In this document: in pieces, positions 1 to 64,000 of the stretch
How the letters are laid out: every line of letters starts with the position of its first letter
Position numbering within the stretch: position 1 is the stretch's first letter
Assembly: GCF_044704955.1 (NCBI RefSeq)
Contig: NC_091984.1
Location: 144,088,001-144,152,000 of the forward strand
Source: Pristiophorus japonicus
Lineage: Eukaryota
DNA length: 64,000 nucleotides
Direction of reading: 5' to 3'
Notes under the pieces: generated by a model
The model's input: the letters and a program-made list of their open reading frames with translations, nothing else
What the model was told of the DNA's origin: nothing
Database searches by the model: none
Program-made: the position numbers and the translations under genes

Positions 1-1197
1 TTCCAGTAGAGTGGACAAGGGAGAACCAGTTGATGTGGTGTATTTGGACTTTCAGAAGGCTTTCGACAAGGTCCCACACAAGAGATTAATGTGCAAAGTT
101 AAAGCACATGGGATTGGGGGTAGTGTGCTGGCATGGATTGAGAACTGATTGTCAGACAGGAAGCAAAGAATAGGTGTAAGTGTGTACTTTTCACAATGGC
201 AGGCAGTGACTAGTGGGGTACCGCAAGGTTCTGTGCTGGGGCCCCAGCTGTTTACACTGTACATTAATGATTTAGACCAGGGGATTAAATGTAGTATCTC
301 CAAATTTGCAGATGACACTAAGTTGGGTGGCAGTGTGAGCTGCGAGGAGGATGCTGTGAGGCTGCAGAGCGAGTTGGATAGGTTAGGTGAGTGGGCAAAT
401 GCATGGCAGATGAAGTATAATGTGGATAAATGTGAGGTTATCCACTTTGGTGGGAAAAACAGAGAGACAGACTATTATCTGAATGGTGACAGATTAGGAA
501 AAGGGGAGGTGCAACGAGACCTGGGTGTCATGGTACATCAGTCATTGAAGGTTGGCATGCAGGTACAGCAGGCGGTTAAGAAAGCAAATTACATGTTGGC
601 CTTCATAGCGAGGGGATTTGAGTACAGGGGCAGGGAGTATTGTGTACAGTTTTGGTCTCCTAACCTGAGGAAGGACATTCTTGCTATTGAGGGAGTGCAG
701 CGATGGTTCACCAGACTGATTCCCGGGATGGCGGGACTGACCTATCAAGAAAGACTGTATCAACCGGGCTTGTATTCACTGGAGTTCAGAAGAATGAGAG
801 GGGACCTCATAGAAACGTTTAAAATTCTGATGGGTTTAGACAGGTTAGATGCAGGAAGAATGTTCCCAATGTTGGGGAAGTCCAGAACCAGGGGTCACAG
901 TCTAAGGATAAGGGATAAGCCATTTAGGACCGAGATGAGGAGAAACTTCTTCACCCAGAGAGTGGTGAACCTGTGGAATTCTCTACCTCAGAAAGTTGTT
1001 GAGGCCAATTCACTAAATATATTCAAAAAGAAGTTTAATGAAGTCCTTACTACTAGGGGGATCACGGGGTATGGCGACAAAGCAGGAATGGGGTACTGAA
1101 GTTACATGTTCAGCCATGAACACATTGAATGGCGGTGCAGGCTTGAAGGGCCGAATGGCCTACTCCTGCACTTATTGTCTATGTTTTCTATGTTTTC
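1..1197 (+). mobile_element. CR1-clade LINE, 3' part of ORF2 (RT) plus 3' tail, inactivated; duplicate of 24003-25199
   Basis: GVPQGSVLGP and FADD RT motifs, (CTATGTTTT)n tail. Carries the same in-frame TGA and internal deletion as the 24-kb copy. Confidence 0.93.
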
Positions 1198-1247
1198 TAA
1201 TCCCCTTCCCACACACGGTGCAGAATCTCTATGATCACGGACTCTAT

Positions 1248-2735
1248 GGGGGATAAATTCGATCGGCCCTGCAAACATGCGCGAGGATCACGATGCGGGA
1301 TTAACCCACGCCCATAGCTCCCGATGCAGGCAGCAGGCCAAATTTGTGCTGCCTGCTAACCAACATGATTTTTGCGCGCACCCAGCACTAACTGTGCTGT
1401 TGAGTGGCTACAGGCCTCAGCGGCCGGGGCCCAAGGTTGTGTGAGGCTGGCACCAGTTAAAGCTGGCCTGCACCTCTTAATGGACAAGTAAAATGTGTCT
1501 GGAGCAGGTGCTGGAAGTGGCTGTGGACGACATTCTGACCTGGACCAAGACGTACTGATGACACAACAGGGGAGAGAGCCGGCTCCAAGATCCTCCAGCG
1601 CTGCACTGAAGGCCTTGGGGGAGGAGGTGCAGAGGGGGAGAGATGTTCTCTACCCACACGGGGCGAGGAGGCTCCACCAGACAAACGTTTCGAAGGCAGT
1701 GAGACCAGGACCCGAGGACTGGGATGTAGTGCCGCCAAATGTTCAATGACCTCACGAGAGTGGTCAAGGTCGGTGAATTCATCTTCAAATGCCGTGTCCC
1801 ACCAACTGCTCCACTAGTCTCACACATTGCTCAATGTACCACACCCCCATCACCCACTACCAACAATCTCTAGCAATCAGGACTCATACACAAGGACAGA
1901 AGGTATAGGAGCAGGAGTGGGCCATACGGCCCCTCGAGCTGGTCCACCATTCAATAAGATCATGGTGGATTTGATCTTGGCCTCAATTCCACTTCGCCGC
2001 CTGTTCCCCATAACCCGTGACTCTCCTGTAGTTCAAGAATCTGTCTATCTCAGCCTTGAATATAGTCAATGACCCAGCCCCCACAGCTCTCTGGGGCAGA
2101 GAATTCCAAATATTCACGACCCGGAGAGAAGAAATTTCTCCTCATCTCCATCTTAAATGGGGTCCGCTTATTCTGAGACTATGCCTCCTAGTTCCAGATT
2201 CCCTCACAAGGGGAAATATCCACACTCACAGCTTCACCTCACTCTCACACACTTAGATTCTGCTGCAAGCCTCACGCCCACATCTCACAGCTTGCACACA
2301 CGGCCAGCTATTCAACCGTGACAGGCGCATCACCCAAACACAGGGCACCACACTCACCGATACACTTCCCTCTCTTGCAGAGCAAGGTGGCCCAGAACCC
2401 GAGGCAGCAGGAGCTCAGTGGCGGGGGGCAGGCGCGCCCAGATGTCCTTATCCCCGTGGAGCAGACGGTGCTCGCCATCATTGGCGTGCCCATCGCTGAG
2501 CTCGTGGCCAGTGGCGGGGCAGAACTACAGAAGATGATGATATGGCCGTACCTAATCCTCCTTCTCACATCCCACATCCCCCACAGCGCACAATCCCTTC
2601 TGATTTACAAGCTGCAGATGAGGGAAAGCATGCCCCTCTTACATCGACCCCCCCACCACCACCCTTCCCGCACTGCAACCCTCCCCTTGTACCTTTCTCC
2701 TTTCACATACCCAGGAACTGCCACTTGGCCAGGCA
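1248..2735 (+). mobile_element. Truncated Harbinger/PIF transposon, left part (Myb/SANT-like ORF remnant), with a nested minus-strand CR1 3' fragment at about 1893-2220
   Basis: MTQQGREPAPRSSSAALKALGEEVQRGRDVLYP resembles the N-terminus of the Harbinger-associated Myb/SANT (NAIF1-like) domain. Same sequence as 25250-26737. Confidence 0.7.
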
Positions 2736-3306
2736 TGTACACAGTGATACACTGACTGCTCCTCTCCCTAAGCTGAGGCCTCACTCGGTACAGTTTTGTG
2801 CTGCTGCCACGAGCCACACGTTAAGGAGAGAGAATGCAACGTTGTGACTGTGGCCTTCTGCCCCCAGATTGCCCCCAGCAGTCAGCACAGAGTGATCCCA
2901 CCATCGGGGGCTGCCCCAACACCCCTAGTGTGCAGAGTGAGAGCCAATGCTAAAACTGGGAGGGTTGAACACCAGCAGCTTTTAGTGCCTCTGTGTTTAA
3001 TCTTGTGCACTCCAGGGGTTCGAGGTCAAATTGATCCTTTCAAAATGATTGAAAAATTGGCTTTGAATCAAATCTCCTGCTGACTTGCCATTGATTGACA
3101 GCACACCCAGCCAATCAGGAAAGACACTTACTGAAATGCAGCCAATCCAGCTGAGGGGGAGGTGGGACATTTCCAAAGCACTCGCCAGACACAGACTGAA
3201 TATTCTTCACGTTTATTGCCTTTTACAGATTCACATTTACAGAAACAAGACTTGAATAAACAGCCCAGCGAGAGCGAGCTGGAGACATTCACAGGGAGAA
3301 TGCAGC

Positions 3307-3312
3307 TTTATT
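3307..3312 (-). terminator. Candidate polyadenylation signal of the Ig light-chain transcript
   Basis: AATAAA on the minus strand downstream of the C stop codon; a second AATAAA lies at 3212-3217. Confidence 0.6.
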
Positions 3313-3508
3313 AAAACAATTGTGGGGATTTTCTCCACACCGAGAGAATCCTGTCCCTTTAAACGGGGACAAAACCTTGAATTGTAACAGCAGGGTGAGC
3401 AGGGAGAGGGTCTGCTTACTGAAGCGTCACTTCGCAGTTTAACATTAGTTTTACTCTGCTGACAGTCTTCAGCATCTTCGAGAGGTTTTACTTGGCAGCA
3501 CGAGTCAA

Positions 3509-3785
3509 CACTGTCCCATCAAACACTTCCAGGGCAGGTACAGCACGGGTTATAAACAGAGTAAAGCTCCCTCCACACTGTCCCATCAAACCCTCCCAGG
3601 GCAGGTACAGCACGGCTTAGATACAGAGTAAAGCTCCCTCTACACTGTCCCATCAAACACTCCCAGGGCAGGTACAGCACGGGTTAGATACAGAGTAAAG
3701 CTCCCTCGACACTGTCCCATCAAACCCTCCCAGGGCAGGTACAGCACGGGTTATAAACAGAGTAAAACTCCCTCAACACTGCCCC
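3509..3785. repeat. 67-bp minisatellite, about 4 copies
   Basis: Unit CACTGTCCCATCAAACACTCCCAGGGCAGGTACAGCACGGGTTAGATACAGAGTAAAGCTCCCTC... starts at 3509, 3576, 3643, 3710 and 3777. Confidence 0.92.
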
Positions 3786-3942
3786 AATAACGTGCCTTAC
3801 CCTCTGACCCTCAGATGCTTTCCCTGACCCAGTCCCGAGAAGGAAGAGAGTAGAAATGCAGTGCTGACAATGACCTTTGTCCTCCCGGCTCACCCCCTGT
3901 TCTATTTAAAGTTGCGTCTCCCCGCGGACTGTCCCTGACACA

Positions 3943-4271
3943 CTACGCACATTCTGCTCTCCTGATGCCCTTGCTGAGGGGAGAGGAGAGACTCTCGTGG
4001 GTGAGGCTGCAGGAGAAGCTGGCGTTGGACTCCCAGTCGGAGCCAGAGAGGGTCAGCAGGCTGCTGACACTGTAGGTGTTGTCCGAAGCTCGCAGGTAGT
4101 CGCTGGTCTGGACCCCGGCCGAAATGGTCGACCCGTCCTTCTTCCACTCCACCTCCACCGCATCGGGGTAGAAGTGATCGGCGAGGCACACCAGGGTGGC
4201 AGTGCCCTTAGTCGTGACCTCCTCCGTGGAGGGGGGCAGTAGGGTCAGCGTGGGTGGTGTCTTCCCTCGGC
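3943..4271 (-). CDS. IGKC: Immunoglobulin kappa-type light chain constant exon (C1-set domain)
   Basis: Acceptor tttcag|GC, then RGKTPPTLTLLPPSTEEVTTKGTATLVCLADHFYPDAVEVEWKKDG...YSVSSLLTLSGSDWESNASFSCSLTHESLSSPLSKGIRRAECA*. Conserved Cys/Trp/Cys and penultimate interchain Cys; resembles shark NS4/kappa C. Confidence 0.96.
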
Positions 4272-4519
4272 CTGAAAGGGAGGAGAAAGATGCTTAATAG
4301 GTGTATATTAGTCTGTGTGTATGTGTGTGTGTGTGTGTCACTGTGACTGTTTCCGTGTGGGGATAATTCACAACTGAAAACGGAGAGCTGGGTTAATGAA
4401 CTCCTGGCTGGTGATTAACCATTCGAGGCGAGCATCACTAATTCTTAATCTTCTTTGCCTCACTTGATAAGTTTAATCTAAATATAAATGCGTTTGATCT
4501 TAAAGTGATTTAAAAAAGT

Positions 4520-4945
4520 ATTTCATTTATATAGCGCCTTTCAAAACCACCAGACATCTCAAAGTGCTTTACAGCCAATGAAGTATAGTCACTGTTGTAA
4601 TGTGGGAAACACAGCAGCCAATCTGCACACAGCAAGCTCCCACAAACAGTGATGTGATAACGACCTGATAATCTGTTCTTCTGTCATGTTGGTTGAGGGG
4701 TAAATATTGACCAGGACACCAGGGAGAACTCTGCTGCTCTTCTTCGAAATAGTGTCCTGAGAGGGCAGACGGGGCCTCAGTTTAATGTCTCATCTGAAAG
4801 ACAGCACCTCCAACAGTGCAGCACTCCCTCAGCACTGCACTGGAGTGTCAGCGTAGATTCTTGTGCTCAAGTCCCTGGAGTGGGACTTGAACTCACAACC
4901 TTCTGACTCAGAGGCGAGAGTGCAACGCACTGAGCCACAGCTGAT
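4520..4945 (-). mobile_element. tRNA-derived shark SINE
   Basis: tRNA-like head with B box at about 4880-4945. Body and GGCGCTATATAAATG tail are shared with SINE copies near 11.6, 19.0 and 40.4 kb. Confidence 0.75.
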
Positions 4946-5489
4946 ACTCAAAATCATATTGGATTGTTGTATAAACATCTGCAGTGCAGGGTTGGCACCC
5001 ATTCAGCACTGAAATGGTTAACAGTAAGAGTCGGTAAAGATTGAGTGTCCCGTTAAGACGTTGTTCACTGGCAGGAAGCTCGAACTGTAGATGGGTGGAT
5101 ACAGGGGAAATAGGCTCAGCAGTGAGAAAGCTCAGATCACACACAGATCGGGAGAACTTTATCCGGGAATGTTGCGGCACACTTGTATAAAAACACTGCA
5201 GTAAGGCTTCATGTTGGGGGTCGGTATAGAAGCTTCTAGATTGCATTTAAAAGCTTGCTGCCCAGCACCGCGGTGAGGCCCAGGGTGAGGATACAATTAG
5301 CCTCAGTTTACCGGGGTCAGGCAGGGTCACTGCTCCCAATGATCCTGTGACCTCCTGGAAGGTCAGAGTGCGCGGACAATGAGCGAGGGTCAGGATCAGG
5401 GTCCACCCACTTCAATGAAAGAAAGCCTTGAATTTATATAGCGCCTTTCACAGCCTCAGGACGTCCCAAGGTGCTTTACAACCAATTGC

Positions 5490-5860
5490 ACACAGGCAGA
5501 TTTACGAGGATGTTGCCTGGACTGGAAAATGTTAGCAATTAGGAAAGATTGGATCTGCTGTAGTGTTTTCCGTGGAACAGAGGAGGCTGGGGGAGACCTT
5601 ATTGAGGTGTATAAAATTATGAGGAGCCAATATAGAGTGGATAGGAAGGCTCTATTTCCCTTAGCAGACTGGTGAACAACCATGGCATAGATTTAAAGTA
5701 ATTGGTGGAATGTTTATGTGGGTATTTGAGGGGAAATGTCTTCACCCAGAGGATGGTGGGGGTCTGGAACTCACTGCCTGAAAGGGTGGTAGAGGCAGAA
5801 ACCCTCACCACATTTAAGAATTACTTGGATGTACACTTGAAGTGCCGTAACCTATAGGGC
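5490..5860 (+). mobile_element. CR1 LINE 3' fragment
   Basis: Degenerate ORF2 C-terminus (RGDLIEVYKI, FTQR..VWNSLP). Confidence 0.75.
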
Positions 5861-6098
5861 TCAGTCTCTGGGCTCACACTGGGACAGTGAGCCCACTTGG
5901 GGAGGGGAGCTGTGACCCAGCCAGAGGTAGTGCCTTCAGGAGTGAGATGGGGAACAGATGACGAGCAGCCTGTGGTGTAGAGGGGAGACATTTCATCGGC
6001 CGAGGGCAGGTGCTGAGCCTGTTTACCTGTAAGAATGTGGTAAGTGGATGGGGAAAGTGGGCCGGGCACTGAGGTAACGTCCTGTGTTGCTGGTCGAA

Positions 6099-6480
6099 TT
6101 GGTCATTTTAAACATGGCATCTTCCCATTCTCCCTGCCACATGTCTCCGTGGTTGGTTTTACAGAACCTTACAGTCCCCCGTTAAAACACTCTGTCTCAG
6201 GATGTTTTCAAAATGTGAAGCAAAACCTTTTCCCTCTCACAGAGCCAATCTTCCCCAAATCTTACCTAAACCCATGATAAAACATTAAAATACACCAATG
6301 GTATTCATACATTTGGAATCAATACAATACTGAAAATGTAAAAAGGTTTCTCAACCAATACCCTTCACCAAATTCATTATAGTATATATGTAAGGTTCTG
6401 CAAAACCAACCATGGAGACATGTGGCAGGGAGAATGGGAAGATGCCATGTTTAAAAAGATGCCATGTTTAAAATGACCAA
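6099..6480. repeat. Inverted repeat (arms 6099-6173 and 6389-6480) formed by head-to-head LTR 5' ends
   Basis: TGTAAGGTTCTG(T/C)AAAACCAACCA(C/T)GGAGACATGTGGCAGGGAGAATGGGAAGATGCCATG appears on both strands. The minus copy is preceded by a purine tract GGGGGAC. Confidence 0.85.
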
Positions 6481-7283
6481 CTGCAGCCAACAGCCTGTAA
6501 ACCGCGGAGGATGATGGGACTCTGGCCACCCTGTACAGTACCAGACAGTGTTGCATGGGCACGGAACCGGACGGGGGATGAGCCAGCTACGGTGGGGGGA
6601 GAGGAGTGTACATTTGGTTCTTCCAGGAAAATGGATACAAGGCAACTTTATATTTTGAAAGGACATTTCTCCAGCTTTTTGTGTAAAAACCTCACAGAAG
6701 AGGCAACATGTCCAGGCAAAACCTCCCCAGTAATACACAAGGCAACAGAATGGGTATCAGTTGAATAATTAAACAAAGGCCCACAGGTCTGATGCAATCA
6801 TTTTGGCCAGCTCAGACAGAGTGGCACATCTGTCGAGGTAGTTAACAATCATCTTCATTCACCCCATCAGTGAGCGACAGGATACAGGAGGTGTGGCTAA
6901 TCTCCCATTCCAGACAGATCGATACACATCGAACTTCCATTCACACCCCATTTTATTCAAGGAAGACCCAAGACAATGGCATACAGTTTTGGCGCGAACA
7001 TGAACAGACTATAAGAAAATCTGCAAAAACACACAAGGGTTGTTGGAGGTTTGGGTTGGAGGTTGAAGGTGTTGGATGTTGGGGGTTGGAGGTTGGAGGT
7101 TTTGGAGGTTGGGGGTTGGAGGTTGGAGGTTGGAGTCAGCTTTTGCATTGAGTTGTAGAGTTGAGTTAAGAAGGTGGGAGTCAGTTTTTGTTGTGGATGA
7201 GTTGAGTTAAAGGGGAGTTGAGTCAGCTCTTCACAGAGTCCTCGCTCTGGGGAAAGTGTGCTTAACTCCAACAGCTTTTTGCT

Positions 7284-9822
7284 TGGGAGGGCATCAAACA
7301 GGAAATTAGGGGTGCATGCAATAAAGGTGCAGCAGTTATCATGGGTGACTTTAATATGCACATAGATTGGGCTAAACAAACTGGAAGCAATACGGTGGAG
7401 GAGGATTTCCTGGAGTGCATAAGGGATGGTTTTCTAGACCAATATGTTAAGGAACCAACTAGGGGGGAGGCCATCTTAGACTGGGTGTTGTGCAATGAGA
7501 GAGGATTAATTAGCAATCTCGTTGTGCGAGGCCCCTTGGGGAAGAGTGACCATAATATGGTGGAATTCTACATTAGGATAGAGAAAGAAACAGTTAATTC
7601 AGAGACCATGGTCCAGAACTTAAAGAAGGGTAACTTTGAAGGTATGAGGCATGAATTGGCTAGGATAGATTGGCGAATGATACTTAATGGGTTGACAGTG
7701 GATGGGCAATGGCAGACATTTAGAGACTGCATGGATGAACTACAGCAATTATACATCCCTGTCTGGTGTAAAAATAAAAAAGGGAAGGTGGCTCAAGGGA
7801 AATCAAGGATAGTATTAAAGCCAAAGAAGAGGAATACAAATTGGCCAGAAATAGCAGCGAACCTAGGGACTGGGAGAAATTTAGAACTCAGCAGAGGAGG
7901 ACATAGGGTTTGATTAGGGCAGGGAAAATGGAGTACGAGAGGAAGCTTGCAGGGAACATTAAGACGGATTGCAAAAGCTTCTATTGATATGTAAAGAGAA
8001 AAAGGTTAGTCAAGACAAACGTAAGTTCCCTGCAGTCAGAATCAGGGGACGTCATAATGGGGAACAAAGAAATGGCAGACAAATTGAACAAGTATTTTGG
8101 TTCGTTAATCACTAAGGCGGACACAAACAACCTTCCGGATATAAAAGGGGTCAGAGGGTCTAGTAAGAAGGAGGAACTGAGGGAAATCCTTATTAGTCGG
8201 GAAATTGTGTTGGGGAAATTGATGGGATTTGAAAGCCGATAAATCACCAGGGCCTATTGGTCTGCATCCCAGGGTACTTAAGGAGGTGGCCTTGGAAATA
8301 GCGGATGCATTGACAGTCATTTTCCAACATTCCATAGAGTCTGGATCAGTTCCTATGGAGTGGAGGGTAGCCAATGCAACCCCACTTTTTAAAAAAGAAG
8401 GGAAAGAGAAAACAGGGAATTATAGATCGGTCAGCCTGGTATCGGTAGTGGGTAAAATGATGGAATCAATTCTTAAGGATGTCATAGCAGCGCATTTAGA
8501 AAGAGGTGACATGATAGGTCCAAGTCAGCATGGATTTGTGAAAGGGAAATCATGCTTGACAAAACTTCTGGAATTTTTTTGAGGATGTTTCCAGTAGAGT
8601 GGACAAGGAAGAACCAGTTGATGTGGTGTATTTGGACTTTCAGAAGGCTTTCGACAAGGTCCCACACAAGAGATTAATGTGCAAAGTTAAAGCACATGGG
8701 ATTGGGGGTAGTGTGCTGACGTGGATTGAGAACGGGTTGTCAGACAAGAAGCAAAGAGTAGGATTAAATGGGTACTTTTCAGAATGGCAGGCAGTGACTA
8801 GTGGGGTACCACAAGGTTCTGTGCTGGGGCCCCAGCTGGTTACATTGTACATTAATGATTTATACGAGGGGATTAAATGTAGTATCTCCAAATTTGCGGA
8901 TGACACTAAGTTGGGTGGCAGTGTGAGCTGCGAGGAGGATGCTATGAGGCTGCAGAGTGACTTGGATAGGTTTGGTGAATGGGCAAATGCATGGCAGATG
9001 AAGTATAATGTGGATAAATGTGAGGTTATCCACTTTGGTGGTAAAAACAGAGAGACAGACTATTATCTGAATGGTGACAGATTAGGAAAAGGGGAGGTGC
9101 AACGAGACCTGGGTGTCATGGTATGTCAGTCATTGAAGGTTGGCATGCAGGTACAGCAGGCGGTTAAGAAAGCAAATGGCATGTTGGCCTTCATAGAGAG
9201 GGAATTTGAGTACAGGGGCAGGGAGGTGTACTACAGTTGTGCAGGGCCTCTGTGAGGCCACACCTGGAGTATTGTGTACAGTTTTGGTCTCCTGACCTGA
9301 GGAAGGACATTGTTGCTATTGAGGGAGTGCAGCGAAGGTTCACCAGACTGATTCCCGGGATGGCGGGACTGACATTTCAAGAAAAACTGGATCAACTGGG
9401 CTTGTATTCACTGGAGTTCAGAAGAATGAGAGGGAATCTCATTGACACGTTTAAAATACTGACGGGTTTAGACAGGTTAGATGCAGGAAGAATGTTCCCA
9501 ATGTTGGGGAAGTCCAGAACCAGGGGTCACAGTCTAAGGATAAGGGGTAAGCCATTTAGGACCGAGATGAGGAGAAACTTCTTCACCCAGAGCGTGGTGA
9601 AGCTGTGGAATTCTCTACCACAGAAAGTTGTTGAGGCCAATTCACTAAATATATTCAAAAAGGAGTTAGATGTAGTCCTTACTACTAGGCGAATCAAGGG
9701 GTATGGCGAGAAAGCAGGAATGGGGTACTGAAGTTGCATGTTCAGCCATGAACTCATTGAGTGGCGGTGCAGGCTCGAAGGACCGAATGGCCTACTCCTG
9801 CATCTATTTTCTATGTTTCTAT
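7284..9822 (+). mobile_element. 5'-truncated CR1 LINE (endonuclease C-terminus plus RT), frameshifted
   Basis: GDFN, SDH, YLDFQKAFD, GVPQG and FADD motifs; (CTATGTTT)n tail. Confidence 0.93.
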
Positions 9823-10017
9823 GAGCCAACCGAGAGGCAACCGACGCAACATCGAGGAGTAAAACCGAACCGACCAACAACGTAAAACCCACCCCAGAGG
9901 GACCCCGACCTGAAATAATTGCCCCCAGAACCCCGGAGTTGATAGGATTGTGAGTGTAGCCCAAACCCCCTCACAGACACAATTTAGGACAGGAATTGGT
10001 AAGAAGGTAAAAAAGGA

Positions 10018-11335
10018 TGCAGCATTGATTCATGAAGGGGAAATCATGTTTGACTAACTTACTGGAATTCTTTGAGGATATAACGAGCATGGTGGATAGA
10101 GGTGTACCGATGGATGTGGTGTATTTAGATTTCCAAAAGGCATTCGATAAGGTGCTACACAAAAGGTTACTGCAGAAGATAAAGGTACGCGGAGTCAGTG
10201 GAAATGTATTGGCATGGATAGAGAATTGGCTGGCTAACAGAAAGCAGAGAGTCGGGATAAATGGGTCCTTTTCCGGTTGGAAATCAGTGATTAGTGGTGT
10301 GCCACAGGGATCAGTGCTGGGACCATAATTGTTTACAATATACATAGATGACCTGGAAGAGGGGACAGAGTGTAGTGCAACAAAATTTTCAGATGACACT
10401 AAGATTAGTGGGAAAGCGGGTTGTGTAGAGGACTCAGAGAAGCTGCAAGGAGATTTGGATAGGTTAAGCGAATGGGCTAAGGTTTGGCAGATGGAATACA
10501 ATGTCAGAAAGTGTGAGGTCATCCACCTTGGGGAAAAAACAGTAAAAGGGAATATTATTTGAATGGGGAGAAATTACAACATGCTGCGGTGCAGAGGGAC
10601 CTGGGGGTCCTTGTGCATGAAACTCTTTTAGTTCCAAAAGGTTAGTTTGCAGGTGCAGCAGGTAATCAGGAAGGCGAATGGAATGTTGGCCTTCATTGCG
10701 AGAGGGATGGAGTACAAAAGCAGGGAGGTCTTGCTGCAACTGTATAAGGTATTGGTAAGGCTGCACCTGGAGTACTGCGTGCAGTTTTGGTCACCTTACT
10801 TGAGGAAGGATATACTAGCTTTGGAAGGGGTACAGAGACGATTCACTAGGCTGATTCCAGAAATGAGGGGGTTACCTTATGATGATAGATTGAGTAGACT
10901 GGGTCTTTACTCGTTGGAGTTCAGAAGGATGAGGGGGGCTCTTACAGAAACATTTAAAATCATGAAAGGGATAGACAAGATCGAGGCAGAGAGGTTGTTT
11001 CCATTGGTAGGGGAGACTAGAACTAGGGGGCACAGCCACAAAATACGGAGGAGCCAATTTAAAACCGAGTTGAGAAAGAATTTCTTCTCCCAGAGGGTTG
11101 TGAATCTGTGGAATTCTCTGCCCAAGGAAGCAGTTGAGGTTAGCTCATTGAATGTTTTCAAGTCAAAGATAGATAGATTTTTAACCAATAAGGGAATTAA
11201 GGGTTACGGGGAGAGGGCGGGTAAGTGGAGCTGAGTCCACGACCAGATCAGCCATGATCTTATTGAATGGCGGGGCAGGCTCGAGGGGCTAGATGGCCTA
11301 CTCATGTTCCTAATTCTTATGTTCTTATGTTCTTA
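10018..11335 (+). mobile_element. 5'-truncated CR1 LINE, second subfamily
   Basis: RT motifs; (TTCTTATG)n tail. Confidence 0.92.
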
Positions 11336-11589
11336 AGGGTGGAAGTGGGAGGTGGGTTTGTGTGTGGGTGGAATGTTTCAACCTCTTATCTTCCCCTTCC
11401 CTGTTGCGAGAATTTTTCGTGTTGTTGAGTGAGATTGTGCCATTACTGCTATTTACGACCTCTTCCTATGCCCTCTATCTTTGTGTTTACTATTGTAAAT
11501 AAACAACATTAGCCATTTTGTACTCTTAGCCACTGTGTCTGGTGCCTCATTACTCACCCATCCTCATAAATCGCACATACAGAACCTCA

Positions 11590-11830
11590 GGGGAGTGGGG
11601 ATTCGAACCCACACCCCAAGCTCCCTTTACACCTGCATTTATATAGCGCCTTTGACACCTGAGGATGTCCCAAAGTGCTTCACAGCCAATGAAGTACATT
11701 TTTGAAGTGCAGTCACTGTTGTAATGTGGGAAACACGGCAACCAATTTGTGCACAGCAAGCTCCCACAAACAGCAATGTGGTAATTGAGATTTTTAAGTG
11801 ATGTAGGTCGAGGGATAAATATCGGCCTGA
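11590..11830 (-). mobile_element. SINE fragments
   Basis: B-box-like GGGTTCGAATCCC on the minus strand and the shared SINE 3' body. Confidence 0.65.
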
Positions 11831-12359
11831 ACTCGGGCCACAGAAACAGCAACTGAGAGTCTCCCCACAACCCTGGAGCACTGCAGCTGCCGGATTGCGA
11901 GCCCTGCTGCCCCTGTTTGTGATCAGAAGTTGGACAGGAGGTGAGCGGGGGCTGGACAGATCAGAGTTGGAGCTGGGGGAGGCGGGACCTCGGGAGTGTC
12001 AGTGTGCTGAGGCTGAGCTCAGTTATATCAGAGACTGTGACAGGAGCACAGACTGCCCCCAGCGAGCTCACTCACTCACACACACACTCTGCCCGTGTCT
12101 CACACACCGTGTCTGTCACACTGAGACAAGCAGGAGGCTCGGGACCGATTTCCGGGGATGGTGCAGGGATGGGACCGCAGTGTGCCAACGTCCAGATCTC
12201 CTCCACATGGTGGGTAACAGTTCGTTACTTATACTTTGCTGGGTGAAGGGGGAGTGTGGGTAAAGGAATGCAGCCGGGCTCCCTGTCATACACAGCACTC
12301 TTCAATTAACCCTTTCATTCACCGCAGCTCCCCACCATATTATATAACCCATACACAGG

Positions 12360-12780
12360 CACAGGAGAGGGTGCAGAGAAGGTTTACAAGGATGGGACCA
12401 GAAATGCGAGGGTGTACATATCAGGAAAGGATGAACAGGCTGGGGCTCTTTTCTCTTGAGGCTGAGGGGGTGACCTGATAGAGGTCTTTAACATTAGGAA
12501 AGGTTTTGATAGAGTGGATACAGAGAGAGTGTTTCCACTTGTGGGGAAGAGCAGAACTAGAGGCCATCAATATAAGATAGTCAGCAAGAAATCCAATCGG
12601 GAATTCAGGAGAAAATTCTTTACCCAGCAAGTGGTGAGAATGTGGAACTGGCTACCACTGGGAGTGATTGAAGTGAATAGTATCGATGTATTTAAGGGGA
12701 GGCTAGACAGGGATATGAGGGAGAAGGGAATAGAGGGTTATGCTGATAGATTTAGATGAGGAAAGACGGGAGGATCGAGT
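12360..12780 (+). mobile_element. CR1 LINE 3' fragment
   Basis: ERVQRRFTRM...RTRGHQYKI...FFTQQVVRMWN. Confidence 0.85.
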
Positions 12781-12880
12781 GTAATCATACGTAAACTAAC
12801 ACCTTCGCATATTCAGCATTTATGTCTTAAAAAGATTCAGTATTTAAAGTGTTAATAACGGAGGATTGGGGTTTACTTAC

Positions 12881-12915
12881 TCAGTCTGAGCTTGGTTCCT
12901 TTACCGAACGTGAGC
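12881..12915 (-). CDS. IGKJ: Immunoglobulin light chain J segment (single J)
   Basis: G CTC ACG TTC GGT AAA GGA ACC AAG CTC AGA CTG A|gtaagt gives LTFGKGTKLRL(S). FGXG motif; the phase-1 donor matches the C acceptor. Confidence 0.96.
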
Positions 12916-12954
12916 CACAGTGACAGCTTCCAGTGCAGTGGCTGTACAATATCC
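12916..12954 (+). other. 23-bp-spacer recombination signal sequence of J
   Basis: CACAGTG (12916-12922), 23 nt, then ACAATATCC (12946-12954, 7/9 consensus). Confidence 0.93.
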
Positions 12955-12974
12955 TCCGTCCCTGGCTCACTCAG

Positions 12975-13235
12975 TCTCTCTCCCCCTCTCTCTGTCTGTG
13001 TGTGTGTCTGTGTCTTTCTCAGCGTCTCACTCTCCCTTATTTTTTCTCTCTCTTTCTCACTCTCTCTCTCACACATTCTGTTTCTCTCTGACTACCTCTC
13101 ACTCTTTCCCCCTCTCCCACTCCCCCTTCACCTCCCTCCCTCACTCACTTCTCCTCCATCTCCCTCACTCCATCCCTCACTCACTCACTCTCTCTCTTTC
13201 CCTGTCCCTCACTCTCTCCCTCCCTCTCTCTCTAT
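12975..13235. repeat. CT-rich polypyrimidine tract next to the J-RSS
   Basis: (CT)n and (CCCT)n low complexity. Confidence 0.85.
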
Positions 13236-13504
13236 GTCTGAGTTGCCTGTGGCAGTGCCCGGGAGAGTTGGGGATCCGACGTGTTTGGGACAAATCTCCC
13301 AGCTGCCCTTCCCGCCCCATCAGATGGTAACCCTGGGGCCACGGAATTGCTGGAGAATGAAAGTCCCTGTCACACAGGGCTCACCTCTTTGTGCCCCTCG
13401 AACAACGGGCTCCGTCTACAAGTGAGATGTTTGTGTTGCTGACACAGGCCTTCCTCGGGGATAATTATAAAATAACGAGTTTTAGGGGTTTTAGAAACCT
13501 GTTT

Positions 13505-13950
13505 CCTCAGTCCGTGAATCGTGTGTACGTGGAGTGTGAGAGGATGCAGCCCCTCTTCCACTATTTGAAGGGACTGCTCCTCGATTTCTGGCTCCACTTC
13601 AGTCCCACATTCCTGGGCCTGGCCACCCGGTGCAGGGAGAGTGGGCAGGTCGGAGGGCCTTCCCGTGGGCCTGCTCCTGGGCCTGGTCACCCAGTGCGGG
13701 GGGAATGGGCAGGTCGGGGGGCCTCCCCGTGGGCCTGCTCCTGGGTCTGACCAAGGTGGCCATGCACAGGTCCTAGTTGGATGGGGCCCATGGGGTGGCT
13801 GCACTGCCTGCCTGTCTCCCTTCGGGAGCTTTGACCGTACCCCGGTGACCCTGGGGATGGAGCTCAAGGTAGGCCTGAGACCTTCTGCGATGGGTGGGCA
13901 CCACAGGGCCTGGAGTGTCGAGTGGGCAGGGAAAGAGCACGACCATTTCA
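13505..13950 (+). mobile_element. Tx1/L1-clade non-LTR retrotransposon ORF2 C-terminal fragment, between V and J
   Basis: VYVECERMQPLFHYLKGLLLDFWLHFSPT... and GRSEGLPVGLLLGL resemble Tx1-like ORF2 C-termini. Contains an internal duplication of about 59 bp. Confidence 0.6.
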
Positions 13951-14230
13951 CTTGTTCACTTTCCTTTCATGTTTATACTTTGGGTTTTATAAGTTGTGGC
14001 CCTCTCAATAGTGGGAGGTTTGTGAGATTATTTGGATTGAGGACACAGGGACCACCCAGTGTCTCCGTGCTGTCTGAATGTACAGAGTAGGGCTGTGAGA
14101 TTGTCAGTGATGAAGACACAGCTCCAACTCCTCTCTGACCCACTCCATCCTTTCCCAATTCACTGCAGCTTCCAGCTGAATATTCCTGCCGTCACTCCCA
14201 TCGAGCTGTGTGTCAGTCATGTGTAAAACC

Positions 14231-14373
14231 GTACAGGAGGTGGGGCTGTGTGTCCATTATTATATATTATATATAACTGTGGGGTGAGTCAGTACAGGAG
14301 GTGGGGCTGTGTGTCCATTATTATATATTATATATAACTGTGGGGTGAGTCAGTACAGGAGGTGGGGCTGTGT
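14231..14373. repeat. 61-bp tandem repeat (about 2.4 copies) next to the V-RSS nonamer
   Basis: GTACAGGAGGTGGGGCTGTG starts at 14231, 14292 and 14353. Confidence 0.92.
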
Positions 14374-14380
14374 ATATTGA

Positions 14381-14408
14381 GGTTTTTGTACAGCTGTGTA
14401 TCACAGTG
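14381..14408 (-). other. 12-bp-spacer recombination signal sequence of V
   Basis: Minus strand reads CACTGTG, ATACACAGCTGT (12 nt), ACAAAAACC. V12/J23 is the kappa-type configuration. Confidence 0.96.
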
Positions 14409-14707
14409 TAGAGGGTAGCTGTTATGTTGCTGACAGTAATAGTCTGCGACATCCTCGCTCTGCACGTTGCTGATGCTCAGGGTGAACATGTTGGACTTGT
14501 AACTGCCGGTGAAGCGATCGGAGGTTCCAGTGAAACGAGATGTTGCCGAATAGATCAGCAGAGTGGGTTTCTGCCCGGCTTTCTGCTGGTACCAAGCAAC
14601 ATAATTGCTAACGGATGCACTGGCGGTACAGGTGATGGTTGCAGTCTGTCCCTCACTCACTGACAGCACCGGGGGAGACTGGGTCATGATGATGTCCCCA
14701 CTGATAC
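14409..14707 (-). CDS. IGKV: Immunoglobulin kappa-type light chain V exon, not germline-joined
   Basis: Acceptor ctcag|GT, then (G)[99 protein letters not shown]. Cys23, WYQQ and DYYC are intact. Confidence 0.97.
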
Positions 14708-14894
14708 CTGAGGGGGAAATGGGGAAAGAAAGTGAAGTAAGCACTGTCACAGAAAGACGCTGTAAAATGAGAGATTGCTCGAGACACTGAGCTCTCCTCT
14801 CGTGTCAGCATTTGCCCTTCAATCACTGGTCAGTAGAGTTGGACAGAAATCGACAGCAGGGAGATATTAAACATGGAAGGAGAGAGATTGGTAC

Positions 14895-14943
14895 CTGCGA
14901 TGCAGAATGCCAGAGGCCAGATCAGCTGGATGGGTGAAATCAT
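14895..14943 (-). CDS. IGKV: Leader (signal peptide) exon of the kappa V gene
   Basis: ATG at 14943 gives MISPIQLIWPLAFCIA+G|gtacc; 49 nt, phase 1, matching the V exon acceptor. Confidence 0.93.
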
Positions 14944-15002
14944 GATGTCTGCTCCTGTCCCTGTGCCTGCTTACTGATAAACTGCCCTTCACTGGGCCCT
15001 GC

Positions 15003-15097
15003 TTTATAAACCTGCAGCCTGTGAGAGTCTCACTGCCCATCCCTCAGTATGTAAATGTCTTCACCCAGAGAAAGCCACGTCAGCACATTTCACTTCC
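15003..15097 (-). promoter_or_regulatory. V promoter: TATA box, variant octamer, CRE/UPRE-like site, EICE
   Basis: TTTATAAA 15003-15010; ATTTACAT 15049-15056; TGACGTGG 15075-15082; GGAAGTGAAA 15088-15097. Confidence 0.75.
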
Positions 15098-15694
15098 TCT
15101 TCTTCTCTCCCTCCCTCTTCACCTCCCTCTCCCTTCCTCTCTCTCTCCATCCCTCCCTCTCGCTCTCCATCCCTCCCTCTCTCTCTCCATCCCTCCCTCT
15201 TTCTCCCTCTCCCCCACAGACTCCCAGCTGCAGCACACTGAAATGCAGAGTAAACCTCCCTGTGCCCTACCCCACCAATGGATGTTAACCCTTGACCCCA
15301 GAGCATGCCTTCTCCTGGAGTAAGGCCCCATTCCCCACAGTGGCCATCCCTTGGCCTCTCTCAGTACACTGGCTGTTTATTGCCCAATTAAGGGGCGTTC
15401 TGTGCTGTGGGCCTATTCTCAGTGAGAACCGGTTTGGACAGAAAGTTAATTTCATGAAGGCCCAGCAGAGAGAGGACATCCTCACCCCATCAGTGTGAGC
15501 TGGAGCGACAGGACAGGGTCTGAGCCACTGCCCCATCCTGTCCGCTCAGAACATCTTCGAATCCCTTCCCCTCTCCTTCCCCTTCCATGGCCCCGCTCCA
15601 GGTCAGGTGTTTTTACTGGGATCAGGTCCGACGATCCCACATTTACAACAGGAAGGGTTCGCACTCCACGTCGACCATGGACTCCATGTCCCAC

Positions 15695-15862
15695 TGGTCC
15701 TCCAATAGGGCTCAGGAAACATGGCTCCTTCCTATTGGTCCCCCAACAGGGACCAGGAAACATGGATCCTTCCTATTGGTCCTCCAATAGGGAATAGGAA
15801 AGATGGCTCCTTTCTATTAGACATCCAATAGGGCACAGGAAACATGGCTCCTTCCTATTGGA
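15695..15862. repeat. 41-bp tandem repeat (about 4 copies) with an internal CCTATTGG-n4-CCAATAGG palindrome
   Basis: (C/T)AGGAAA(C/G)ATGG starts at 15713, 15754, 15795 and 15836. Confidence 0.85.
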
Positions 15863-15899
15863 TATATACTTGAAAAGGAACAATTTGCTGGGTTATGGG

Positions 15900-17530
15900 G
15901 GCGAGGAACTTAACACAATCACAATCACTAAGGAGGTGGTACTCAGTAAGATAATGGAACTAAAGGCGAATAAATCCCCTGGATCTGATGGCTTGCATCC
16001 CAGGGTCTTATGAGAACACGCGGCAGTCTCAGTGGATGCATTGGTTGTAATTTACCAAAATTCCCTGTATTCTTGGGAGGTCCCAGCAGATTGTAAAACT
16101 GCAAATGTAACGCCCCTATTTACAAAAGGAGGCAGACAAAAAGCAGGAATCGATAGACCAATTAACCTAACATCTGTGGTTGGGAAAATGTCGGAGTCCA
16201 TTATTAAAGAAGCAGTAGCAGGACATTTGGATAAGCATAATTCAGTCAGGCAGAGTAAGCATGGAATTATGAAGGGGAAGTCATGTTTGATAAATTTGCA
16301 GAATTCTTTAAGGATGCAATGAGCAGGGTGGATAAAGGGGAACCAGTGGATGTGGTGTATTTGGACCTCCAGAAGGCATTTGACAAAATGCCACGTAAGA
16401 GGTTACTGCACAAGATAAAAATTCACAGGGTTGGGGGTAATATGTTAGCAAGGATAGACGATTGGCTAACTAGCAGAAAACAGAGAGTCTGCAAAAATGG
16501 TTCATTTTCGGGTTGGGAATCAGTAACTAGTGGGGTGCCGCAGGGATCAGTGCGGGGACCCCAACTATTTACAATATATATTAACGACTTGGATGATGGA
16601 ACCGAATATAATGTAGCCACGTTTTCTGACGATACAAAGATGTGAGGAAAAGCAATATGTGAGGAGGACACAAAAAACCTGCAAAAGGACGTAGGCAGGC
16701 TAAGTGAGTGGGCAAAAATTTAGCCGATGGTGTATAATGTTGGAAAGTGTGAGATCATGCACTTTGGCAGAAAAAAACAATCAAAGAGCAAGTTATTATT
16801 TAAATGGAGAAAGATTGCAAAGTGCTGTGGTGCAGCGGGTACTTGTGCATGAAACACAAAATGTTAGTATGCAGATACAGTAAGTGATCAGGAAGGCCAA
16901 TGGAATATTGGCCTTTATTGCAAAGGGGACGGAGTATAAAAGCAGGGAAGTCTTGCTACAGCTATACAGGGTATTGGTGTGGACACACTAATTTTGGATT
17001 CCATATTTAAGAAAGGATATACTTGCTTTGGAGGCAGGTCAGAGAAGGTTCATTAGGTTGATTCAGGAGATGAGGCGGTTGATTTATGAGGAAAGCTTGA
17101 GTAGGTTGTGCATCTGCTCATTCGAATTCGGAAGAATGAGAGGTGATCTTATTGAAACGTATCAGATTTTGAGGGGGCTTGACAAAGTGGATGCAGAGAG
17201 GATGTTTCCACTGAGGGGTAGAATTGAACTAGAGGGCACAGTCTTAGAATAAGTGGCCTCCCATTTAAAACAGATGATGAGGAATTTCTTCTCTCTGAGG
17301 GTTGTAAATCTGTGGAATTGGCTGCCTCAGAGATCTGTGGAAGCTGGGTCGTTGAATAAATTTAAGACAGAGATAGACAGTTTCTTAACCGACATGGGAA
17401 TAAGGGGTTAAGGGGAGCGGGGAGGGATGTGGAGCTGAATCCATGATCGTATCGGCCATGATCGTATTAAATAGCGGAGCAGGCTCGAGGGGCCATGTGG
17501 CCTACTCCTGCTCCTATTTCTTATGTTCTT
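15900..17530 (+). mobile_element. 5'-truncated, degenerate CR1 LINE
   Basis: RT motif fragments with stops and frameshifts; TTCTTATGTTCTT tail. Confidence 0.9.
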
Positions 17531-17619
17531 TAACTGGTGAGGAATGGGACTAATTGGGTAATTCTTTGAAAGAGCCGGCAAAGGCACGATGGGCCGAATG
17601 GCCTCCTTCTGTGCTTAAG

Positions 17620-17860
17620 ATTCTAGGCTGTGAGCGCGGTTCACAGTTTTCTCCCGTGTCATTAACAAACGTACAGCTGTGACAACCTCCCTCTTTCACT
17701 TCCTCTGTGGGTGAAGTTTCATTCTTCCGATCTGACAGTCTCTTCAGTTATTTTTTGCACGGGGGATTTCTGCTGTGGTCTGAGTCTCTAATAATAACCG
17801 TCCAATCAGGCAGAATAACAGCAGCTCGGACCGGCCCTGACAGCGGATCCAGGCTCAGTG
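17620..17860. promoter_or_regulatory. Candidate B-cell enhancer upstream of V
   Basis: Non-TE island containing E-box CAGCTG 17674, EICE 17694-17703, kB-like GGGGATTTCT 17762, RUNX TGTGGTC 17774, MEF2-like CTAATAATAA 17788 and CCAAT 17802. Confidence 0.55.
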
Positions 17861-19150
17861 CTGACCCTGCAACATCCTCCTCACCAACATCTGGGGACTT
17901 GTGCCAAAAGTGGGAGAGCTGCCCCACAGACTAGTCAAGCACCAGCCTGACATAGCCCTACTCACAGAATCAGACCTTTCAGCCAATGTCCCAGACTCCT
18001 CCATCACCCAAGGTGGCAGCTCAGTGGTATACAGTCGGGAGGGAGTGGCCCTGGGAATCCTCAACATTGACTCCGGACCCCATGAAGTCTCATGGCATCA
18101 GGTCAAACACGGGCAATGAAATCTCCTGCTGATTACCACCTCCCGCCCTCCCTCAGCTGATGAATCAGTACTCCTCCATGTTGAACACCACTTGGAAGAA
18201 ACACTGAGAGTAGCAAGGGCACAGAATGTACTCTGGGTGGGGGACTTCACTGTCCATCACCAAGAGTGTCTCGGTAGCACCACTACTGACTGAGCTGGCC
18301 GAGAGGGGCGATGCTGACATTGCAATCCCAGGTACCGGAGGACTGGAGGACTGCAAACATGGTACCTTTGTTTAAAAATGGAGCAAGGGATAGATCGAGT
18401 CACTACAGGTCAGTCAGCCTAACCTCGGGGGCGGGATTGGAGGAATCTTCATTTAACAAGACACGGATTAATCAAGGACAGTCAGCATGGATTTGTTCAG
18501 GGAAGGTCGTGTCTGAATAACTTGATTGAATTTTTTGTGGAGAGTCGATGAGAGCAGTGCGTATGATGCAGTGTATATAGATTTTAAAAAGGCTTTTGAG
18601 AAGGTCCCACATGGCAGACTGGTCACAAAAGTAATAGCCCATGGGATCCAGGTCAAAGTGACAAGTTGGATTCAAAATTGGTTCAGAGGCAGTTAGCAAA
18701 GGGTAATGGTTGATGGGTGTATTTCTTACTGGAAGCCTGTATCCAGTGTGGTTCCGCAGGGCTCAGTACTGGGTCCCTTGCTTTTTATTAAATGGCGGAG
18801 CAGGCTCGAGGGGCCAAATGACCTACTCCTGCTCCTATTTCTTATGTTCTTATAATAAATGCCGGCCTTGCCTGCAACGCCCACATTCCATGAATTAATA
18901 AAAATCCCATGGGCTGACAGTTCAGGAGAATAGGACACACTTTCCTCTTTCACCCTCAACCATCATCCCTGAAACAGATTATCAGCTCATTATCACATTG
19001 CTGTTTGTGGGAGCTTGCAGTGCACAAATGGGTTGCCACGTTTCCTACATTACAACAGTGACTACACTTCAAAAAGTACTTCATTGGCTGTAAAGTGCTT
19101 TGTCATCCTGAGGATGTGAAAGGCGCTATATAAATGCAAGTCTGTCTCTT
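17860..19150 (+). mobile_element. Stack of LINE fragments (APE N-terminus 17860-18300, CR1 RT 18310-18850) and a SINE (about 18860-19150)
   Basis: QPDIALLTE endonuclease motif, CR1 RT fragments, SINE tail. Confidence 0.7.
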
Positions 19151-19272
19151 TCTTTCTTTCACCCAACCGTAATTTCCAAGGTCAAGGGGGAGCGAGCTGA
19201 ACTCTCCCTGGTTTTATTTTTCTTCAAAATATCAAATAACTGGAATGATAAAAGGTCTTTTACCCAGTAGCT

Positions 19273-19697
19273 CATTTAATCCCCTCCCACACACCATGTA
19301 CACCCCACCCTATGATGGACTCTACCACCCATTTAATCCCCTCCCACACACCATGTACACCCCACCCTATCATGGATTCTACCACCCATTTAATCCCCTC
19401 CCATACACCATGTACACCCCACCCTATCATGGACTCTACCACCCATTTAATCTCCTCCCACACACACCATGTACTCCCCACCCTATCATGGACCCTACCA
19501 CCCATTTAATCCCCTCCCACACACCATGTACTCCCCACCCTATCATGGAGCCTACCACCCATTTAATCCCCTCCCACACACCATGTACTCCCCACCCTAT
19601 CATGGACCCTACCACCCATTTAATCTCCTCCCACACACACCATGTACTCCCCACCCTATCATGGACCCTACCACCCATTTAATCTCCTCCCACACAT
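19273..19697. repeat. 57-59-bp minisatellite (about 7 copies; resumes at 20443-20528 and 25200-25240)
   Basis: CATTTAATCCCCTCCCACACACCATGTACACCCCACCCTATCATGG units. Confidence 0.93.
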
Positions 19698-19715
19698 ATA
19701 TGTACACTCTCTCTC

Positions 19716-20440
19716 TTCTTAGGCAGACCCTCGGAGTTGAGGATGACTTGCTTTCACACTAACATGAGTTCTCAGGTGTTCGGCACCTTCCCGAATGTCT
19801 CCTCCACTTTGAGCAGTCTTGGGCCAGGGATTCCCAGGTGTCGGAGGGGATGTTGCACTTTTTCAAGGAGGCTTTGAGGGTTTCCTTGAAACATTTCCTC
19901 TGCCCACTTGGGGCTCGCTTGCCGTGTTGGAGCTCTGAGTACAGCGCTTGTTTTAGGAGTCTCATATCGGGCATGCGGACAATGTGGCCCACCCAACGGT
20001 GATCGATTGTGGTCAATGCTTCGATGCTGGGGATGTTTGCCTGAGTGAGAACACTGACGTTGGTGCACCTATATTGCCAATGGATTTGCAGGATTTTGTG
20101 GAGACAGCATTGGTGGTACTTCTGCAGCGCTTTGAGATGTCTGCTGTATATAGTCCACATCTCTGAGCCATATATAAGGGCAGGTATGACTACTGCTCTG
20201 TAGGCCATGAGCTTGGTGCCCGGTTTGAGCTCCTGGTCTTCAAACACTCTCTTCCTCAGGCGATCAAAGACTGCACTGGCACACTGAAGACGATGTTGGA
20301 CTTCGACTTTGATGTCTGCCCTTGTTGCCAGTAGATTCGCTAGGTATGGAATATGGTCCACTTTGTCCAAGGCCTTGTCGTGGATTTTAATAATCGAGGG
20401 ACAGTGCAGTGTGGCGGGGGCAGGTTGGTTGAGAAGCTTT
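19716..20440 (-). mobile_element. RTE (BovB-like) LINE 3' fragment
   Basis: EVQHRLQCASAVFDRLRKRVF...TKLMAYRAVVIPALIYGSEMW...RWVGHIVRM. Confidence 0.85.
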
Positions 20441-20528
20441 GTCTATCATGGGATCTACCACCCATTTAATCCCCTTCCACACACCATGTACACTCCACCC
20501 TATCATGGAATGTACCACCCATTTAATC

Positions 20529-23500
20529 ATCAGCAGCAGTCGGGAGCAGCGTCGGAGGTGCGTGGAGAGGCCTATAAAAGGCACAGCAGGGAGTCCGGGG
20601 CCCAGCCTCGGGAGCAGTGTCGAGGAGGTCCATTGGTGAGGCCTATAAAAGGCAGAGCAGGGAGTCCGGGGCCCAGCCTCGGGAGCAGCGTCGAGGAGGT
20701 CCATTAGTGAGGCCTATAAAAGGCACAGCAGGGAGTCCGGGGCCCAGCCTCGGGAGCAGTGTCGAGGAGGTCCGTTGGTGAGGCCTATAAAAGGCACAGC
20801 AGGGAGTCCGGGGCCCAGCGTCGGGAGCAGTGTCGAGGAGGTCCGTTGGTGAGGCCTATAAAAGGCACAGCAGGGAGTCTGGGGCCCAGCCTCGGGAGCA
20901 GTGTCGAGGAGGTCCGTTGGTGAGGCCTATAAAAGGCACAGCAGGGAGTCCGGGGCCCAGCCTCGGGAGCAGTGTCGAGGAGGTCCGTTGGTGAGGCCTA
21001 TAAAAGGCACAGCAGGGAGTCTGGGGCCCAGCCTCGGGAGCAGTGTCGAGGAGGTCCGTTGGTGAGGCAAAAAAGAAGTAGAAAGAAACAGAAGGGTGAC
21101 GTCACAGCCAAGGGGGTAAGTGATTGGCTGGTGATTGGCGAGTACTTTTTATTTTTTCTCTTCTATAACAGTGAGTAACTTTAGCATTGTTGTTGCCTAT
21201 CTCAGGGTTAAGTCATGGCAGGACAGTTCGGTCACGTGTTATGCTCCTCCTGTACCATGTGGGAACTCAGGGACGACTCCAGTGTCCCTGACGACTACAT
21301 GTGCGGGAAGTGTATCCGCCTCCAGCTCCTGACGGACCGCGTTGCGGAGTTGGAGCAGAGGGTGGATTCACTCTGGAGCATCCACGATGCTGAGAATGAC
21401 GTGAGTAGCACATGTAGCGAGTTGGTTGTACCGCAGGTAAAGGGTCCACAGCCAGCTTGGGAATGGAAGACCAGCAGGAAGAGCAGAGCAAGGAAGGTAG
21501 TGCAGGGGTCTCCTGTGGTCATCCCCCTGCAAAACAGATACACTGCTTTGAGTACTGTTGAGGGGGATGACTCATCAGGGGAGGGCAGCAGCAGCCAAGT
21601 TCATGGCACCGTGGCTGGCTCTGTTGCACAGGAGGGCAGGAAAAAGAGTGGGAGAGCGATAGTGATAGGGGATTCAATTGTCAGGGGAATAGATAGGTGT
21701 TTCTGCGGCTGCAACCAAGACTCCAGGATGGTACGTTGCCTCCCTGGTGCAAGGGTCAAGGATGTCTCGGAGCGGGTGCAGGACATTTTAAAAAGGGAGG
21801 AAGAACAGCCAGTTGTCGTGGTGCACATTGGTACCAACGACATCGGTAAAAAAAATGGATTAGGACCTACGAAACGAATTTAAGGAGCTACGAGCTAAAT
21901 TAAAAAGTAGGACCTCAAAAGTAGTAATCTTGGGATTGCTACCAGTGCCACGTGCTAGTCAGAGTAGGAATCGCAGGATAGCGCAGATGAATACGTGGCT
22001 TGAGCAGTGGTGCAGCAGGGAGGGATTCAAATTCCTGGGGCATTGGAACCGGTTCTGGGGCAGGTGGGACCAGTACAAACCGGACGGTCTGCATCTGGGC
22101 AGGACCGGAACCAATGTCCTAGGGGGAGTGTTTGCTCGTGCTGTTGGGAAGGAGTTAAACTAATGTAGCAGGGGGATGGGAACCAATGCAGGGATACAGA
22201 GGGAAACAAAAAGGAGACAAAAGCAAAAGACAGAAAGGAGATGAGGAAAATTGGAGGGCAGAGAAACTCAAGGCAAAGAACAAAAAGGGTCACTGTACAG
22301 CAAAATTCTAAAAGGACAAAGGGTGTTAAAAAAACAAGCCTGAAGGATTTGTGTCTTAATGCAAGGAGTATCCATAATAAGGTGGATGAATTAACTGTGC
22401 AAATAGATGTTAACAAATATGATGTGATTGGGATTACAGTGACGTGGCTCCAGGATGATCAGGGCTGGGAACTCAACATCCAGGGGTATTCAACATTCAG
22501 GAAGGATAGAATAAAAAGAAAAGGAGGTGGGGTAGCATTGCTGGTTAAAGAGGAAATTAATGCAATCGTTAGGAAGGACATTAGCTTGGATGATGTGGAA
22601 TCTATATGGGTAGAGCTGCAGAACACCAAAGGGCAAAAAACGTTAGTGGGAGTTGTGTACAGACCTCCAAACAGTATAGTGATGTTGGGGAGGGCATCAA
22701 ACAGGAAATTAGAGGTGCATGCAATAAAGGTGCAGCAGTTATAATGGGTGACTTTAATATGCACAGAGATTGGGCGAACCAAACTGGAAGCAATACGGTG
22801 GAGGAGGATTTCCTGACGTGCATAAGGGATGGTTTTCGAGACCAATATGTCAAGGAACCAACGAGGGGGGAGGCCATCTTAGACTGGGTGTTGTGTAATG
22901 AGAGAGGAATAATTAGCAATCTCGTTGTGCGAGGCCCCTTGGGGAAGAGTGACCATAATATGGTGGAATTCTGCATTAGGATGGAGAATGAAACAGTTAA
23001 TTCAGAGACCATGGTCCAGAACTTAAAGAAGGGTAACTTTGAAGGTATGAGGCGTGATTAGGCCAGGATAGATTGGCGAATGATACTTAAGGGGTTGACT
23101 GTGGATGGGCAATGGCAGACATTTAGAGACCGCATTGATGAACTACAACAATTGTACATTCCTGTCTGGCGTAAAAATAAAAAAGGGAAGGTGGCTCAAT
23201 CGTGGCTATCAAGGGAAATCAGGGATAATATTAAAGCCAAGGAAGTGGCATACAAATTGGCCAGAAATAGCAGTGAACCCGGGGACTGGGAGAAATTTAG
23301 AACTCAGCAGAGGAGGACAAAGGGTTTGATTAGGGCAGGGAAAATGGAGTACGAGAAGAAGCTTGCAGGGAACATTAAGACGGATTGCAAAAGTTTTTAT
23401 AGATATGTAAAGAGAAAAAGGTTAGTAAAGACAAACGTAGGTCACCTGCAGTCAGAATCAGGGGAAGTCATAACGGGGAACAAAGAAATGGCGGACCAAT

Positions 23501-25199
23501 TGAACAAGTACTTTGGTTCACTATTCACTAAGGAGGATACAAACAACCTTCCGGATATAAAAGGGGTCAGAGGGTCTAGTAAGGAGGAGGAACTGAGGGA
23601 AATCCTTATTAGGCGGCAAATTGTGTTGGGGAAATTGATGGGATTGAAGGCCGATAAATTCCCAGGACCTGATGGACTACATCCCAGAGTACTTAAGGAG
23701 GTGGCCTTGGAAATAGCGGATGCATTGACAGTCATGTTCCAACATTCCATTGACTCTGGATCAGTTCCTATCGAGTGGAGGGTAGCCAATGTAACCCCAC
23801 TTTTTAAAAAAGGAGGGAGAGAGAAAACAGGGAATTATAGACCGGTCAGCCTGATATCGGTAGTGGGTAAAATGATGGAATCAATTCTTAAGGATGTCAT
23901 AGCAGTGCATTTGGAAAGAGGTGACGTGATAGGTCCAAGTCAGCATGGATTTGTGAAAGGGAAATCATGCTTGACAAATCTTCTGGAATTTTTTGAGGAT
24001 GTTTCCAGTAGAGTGGACAAGGGAGAACCAGTTGATGTGGTGTATTTGGACTTTCAGAAGGCTTTCGACAAGGTCCCACACAAGAGATTAATGTGCAAAG
24101 TTAAAGCACATGGGATTGGGGGTAGTGTGCTGGCATGGATTGAGAACTGATTGTCAGACAGGAAGCAAAGAATAGGTGTAAGTGTGTACTTTTCACAATG
24201 GCAGGCAGTGACTAGTGGGGTACCGCAAGGTTCTGTGCTGGGGCCCCAGCTGTTTACACTGTACATTAATGATTTAGACCAGGGGATTAAATGTAGTATC
24301 TCCAAATTTGCAGATGACACTAAGTTGGGTGGCAGTGTGAGCTGCGAGGAGGATGCTGTGAGGCTGCAGAGCGAGTTGGATAGGTTAGGTGAGTGGGCAA
24401 ATGCATGGCAGATGAAGTATAATGTGGATAAATGTGAGGTTATCCACTTTGGTGGGAAAAACAGAGAGACAGACTATTATCTGAATGGTGACAGATTAGG
24501 AAAAGGGGAGGTGCAACGAGACCTGGGTGTCATGGTACATCAGTCATTGAAGGTTGGCATGCAGGTACAGCAGGCGGTTAAGAAAGCAAATTACATGTTG
24601 GCCTTCATAGCGAGGGGATTTGAGTACAGGGGCAGGGAGTATTGTGTACAGTTTTGGTCTCCTAACCTGAGGAAGGACATTCTTGCTATTGAGGGAGTGC
24701 AGCGATGGTTCACCAGACTGATTCCCGGGATGGCGGGACTGACCTATCAAGAAAGACTGTATCAACCGGGCTTGTATTCACTGGAGTTCAGAAGAATGAG
24801 AGGGGACCTCATAGAAACGTTTAAAATTCTGATGGGTTTAGACAGGTTAGATGCAGGAAGAATGTTCCCAATGTTGGGGAAGTCCAGAACCAGGGGTCAC
24901 AGTCTAAGGATAAGGGATAAGCCATTTAGGACCGAGATGAGGAGAAACTTCTTCACCCAGAGAGTGGTGAACCTGTGGAATTCTCTACCTCAGAAAGTTG
25001 TTGAGGCCAATTCACTAAATATATTCAAAAAGAAGTTTAATGAAGTCCTTACTACTAGGGGGATCACGGGGTATGGCGACAAAGCAGGAATGGGGTACTG
25101 AAGTTACATGTTCAGCCATGAACACATTGAATGGCGGTGCAGGCTTGAAGGGCCGAATGGCCTACTCCTGCACTTATTGTCTATGTTTTCTATGTTTTC
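20529..25199 (+). mobile_element. Full-length CR1-clade LINE (5' monomer array, ORF1 zinc finger plus SGNH esterase, ORF2 APE-RT), inactivated
   Basis: ORF1 21215-22163 (CSSC..CGKC, IGDS, VVVHIGTND, DGLH). ORF2 from about 22241 to 25101 with a frameshift, stops at 23059 and 24148, and a deletion. Apparent TSD TAATC at 20524-20528 and 25200-25204. Confidence 0.93.
20540..21068 (+). repeat. 71-bp x7 TATA-containing monomers in the LINE 5' UTR
   Basis: CCTATAAAAG at 20571, 20642, 20713, 20784, 20855, 20926 and 20997. Confidence 0.95.
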
Positions 25200-26737
25200 T
25201 AATCCCCTTCCCACACACGGTGCAGAATCTCTATGATCACGGACTCTATGGGGGATAAATTCGATCGGCCCTGCAAACATGCGCGAGGATCACGATGCGG
25301 GATTAACCCACGCCCATAGCTCCCGATGCAGGCAGCAGGCCAAATTTGTGCTGCCTGCTAACCAACATGATTTTTGCGCGCACCCAGCACTAACTGTGCT
25401 GTTGAGTGGCTACAGGCCTCAGCGGCCGGGGCCCAAGGTTGTGTGAGGCTGGCACCAGTTAAAGCTGGCCTGCACCTCTTAATGGACAAGTAAAATGTGT
25501 CTGGAGCAGGTGCTGGAAGTGGCTGTGGACGACATTCTGACCTGGACCAAGACGTACTGATGACACAACAGGGGAGAGAGCCGGCTCCAAGATCCTCCAG
25601 CGCTGCACTGAAGGCCTTGGGGGAGGAGGTGCAGAGGGGGAGAGATGTTCTCTACCCACACGGGGCGAGGAGGCTCCACCAGACAAACGTTTCGAAGGCA
25701 GTGAGACCAGGACCCGAGGACTGGGATGTAGTGCCGCCAAATGTTCAATGACCTCACGAGAGTGGTCAAGGTCGGTGAATTCATCTTCAAATGCCGTGTC
25801 CCACCAACTGCTCCACTAGTCTCACACATTGCTCAATGTACCACACCCCCATCACCCACTACCAACAATCTCTAGCAATCAGGACTCATACACAAGGACA
25901 GAAGGTATAGGAGCAGGAGTGGGCCATACGGCCCCTCGAGCTGGTCCACCATTCAATAAGATCATGGTGGATTTGATCTTGGCCTCAATTCCACTTCGCC
26001 GCCTGTTCCCCATAACCCGTGACTCTCCTGTAGTTCAAGAATCTGTCTATCTCAGCCTTGAATATAGTCAATGACCCAGCCCCCACAGCTCTCTGGGGCA
26101 GAGAATTCCAAATATTCACGACCCGGAGAGAAGAAATTTCTCCTCATCTCCATCTTAAATGGGGTCCGCTTATTCTGAGACTATGCCTCCTAGTTCCAGA
26201 TTCCCTCACAAGGGGAAATATCCACACTCACAGCTTCACCTCACTCTCACACACTTAGATTCTGCTGCAAGCCTCACGCCCACATCTCACAGCTTGCACA
26301 CACGGCCAGCTATTCAACCGTGACAGGCGCATCACCCAAACACAGGGCACCACACTCACCGATACACTTCCCTCTCTTGCAGAGCAAGGTGGCCCAGAAC
26401 CCGAGGCAGCAGGAGCTCAGTGGCGGGGGGCAGGCGCGCCCAGATGTCCTTATCCCCGTGGAGCAGACGGTGCTCGCCATCATTGGCGTGCCCATCGCTG
26501 AGCTCGTGGCCAGTGGCGGGGCAGAACCACAGAAGATGATGATATGGCCGTACCTAATCCTCCTTCTCACATCCCACATCCCCCACAGCGCACAATCCCT
26601 TCTGATTTACAAGCTGCAGATGAGGGAAAGCATGCCCCTCTTACATCGACCCCCCCACCACCACCCTTCCCGCACTGCAACCCTCCCCTTGTACCTTTCT
26701 CCTTTCACATACCCAGGAACTGCCACTTGGCCAGGCA
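24003..26737 (+). repeat. Segmental duplication copy B
   Basis: Matches 1-2735. Here the Harbinger sequence continues uninterrupted (...GGCAGTGTTGG). Confidence 0.95.
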
Positions 26738-29360
26738 GTGTTGGAAGAGCAAGAGGTGGAAAAGACAGAAGACATGATGGTGAAGACACACCGTCCCTCC
26801 ATTTCACCCTTGCAGCCACCAGCTCAGATACTGACACTGCGTGTAATGTAGAGGGTAGTGTAGAGGCGGGATCGGCACGTGGTGAGATTCTGGGTACGAG
26901 GGGCAGGCAGCCAGGGCAGGGGGCAAGGATGGCGCAGGTTCCAGCTCGCCGGAGGGTGAGGTCACACACGGGTACTGGTGTAGAGGACTCAGATGAGGAT
27001 TTCGATGGGTGGGTTACAGAAGAAGGCTGATGGGTATGTACAATGAAATGCTTGCTGCATTAGGAACCCTGCCAGAAAGCCTGTGCTCAATGTCAAGGAG
27101 CACGGAGGAGTCGGGCACCAGCTTGGCACAGGGCTTTGCGCAGAGCTTGGAGCCCATCCTTTCCAGCACGGAATGGTGGCCCACTCCATTGGGGCCCTTG
27201 TGGACCCGGCCATGATGCAGCGTCTGATGGCCGATGTCTCGGCTTCCATTGCAGCACAAGCAGCAGCCACCCAACGCCATGCAAGCTCAGATTGCTGCCA
27301 TCATGGCTGCAGATTCCAGTGTTCAAAGGGGCTTGCAGGGTGTCACAGCAGTCCAGCAATCTGCCCCCCCGGGAATGATGCACCCCCTCCCCCCAGGGGA
27401 ATGGCAGTGGCTCCATGGTGCACAAACCTACTGTCCTCTCTCAGAATGACAACATTCCTACACCCACCACTGCCACTCCACCAGTGTCGATGCTGTTGCC
27501 TGTCAGCCAGCCAGCCCAGACTGCTGCCGCCAAGGCCGAGGTGATGCAGTCCACAGCCGGGCCTTCTAGGCCCAGAGCTGCTCGAGGTCGCCTTCCAAGG
27601 CCATCTCCAGTCTCCCCAACTGAAAGTCAGCAGCCTTCCAGCAGCCCTGCTGCATCCCTTGGGGTATCAGTGCATAGGAGCACTAGGACAGGCAAAGACA
27701 CACACAAGGCAGACACCAAGGGAATGCACCGGGGGATTAGTGGGCTTTTTGATGTAATATTGGATGCAGTGTCGCCCCCAACATCTGGCACCACTGCCCA
27801 CAGAAGTTTCATGCCCTCAGACCACTGGTCAAGGTCAGGGAGTGAATCTTCAAAAGCCGTCTCCTACCAACTGCACCACTAGCCTCGCACACTGCTCAAT
27901 GTCCGACCCCCTGCCCCCCACAATCGCTCACGTACCAACAATCTGTACCAAACACCAGGCATACCTCCCAGTCCCAGCCTCACCTCACCCCCTTGGAGAA
28001 GACGCTGCAGGCCATTCTTGGCAGGGGCATGGCTGAGCCCCTGGCCAGGGGCAGGGCAAAAAGGATACAAGATGCTTGTATCCTCATACGTTATCCTCCT
28101 TCTCACGTCCCACTTCCCCCCTCAGAATAAGAATCGCTTCTAATTTACAAGGTGTGCAAGGTGTAAGCAGGCAGCTCTTGCTTTCCCGCCTCCCCTCACC
28201 ACAACTCCACCCTTCCTCATTTCACACACCCAAATCCAGCCTGCCCAGCTCACGGGTGACCAAGCAGATGGAGAGGAGAGTGAAGAAGACACACTGTCAC
28301 TCGATTTCTCACTCCCAGCCAGCTGCTCCTCAAGGTCGACCAGCAAGGCCATCTGCAGTGTCCCCCACTGAAAGTCAGCAGCCTTCCAGCAGCCCTGCTG
28401 CAGCCCCTGGGGTAGCACTGCGTGACATCAGTACGATAGGCAAAGACACACACAAGACAGTGACGAATGGCGATCAGTTGATTTTTTGATGTATTATTGG
28501 ATGCAGATATGGATAAAGTTGGATTGGAAAGTTTGCTTTGTGGGGGCTTTTATTTCAGCATTGTGGCCAAGAGGACGATGTGATGGTCAGTAACAGAGGA
28601 AAGGTAAGCTGTGGGACTAATGTTGAAAGAGGATTGGGGTGGTGGTCACTGGGACCACAGGCGGATGATTCGATCCCGGATATCCCGGCCAGAAAGCGAC
28701 TGTCTGGGTTGCCTCCTTCCTTCCACTTCCTCCTCCTCCCTTTGCAAGCAGAAGTTGGAAATCTGAAATAAAGGCAGTAAATGCTGGAAATACTCAGCAG
28801 GTCAGGCAGCATCTTGAGCTGAAACGTTAACTCTGTCTCTCTCCATGGATGCTGCCTGACCTGCTGAGTATTTCCAGCATTCACGGTCTTTCCAGGGACC
28901 TTCCTTTACCACCTGAGGCCTTGCACGTGTCCAGCAGCACCCCTTGCATTCCCTGCACAATGAAAAAACATTGAACATTTATTGTACTAAGCCACTACTT
29001 CCATAAAATATATTGTTTAAAACAGACCAGAGCTTAAATGCAAACATACCTGAAAGATGTGTGGCTCGTTAAGAAGCACCAACTGCATCTGTGCAGGGCT
29101 GCTTCACGCCTGCTTTTCTGTGTGTGCTTAGGGCAGGGCCATATGGTGAGCGCAAACGCCCCAATTAACAGTCATGGCTCGAGCCAGGCATTGGTGTCAC
29201 CATCTGACAATCCACATTGTGAGGCGAGTGCTGCCAACGACAGCGGTAAGGCCCTTACCAAAATGGTGGATGACGTGTCCCGGGCCGCAAGCAAGGCGGC
29301 TGTGATTATTTGAACAAAACCCTCTTATTGGCTGGTGCTAGACCGGGGAAATTCTAGGCC
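25250..29360 (+). mobile_element. Degenerate Harbinger/PIF DNA transposon (Myb-like ORF on +, possible transposase remnants on -)
   Basis: Myb/SANT-like N-terminus at about 25560-25770; similarity to the 44-47.6 kb element; weak GG..AAATT-type termini. Confidence 0.65.
28780..28881. repeat. Perfect 34-bp inverted repeat (palindromic dispersed repeat, possibly Penelope-related)
   Basis: AATGCTGGAAATACTCAGCAGGTCAGGCAGCATC at 28780-28813 and its reverse complement at 28848-28881. A half copy lies at about 46708-46752. Confidence 0.85.
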
Positions 29361-29364
29361 AAAG

Positions 29365-30950
29365 AATCATAAGAACATAAGAAATAGGAGCAGGACTCGG
29401 CCATTTGGCCCCTCGAGCCTGCTCCGCCATTCAATAAGATCATGGCTGATCTGATCCTGGGCTCAGCACCACTTCCCTACCCGTTCCCCATAACCCTTTA
29501 CTGCATTATCGTTCAAAAATCTGTCTATCTCCACCTGAAATATATTCAATGACCAGCCTCCACAGCTCTCTGGGGCAGAGAACTGAACAGATTTACAACC
29601 CTCTGAGAGAAGAAATTCCTCCTCATCTCAATTCTCAATGGGCGACCCCTTATTCTTAAACTCTGCCCCCTAGTTCTAGATTTCCCAATGACTGGAAACA
29701 TCCTCACTGCATCTATCTTGTCGAGTCCCCTCAGACTCTTATATGTTCCAATAAGTTCATCTCTCATTCTTCTAAACTTCAAAGAGTATATGTGGAGCGG
29801 GCGGGGAAGTGGAGCTGACTCCATGATCAGATCAGCCATGACCTTATTGAATGGCAGAGGGGCCGTATGTCCTACTCCTGTTCCGATTTCTTATGTTCTA
29901 ATTAACCTGCTCAACCTTTCTTCATAAGTCAGCCCCTTCTTCTCAGGAATCAACCTCGTGAACCTTATCTGAATTGCCTCCAGTGCAAATATATCCCTCC
30001 TTACATAAGGAGACCAAAACTGTGCACAGTACTCTCGGTGTGGTCTCACCAATACCCTGTACAGATGTAGCAGGACTTCCCTGCTTTTATACTCCATCCC
30101 CCTTGCAATTAAGGCCAACATTTCATTTGCTTCCTGATTACTTGCTGTATCTGCATACTAACTTTTTGTGTTTCATACACAAGGACCCCCAGGTCCCTCT
30201 GTGTTACAGCATTTTGTAATCTCTCTCCATTTAAATAATAATTTGCTCTTTGATTTTTTACACTCGGTCCCTTCATATAAGTTATTACCATAGATTGTAA
30301 ATAGTTGAGGCCACAACACCGATCCCTGTGAAACCCAACTAGTTACCGTTTGCCAACCAGAAAATGACCCATTGATCCTGACTCTCTGTTTTCTGTGAGC
30401 TAGCCAATCCTCTATCCATGCTAATATATTAGCACCAACCCCATGTTCTCTTATCGTGTGCGGTAATCTTTTATGTGGCATCTTATTGAATCCCTTCTAG
30501 AAATCCAAATACACCACATCCACTTGTCCCCCCATATCCACCCTGTGCGTTACGTCCTCAAAGAACTCCAACAAATGTGTCAAACATGATTTCCCTTTCA
30601 TAAAAACATGCTGACTCTGCTTGATTGAATTATGCTTTTCCAAATGTCCTGTTACTGCTTCCTTAATAATGAACTCCAGCATTTTCCCAACGACAGATGT
30701 TAGGCTAACTGGTCTATAGTTTACTGCTTTCTGTCTCTCTTTTTTAAATAGGGGCGTTATATTTGCGGTTTTCCAATCTGCTGGGACCTCTCCAGAATTC
30801 TGGGAACTTTGGTAGATTGCAACCAATGCATCCACTATCTCTGCAGCCACTTCATTTAAGAGCCTAGGATGCAGGCCATCAGGTCCAGGGGACTTGTCCA
30901 CCTTTAGTTCCATTATTTTACCGAGTACTTTTTCTATAGTGATAGTGATT
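29365..30950 (-). mobile_element. 5'-truncated CR1 LINE with a small nested plus-strand CR1 tail (about 29785-29900)
   Basis: RT motifs on the minus strand; AAGAACATAAG tail. Confidence 0.9.
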
Positions 30951-31060
30951 GTTTTCTCAGCACAGAATCTCTCACACCCAGAATCTCAGAACAGACTCTT
31001 CTTCAAAAGGGTTCCTGTTTAAGGGTTCACGGGATTCGGGGGCGGGGAGAGGAGGCAGTA

Positions 31061-31691
31061 GGACATTGGCTGAAAGGTCTGATTCTGTGAGTAGGACTAT
31101 GTCAGGCTGGTGCTTGACTAGTCTGTGGGGCAGCTCTCCCACTTTTGACACAAGTCCCCAGATGTTGGTGAGGAGGACGTTGCAGGGTCAGCACTGAGCC
31201 TGGGTCCGCTGTCCTAGCCGGTCCGAGCTGCTGTTATTCTGCCTGATTGGACAGTTATTATTAGAGACTCAGACCACAGCAGAAATCCCCCGTGCAAAAA
31301 ATAACTGAAGAGATTGTCAGATCGGAAGAATGAAACTTCACCCACAGAGGAAGTGAAAGAGGGAGGTTGTCACAGCTGTACATTTGTTAATGACACGGGA
31401 GAAAACTGTGAACCGGGCTCACAGCCTAGAATCTTGCAGCACAGAAGGAGGCCATTCGGCCCATCGTGCCTGTGCTGGCTCTTTGAAAGAATTACCCAAT
31501 TAGTCCTACTCCCCCTCATTTTAAGAACATAAAAAATAGGAGCAGGAGTAGGCCACATGGCCCCTCGAGCCTGCTCTGCTATTTTATACGATCATGGCCC
31601 ATCCGATCATGGATTCAGCTCCACATCCCTGCTTGCAGTCCATAACCCCTTATTCCCTTGTCGGTTAAGAAACTGCCTATCTCTGTCTTAA
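31061..31691 (-). repeat. Inverted paralogue of 17362-17992 (CR1 3' end, enhancer-like island, APE fragment)
   Basis: Colinear reverse-complement match that includes the element junctions. EICE 31349-31358, E-box 31373, RUNX, MEF2-like and kB-like sites are all retained. Confidence 0.92.
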
Positions 31692-34600
31692 GTATATTCA
31701 ATGACCCAGCCTCCACAGATTTACAACCCTCTGAGAGAAGAAATTCCTCCTCATCTCAGTGTCCTCTACCGTAAAAACTGATACAAAATATTTGTTCAGA
31801 GTTTCTGCCATCTCCATGTTCCCCATCACTAATTCCCTGGTTTTGTCCTCTCAGGGACCAACTTTATTTTAGCCACTCTTTTCCTTTTTATACACCGATA
31901 GAAACTCTTGCTATCTCTTTTTATATTTTGTGCTCGTTTACTTTCATCGTCTATCTTTCCATTCTTAATCATTTTTTTCGTCATTCTTTGCTGGCTTTTA
32001 AAAGTTTCTCAATTTCTGTCCTCCCACTAGTTTTGGCCACTTTGTATGCCCTTGTTTTTAATTGGATACCATCCTTTATTTCTTTAGTTAGCCACGGATG
32101 GCTATCTTTTCTTTTACACCATTTCCTCCTCACTGGAATATATTTTTCTTGAGAGTTGTGAAATATCTCCTTATATGTATGCCATTGTTCATCAGCCATC
32201 CTACACTTTAATCTATTTTCCCAGTCCACTTTAGCCAAATCTGACCTCATACCTTTGTAGTCTCCATTATTTAAGCTTAGTACGCTGGTTAGAGATCCAT
32301 CTTTCTCACCCTCCATCTGAATTTGAAATTGAACCATGTTATCATCACTCAGTCCAAGGGGATCCTTTACTGGGAGCTTGTTTATTAATACTGTCTCATT
32401 ATACAGGACCAGATCTAAGATAGCCTGCCCCCTGGTTGGTTCCATTACATACTACTCAAGGAACCCGTCCCTTATGCACTCTATGAACTCTTCCTCAAGA
32501 CTACCCTGACCAATTTGATTTATCCAATCAATGTGGAGGTTAAAATCACCCATAATTATTGCTGTTCCCTTTTTACAATCCTCCACTATGTCTTGCTTTA
32601 TACTCCGATCAACAGAGTTGCTAATGTTAGGGGGCCGATAGATTATGCCCACCAGTGACTTTTTCCCTTTATTATTCCTTATCTCCACCCAAACTGTTTC
32701 AACATCCTGATCATTTGAGCCAATATCATTTCTCACTATTGCAGTGATTCCATCCTTTATCAACAGAGCAACCCCACCTCCTTTTCCTTTCTGTCTGTCC
32801 TTCCGGATTGTCAAGGACTCCTGAGTATTTAGTTCCCAGTCCTGGTCACCTTGCAACTATGTCTATGTAATGGCTATCAGATCATATTCATTTGTATCTA
32901 TTTGTGCCGTCAACTCATCTATTTTGTTATTTAGACAAAGAGCCTTTAAATTTGTTTTTTTACCCTTTTTATCTGCTTGTTTCCTCTCTCCTTCAAACTC
33001 ACTTTCTTTATTTTTGCTTGCTAATTCCAGCTTTAGTCCCCTCCCTACTGAATCTATTCTCCGGTTCCCATCCCCCTGCCAAGCTAGTTTAATCCCTCCC
33101 CAACATCACTAACAAATGCTCCCCTCGAGGATATTGTCCCAGCTCTGTTGAGGAGCAACCTGGCCGGTTTGTACAGGTCCCACCTCCCCCAGAAACGGTC
33201 TCAATGCCTCAGGAAACTAAAGTGTCCCACCTGCACCATCTCTCCCGCCACGCATTCATCTGCTCTATCCTCCTGTTTCTGTATTCACCAGCTCGTGGCA
33301 CCGGGAGTAATCCGGAGATTAGAGAATAATTAGAGATTAAAGATTCTGAGAGATAAATTCTTCCTCATCTCGCTCTCACCTCAGCCCCCTAGTTCTAGTC
33401 TCCCCTATCAGTGGAAACATCCTCTCTGCATCCACCTTGTAAAGCCCCCTCATAATCTTTCATTTTTTGATAAGATCACCTCTCTTTCTTCTGAATTCCA
33501 ATGAGTAGATGCCCAACCTACTCAACCTTTCCTGAAAAGAAAATCCCCCTCATCTCTGGAATCAATCTAGTGAACCTTCTCTGAACTACCTCCAAAGCAA
33601 GTATATCCTTTCTTAAATATGGAAACCAAAATTGCATGCAGTATTCCAGGTGTGGCCTCACCAATACCCCGTAAAACTGCAGCAAGACTTCCGTACTTTT
33701 ATATTCCATTCCCATTACAACAATGGCTAAGATTCATGACCACTTGCTGTACCTGCATACTATCCTTTTGTGTTTCATGCACAAGTACCCCCAGGTCCCG
33801 CTGTACTACAGCACTTTGTAATTTTTCTCCATTCGAATAATAACCTGCTCATTGATTTTTTTCTGCCAATGTGCATAACCTCACAGTTTCAAACATGATA
33901 ATCCATCTGCCAAATTTTTGCCCACTCACTTAGCCTGTCTATATCTTTTTGCAGGTTTTTTGTGTCTTCCTCACACATTGCTTTTACTCCCATCTTTGTA
34001 TCATCAGCAAACATGGCTATGTTACACTCGGTCCCTTCATACAAATCATTAATATAGATTGCAAATAGTTGGGGTCCTAACACTGATCCCTGCGGCACCC
34101 TAGTAGTTACGGATTGCCAGCCCGGAGAATGAACCATTTATCATGACTCTCTGTTTTCTGTTAGTTTGCCAATCCTCTATCCATTCTAATGTATTACCCC
34201 AAACCCCATGAGCTTTTATCTTGTGCAGTAACCTTTTATGTGTCACCTTGTCAATTGCCTGCTGGAAGTCCAAATACACCACATAAACTGATTCCTCTTT
34301 ATCCACCCTGTTCGTTACATCCTCAAAGAACTCCAGCAAATTTGTCAAACATGACTTCCCCTTTGTTATGTATTGTCCAGGTACATTAAATTTATAAGTG
34401 CAATGGTGCGCCATAGAGGACGCTGTGGTGGGAGACTGGAAAGTACCTGCAAGACAGAGTCTAAAAGTCTGCCCACCACACCTGAGAGGCACTCTGGAGT
34501 CAGACAATGAAGGACTAAGGTCACAGCAGTTACTACAACACCAGACTGTGTGGAGTCAGTGATTTGAGTGCGACATACATCACATTGGCGACAAGGACAC

Positions 34601-37541
34601 GGACGAACTTCATGCATCATGCAACTATGGCTACTCTGGGCTCGTTAAAGGATTTTACAGTGGGAAATGATTGGGAGGCCTTTACGAAAAGGTTCGAGTA
34701 CTACTTCACAGCAAACAACCCGACGGGGCACACGGACGCACTGAGAGAAGCGTAAGGCGATATTACTTTCCAGCTGTGGCGATGAGGTTTACTGTCTTGT
34801 CAGGGATTTGCCGGCACCCGGGAGCGCCAGGGACAAGTCATATGAGAAGCCGGTGGTACTCATTCGTGACCAACTTACGTGACCAAAGGAGAGCATCTTC
34901 ACAGCCCGGTACAAATTCTATCACCACTGCAGACCTGAAGACCAGGATGTCACCAAATATGCTACGGACCTCAAGAGACTCGCGGCGCGATGTGATTTTG
35001 GCACACACCTTGAAGATGCGTTGCGAGACGTTTTTGTTTTGGGGATTGGCCATGAGGGTCTCTTTCTCAAGCTGCTATCCACGGAACCTACAGTCACCAT
35101 GAAGCAAGTCATCACCACCAGCAGGGCATTTATGGCCTCGACTTGCAGCACCAAACAGATGATCCACACAGTCTCGAATCCGGCAGGCACTGTCCACAGG
35201 ATAGCACCCACCATGGACAAACTGCAAAACGTGGCTCTGCCTGGGGCAGAGAGCACGGACCTCGAGGTACTGGAACTCAGAGTCCGCTGAGGGGGGCTAA
35301 TCGAGTAGCACCATGCTGGCGCTGTGGAGGAAGCCATGGGGCTCACCGGTGCAGGTTTGCGGAGTATACGTGCAATACCTGCCACATGAAAGGCCACCTT
35401 CAGCGTATGTTTGAAAGAGACACGACTCACCGTGTGGCTGAGGAGATGGTAGAGGGTCCATTTTCCGGCCAGGAACAGGCAGAAGAAGACAAGGCATTGT
35501 TTGGATTATACACGTGTACCGATGGTTCGGCCCCGGTGATTATGGAGGTCAAGATTAACGGAGTCCCAGTGAGTATGGAAGTAGATACTGGCTCGGGTCC
35601 GTCGTTGATGAGTCAGGAAACTTTTGAAAAACTGTGGGTTAACCCAGCTGCACGACCCAAGCTGGTCCCGGTCATGGCAAAGCTGCGTACCTACACCAAG
35701 GAACTGATACCTGTTCTTGGCAGAGCAGATGTGCAGGTATCTCACGGGGACGAGATGCATGGTTTACCTTTGTGGGTCATTGCAGGCGATGGGCCGCGCT
35801 TCTCGGCAGAAGGTGGATGGGAAAGGTCCGTGGGAGCTGGGAAGACTTCACTCCTCCACAGACCGCTGTCCCCCGGGTCCCCAAAGAGCAGCACCAACCG
35901 AGCTGGAGAAGAAGTAAGCAGTTCATCAGCAGCCTCAATTCCACAGGCCACAGCAACCCTGCAGCCCCAACCCTGGAAGAGCAGCTTTTCAACCCGGCTG
36001 CAGGACTGGCGGCAGGTGCTGGAGCAGGAGCGGAGGCTCAGGAGAGGCGGCACCAGCGGCAGGAATGGAGGCTGCAGCGGCGGCGGAGGCTACGGAGGCG
36101 GCAGCTATGACTTGGGAGAACGCGATTTCTTGGACAGATACAGGAGCCAGAGCAGATGCAGGAGTCAGAACAGAGGAAACGGCCAGATTCAAGATCATGC
36201 TTTGGCTGTTTTCTTTCCTTCTTTCTTCATTATTTCTTCTTTTCCAGAGAGTAAAATGGCAGGCCAGCGAGCTCAAGATGGCGGCAGCAGAGCTCTGCAA
36301 AGAACAAAGGCAAGCAGTACAACTAAAATGGCGGCGCCCAAGGGAAGCCTCGTGGGAACCACAAGATGGCGTCTTAAAAGGGAAATCCACCCGGGAATCT
36401 TAAAAGGGCCTTACACCATTGGCGGTCCCCACAAAGAGACTTTTGTAAGGCAAGAGCGAGTCTAAATGAGCAATGTGAATGTAGGATGACAGATTTATGA
36501 TAAGAATTAATATTTTAATGCTGAATGGTTACTGTGTTTAAAATAATGGATATGAATTACGATTTATGATAAGAGTTAATATTTTAATTCTGAATGGTTA
36601 CTGTGTTTAAAATTATGGATATGAATTACGAAAAGAGTTAATACCATGAGGTTCAGGTAAAAGGGATATGGACCCGTGACTAACATGACCAACGGCTAAT
36701 GCGATTTTCGCTTTAGCTGATTCATGCAATGGTTCAGCGGCTGCTAAGGCGACTATTTCAGCGCAGCCCATTACCTCGGGCAAAAAGGAGCTGTGTACAG
36801 CCACCGTACCTCACCCAGGTAACTGTTCAGTGTACCTGCAACCTTTTGACATAACATCTGTACCACATATTATATGTACCATACAAATGTACCATCTATG
36901 TATACCTACTTTCTGTTGGAGGTTATGCTCGTGTGCTTTATCCACCACGTAAGGACTGCAAATACCACATGTGTACACCGAGTCCTCCACATGGGGAGAA
37001 GAGGGAAGTGGATGGTCATGGACTCACACTCACAAATCAACCAGGACGAACAAGGCCGAGGTCACCGGCAATGGCTTTTGGAACTGGGGGGAGAGTGAGT
37101 TGTTATGTATTGTCCAGGTACATTAAATGTATAAGTATAATGGTGAGCCACAGAGGGCGCTGTGGTTGGAGACCTGAAAGTACCTGCAAGACATAGTATA
37201 AAAGGCTGCCCACCACACCTGAGAGGCACTCTGGAGTCAGACAATAAAGGACTAAGGTCACAGCAGTTACTACAAACCAGACCGTGTGGAGTCAGTGATT
37301 TGAGTGCTACATACATCATACCCTTCATAAATCCATGCTGACTCTGCCTGACTGAATTTTGCTTTTCCAAATGTCCTGCTACTGCTTCTTTAATAATGGA
37401 CTCCAACATTTTCCCAAGCACAGTTATGTTAGGCTAACTGGTCTATAGTTTCCTGCTTTTTGTCTGCCTCCTTTTTTAAATAGGGGCGTTACATTTGTAG
37501 TTTTCCAAACTACTGGGACCTCCCAAGAATCCAGGGAATTC
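31523..37541 (-). mobile_element. Fragmented CR1 LINE(s) interrupted by another CR1 segment (about 31760-33320, APE region) and a Gypsy element
   Basis: RT sequence is continuous across the Gypsy TSD (CATGACTTCCCCTT | CATAAATCCATGC). Confidence 0.85.
34364..37320 (+). mobile_element. Non-autonomous Gypsy LTR retrotransposon (gag-protease only)
   Basis: LTRs 34364-34584 and 37101-37320, 5-bp TSD CCCTT, PBS TGGCGAC at 34586, PPT at 37086-37095. Gag zinc knuckles CWRCGGSH..C and CNTCHMKGH; protease MEVDTGS. No RT, RNase H or integrase. Confidence 0.93.
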
Positions 37542-37544
37542 TCA

Positions 37545-39620
37545 GTGTCCTATCATGTAATGTGTATTCCTTTGATTGTTAGACTTCCCCAAATGCATTA
37601 CCTCACAGTTCTCGGGATTGAAATCCATTTGCCACTGTTCTGCCCACCTGACCAGTCCATTGATATCTTCCTGCTGTCTACAGCTTTCTTCCTCACTATC
37701 AATCACACAGCTAATTTTTGTATCATCTGCAAACTTCTTAATCATGTTCCCTACATTGAAGTCTAAATCATTGGTGTATATTACAATGTGCAAAGGACTT
37801 AGTACCGAGCCCTGCGGACCCCACTCGAAACAGCCTTCCAGTCACAAATACACACGTTGACCATTCCCCTTTGCTTCCTGCCACTGAGCCAATTTTGGAT
37901 CCAACTTGCCACTTTCCCTTGGATCCCATGGGCTTTTTACGTTTCTGCCACATGAGACTTTGCCAAAAGCCTTGCAAAAATCCATGTATACTCCATCAAA
38001 GGTGCAACACTCATCGACCCTCCTTGTTATCTCCACAAAAAATTCAATCAAGTTAGTCACGCATAACATTCTCTTAACAAATCCGTGCTGATTGTCCTTG
38101 ATTAATCCATCCCTTTCTATATGACAATTTATCCTCTCCCTCGGAATTGTTTCCAATAATTTTCCCACCACCGAGGTTACGCTGACTGGTCTGTTATTAC
38201 TCGGTCTATCTCTTTCCCCTTTTTAAACAAAGGCACCATGTTAGCAGCCCTCCAGTCCTCTGACACCTCACCTGTAAACAGGGTAGATTGAAAAATGATG
38301 GTCAGAGCCTCTGCTATTTCCTCCCTTGCTTCTCTTCACAACCTGGGATACATTACATGCTAAACCCCTTAATACTTCTTCACTCACTATGTTTATCTCA
38401 TCGAATATTTCACACTTGTCCTCCTTAATTACAATGTCTGCATCGTCCCTCTCTTCTGTGAAGGTAGGTACAAAGTATTCATTTAGAACTATTCCCACAT
38501 CTTCCGCTTCCACACACAGGTTAACTTTTTGGTCTCCAATAGGCCACACTCTTTTTTTAGTTATCCTCTTGGTCTTTATGTATTTATAAAACATCTTTGA
38601 GTTTTCCCTGATTATACTTGACAATATTTTTTCATACCCTCTCTTTGCATTCCTAATTTCCTTTTTAATTTCACCCCTGCACTTTCTATACTTCTCTGGG
38701 CTTTCTGCAGTATTTAGCTCTGGGTATCTGACATAAGCTTCCCTTTTTTGCCTTAACCTACCCTGTATGCCCTTTGACATCCAGGGGCTCTAGATTTGGC
38801 AGTCCCACCCTTTTCCTTTGTGGGAACATACTTGCTCTGAACACTCACTATCTCCCCCTTGAATGCCTCCCACTGCTCTGACACTGATTTACCTTCAACA
38901 GAAGAACATAAGAACTAGGAAAAGGAGTAGGCCATATGGCCCCTCAAGCCTGCTCCTCCATTCAATAAAATTATGGCTGATCTGATCATGGACTCAGCTC
39001 CACTTCCCCGTCCGCTCCTGATAACCCCTTATCCCCTTATCATTTAAGAAACTGTCTAATTCTGTCTTAAATTTATTCAATGTCCCAGCTTCCACAGCTC
39101 TCTGAGGCAATGAATTCCACAGATTTACAACCTTCTCAGAGAAGAAATTTCTCCTCATCTCTGTTGTAAATGGGTAGCCCCTTATTCTATGAGCATGTCT
39201 TCTAGTTCTAGTGGAAACATCCTCTCTGCATCCACCTTGTCAAGCCTATTCATAATCTTATATGTTTCCATAAGATCACCTCTCATTCTTCTGCTTTCCA
39301 ATGGGTAGAGGCCCAACCTACTCAACCTTTCCTCATAAGTCAACCCCCTCATTTCCAGAATCAACCGAGTGAATCTCCTCTGAATTGCCTCCAAAGCAAG
39401 TATATCCTTTCGTAAATATGGAAACCAAAACTGCACGCAATATTCCAGGTGTGGCCTCACCAATACCCTGTAGAGCTGTTGCAAGACTTCCTTGCTTTTA
39501 TACTCCATTCCCCTTGCAATAAAGGCCAAGATTCCATTGGCCTTCCTGGTCACTTGCTGTACTTGCATACTACCCTATTGTGTTTCATGCACAAGTACCC
39601 CCAGGTCCCGCTGTACTGCA
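37545..39620 (-). mobile_element. Two further CR1 LINE fragments (37545-38900 and 38903-39620)
   Basis: FADD, QHGF and CR1 3' tail motifs on the minus strand. Confidence 0.85.
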
Positions 39621-39834
39621 ACCTACCCAATCTTGCCTCATAACTAGATTTGGGAGTGCCACCCTTTTCCTTTGTGGGAACATACTTGCTCTGAACCCTC
39701 ACTACCTCCCCCTTGAATGCCTCTCTCAGGTGGGCGTTAATGATCCCATGCCACTATTTTGAAGAAGAGCAGGGGAGTTCTCCCCAGTGTCCCGACCAAT
39801 ATTTATTCCTCAATCAACATGACAAAAACAGATT

Positions 39835-40332
39835 GGGGACGAAATTTCCCCGCTGTGTGAAAGGGATGTGTTTTCCCTGGGGGGGGAGGGGGCCTACCCG
39901 ATCCCGAGGGATTTAGCAGAGACGTGAAGCGGATAGCGCCCCGTGAGCCGTGTCCGCGCCCCGTGAGCCGTGTCCACGTACCGTGAGCCGTGTCCACGTC
40001 CCGTGAGCCGTGTCCGCGCTAGGCCTGTGGGTCACGAACCGGGCCGCACTTCGCTCGCGGGGCGAAACTTACCGGGAGATGCGCACCGCCGCGCCCCGCC
40101 ATTTGTTTTTGCCGACTTACCCGTCGGGCCTTTCTGTGCCGATGTGGTGGGGTCGGTGCCGTCATGGTGCAGCCTGACACTCGCCCCCGAGCCCACCCCC
40201 AGGGGAAGTGCAGCGCACCACATTGCGCTCCACTTCCTGTCAGGGGCCGTGACCCCAATTTTGCTTCCGGGGCAGGAATTGGGCGTGGCAAAATTAACCG
40301 CCCCAAACCGGGGCGATACACAATTTGGGCCC
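39835..40332. mobile_element. GC-rich MITE (Harbinger-like) inserted into a SINE (39725-40497)
   Basis: Interrupts the SINE at CAG-ATT|...|ATT-ATCTGG (3-bp TSD ATT). Imperfect TIRs GGGGACGAAATT / GGGCCCAAATT; internal 20-bp repeat x4. Confidence 0.7.
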
Positions 40333-41914
40333 ATTATCTGGTCATAGTCACATGTGGGAGCTTGCTGTGTACAAACTGTCTGTCGTGTCTCCTCCATTAC
40401 CGCAGTGACTACACTTTAAAAGTACTTCATTGGCTGTAAAGCGCTTTTGGACGTCCTGAGGTGGTGAAAGGCGCTATATAAATGCAAGTCTTTCTTTCCA
40501 ATTCAGCTCTACATCTTTGAAACCCAAACCCGCGGACAGTGACGGACAGATAAAGACCCTGTGGTCCATCCAGCCCGTCCCACACAATTGTGATACCTTG
40601 TGTATCACAGTATAGACTCTCCACCCCACCCAAAACTACCTGATCTCCTGGGAGAGGCGAAAAACCAGGGACAAAACCCATTGAGGGAAATAAATCTGGG
40701 AAACTCCTCTCCGACCCCACCCCCTCCCCCACACCAGGCGATGGAAACTAGTCCAGGAGGTCATTGTGGCCCTGAGTTCCTTGCAGTAACTACCTTCTGT
40801 AAGTGGTGATCTCCACACCGGCCACAAACAGGTCCTGCTCTCGCTTATGTACAGCTCATGGATTTAAAATTACAAGCTTTCCCCACAGTGTCAAGTGCTG
40901 CAAATACTGTGTTACATTATCAGGGTTATATTCTCACTGTCTGTCATTGTCACAACACTTGCTATATAAATGCAAGTTGTTGTTGTGTTCAGGGGCCGCT
41001 GTATCTGGCTCAGGCTTCTTATCCATCCCCCCTTCCCTTCCCCCTCCATTGGGGGCCGTGCCTTCAGCTGCCTGGGCCCGAACTCCCTGCTCCCTAAATC
41101 TCTCTGCCACTCCATCCCTCTCCTCTTTTAAGACCTCCCTTCAAACCCAATCTGTGACTGAGGGTTTTGATCACCCTCCCAGCCCCTCCCCCTTTGACTC
41201 AGCACCACTTTGACCAGATTACGCTTCTGTCAGCTGCCTTGGGATGTTGTTCTAATGTTCCAGTTACGATAGCAATGCAGGTTGTTGCTGCTGTACCTGG
41301 CGGCAGAGCATCTCTGTGTGGATATGCCCCGTGCACCGAGCTCCGCGGTGAGGCCTCCCACAGTGGAATGGCCTGCTGATGCTCGCTGCAGTGCGGAGTG
41401 GCTGCTGACCCGCCAATCGGTCTGAGACACCGCCTCACGAGCGGACGAGGAGATACACGCTGAGATCCACCATCAAATGACACGTGGGGAACTGGAAATG
41501 TTTCTGCAAACCTGACTGGAGGTTTGGTACAAACGGGTTTTACAAACCAATCAATTGAGTGACACAGAAATTGTCCAAAAATTTGGTCTTTTGAACCAAC
41601 ATCGCCCCCTTTTGGTATGAAGGAAGCACTGCCAATTTCCCTCACAATTTGACTGAGCTGCAATTTTCAATGTCTCCTTACGTGGCTCGCTGTCAATCTT
41701 TATTCTATAACGCTCCTGTGAAGCGCTCGGGGAGTTTTACTGTTTTAAAGGTGCTGTATAAAAGTTGCTGTTGTTGCTTGTTCTGAGTTAGCTGATTCAA
41801 CTGAGGTCAGGATATGACTCACAGCTCAGACTGTGCGGCATCCAGTGATGCAATGTTGTATCGTGGGTTCAAGTCCCACTCCAGGGACCTGATTGCAAAA
41901 TAAAGACATACATT

Positions 41915-42562
41915 ACTGTGCAGTCCTGAGGGAGTGCTGCACTGTCAGAGGGGCAGTACTGAGGGAGTGTTGCACTGTCAGAGGGGCAATACTGAGGGAG
42001 TGCTGCACTGTCAGAGGGGCAGTCCTGAGGGAGTGCTGCACTGTCAGAGGGGCAGTACTGAGGGAGTGCTGCACTGTCAGAGGGGCAGTACTGAGGGAGT
42101 GCTGCACTGTCGGAGGGGCAGTACTGAGGGAGTGCCGCACTGTCGGAGGGGCAGTACTGAGGGAGTGCCGTACTGTCGGAGGGGCAATACTGAGGGAGTG
42201 CCACACTGTCAGAGGGACAGTACTGAGGGAGTGCTGCACTGTCAGAGGGGCAGTACTGAGGGAGTGCCACACTGTCAGAGGGGCAACTGAGGGAGTGCCG
42301 CACTGTCAGAGGGGCAGTACTGAGGGAGTGCTGCACTGTCACAGGGCAGTACTGAGGGAGTGTTGCACTGTCGGAGAAGCAATATTGAGGGAGTGTTGCA
42401 CTGTCAGAGGGGCAATACTGAGGGAGTGCTGCACTGTCAGAGGGGCAGTACTGAGGGAGTGCCGCACTGTCAGAGGGGCAATATTGAGGGAGTGTTGCAC
42501 TGTCGGAGGGGCAATACTGAGGGAGTGCCACACTGTCGGAGGGGCAGTACGAGGGAGTGCCT
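41915..42562. repeat. 33-bp minisatellite (about 19 copies) amplified from a SINE body
   Basis: ACTGTCAGAGGGGCAGTACTGAGGGAGTGCTGC units follow a SINE head at about 41830-41910. Confidence 0.93.
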
Positions 42563-42944
42563 GTCGGCGGTTTACTCGGGCTTACCGAAAACGCACCTCC
42601 TACTACAAGTTCTGGACGATAGGGATTATATGGACAGATCAGACTTGAACACACGTTTTTCAGGCTCAACCGTATTGTGTTTAATAAGATTACCAACACC
42701 ACTCATAAACAGTGCAAAACAGTACAACCCTGGCTTGTCCAATAAGCCCTGCTGTGCTAAGTTACCACGGTTTAATAAAAGAACCCTCTCATGAAATAAA
42801 CTAACACAGGACTCCCCCAGCACTCAACCCCTTGGGTTTGGTTGGGACTTACAATCACCCCCTCACACAGCTAAGTGGTCTTGTGGATGTGTAGGCGCAG
42901 GCAATATGCTCACCCTGATTGCCCGTTGTCTTGCTTGCAGCTTC

Positions 42945-43085
42945 TTCCTGAACGTCTCGCTCCTGGGCTTTTTCCTGGGCTTTTTCCTGGGCTTTTTCCT
43001 GAGCTTTTTCCTGAGCTTTTTCCTGAGCTTTTTCCTGGGCATTTTCCTGAGCTTTTTCCGGGGCTTTCTTCCTCCTGAGCTTGAG
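42945..43085. repeat. 12-bp tandem repeat TTCCTG(G/A)GCTTT
   Basis: About 10 copies. Confidence 0.9.
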
Positions 43086-43702
43086 CTTGTTGCAAAGTGG
43101 CTCCTTATATCCCCAAAACCCATCTCCTTTCCTCCCACCAATACTGACCGATGGATTGACTCCGGTGATCTGTCTGGACTCCCCGCCCCCGTGGCCTGGA
43201 GTGACTCGTAGCCTTTGAAATCTTTGTGAAAAATGATATTTTGTTTTCCCGCTCCCAGGCCTTGCGTCTGGAGAGACAATGGGTGCTGATTACTGGATGT
43301 CTGTCGTTTCCTGAGTTGATGGCCCCCATTATCAGGTAATGGGTTTCGATCAGAAACCAATCTTGCTTAACCGGCTTATCTCCTGGTAGACAACGGACCG
43401 GCCAGTTTGGGTTGGGACTGAGTGGTGACTGTGCTTTAATAATGTGAAGGCACATTGTCTCTGAGTTACATCTCGGGGTATTGTTCCCAGTAATCACTTT
43501 AGAAGGTGATGACATCAATGGGCCTGGATTCCCTGCCACCCAGCCTGTCAGTGTGAAATGTCCGGTTGTATATGAATGCACCTCAGTGCCACCCCCACAA
43601 GCTCCCTAAACTGTACAGTTCTTTCTTGGGGATTTGGATTTAAGGATTTGAAGTATTGTTGATAGAAATGGCCAGAAAGCTGGTGCTACAGTTCGTCACC
43701 TC

Positions 43703-44020
43703 GGGGAAAATAATGGTATGTTCCTCACCTCTTCCACTCCCCCCCTCCCCCCCACCGGGGACAATAATGGTATGTTCCTCACGTCTCACTCCTCCATACC
43801 CCTGCAGACCATAATGATATGTTCCTCACCTCTCCCTTTCCCCCTGGAGACAGTAATGGTATGTTCCTCAATTCTCCGTCCCCTCTTCCCCCCTGGGGAT
43901 GACAATGGTAAGTTCCTCACCTATCTCTCCTCTCCCTCCCCGCCCCCCCGCCTGGACTATAATGGTTTGTTCCTCATCTCCGCCCCTCAAAGGGACAATA
44001 ATTGTATGTTTCTCTCCCTC
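43703..44020. repeat. Degenerate array: conserved motif of about 24 nt, x7, with variable C-rich spacers
   Basis: GACAATAATGGTATGTTCCTCAC-like core recurs every 35-60 bp. Confidence 0.8.
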
Positions 44021-46039
44021 TCTCGCCCCACTGCCCCCCCAAAGCACAAGCCTTTGGCCCTTTGCATTGAAGGGCAGTGTGCCCCTCCCTTGCTCCCCTC
44101 CTGCCCCCCTCCCCTGATCCTCCCCACACCCTTGTGCCTTTGTGCTTTCAGATGATGAACCAGCATGTCAGCAGCCTGTCCCTCAGCCTCCCACTGACAG
44201 CGACGAGGGAGAGGAGGAGGAGGAAGGAGAGGAGACCCCCCCCCGTCACTGCCCCGTCAGTCCCCTCAGCAAGCTGCCCCCGGCTCTGGCGAGACCACGT
44301 CGCTGGAGGATACAATGTTCCTGGGGTTGGTGGAGGGTGATGTTCCGGGACCCAGCAGCTGCAGCAACATCACGGGGCAAGGAAAGCTCGTGGACCTGCT
44401 CCCCAGGGGGCCACTTCACGCCCCAGTTCTGCTCAGTATCACTCGGAGGAGGCTTTGGGCAGATTGTCAGCGGGCCATGCACAGCGAGCTTCTGGGTGCA
44501 ATGGCAATGGTGCCCCAGAGCCAGGGTGCCCCAGAACCAGGGTGCCCCTGAGCCAAGGTGCCCCAGAGCCAGGGTGCCCAAGGGCGATGGTACCCCAGAG
44601 CGAGGATGCCCCAGAGCCAGGGTGCCCCAGCGCCAGTGCCCAAGAGCCAGGGTGCCCCAGAGCCAGGGTGCTCCAGATCCAGGGTGCCCCAAGCCAGGGT
44701 GCCCCAGAGCCAAAGTGCCCAAGGGCGAGGGTGCCCCAGGGCGAGGATGCCCCAGAGCCAGGGTGCCCCAGCACCAGTGCCCCAGAGCCAGGGTGCACCA
44801 GAGCCAGGGTGCACCAGAGCCAGGGTGCCCCAAATCCAGGGTGCCCCAGAGCCAGGGTGCCCTTGATGGGGGTTTGGAGGAGTCGGCCTCCAGCATTGCC
44901 CGTGTCTCCCAGCACACCTTCCAGTCCATCCTTGTCAGCTTGCAACGCATGGTGGGCTCGCAGAGAGAGAGTGGGGACCGAGAGCTCCCGCCACGTGTCA
45001 TGGGGAGGGAGCAGCAGCTATTGCAGCACAGGCCGGAGCAACGCAACGGCTTACTGCTGTAATGGGCTCAGTGCTTGGTGCCATACAGACTGGTCCCTTC
45101 TCGTGCATGTCGGTCTGCTCTCATGCACGCTCAGTCTGATCCCGTGCTCGCTCGGACTGTTCCCGTGCACACCCGATCCACTCCCATGCACACTCGATCC
45201 ACTCTCGTGCACACTCGGTCCGCTCTGTGCACGCTCGGTCTGTTCCTGTGCACGGTCGATCCACTCCCATGCACGCTCGGTCTGTTCCCGTGCACGCTCA
45301 GATCGATGCCATGCAAGCGCTGACTACTGCCATCGTTTCTGGGTTCCCCGCAGTCCAACGGGGAGGTCACGGTGCCGAAGCAGGCCAGCAATCTCTGCTC
45401 GATGAGATTGGTCCGGATGCTGAGGCGCTGCCCCGGGGGAATGGCAGTGGGTGGGTAGAAATGGAAGGTGCTGCCTTCTCTCAGGATGACAGCATTCCGG
45501 CTCCCACCACTGCCACTTCACCATTGCAGTTGGCAATGTCTGCAACCCAGCCATCTGAGACTGCTGCCACCCAGGATGAGGTGGTGCAGTCTGCAGCCGG
45601 GCCTTGCAGGCCCAGGGCTGTCCAGGGCGTCCTGCTAGGCCATCTGCAGTCTCTGTGTGGCAGACTAAGCAGCCTCCCAGCAGCCTTGCTGCAGGCACTG
45701 GGACCCCATTGAGGAGGAGCATTATGATTGGGAGGGGGAGAAGGGAGCACGAGCGGAATATTTACAGAAAGGCCAGTGGGACAGTTTTGATGGCATCGTC
45801 AGCTCAGTAAGTTGTTAATATATTCTTGCTGCTAGTTGGGCTTTCTCAGTGTTGAGTATCAAACGGTTCTTTGTAAAGATGTTGTTGTTGGTTGTGGGGA
45901 GTTCTGGTTGATGTTGGGGGTTTAATCAATGGGTAATTTGAGGTTGAGTTTCTGTGCTGTGTTCCATTGGCCATGTGCAGGGTGATCGGGTCTGTGCTGT
46001 GCCCATCGCCGTTTGTTGGTGCAGCGCAATCACCATCTG

Positions 46040-46700
46040 ATCTCTGGTTTACTGGAACCTCTGCACAATGAGGGTCACACACGGCCCTCACACACCCCAC
46101 ATTGGCTCGGCCCTCCTCCGTGGCTGCTGCCCACCTCCGTAACCTCCCCCTCTGCACCCTCCTCCTCATCCACACCCTCCTCACTCTCCTCCTCACACTC
46201 CTCCTCCACCTCCTCCTCCTCCTCCTCCTCCCCCTCCTCACTTTCCCCCTCACCCCCCACTCCCTCTCCGTCCCCCTGAGGTGGCCCTGCAATCCCCGAG
46301 GACAATGTCTGGGCCCTCTGAATGAGCATGTTGTGCAGCATGCAGCACACGATGAGGAAACGGGATCCTCGATCAGGGGGGTCCTACAGGGCACCTCCTG
46401 AGCAGTTACGGCAGTGGAGGCGTGTTCCATCCTCCCCCCTGTCGATAGTCTGCTCGATGAGGTTGCTGGAGGCAGCATGGCTCCTATTGTACACGTGCTG
46501 AGCACGAGTGTTGGGTTTGCGGAGGGGTGTCACCGACCAGGTGGCGGACGAGTGGATAACCCTTGACCCTGAGCAGCCAGCCGCGAGATCCATGTGGCAG
46601 TTGGAAGAGCCAAAGTGTGTCCCGCCATGTTTGAGGTGGTGACACGGGCTGAGCACTGATTCTAACGCCGGGCGGTCGGTGCCTCCTCAAACGGCAAAAT
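46040..46700 (-). pseudogene. HARBI1-like (DDE_Tnp_4) transposase remnant
   Basis: GWLLRVKGYPL, TPLRKPNTRAQHVYNRSHAASSNLIEQTI and CCMLHNM motifs, in shifted frames. Confidence 0.85.
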
Positions 46701-46835
46701 TCACCGTCCACAGATATTGCCTGATCTGCTGAGTATTTCCAGCATTTTCTGTCTTCCCAGAGGCCTTCCTTTGCCATCTGAGGCCTTGCAAATGTCTAGC
46801 ATCACTCCCTACACACTGAAAAACCTTTTACATCT

Positions 46836-47177
46836 TTTTTTTAAAATTCGTAGCCAATCTTTCCAATTCTTTGTCAAATCACAAACGCCAGAGGTCACCT
46901 TGCACACATCAAGGATCACTCTGCGCCAATGCTCTTAGCCAAAAGGCCAAGAGCCACTGCACCGTTCCTGGAAGTACTGCAATACCAGGTTCATGCCATG
47001 GAGGTGGATGGGTCAGGCCCCCCACACACCTCCGTGGAGGTGGATGGGTCAAACCACCCCACCCACCTCCTATTTCCAAAAAGCATAGGAGAACCACCTT
47101 CCTGATCCAGGGAGAACCACTTTGGGGTCATGATTACTCCCCTGTCAGGTCAGCTACGCATGATCTTAGCCAAAAGG
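46836..47177 (-). mobile_element. U1/U2 snRNA-derived mosaic retroposon (SINEU-like)
   Basis: U2 and U1 snRNA segments, a poly(A) tail, and TSD AAACCTTTTACATCT at 46821-46835 and 47178-47192. Confidence 0.85.
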
Positions 47178-47589
47178 AAACCTTTTACATCTATTGCAGC
47201 AAGCAACGACTTCAATAAAATACCCAATCGAAAAGCTTAAATCCAAACTTGCCTGAATGATGTGTGCATCCCTTTAAGTGGTACGGTCAATGCTTCTGTG
47301 AGTCTGCTTACATGCTGGGTTTATCCGGTGTGGTTTAGGATCCAGCACTGAACTCCGAGCTCGGGTCAAAGTTCACCATGGTGAAGGTCAGTGTTACACA
47401 CCGACTGACGTCACAACTCCGCCATTTTACTTTGAAGGGCGATATTCCATAACAGCAGCACTGCAGGGCCTGGGAAAATGGAGAACACCGTGGAACCCAC
47501 CACCCGTTGGCAAAAGTGCAGAGCCCACCCTCTTTGACTCACTTTTTGCCGGCAATGTGTGGTGTAAAGCGCCTGAATTTTTGCGCAAA

Positions 47590-48120
47590 GCAATAATGGA
47601 AGATCACGACCAATGCATCCAGTATCTCTTTAGCCACCTCTTTTAAAACCTTAGCATCTAGGCTATCAGCTATATGGGATTTATCGAATTTTACTCTCAA
47701 TAATTTCTCCAGTACTGCTCCTTTACTAATACTAATTGCTTTAATTTCCTCATTCTCATTAGACCCTTGTTTCCCCACTATTTCCAGGATGCTTTTTGTA
47801 TCTTTTTCTGTGAAGGCAGATACAATGTATTTGTTTAATATCCTTGCCATGTTCATATACCCCATTATAATTTCTCCTGTCTCTGCCTGTAAGGGACCCA
47901 CGTTTACTTTCGCTGAGCTCTTCTTTTTTCTAGAACTATAGAAGCTTTTACAATCCAGGTTTTAGTCCCTTGCTAGTTTACTGTCACATTCTATTGTGTC
48001 TCTGTCAATTCCCTGATCGTCCTTTGCTGAATTCTGAAATCTTCCCAAATCTCAGGCTGACTATTTTTGTCACCCAGAAATTCTCCTTCACCTGCGAAGT
48101 TCTGTTCTAACCACGGTTGT
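47590..48120 (-). mobile_element. CR1 LINE internal fragment
   Basis: GPLQAETGEII...KVLKEVAKEILDALVVIF. Confidence 0.8.
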
Positions 48121-48155
48121 GTGCTTTCACTCTCTACATATGTCCGGTCAAAAGC

Positions 48156-51100
48156 CTGTTCCCAGCTCTCACACTCTATCTATGACCATCCACAGTCTGT
48201 TCCCAGCTCTCACTGTCTATCTATGACCATCCACACTCTGTTCCCAGCTCTCACACTCTATCTATGACCATCCACACTCTGTTCCCAGCTCTCACACTCT
48301 ATCTATGACCATCCACAGTCTGTTCCCAGCTCTCACTGTCTATCTATGACCATCCACAGTCTGTTCCCAGCTCTCACACTCTATCTATGACCATCCACAG
48401 TCTGTTCCCAGCTCTCACTGTCTATCTATGACCATCCACACTCTGTTCCCAGCTCTCACACTCTATCTATGACCATCCACAGTCTGTTCCCAGCTCTCAC
48501 TGTCTATCTATGACCATCCACACTCTGTTCCCAGCTCTCACACTCTATCTATGACCATCCACAATCTGTTCCCAGCTCTCACTGTCTATCTATGACCATC
48601 CACACTCTGTTCCCAGCTCTCACACTCTATCTATGACCATCCACACTCTGTTCCCAGCTCTCACTGTCTATCTATGACCATCCACACTCTGTTCCCAGCT
48701 CTCACTGTCTATCTATGACCATCCACACTCTGTTCCCAGCTCTCACTGTCTATCTATGACCATCCACAGTCTGTTCCCAGCTCTCACTGTCTATCTATGA
48801 CCATCCACACTCTGTTCCCAGCTCTCACTGTCTATCTATGACCATCCACACTCTGTTCCCAGCTCTCACACTCTATCTATGACCATCCACAGTCTGTTCC
48901 CAGCTCTCACACTCTATTTATGACCATCCACACTCTGTTCCCAGCTCTCACACTCTATCTATGGCCATCCACAATCTGTTCCCAGCTCTCACTGTCTATC
49001 TATGACCATCCACACTCTGTTCCCAGCTCTCACTGTCTATCTATGACCATCCACACTCTGTTCCCAGCTCTCACACTCTATCTATGACCATCCACACTCT
49101 GTTCCCAGCTCTCACACTCTATCTATGGCCATCCACACTCTGTTCGCAGCTCTCACACTCTATCTATGACCATCCACACTCTGTTCCCAGCTCTCACACT
49201 CTATCTATGACCATCCACAGTCTGTTCCCAGCTCTCACTGTCTATCTATGACCATCCACAGTCTGTTCCCAGCTCTCACTGTCTATCTATGACCATCCAC
49301 AGTCTGTTCCCAGCTCTCACACTCTATCTATGACCATCCACGCTCTGTTCCCAGCTCTCACTGTCTATCTATGACCATCCACAGTCTGTTCCCAGCTCTC
49401 ACTGTCTATCTATGACCATCCACAGTCTGTTCCCAGCTCTCACTGTCTATCTATGACCATCCACACTCTGTTCCCAGCTCTCACTGTCTATCTATGACCA
49501 TCCACACTCTGTTCCCAGCTCTCACACTCTATCTATGACCATCCACACTCTGTTCCCAGCTCTCACACTCTATCTATGACCATCCACAGTCTGTTCCCAG
49601 CTCTCGCTGTCTATCTATGACCATCCACAGTCTGTTCCCAGCTCTCACACTCTATCTATGGCCATCCACAGTCTGTTCCCAGCTCTCACTGTCTATCTAT
49701 GGCCATCCACACTCTGTTCCCAGCTCTCACACTCTATCTATGGCCATCCACAATCTGTTCCCAGCTCTCACTGTCTATCTATGACCATCCACACTCTGTT
49801 CCCAGCTCTCACTGTCTATCTATGACCATCCACACTCTGTTCCCAGCTCTCACTGTCTATCTATGACCATCCACACTCTGTTCCCAGCTCTCACTGTCTA
49901 TCTATGGCCATCCACACTCTGTTCCCAGCTCTCACACTCTATCTATGACCATCCACACTCTGTTCCCAGCTCTCACACTCTATCTATGACCATCCACACT
50001 CTGTTCCCAGCTCTCACACTCTATCTATGACCATCCACAGTCTGTTCCCAGCTCTCACTGTCTATCTATGACCATCCACAGTCTGTTCCCAGCTCTCACT
50101 GTCTATCTATGACCATCCACAGTCTGTTCCCAGCTCTCACACTCTATCTATGACCATCCACGCTCTGTTCCCAGCTCTCACTGTCTATCTATGACCATCC
50201 ACAGTCTGTTCCCAGCTCTCACTGTCTATCTATGACCATCCACAGTCTGTTCCCAGCTCTCACTGTCTATCTCTGGCCATCCACACTCTGTTCCCAGCTC
50301 TCACACTCTATCTATGACCATCCACACTCTGTTCCCAGCTCTCACTGTCTATCTCTGTCCATCCACAGTCTGTTCCCAGCTCTCACTGTCTATCTATGAC
50401 CATCCACAGTCTGTTCCCAGCTCTCACTGTCTATCTATGACCATCCACACTCTGTTCCCAGCTCTCACTGTCTATCTATGACCATCCACACTCTGTTCCC
50501 AGCTCTCACACTCTATCTATGACCATCCACACTCTGTTCCCAGCTCTCACACTCTATCTATGACCATCCACAGTCTGTTCCCAGCTCTCACTGTCTATCT
50601 ATGACCATCCACAGTCTGTTCCCAGCTCTCACACTCTATCTATGATCATCCACAGTCTGTTCCCAGCTCTCACACTCTATCTATGACCATCCACAGTCTG
50701 TTCCCAGCTCTCACACTCTATCTATGACCATCCACACTCTGTTCCCAGCTCTCACTGTCTATCTATGACCATCCACATTCTGTTTCCAGCTCTCACACTC
50801 TATCTATGACCATCCACAGTCTGTTCCCAGCTCTCACTGTCTATCTCTGGCCATCCACACTCTGTTCCCAGCTCTCACACTCTATCTATGACCATCCACA
50901 CTCTGTTCCCAGCTCTCACTGTCTATCTCTGTCCATCCACAGTCTGTTCCCAGCTCTCACTGTCTATCTATGACCATCCACAGTCTGTTCCCAGCTCTCA
51001 CTGTCTATCTATGACCATCCACACTCTGTTCCCAGCTCTCACTGTCTATCTATGACCATCCACACTCTGTTCCCAGCTCTCACACTCTATCTATGACCAT

Positions 51101-52232
51101 CCACACTCTGTTCCCAGCTCTCACACTCTATCTATGACCATCCACAGTCTGTTCCCAGCTCTCACTGTCTATCTATGACCATCCACAGTCTGTTCCCAGC
51201 TCTCACACTCTATCTATGATCATCCACAGTCTGTTCCCAGCTCTCACACTCTATCTATGACCATCCACAGTCTGTTCCCAGCTCTCACACTCTATCTATG
51301 ACCATCCACACTCTGTTCCCAGCTCTCACTGTCTATCTATGACCATCCACAGTCTGTTTCCAGCTCTCACACTCTATCTATGACCATCCACAGTCTGTTC
51401 CCAGCTCTCACACTCTATCTATGACCATCCACACTCTGTTCCCAGCTCTCACACTCTATCTATGGCCATTCACACTCTGTTCCCAGCTCTCACTGTCTAT
51501 CTATGACCATCCACGCTCTGTTCCCAGCTCTCACTGTCTATCTATGACCATCCACACTCTGTTCCCAGCTCTCACACTCTATCTATGACCATCCATAGTC
51601 TGTTCCCAGCTCTCACTGTCTATCTATGACCATCCACACTCTGTTCCCAGCTCTCACTGTCTATCTATGACCATCTACAGTCTGTTCCCAGCTCTCACTG
51701 TCTATCTATGACCATCCACAGTCTGTTCCCAGTTCTCACTGTCTATCTATGACCATCCACGGTCTGTTCCCAGCTCTCACTGTCTATCTATGACCATCCA
51801 CAGTCTGTTCCCAGCTCTCACTGTCTATCTATGACCATCCACAGTCTGTTCCCAGCTCTCACTGTCTATCTATGACCATCCACAGTCTGTTCCCAGCTCT
51901 CACACTTTATCTATGACCATCCACACTCTGTTCCCAGCTCTCACTGTCTATCTATGACCATCCACAGTCTGTTCCCAGCTCTCACACTCTATCTATGGCC
52001 ATTCACACTCTGTTCCCAGCTCTCACTGTCTATCTCTGTCCATCCACACTCTGTTCCCAGCTCTCACTGTCTATCTATGACCATCCACAGTCTGTTCCCA
52101 GCTCTCACACTCTATCTATGACCATCCACACTCTGTTCCCAGCTCTCACACTCTATCTATGACCATCCACACTCTGTTCCCAGCTCTCACACTCTATCTA
52201 TGACCATCCACAATCTGTTCCCACCTCACACT
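48156..52232. repeat. 41-bp satellite/minisatellite, about 99 copies (4.1 kb)
   Basis: CTGTTCCCAGCTCTCAC(AC/TG)TCTATCTATGACCATCCACA(C/G)T; starts at 48156, 48197, 48238 and so on. Confidence 0.97.
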
Positions 52233-52234
52233 CC

Positions 52235-52640
52235 AGCAGTGCATGAGGCAAAACGTTTTAAATGGATTGCCCCTGGCCAACCTGAACTCACATCTTTCTC
52301 CAATTTCTTTCCGATCTCCCCTCATGCCCTCTCCGTCAACTTCCTGACTGTGTGACCACTTCCTGCTCCCTCGACCCTATTCCCACTAAACAGCTGACCA
52401 CCCAACTTCCTTTTCTGGCTCACTTGTCAGCTGATGTGGTTAATGGTTCTCACCTCAGTTACTTTTCTCTCCTTGAAATCTGTGGCTTTCACCACTCTCC
52501 TCAAAAAACCAACCCTTGATCCCTCCCTTCCCGCCCCATCCTTGCAAACTACCGTCCCATCTCCAACCTCCCTTTCCTGTCCAAAGTCTTTGAACGTGAT
52601 GTCATCTCCCAAATCCGTGCCCATCTTTCCCAGAACTCCG
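52235..52640 (+). mobile_element. L2-clade LINE RT fragment
   Basis: SCSLDPIPTK...LLKKPTLDP...PISNLPFLSK-like motifs. Confidence 0.7.
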
Positions 52641-52997
52641 GAAGATGATTTTTTGATATCATCGTTGCTAGATTTGGAATGAAGTGTCTGTGCTTCACTG
52701 TCGGTGTAATAGACAAGTTTGTGCGATTGTGAAAGTGAGCAGTGCTGGGGGGAATTGTGAAGTCATTCACTTTGGTAGGAAAAATAGAAAATGCAAATTG
52801 TTGTTTAATGGTGAGGAACGATGAAATGTTGTTGGTCAGGGGGACTTGGGTCCTTATACATGAAATGCAGCAATGCAACATGCAGATACAGTGAACAATT
52901 AGGAAGGTCAATGATAAGTTAGCATTTATTGCTAGGTGGGTGGAGGACAAGTGTAAGGAAGATGTGCTGCAATTGTACAGGGCCTTGGTGAGACCAC

Positions 52998-53983
52998 TGT
53001 AGGATGATGGTTTCATCCTGGATTAATTTGTAGCAGCCAAGAACAATTAGTTAACACTACCAGCTTCTTCTCAGAGTTCGACACTGGAAAATAATGACAA
53101 GGCACCAATAATATAGTTTCCACTTAGTGAGGAGTCTTTACTGAGTCTGATCAACCCGTTACAACATTACATCTATCAGTCTGTCCCTTGAGCTAATTCG
53201 CTACGTTATAGTTACCAGTTCTTCAGTTCCCTGTGTGCTCACGACCGTCCCTGTGGTCAGCTGACGTGCCGTGATGTGGGTCTTCTGATGACTGACCGGG
53301 TCTCCCTTCTTTGACAGCAGCCGTGTTCCCACCCATCTTTGTTGAGCCTCTGCCTCAGTTTCCCTGAGCACTCACGATCGACCCGATGGTCTGACAGGTT
53401 CATGGAGCACAGCTTCTGATGACTGACCACGTCACCCCTCTCTGACTACTGTGGGCTGCTGTTACATCATCTGTGTGTTTTGTGCCTGCTTTTTCTCAGG
53501 TGTTGTTTCCATGGTTACTGCCACTCATCGAATCCTTCCTTTGATCCATCGATGATCTATCTTCTGTGAGCAGACATTTAGCACTTTGGAAACTGGCCTA
53601 TTGTCTAGTCTAGTGCTCTCATGGACCCTACTGTGCTCAGTATTGGTGTTTACATTTCTACAAAGGTTTGGTCGCTATCAGTGTTTACATGTCCACAAAA
53701 GGTTTATTAAAGTTAATATTTTTTCCATTGTGTTGGGGTTTCCCTTCTGGTTACAGTTTGTGTGGTTTTACATTTCCACAAAAGGTTTCTTACAGTCCTA
53801 TTGTGTTGGGGTTTCTCTACAGATTAACATTGAGCATTTTAAACAGCAGTCTCCAGGATTTCTTACAATTACAGGAAGTCAGTATTTACAGCTTTCATGT
53901 TTTAGCCATTTTATACAGAATGTTTAAAAAGGTTAATCACAGAGTTTGGTTTCCTGGGCCTTACATTGGGTTCAAGCCCTACA
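52998..53983. mobile_element. Solo LTR (986 bp) inserted in a CR1 fragment (52740-54065)
   Basis: Termini TGTAGG...CCTACA and 4-bp TSD CCAC. Removing it restores the CR1 LVRPHLEY sequence. Confidence 0.85.
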
Positions 53984-54065
53984 CCACACCTGGAGTACTG
54001 TGTACAGTTTTGGTCTCCGTAACTGAGGAAGGATATACTTGCCTTAGAGGGGCTGCAACAATGGT

Positions 54066-54670
54066 TCGAGGATCTCCTCAACCAAGGATCTGTCTTTGAC
54101 TCCATCCCACAGCATGCTGCCCGCCTCCACCTCAGCACAATCCCAGCCCGGCATGAGGATGAAAAGGCCATCCGACAACTGAAGAATAACAAGGCCTCAG
54201 GAGCAGATGGAATCCTTGCCGAAGTACTAAAGCATGATGAAGAAGTACTCTTGACGCAAATCCATGACCTTATCTCTCTTACCTGGAAGGAGGAGAGCAC
54301 GCCTGGGGATCTCAGAGACGCCATAATCATAATCATCTTCAAGAAAGCAGACAAATCCGATTGCGGTAATTACAGAGGAGTTTCCCTGCTGTCTGTCACT
54401 GCAAAGAGTATCGCAAGAATCCTCCTCAATCGTCTCCTTCCAATGGCTGAAGAGCTCCTTCCAGAGTCACAATGTGGATTCTGCCCACTAAGGGACACAA
54501 CAGACATGGTCCTCACCACACATCAATTTCAAGTGAGATGCAAGGAGCAGCATCAACCTCTGTACATGGCCTTCTTTGACTTCACAAAGGCCTTCGACTC
54601 TGTCAACCATGAGGGATTATAGAGTGACCTTCTCAAATTTGGCTGTCCAAAAAATTTGTCACCATCCTGT
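54066..54670 (+). mobile_element. RTE LINE RT fragment
   Basis: KKADKSDCGNYRGVSLLS...LPESQCGF...AFFDFTKAFDSV. Confidence 0.85.
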
Positions 54671-54671
54671 C

Positions 54672-55950
54672 CTCAATATACTCAAAGACTGAGCCTCCAC
54701 AGCCCTCTGAGTAGAGAATTCCAGAGATTCACCACCCTCTGAGTGAAGAAGTTTCTCCTCATCTCAGTCCTAAATGGCCAACCCCTTATTCTAAGACTGT
54801 GACCCCTGGTTCTCGACTCCCCAGCCAGAGGAAACATCCTCCCTGCATCTACCCTGTCAAGCCCTGTCAGACTTTTGTATGTTCCAATGAGATCATCTCT
54901 CATTCATTCAAACTCAAGAGAATATAAGCCCAGTCTACTCAATCTCTCCTCATAGGACAATCTCCACATTCCAGGAATCAGTCTGGTGAACCTTTGTTGC
55001 ACTCCCTCAATGGCAAGTATATCCTTCCTCAGGTAAGGAGAACAAAACTGATTCACCAGGGCCTAATATAATTGTAGTAAGACGTCTTTACTCTTATGCT
55101 CAAATCCTCTTGTAATCAAGGCCAACATACCATGTGCTTTCTTAATTACTTGCTGTTCCTGCATATTAACTTTCAGTGATTGTTGTACAAGGACAGCCAT
55201 ATCCCTCGAAACACCAACAATTCCCAATCTCACCATTTAAAACATACTCTGCTTTTCTATTGTTCCTACCAAAGTGGATAACTTCACATTTCTCCACTTT
55301 ATATTCCTTCCGCCATGTCTTGCCTGTTCACTTAGTCTGTCTATATCCCCTGGTAGTCTCTTTGCATCCTCATCACAACTTACATTCCCAGCAAGCTTTG
55401 TATCATCAGATTGATGAGAAGCAGGAGATAGATTCCTGGGATGAGTGGGTTGTCCTGTGAGGAGAGATTGAATAGATTGGGACGAGACTCTCTGAGCTTG
55501 AGAATAATGTGTGGTGATCTCATTGAAACACTTAAGATTCTGAGGGGGATTGACAGTATAGATGCTGAGAGGTTGTTTCCCTGACTGGAGAGTCTAGAAT
55601 TAGGAGGCATAGTCTCAGGATAAGGGGTAGGCCCTTTAAGACTGAGAGGAGCAGGAATTTCTTCAGTCAGAGGGTTATAAAACGTTGCAATTTTCTACCT
55701 AGAGGTCTATGGATGCTCAGTTGTTGAGTATATTCAAGGCTGAGATTGATAGATGTAAGGAGGCCATTTTGGCCCATCATGTCCACGCCGGCCGACCAAG
55801 AACTATCCAGCCTAAAAATAGATAGCGCGGGAAGGTGGAGTTGAGGTCCAGCTTCAGCCATGATCTTATAGACCAGTGGAGCAGGCTTGAGGGGTTGTAT
55901 GGCCTACGCCTGCTGCTATTTCTGTTGTCCTTATCTTATGTTCCTATGAT
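54672..55950. mobile_element. CR1 fragments (minus 54672-55410, plus 55410-55950)
   Basis: CR1 ORF2 C-terminal and tail sequence. Confidence 0.8.
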
Positions 55951-56532
55951 TCTAACAGTGCTCCAAGCAAATGGCCAGGAAGTCCTTTAAATTTATGAGG
56001 ACTGGCAACTGGAATAAGTCAGCGGGCAAACATGATAGGGCAGTGGTATTTGGAATGTACAAAATGTGGTCTCCAATACTTTCATTATTTGCATTGGTCA
56101 ATATGTAAAAAGGGCACCAAGTATTGTATCATTCAGGTAGTCCCCAGACTGTGTCAGAATCAAAGAATTTTGTGAGATTGGGACAATGTTTAAAGGGGTG
56201 TCAAGGACAGTAGTCATTTAGGGCGTCCCCAAATGAGGTCACTATTTAGGCTCTCAGCGACAGTGAGTCAGCGTATAAAGGGATGCCGAGGACAGTAGAC
56301 AGTCAGGGAGTCCTTGGACTGTATCAGTGTTAACAGGGGTTTATGAGAGTGTCTCAGTTTATAAAGGTGTACCAAGTATTTCAGGCATTCAGGGCAACCC
56401 CAGGCAGTGTCTCTATCACAAGACTTTACAGGGATTGTGCAGGAAATTGGAATTGAGGTAGAAGATCAGCCATGATCTTATTGTGTGGTAGAGCAGGCTC
56501 GATCAGTTGAATAGCATGCTCCTGCTCCTATT

Positions 56533-58790
56533 ATGGTAGAATTCTTTATTACGATGGAGAGTGAGACAGTTATTTCAGAGACTCGGGTCCTGAACTTAAG
56601 GAAAGGTAACTTCGATGGTATGAGACTTGAATTGGCTAGAATAGACTGGCGAGTGACACTTAAAGGGTTGACAGTGGATAGGAAATGGGAAACATTTAAA
56701 GATCACATGGATGAACTTTAACAATTGTACATCCCTGTTTGGAGTAAAAAATTAAAAGGGGGAAGGTGGATCAAGTGTGGCTAACAAGGGAAATTAAGGA
56801 CAGTGTTAAATCCAAGGAAGAGGCATATAAATTAGTCAGAAAAAGCAACAAACCTGAGGACTGGGAGAATTTTATAATACAGCAGAGGAGGACAAAGGGC
56901 TTAATTAGGAGGAGGAAAATAGAGTCTGAGAGGAAGCTTGCTGGGAACATAAAAACTGACTGCAAAAGCTTCTTTAGATATGTGAAGAGAAGAAGATTAG
57001 TGAAAACGAACATAGGTCCCTTGCTGTCAGATTCAGGTGAATTATAATGTGGAACAAAGAAATGGCGGACAAGTTAAACAAATACTTTGGTTCTGTCTTC
57101 ACGAAGGAAGACACAAATAATCTGCCAGAAATACTAGGGGACTGAGGGTCTAGTGAGAAGGAGGAACTGAAGGAAATCCTTATGAGACGGGAAATTGTGT
57201 TCGGGAAATTGATGAGATTGAAGGCCGATAAGTCCCCGGGGCCTGACAGTCTGTATCCCAGAGTACTTAAGGAAGTAGCCCTAGAAATAGTGGATGCATT
57301 GGTGATCATTTTCCAACAGTCTATCGACTCTGGATCGGTTTCCATGGACTGGAGGGTAGTAAATATAATACCATTTTTTAAGAAAGGAGGGAGATTGAAC
57401 ACGGGTAATTATAGACTGGTTAGCCTGACATCAGTAGTGGGGAAATGTTGGAATCAATTATTAAAGATGAATTAGCAGCACATTTGGAAAACAGTGATGG
57501 GATCAGTCCAAGTCAGCATGGATATATGAAAGGGAAATCCTGATTGACAAATCTTCTAGAATTTTTTGAGGATATAAGTAGTAGAGTGGACAAGGGAGAA
57601 CCAGTGGATGTGGTGTATTTGGACTTTCGAAAGGCTTTTGACAAGGTCCCACACAAGAGATTGGTGTGCAAAATTAAAGCACATGGTATTGGGGGTAATG
57701 TACTGACTTGGATAGAAAACTTATTGGCAGACAGGAAGCAGAGAGTCGGGATAAATGGGTCTTTTTCAGAATGGCAGGTAGTGACTAGTGGGGTGCCGCA
57801 GGGCTCAGTGCTGGGACCCCAGCTATTTACAATATATATTAATGATTTGGATGAGGGAATTGAGTGTAATATCTCCAAGTTTGCAGATGACACTAAGCTG
57901 GGTGGTGGTGTGAGCTGTGAGGAGGATGCTAAAAGGCTGCAGGGGGACTTGGACAGGTTAGGTGAGTGGGCAAACGCATGGCAGATGCAGTATAATGTGG
58001 ATAAATGTGAGGTTATCCACTTTGGTGGCAAAAACACGAAGGCAGAATATTATCTGAATGGCGTGGCGGCAGAGTAGGAAAAGGGGAGGTACAATGAGAC
58101 CTGGGTGTCATGGTACATCAGTCATTGAATGTTGGGATGCAGGTACAGCAGGTGGTGTAGAAGGCAAATGGTATGTTGGCCTTCATAGCTAGGGGATTTG
58201 AGTACAGGAGCAGGGAGGTCTTACTGCAGTTGTACAGGGCTTTGGTAAGGCCTCAGCTGGAATATTGTGTAAGTTTTGGTCTCCTAATCTGAGGAAGGAT
58301 GTTCTTGCTATTGAGGGAGTGCAGCGAAGGTACACCAGACTGATTCCCGGGATGGCAGGACTGACATATGAGGAGAGACTGGATTGACTGGGCCTGTATT
58401 CACTGGAGTTTAGAAGGATGAGAGGGGATCTCATAGAAACATATAAAATTCTGACGGGACTGGACAGGTTAGATGCGGGAAGAATGTTCCCAATGTTGGG
58501 GAAGTCCAGAACCAGGGGACATAGTCGAAGGATAAGGGGTAAGCCATTTAGGACTGAGATGAGGAGAATCTTCTTCACTCAGAGAGTTGTTAACCTGTGG
58601 AATTCTCTACCGCAGAGAGTTGTTGATGCCAGTTCATTGTATATATTCAAGAGGGAGTTAGGTATGGCCCTTATGGCTAAAGGGATCAAGGGGTGTGAAG
58701 AGAAAGCAGGAAAGGGGTACTGAGGTGAATGATCAGCCATGATCTTATCGAATGGCCTACTCCTGCACCTATTTTCTATGTTTCTATTTC
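56533..58790 (+). mobile_element. 5'-truncated CR1 LINE, same family as 20529-25199
   Basis: RT motifs with stops; CTATGTTT tail. Confidence 0.92.
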
Positions 58791-58819
58791 TTATACTCTT
58801 ATTATAAATACAACAACAA

Positions 58820-59630
58820 AAACGTACCTTTATATAGCATCTTTAAAGTAGTAAAACAGCACAAGGCACTTCACAAGAGCGTTATCAAACAACATTTGAC
58901 ACTGAGCCACATAAGGAGATATTAGGGCCGATAGCCAAATGCTTAGTCAAGGAGGTAGGTTTTAATGAGAGTCTTAAAGGAGGAAAGAGACGGAGCCAGG
59001 CGGAGAGGTACAGGGCGGGATTTCCAGAGCCTAGGGCTTCAGCATCTTCAGGCACGGCAACCAATAGTGGAGCCCTTATAATGGGAGGTGCACAAGAGGC
59101 CAGAATTGGAAGAGCACGGCTATCTGCGAGGATTGCAGGGCTAGAGGATATTACAGAGATAGAGAGGGCCAAATCTATGGAGGGATTTGAAGATCAGGAT
59201 GAGAATTTTAAAATCCAGGCAATGCTTAACAAGTATCCAATGTAGGTCAGCGAGTACAGGGGCGGTGGGTGAACGGCACTTTGAGAGAATTAGAATACTG
59301 GCAGTAGCCCTTTGGATGACATCAAGTTTACGTAGAGTAGAATGTGCGAAGCCGGCCAGGAGAGCACAGGAATAGTCAAGTCGAGAGGTAACAAAGGCAA
59401 AGATGGGGTTTTCAGCTGGGGATGTGTTGAGGCAAGGGCAGAGACGGGCGATGTTACAGAGGTGCAAATAGGCAGTCTTAGTGATGGCACGTGTTCAGAA
59501 GCTCATCACGTGTCAACTATGACACCAAAGTTGCAAACTTTCTGGTTCAGCTCAGTCAGTTGCAAGGGAGAGGGGTGGAATTGGTGGCTAGGGAACGGAT
59601 TTTGTGATGGGAACAAAGACAATGGGTGAG
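58820..59630 (-). mobile_element. L2-clade LINE 3' fragment
   Basis: AFVTSRLDYSCALLAG...PVLADLHW...FKILILIFKSLH. Confidence 0.85.
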
Positions 59631-59649
59631 AAATTATTTATATCCAGGA

Positions 59650-60045
59650 ATGGGCGGTATCATTTGAAAAGTTGGAGAATTAGCGCCAGGTGCTAATGCT
59701 TTAGACTGTACGCAAAATTCATGCTGACCACTCAAAGAAATGATTGGAGTGCGAATTCAAGTCTTTACGCCCAAGCTCATTGGCATTACGCTCAAAAGGT
59801 GGACCAATATCACGTGCAGTTTAATTGACAGTCATCATTTTCACCGGCTGGTTCCAGTTCTTAAAGGGGAGGCTGATTGATGCTGCAGAAGCTCATTCTC
59901 AGCATTGCTGGCTGTGCAGCTGCCTCAGCAAGGAGCAGGACAAGGACAAGGAGCCAGAGGACAGAAGCAGCTGTACTCATGGCAGATCCATGCCCCAGGG
60001 AGAGAGCCTGCACATTCTGCAATGAAGCATTGGAGGCATTGGCGT
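59650..60045 (+). mobile_element. Harbinger left-end remnant with the start of the Myb-like ORF
   Basis: MADPCPRERACTFCNEALEAL parallels the ORF start at 25560. Confidence 0.5.
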
Positions 60046-60151
60046 TCACTATGTTTATCCCGTCCAATATTTCACTCTCTTCCTCCTTATCTTCAATGTC
60101 GGCATGGTCCCCCTCTTTTTGAAGATCGACTCAAATTATTCATTAAGTACC

Positions 60152-63100
60152 GGTAAAGTCCTGTCCCCTCAGTACAGATTCACACAAGGCATGTAGTGAA
60201 GTCAAGGTCTCTCTGGACCTGCACCTTTATTTCACAGCTCTGGAATGCTGCACTTGCCTGAGACCTGTCCTTATATACCTGTCTCTTGCAAGTGCACCCC
60301 TGGTGGTTACAGGTCATATCTTATTACAGTCATGTATAGCATGTTAGGATACAGTTATATATAATAATGTAAGATACATGACATCCCCCTCCCCCAAGGT
60401 CTTATTGTCTTTATAGGTTCAGTCTCTCAGGTGGTCTACGCTCTCGCGTGGAGCTTCTGAGTTGTGGTTCAGTTGTTTGCCTTGGTGTCTGTTTTTCTTT
60501 GGGTGTGGTTACTGGTATCTCGCCTGGAATGTCTGTTTTGATTGGTGTGATTGTTGTTGACTCGCCTGGGCTGTCTGTTGGGATTGCCCTTTCCTCAGGT
60601 TGTTCCCTCTATCTGTTCACCAGGTGTGGTGCGAGTTCCACATTGTAGTCTGCCTCTGGTTCCGCAGTGTTGTTGGTCAATCTGCTTTTGACTTGGTCCA
60701 CATGCCTCCGGCAGGTTTTGCCATTGTCCATTTATACTACCAGTAGCCTGTTTCCTTCCTTGCCCGTTACTGTCCCTGCAAGCCATTTGAGACCCCTGCC
60801 GTACTTGAGGACAAACACTTTGTCCCCTATCTCATTCCATCTCCTCCTTGAATTTCTGTCATGGTACTCAGCCAGCTTACGGCGCTTTGCCTCAATGATT
60901 TTGTGCATGTCTGGGAGGATTAATGAGAGCCTTGTTTTTCAAGTCCTTTTCATCAACAGTTGCGCAGGGGGGATCCCAGTCAATGAGTGCGGACGAGATC
61001 TGTATGCCAGCAGCAGTCGCGACAGGCGACCCTGCAGCATGGGACCTTGGATTTTAAGCATGCCTTGTTTAATGATTTGCACTGCTCTCTCTGCCTGGCC
61101 GTTGGAGGCCGGCTTGAATGGTGCCATCTTGACGTGATTTATGCCGTGGTCAATTATAAAATCTTGGAATTCTGCGCTGGTGAAGCACGGACCATTGTCA
61201 CTGACCAATATGTCAGGGATTCCGTGCGTTGCAAACATGGTTGCGAGGCTCTCCACAGTGGTGGAGGTTGTGCTCGAGTTTTAAAATGGTGCATTCGATC
61301 CACTTTGAAAATGCATCTACAACTACGAGGAACATTTTGCCCATGAATCGGCCCGCAAAGTCTACGTGCACCCGCGACCACGGTTTGGTAGGCCAGGGGC
61401 TCAGGGGAGCCTCCCTGGGGGCATTGCTGAGTTGGGCACAAATGATGCACCTTCGGACACAGAGCTCCAAGTCCGGGTCAATACAAGGCCACCAGATGTG
61501 GGATCTGGCTATGGCCTTCATGAGAACGATCCCCAGGTGCTCGCGGTGGAGCTCTCGGACAAATGCCTCTCTGCCTCGCAGAGGCATGATGACTCGGCTG
61601 CCGCACATCAGGCAGTCTGCTGGTAGGGACAGCTCATGCATGCGCCTGTGAAAGGGTTTTAATTCCTCGGGGCAGGCATCGCGAGCCTCTGCCCAGTCAC
61701 CGGTTAGGACATATCTTTTTACTAAGGAAAACGTGGGGTCGCTGGCCGTCCAGGCTTTGATTTGGTGAGCCATCATGGGCTAACCTGTGGACTCAAAGGC
61801 ATTGATTGCCTTGACTATCTCACAGTCCTGTTCGTCAGACCCTTCCGTGGTCGCCAGGGGTAGCCTGCTGAGCGCGTCGGCACAGTTGTCTGTGCCTGGT
61901 CTGTGCCTTATGGTATAGTCGTAGGACGCCAGCATGAGTGCCCACCGTTGAATTCGCGCCGAGGTGTTGGCGTTTATTGTCTTGCTCTCGGATAGGAGGG
62001 ACATGAGGGGCTTGTGGTCGGTTTCTAATGCGAACTTGGCCCCGAAAAGGTATTGGTGCATCTTTTTGACACCGTACACGCACGCGAGCACCTCCTTCTC
62101 GACCATTCCGTACCCGCGCTCCGCCCGCACAAGAGACCTGGAGGCATAAGCTATGAGTTGTAATTTGCCCGCACTATTGACATGTTGTAAAAGGCACCTG
62201 ACTCAATACGCTGACGCATCGCATGTGAGAACTAGCTTGTTACCTGGATCAAAGAAAGTCAAAACACTGTTGGAACACAGAAGGTTGCATGCCTTATTGA
62301 AAGCGCGTTCCTGGGCGTCCCCCCAAAACCAATTGCACCCCTTCCTGAGTAGCATGTGTAGAGGCTCCAGCAGCATGCTTAAGTTCTGCATAAAGTTCCC
62401 AAAGTAATTTAGTAGCCCGAGAAAGGCATGCAGTTCTGAGACATTACGGGGCCTGGGTGCCAGGCGAATTGCTTCTGTTTTGGACTCTGTTGGGCGGATT
62501 CCATCAGTGGCAATCCTTCTGCCCAAAAATTCAACCTCGGCTGCGAGAAACAGGCACTTGGATTTCTTGACTCGTAGGCCTACCTGATCCAACCGCTTTA
62601 GTACTTCCTCCAAATTACGGAGATGGGAGTCGGTGTCCCTGCCCGTGATAAGTATGTCGTTTTGAAATACAACCGTCCCCGGGATGGACTTGAGCAGACT
62701 CTCCATGTTGTGCTGGAATATGGCAGCTGCCGACCTGATGCCGAATGGGCATCGATTGCACATGAAAAGGCCTTGATGTGTGTTGATGGTGGTGAGTAGC
62801 TTGGATTCTTCGGTCAATTCTTGTGTCATATACGCAGATGTGAGGTCTAGTTTTGAGAAAAGTTTACCTCCAGCCAATGTGGCAAATAAGTCCTCCGCTC
62901 TGGGCAGCGGGTACTGGTCCTGTAGGGAGACTCTGTTTATGGTGGATCTGTAGTCCCCACAGATTTGTACGGATCCATCAGACTTCATGACTGGGACGAT
63001 GGGACTTGCCCAGTCGCTAAATTCCACAGGTGATATAATGCCTTCCCGCAGAAGCCTGTCTAGTTCGTGTTCAATCTTTTCCCTCATCACATAGGTACAG

Positions 63101-64000
63101 CTCTGGCCTTGTGATGGACCGGTCTAGCATCGTGCGTGATGTAGATTTTGACTTTGGCCCCTTTGAAAATGCCCACACCTGGCTGAAAGAGATGTTCAAA
63201 TCGCTTTATAACTGTTGAGCAGGAGGTCCATTCCTCTAATGACATGGCATGGACATCATCCCATTTCCAGTTTAGTTTTGCCAGCCAACTTCTCCCCAGC
63301 AGTGCTGGGGGGTCTCCGGGGACAATCCACAGGGGAAGTCGGTTCACTGTCCCTTTGTGTGTGACAGAGAGCATGGCGCTGCCGAGGAATAGTACGATTT
63401 ATTTGGTATAGGTCCTTAGTGTGGTGTCGACCCTTGTGAGTTTTGGTCTGTCTCTTTTATGCGGCCACAGTTTTCAAATTGTTGAGCGGCCATGAGAGAT
63501 TGAGTCGCTTCCGTATCCAGCTCCATGTTGACAGGTATCCCGTTGAGTAGGACCCTCATCATTATAGGAGGCGTCCTGTTGTAGGAGCAGCGGCCATTGA
63601 TTGTGTTGACCCACTGTACATCGGTGTCCCGGGTACTGTCCCCACCGTTTTCTGGTCCGCTTTCCGACCCATCCGATTCGTATACCAGCTGAGTTGCCGT
63701 TATTTTGTACATGCGCCAAATGCCCTGTATATTCACAGTTCCTGCAAACAGCCTGCTGAAATCGACATCCCATTGATGAGTGCCCACCCCCGCACCTCCA
63801 GCACAGACCGGTTCCATTGTTCAAAGTGTTGCCAAAGAATGAGCTGTGTCTGGCTGATCTCTCTTGAGCTTCTCTCAGTTTGTAGTTGATTGCTCGCATT
63901 GTGGGTTAATGAGGTGTGAACGGCCGTTCCTGTGGCCCTTGATGGCTTCTGGCACCAATGATTGCTGTCGAGAGCCTGTTTTCCCAGTTTTGTCTGTGTG
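60152..64000 (-). mobile_element. Gypsy LTR retrotransposon (gag end, protease, RT, RNase H, integrase, 3' LTR), frameshifted; continues beyond the window
   Basis: MELDTEA protease; WASPIVPV, FSKLDL and PFG RT; integrase H-H-C-C and VSDNGP; PPT 60385-60395; 3' LTR at about 60152-60383. Confidence 0.93.

Follow-up and report, generated by a model that had tools for sequence, protein, structure and literature searches.

Sharks carry their immunoglobulin (Ig) genes as many small V-J-C clusters. Enhancers of Ig genes are known in teleosts, and in mouse E88 and E34 are single elements that organise the 3-Mb Igk translocon. The lambda enhancer of chicken and human, as presented in the available part of PMC3972084, holds E-box, NF-kB, MEF2 and PU.1-IRF4 sites (a DIVAC element), in the order E-box, kB (reverse), MEF2, EICE and E-box in Fig S4 of that source. 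For kappa, a figure legend of PMC13639285, the part of that paper available, names E88 and E34 as enhancers of the mouse V-kappa region, and the accessible sections of PMC6146092 report that PU.1 binding and enhancer marks near individual V-kappa genes predict rearrangement. For sharks, the accessible text of PMC2435157 models the firing of few clusters per cell as infrequent formation of a promoter-enhancer complex, the enhancer being invoked as a model only, and that of PMC2193156 mentions no more than an NS4 octamer and unnamed regulatory sequences. The word "enhancer" occurs zero times in PMC5192425 and PMC6795676, the available part of PMC9936319 holds nothing bearing on shark Ig enhancers, and the literature searched, with subscription journals mostly outside it, yielded no identification of one.

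The DNA analysed here, referred to as the window, is a stretch of 64,000 nt from Pristiophorus japonicus (G000:C8:144088001-144152000, contig NC_091984.1). It contains one complete cluster of NS4 type on the minus strand, which we take to be kappa from its 12/23 RSS arrangement and the split (unjoined) state of its V and J. Isotype names follow the available part of PMC5192425. The cluster and its surroundings comprise the following features:

3940..4272, minus strand: kappa C exon, a C1-set match without stops
12880..12954, minus strand: J segment LTFGKGTKLRLS (J at 12915-12880) with a 23-bp-spacer RSS
14381..14943, minus strand: kappa leader (ATG at 14943), V exon to 14409 and 12-bp-spacer RSS; open frame, canonical RSS
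15049..15099, minus strand: V promoter, with an EICE 12-mer (15088-15099) and the octamer variant ATTTACAT (15049-15056)
15901..17544, plus strand: CR1 LINE insertion separating the island described below from the V promoter; 99% dispersed repeats, absent from most paralogues
31049..31756, minus strand: inverted paralogous block with a copy of the island, its EICE at 31347-31358

A tandem duplication of 24,002 bp (99.96%; window 1-2735 and 24003-26737), spanning G000:C8:144068169-144105694, has copied the whole island-V-J-C unit, which recurs nearly identical at C8:144.94, 146.47 and 147.07 Mb. The window also holds a tandem array of 4.1 kb (48123-52232), its period being ~41 bp, and further minisatellites at 19273-19705, 20534-21068 and 41920-42570.

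The element under study lies 2.7 kb 5′ of the leader of this intact cluster. An earlier note on this DNA had described a non-TE island of about 240 bp between LINEs; its non-repeat nature and LINE flanks were borne out, and its extent had to be reduced to approximately 17625-17838 (214 bp), with a constrained core at 17674-17806. Contig depth is 10^3-10^5 on both flanks versus 5.6 inside, and no covariance model of Rfam 15 matched the island at E<=1. The idea that the right-hand LINE has the island for its 5′ end was rejected, since unrelated DNA lies upstream of two off-locus copies of that LINE (only two were seen). The island, its flanks and its candidate sites, with their state in 78 distinct copies and in a second species, organism B, are:

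17545..17624, plus strand: CR1 3′ tail, left flank; abuts 15857-15900 in 20 of 40 fetched loci
17625..17838, strand not assigned: non-repeat island, candidate upstream enhancer by its repeat bounds, its copies and their position, and its constraint
17674..17679, strand not assigned: E-box CAGCTG; intact in 76 of 78 copies, kept in organism B
17694..17705, minus strand (the sense strand of the cluster): EICE GAGGAAGTGAAA, candidate for PU.1/Spi-B + IRF4/8; kept in organism B
17716..17729, minus strand: candidate second Ets core and IRF half-site, CGGAAG-AAT-GAAAC, from sequence; two variable columns
17748..17757, plus strand: degenerate MEF2-like site TTATTTTTTG; differs from the consensus at one position, with 3 changes over its 10 sites
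17762..17771, plus strand: kB-like site GGGGATTTCT; one mismatch to GGGRNNYYCC, intact in 68 of 78 copies
17774..17780, plus strand: RUNX site TGTGGTC; exact in 76 of 78 copies, TGCGGTC in 2
17788..17797, plus strand: MEF2 site CTAATAATAA; fits YTAW4TAR in 78 of 78 copies, kept in organism B
17802..17806, plus strand: CCAAT; present in 77 of 78 copies, TCAAT in organism B
17839..18300, plus strand: endonuclease LINE fragment, right flank, frame ILLTNIWGLVPK...; off-locus copies align from 17839-17862

All six motifs that the earlier note had placed within about 135 bp were found where it put them, and span 133 bp (17674-17806). The candidate Ets/IRF site at 17716-17729 and the MEF2-like site at 17748-17757 come in addition to those it named. 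They are also, as it reported, unchanged in the inverted paralogue (six of six, at 31246-31378). We do not share the weight that it gave to this identity: the two copies share a block corresponding to 17272-18001 at 90% identity, the LINE flank 17862-17990 differs at merely 3 sites, and identity to the paralogue, being equalled by that of the flanking LINE, is weak evidence of constraint and was rejected as proof of it. The nearest V in the same sense as the inverted block lies 65 kb off and is broken. The promoter of the window's V carries the same EICE 12-mer as the island, 32 bp from the octamer variant, and its consensus is broken in 5 of 28 clusters. In several intact clusters with a perfect island EICE, the promoter EICE (window 15088-15099 and paralogues) has lost its IRF half (GTAA or GCAA), which suggests redundancy between both EICEs.

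How often such a motif set arises by chance was estimated in several ways. We take CAGCTG to be of E2A type, from the consensus and from PMC3972084, the available part of which supplied the motif set for the chance tests (E-box, NF-kB, MEF2, PU.1-IRF4). None of 20,000 dinucleotide shuffles contained EICE with MEF2, and the product of the single-motif rates (EICE, E-box, MEF2, kB-like) was 3e-6. Among 97 EICE-consensus sites in 664 kb (the window and 60 stretches, nearly all from the kappa locus), a MEF2 site within 150 bp was present in island copies alone, and no further EICE+MEF2 pair came from another 226 kb, made up of introns, 3′ flanks and control loci. In 210 kb of a lambda-like array there were three EICE+MEF2 pairs, and all five loose motifs occurred together once, in a CR1 copy (L185:6574). 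Because this CR1 copy passed the loose filter, the empirical background is about 1 per Mb (one pass in ~1.1 Mb scanned, or ~0.06 per 64-kb window) and not 3 per million windows. Genome-wide, the perfect lambda-type grammar (kB, 45-75 bp, EICE) had 7 matches versus 8 for the control, with no kappa exon similarity.

The lambda-like array is a second light-chain array at G000:C8:177.8-179.5 Mb, 35 Mb from the kappa array, with germline-joined VJ-C clusters and canonical octamers. It has two C types, which we presume to be lambda-like and perhaps sigma-cart-like. No homologue of the island was found there in 21 stretches of 10 kb and 11 short loci, covering the surroundings of five clusters. The EICEs with nearby motifs of this array were rejected as candidates, two being in CR1, one unshared and one in a dispersed repeat; an EICE 1.4 kb 3′ of C in the island-less kappa cluster described below was likewise rejected, as a private variant within a CR1 tail, and the kappa 3′ flanks sampled revealed no downstream EICE common to the clusters. 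One lambda-like cluster carries in its VJ-C intron an EICE (GGAACCGAAA) that lies 27 bp from a consensus MEF2 site (L201:8544-8580), a pair absent from the other lambda-like clusters fetched. A dispersed repeat family (332 candidates genome-wide; L187:5230-5290, G000:C8:179345.7 kb) contains CCAAT, a perfect EICE and CACGTG; four of its copies lie in the lambda-like array, one of them 5 kb 3′ of a C exon, and the family could serve as a seed of B-cell or interferon-responsive sites.

The kappa array extends over 5.3 Mb (G000:C8:143.49-148.82 Mb), mostly as head-to-head cluster pairs; exact pattern matches in it number 69 for C, 47 for the V leader and 29 for J. Many left arms of these pairs have lost V and J, and their homology stops within the J-C intron, at a LINE site (window 5861). 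Two kappa genes, at G000:C8:146963734 and 148179812 (L059, L063), are germline-joined VJ genes out of frame. Elsewhere, at G000:C8:159.555 Mb (L106:2613-2646), promoter, leader and V have been deleted, with the junction 2 bp past the nonamer of the V RSS; at a distance of 36 kb there is a lone V in inverted orientation.

The island was sought genome-wide and its co-location with kappa clusters assessed, as the earlier note had proposed. A 20-mer around the EICE gave 87 exact matches, of which 67 fall on C8:143.5-148.8 Mb and the other 20 on five small contigs, with none for the control. A 23-mer over the kB and RUNX sites (<=2 mismatches) gave 111, with none for control patterns, and the 100 of these that were listed were all in the kappa array, on small contigs or in a kappa cluster at 159.5 Mb. 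A DNA search with the island returned 113 candidates, patterns for kappa C, leader and J had 91, 62 and 41 matches in these same places, and a blast comparison of the island with 291 kb of off-locus DNA found no match. The earlier note had allowed that the island might belong to a high-copy TE unlinked to Ig loci; the matches listed were confined to the kappa array and small contigs, and among them there was no scatter of copies off the locus of the kind expected from a dispersed TE. Two small contigs with one island copy each (C1097 and C3483) had no match to a kappa exon pattern.

A copy of the island lies 2.6-10.0 kb upstream of 40 of the 48 V leaders on C8 (within 10.5 kb), compared with 16% of random points, and a copy up to 10.5 kb downstream of C was seen for one of 70 C exons; these position counts are for C8 only (14 V leaders and 21 C matches on small contigs were left out) and are not independent, because the array grew by segmental duplication. 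Orientation is the usual one in 36 of the 40 V-upstream copies and inverted in four. A role as 3′ enhancer of the neighbouring cluster was rejected, the island being 10.5 kb 3′ of a C exon only by way of the 24-kb tandem duplicate. Eight V genes have no near copy, and seven of them are broken or J-less: five have no J within 9 kb, one of them being further disrupted by a stop and an inserted LINE; in one the J is altered and C contains a stop; and one is an out-of-frame joined VJ. The eighth, in a complete-looking cluster with V at C8:146769455, has no listed island copy within 136 kb upstream. Conversely, 35 of the 78 distinct copies have no V or none nearby, many of these orphans consisting of C and island with no V or J; three of the 23 remaining C8 copies were absent from the fetched set. 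The reading that the earlier note proposed, a candidate per-cluster enhancer 5′ of V, is supported, its position stands, and "per cluster" is approximate.

Constraint was measured as parsimony changes per site on the 78 distinct copies, with CpG sites excluded and 41 motif sites. There were 0.44 changes per site in the motifs, 0.58 in the core and 0.89 in the TE flanks, with permutation p values of 0.007-0.04 for the core and 0.03-0.09 for the motifs (0.01-0.09 without the bases of the search patterns), all of these counts being non-independent since the copies stem from few segmental duplications. Branches were classed by their neighbouring cluster as intact (24), defective (12), orphan (35) or unclassified (7), V and J being confirmed intact in 18 plus two fetched clusters of the intact class, for which the state of C comes from a single survey of C exons. 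The ratio of motif to TE changes was 0.23 on intact, 0.62 on orphan and 0.79 on defective branches. Intact branches had 3 motif versus 60 TE changes (p 0.002); one of the three retains the MEF2 consensus and the other two are adjacent within one kB site. The difference between intact branches and defective plus orphan ones had a p of 0.054-0.07, and the whole core did not differ between intact and defective branches (p 0.52). A 1-bp loss at the 3′ end of five V genes was initially read as a mark of pseudogenes and dropped, the RSS being intact, so that defect calls rest on J, LINE-split V and C.

At the level of single sites, the EICE is exact in 64 of the 78 copies, has a spacer change in four and GGAA>AGAA in ten. 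The Ets core of these ten was broken by two independent events, all beside defective clusters: nine copies form one lineage in which the first Gly of FGXG is missing from J, or V is LINE-split or deleted, and the tenth lies next to a cluster whose C has lost 1 bp. The altered site may be weakened rather than dead, because AGAA is present in mouse lambda shadow enhancers. Both copies with an altered E-box are V-less orphans, and the kB-like site is the least conserved motif. In 28 copies chosen by V leader, variability of the core was not below that of the adjacent LINE (ratio 0.82-0.95, p 0.2-0.5), though below that of unique DNA near V (0.62, p 0.009); an earlier set of 53 copies showed no significant difference between motif and non-motif sites (p 0.11-0.15). 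Divergence from the window is 2-6% in the TE flanks and 5-11% in the J-C intron. Since the flanks are the closer of the two, the block may have undergone conversion or have a shallower history, and the constraint gradient could have been shaped by gene conversion between inverted arms. These comparisons point to evolutionary constraint of moderate strength on the putative binding sites.

Organism B looks closely related. One contig of run X5 covers 17597-17832 with 12 differences in 236 positions and a single gap. It retains the EICE, E-box, RUNX and MEF2 sites, its kB-like site has A>C at a degenerate position, and CCAAT is lost and probably lies outside the essential core. In the same run the C exon has 14 differences in 229 and the J-C intron 17 in 157 (island versus intron p 0.047), values from single contigs of depth ~6 in an organism found via the island, and the comparison tests a short time span only because the intron is no more distant from the window than are its paralogues. 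Runs X6-X8, whose kind is not on record, have contigs over the C exon and its 3′ UTR and none over the island, which we count neither for nor against it.

The island is thus a locus-specific, selectively constrained, kappa-linked motif cluster 5′ of most V genes, and we regard it as probable that it acts as the B-cell enhancer of each kappa V-J-C minilocus. How the island came to its present place bears on the other readings. The 1.6-kb LINE of the window is an insertion, since 15857-15900 abuts 17545 in 20 of 40 V-upstream loci, and the spacers of other lineages are different inserts, 67-100% dispersed repeat in seven of the eight tested. We infer that the island originally lay ~1.0 kb from the ATG and was later separated from it by TE insertions. 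A distance of only ~1 kb would allow an origin as a distal part of the V promoter, acting at short range and stranded by TE insertions, so that it has little effect now or only where the copies are closest; the EICE 12-mer and orientation common to island and promoter, and the single orientation kept in 36 of 40 copies, would fit. However, no copy is nearer to a V leader than 2.6 kb, the motifs are constrained on intact-cluster branches at 2.6-10 kb, and a single inversion event (break at 17618) has turned the island, whole, in four clusters whose V genes are intact. We consider this account unlikely.

It is still less probable that the island is a neutral passenger whose motifs, arisen by chance or as relics, were copied along with the clusters and kept alike through conversion between inverted arms. 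The likeness of paralogues, 94-100% with flanks included, the lack of a core-versus-LINE difference in the V-selected set, the one chance pass of the motif filter in ~1.1 Mb and the 35 orphans among 78 copies, with most motifs kept, are what it would lead one to expect; but beside intact clusters the motif sites change four times less than the flanks (p 0.002), Ets-core loss is limited to defective clusters, and the divergence of the island in organism B equals that of the C exon, not the picture of a passenger. The island might also be functional without activating V, either as promoter of an upstream non-coding transcript or as a silencer or boundary between head-to-head clusters. Its CCAAT is situated towards the distal end, with 60 bp between it and the beginning of the LINE; copies are often found facing one another between divergent clusters, at a distance of 10-19 kb; and RUNX and kB sites are able to repress as well as activate. 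Against such roles, CCAAT is missing in organism B, Rfam gave no match, and EICE, MEF2 and E-box together form the activating set of lambda enhancers; we hold this reading to be the most improbable one.

If the island is an enhancer of its own minilocus, PU.1/Spi-B and IRF4/8 would bind the EICE, with E2A, RUNX, MEF2 and NF-kB alongside. The resulting complex would make contact with the V promoter and its EICE 12-mer and octamer variant, open the 2-kb V-J interval to RAG and drive transcription of the joined gene, and it might target hypermutation, as this factor set does in the lambda enhancer. A bolder scenario, which we put forward as tentative and rather doubtful, is that the island descends from an ancestral light-chain enhancer of jawed vertebrates with a kB-EICE-E-box plus MEF2 grammar, placed 5′ of V at kappa in each minilocus; some 100 copies would then compete for limiting B-cell factors, deciding which cluster rearranges or hypermutates, and the V-less orphans in head-to-head pairs would be shadow enhancers. 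Enhancer function would give a first testable handle on the activation of the many small antibody loci of sharks. Its 130-bp core, of which mutant, inverted, orphan and missing alleles occur naturally over ~100 clusters, would make the promoter-enhancer model testable, and the same alleles would do so for the origin of hypermutation targeting. The 5′ position would show that the downstream placement of tetrapods is not required.

Among described elements, mouse E88 and E34 resemble the island in being enhancers at the V side of a kappa locus, and differ from it as single elements for a whole translocon, the island occurring approximately once per V-J-C minilocus. The V-kappa windows of PMC6146092 differ as well, since its available part describes no fixed-sequence multi-motif module 2.6-10 kb upstream. 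The mammalian Ig-kappa 3′ enhancer, Ed and the intronic enhancer share with the island the kappa isotype and the presence of EICE, E-boxes and kB (Fig S5 in the accessible part of PMC3972084), where human iEk has GGGGGATTTCC and the island GGGGGATTTCT. Unlike the island, each is present once per locus, either within the J-C intron or 3′ of C, and no MEF2 site is marked in them in that figure.

The earlier note had taken EICE with E-box or MEF2 sites as the hallmark of the kappa 3′ and lambda enhancers; the likeness is closest in grammar to the lambda enhancer, and the kappa 3′ enhancer is less close. Read on the EICE strand, the island presents MEF2, RUNX, kB (reverse), MEF2-like, EICE and E-box. 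It differs from the amniote Ig-lambda enhancer in lying 5′ of V and not 3′ of C, in its kappa isotype, in the added RUNX site and in its ~100 copies. The spacing from E-box to EICE is 14 bp, versus ~45 in the lambda enhancer. In the latter a consensus MEF2 site adjoins kB towards the EICE, whereas the perfect MEF2 site of the island lies 16 bp beyond kB (available part of PMC3972084); the island's MEF2-like TTATTTTTTG is on the lambda enhancer's MEF2 side, 4 bp from the kB-like site towards the EICE. Common to the island and the enhancers of human, mouse and chicken, in a by-eye comparison with Fig S4 of the same available part, are four motif types within ~150 bp (the island kB with one mismatch) and the order kB (reverse), EICE, E-box on the EICE strand. 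Counted from that figure, the end of kB is separated from the Ets core by 65 bp in human and mouse and 67 in chicken, compared with 58 in the island, and GGAAGTGAAA of the island is identical to the mouse lambda enhancer sequence E2-4. Departing from it in position, isotype and MEF2 placement, the island is lambda-enhancer-like by its predicted factor set.
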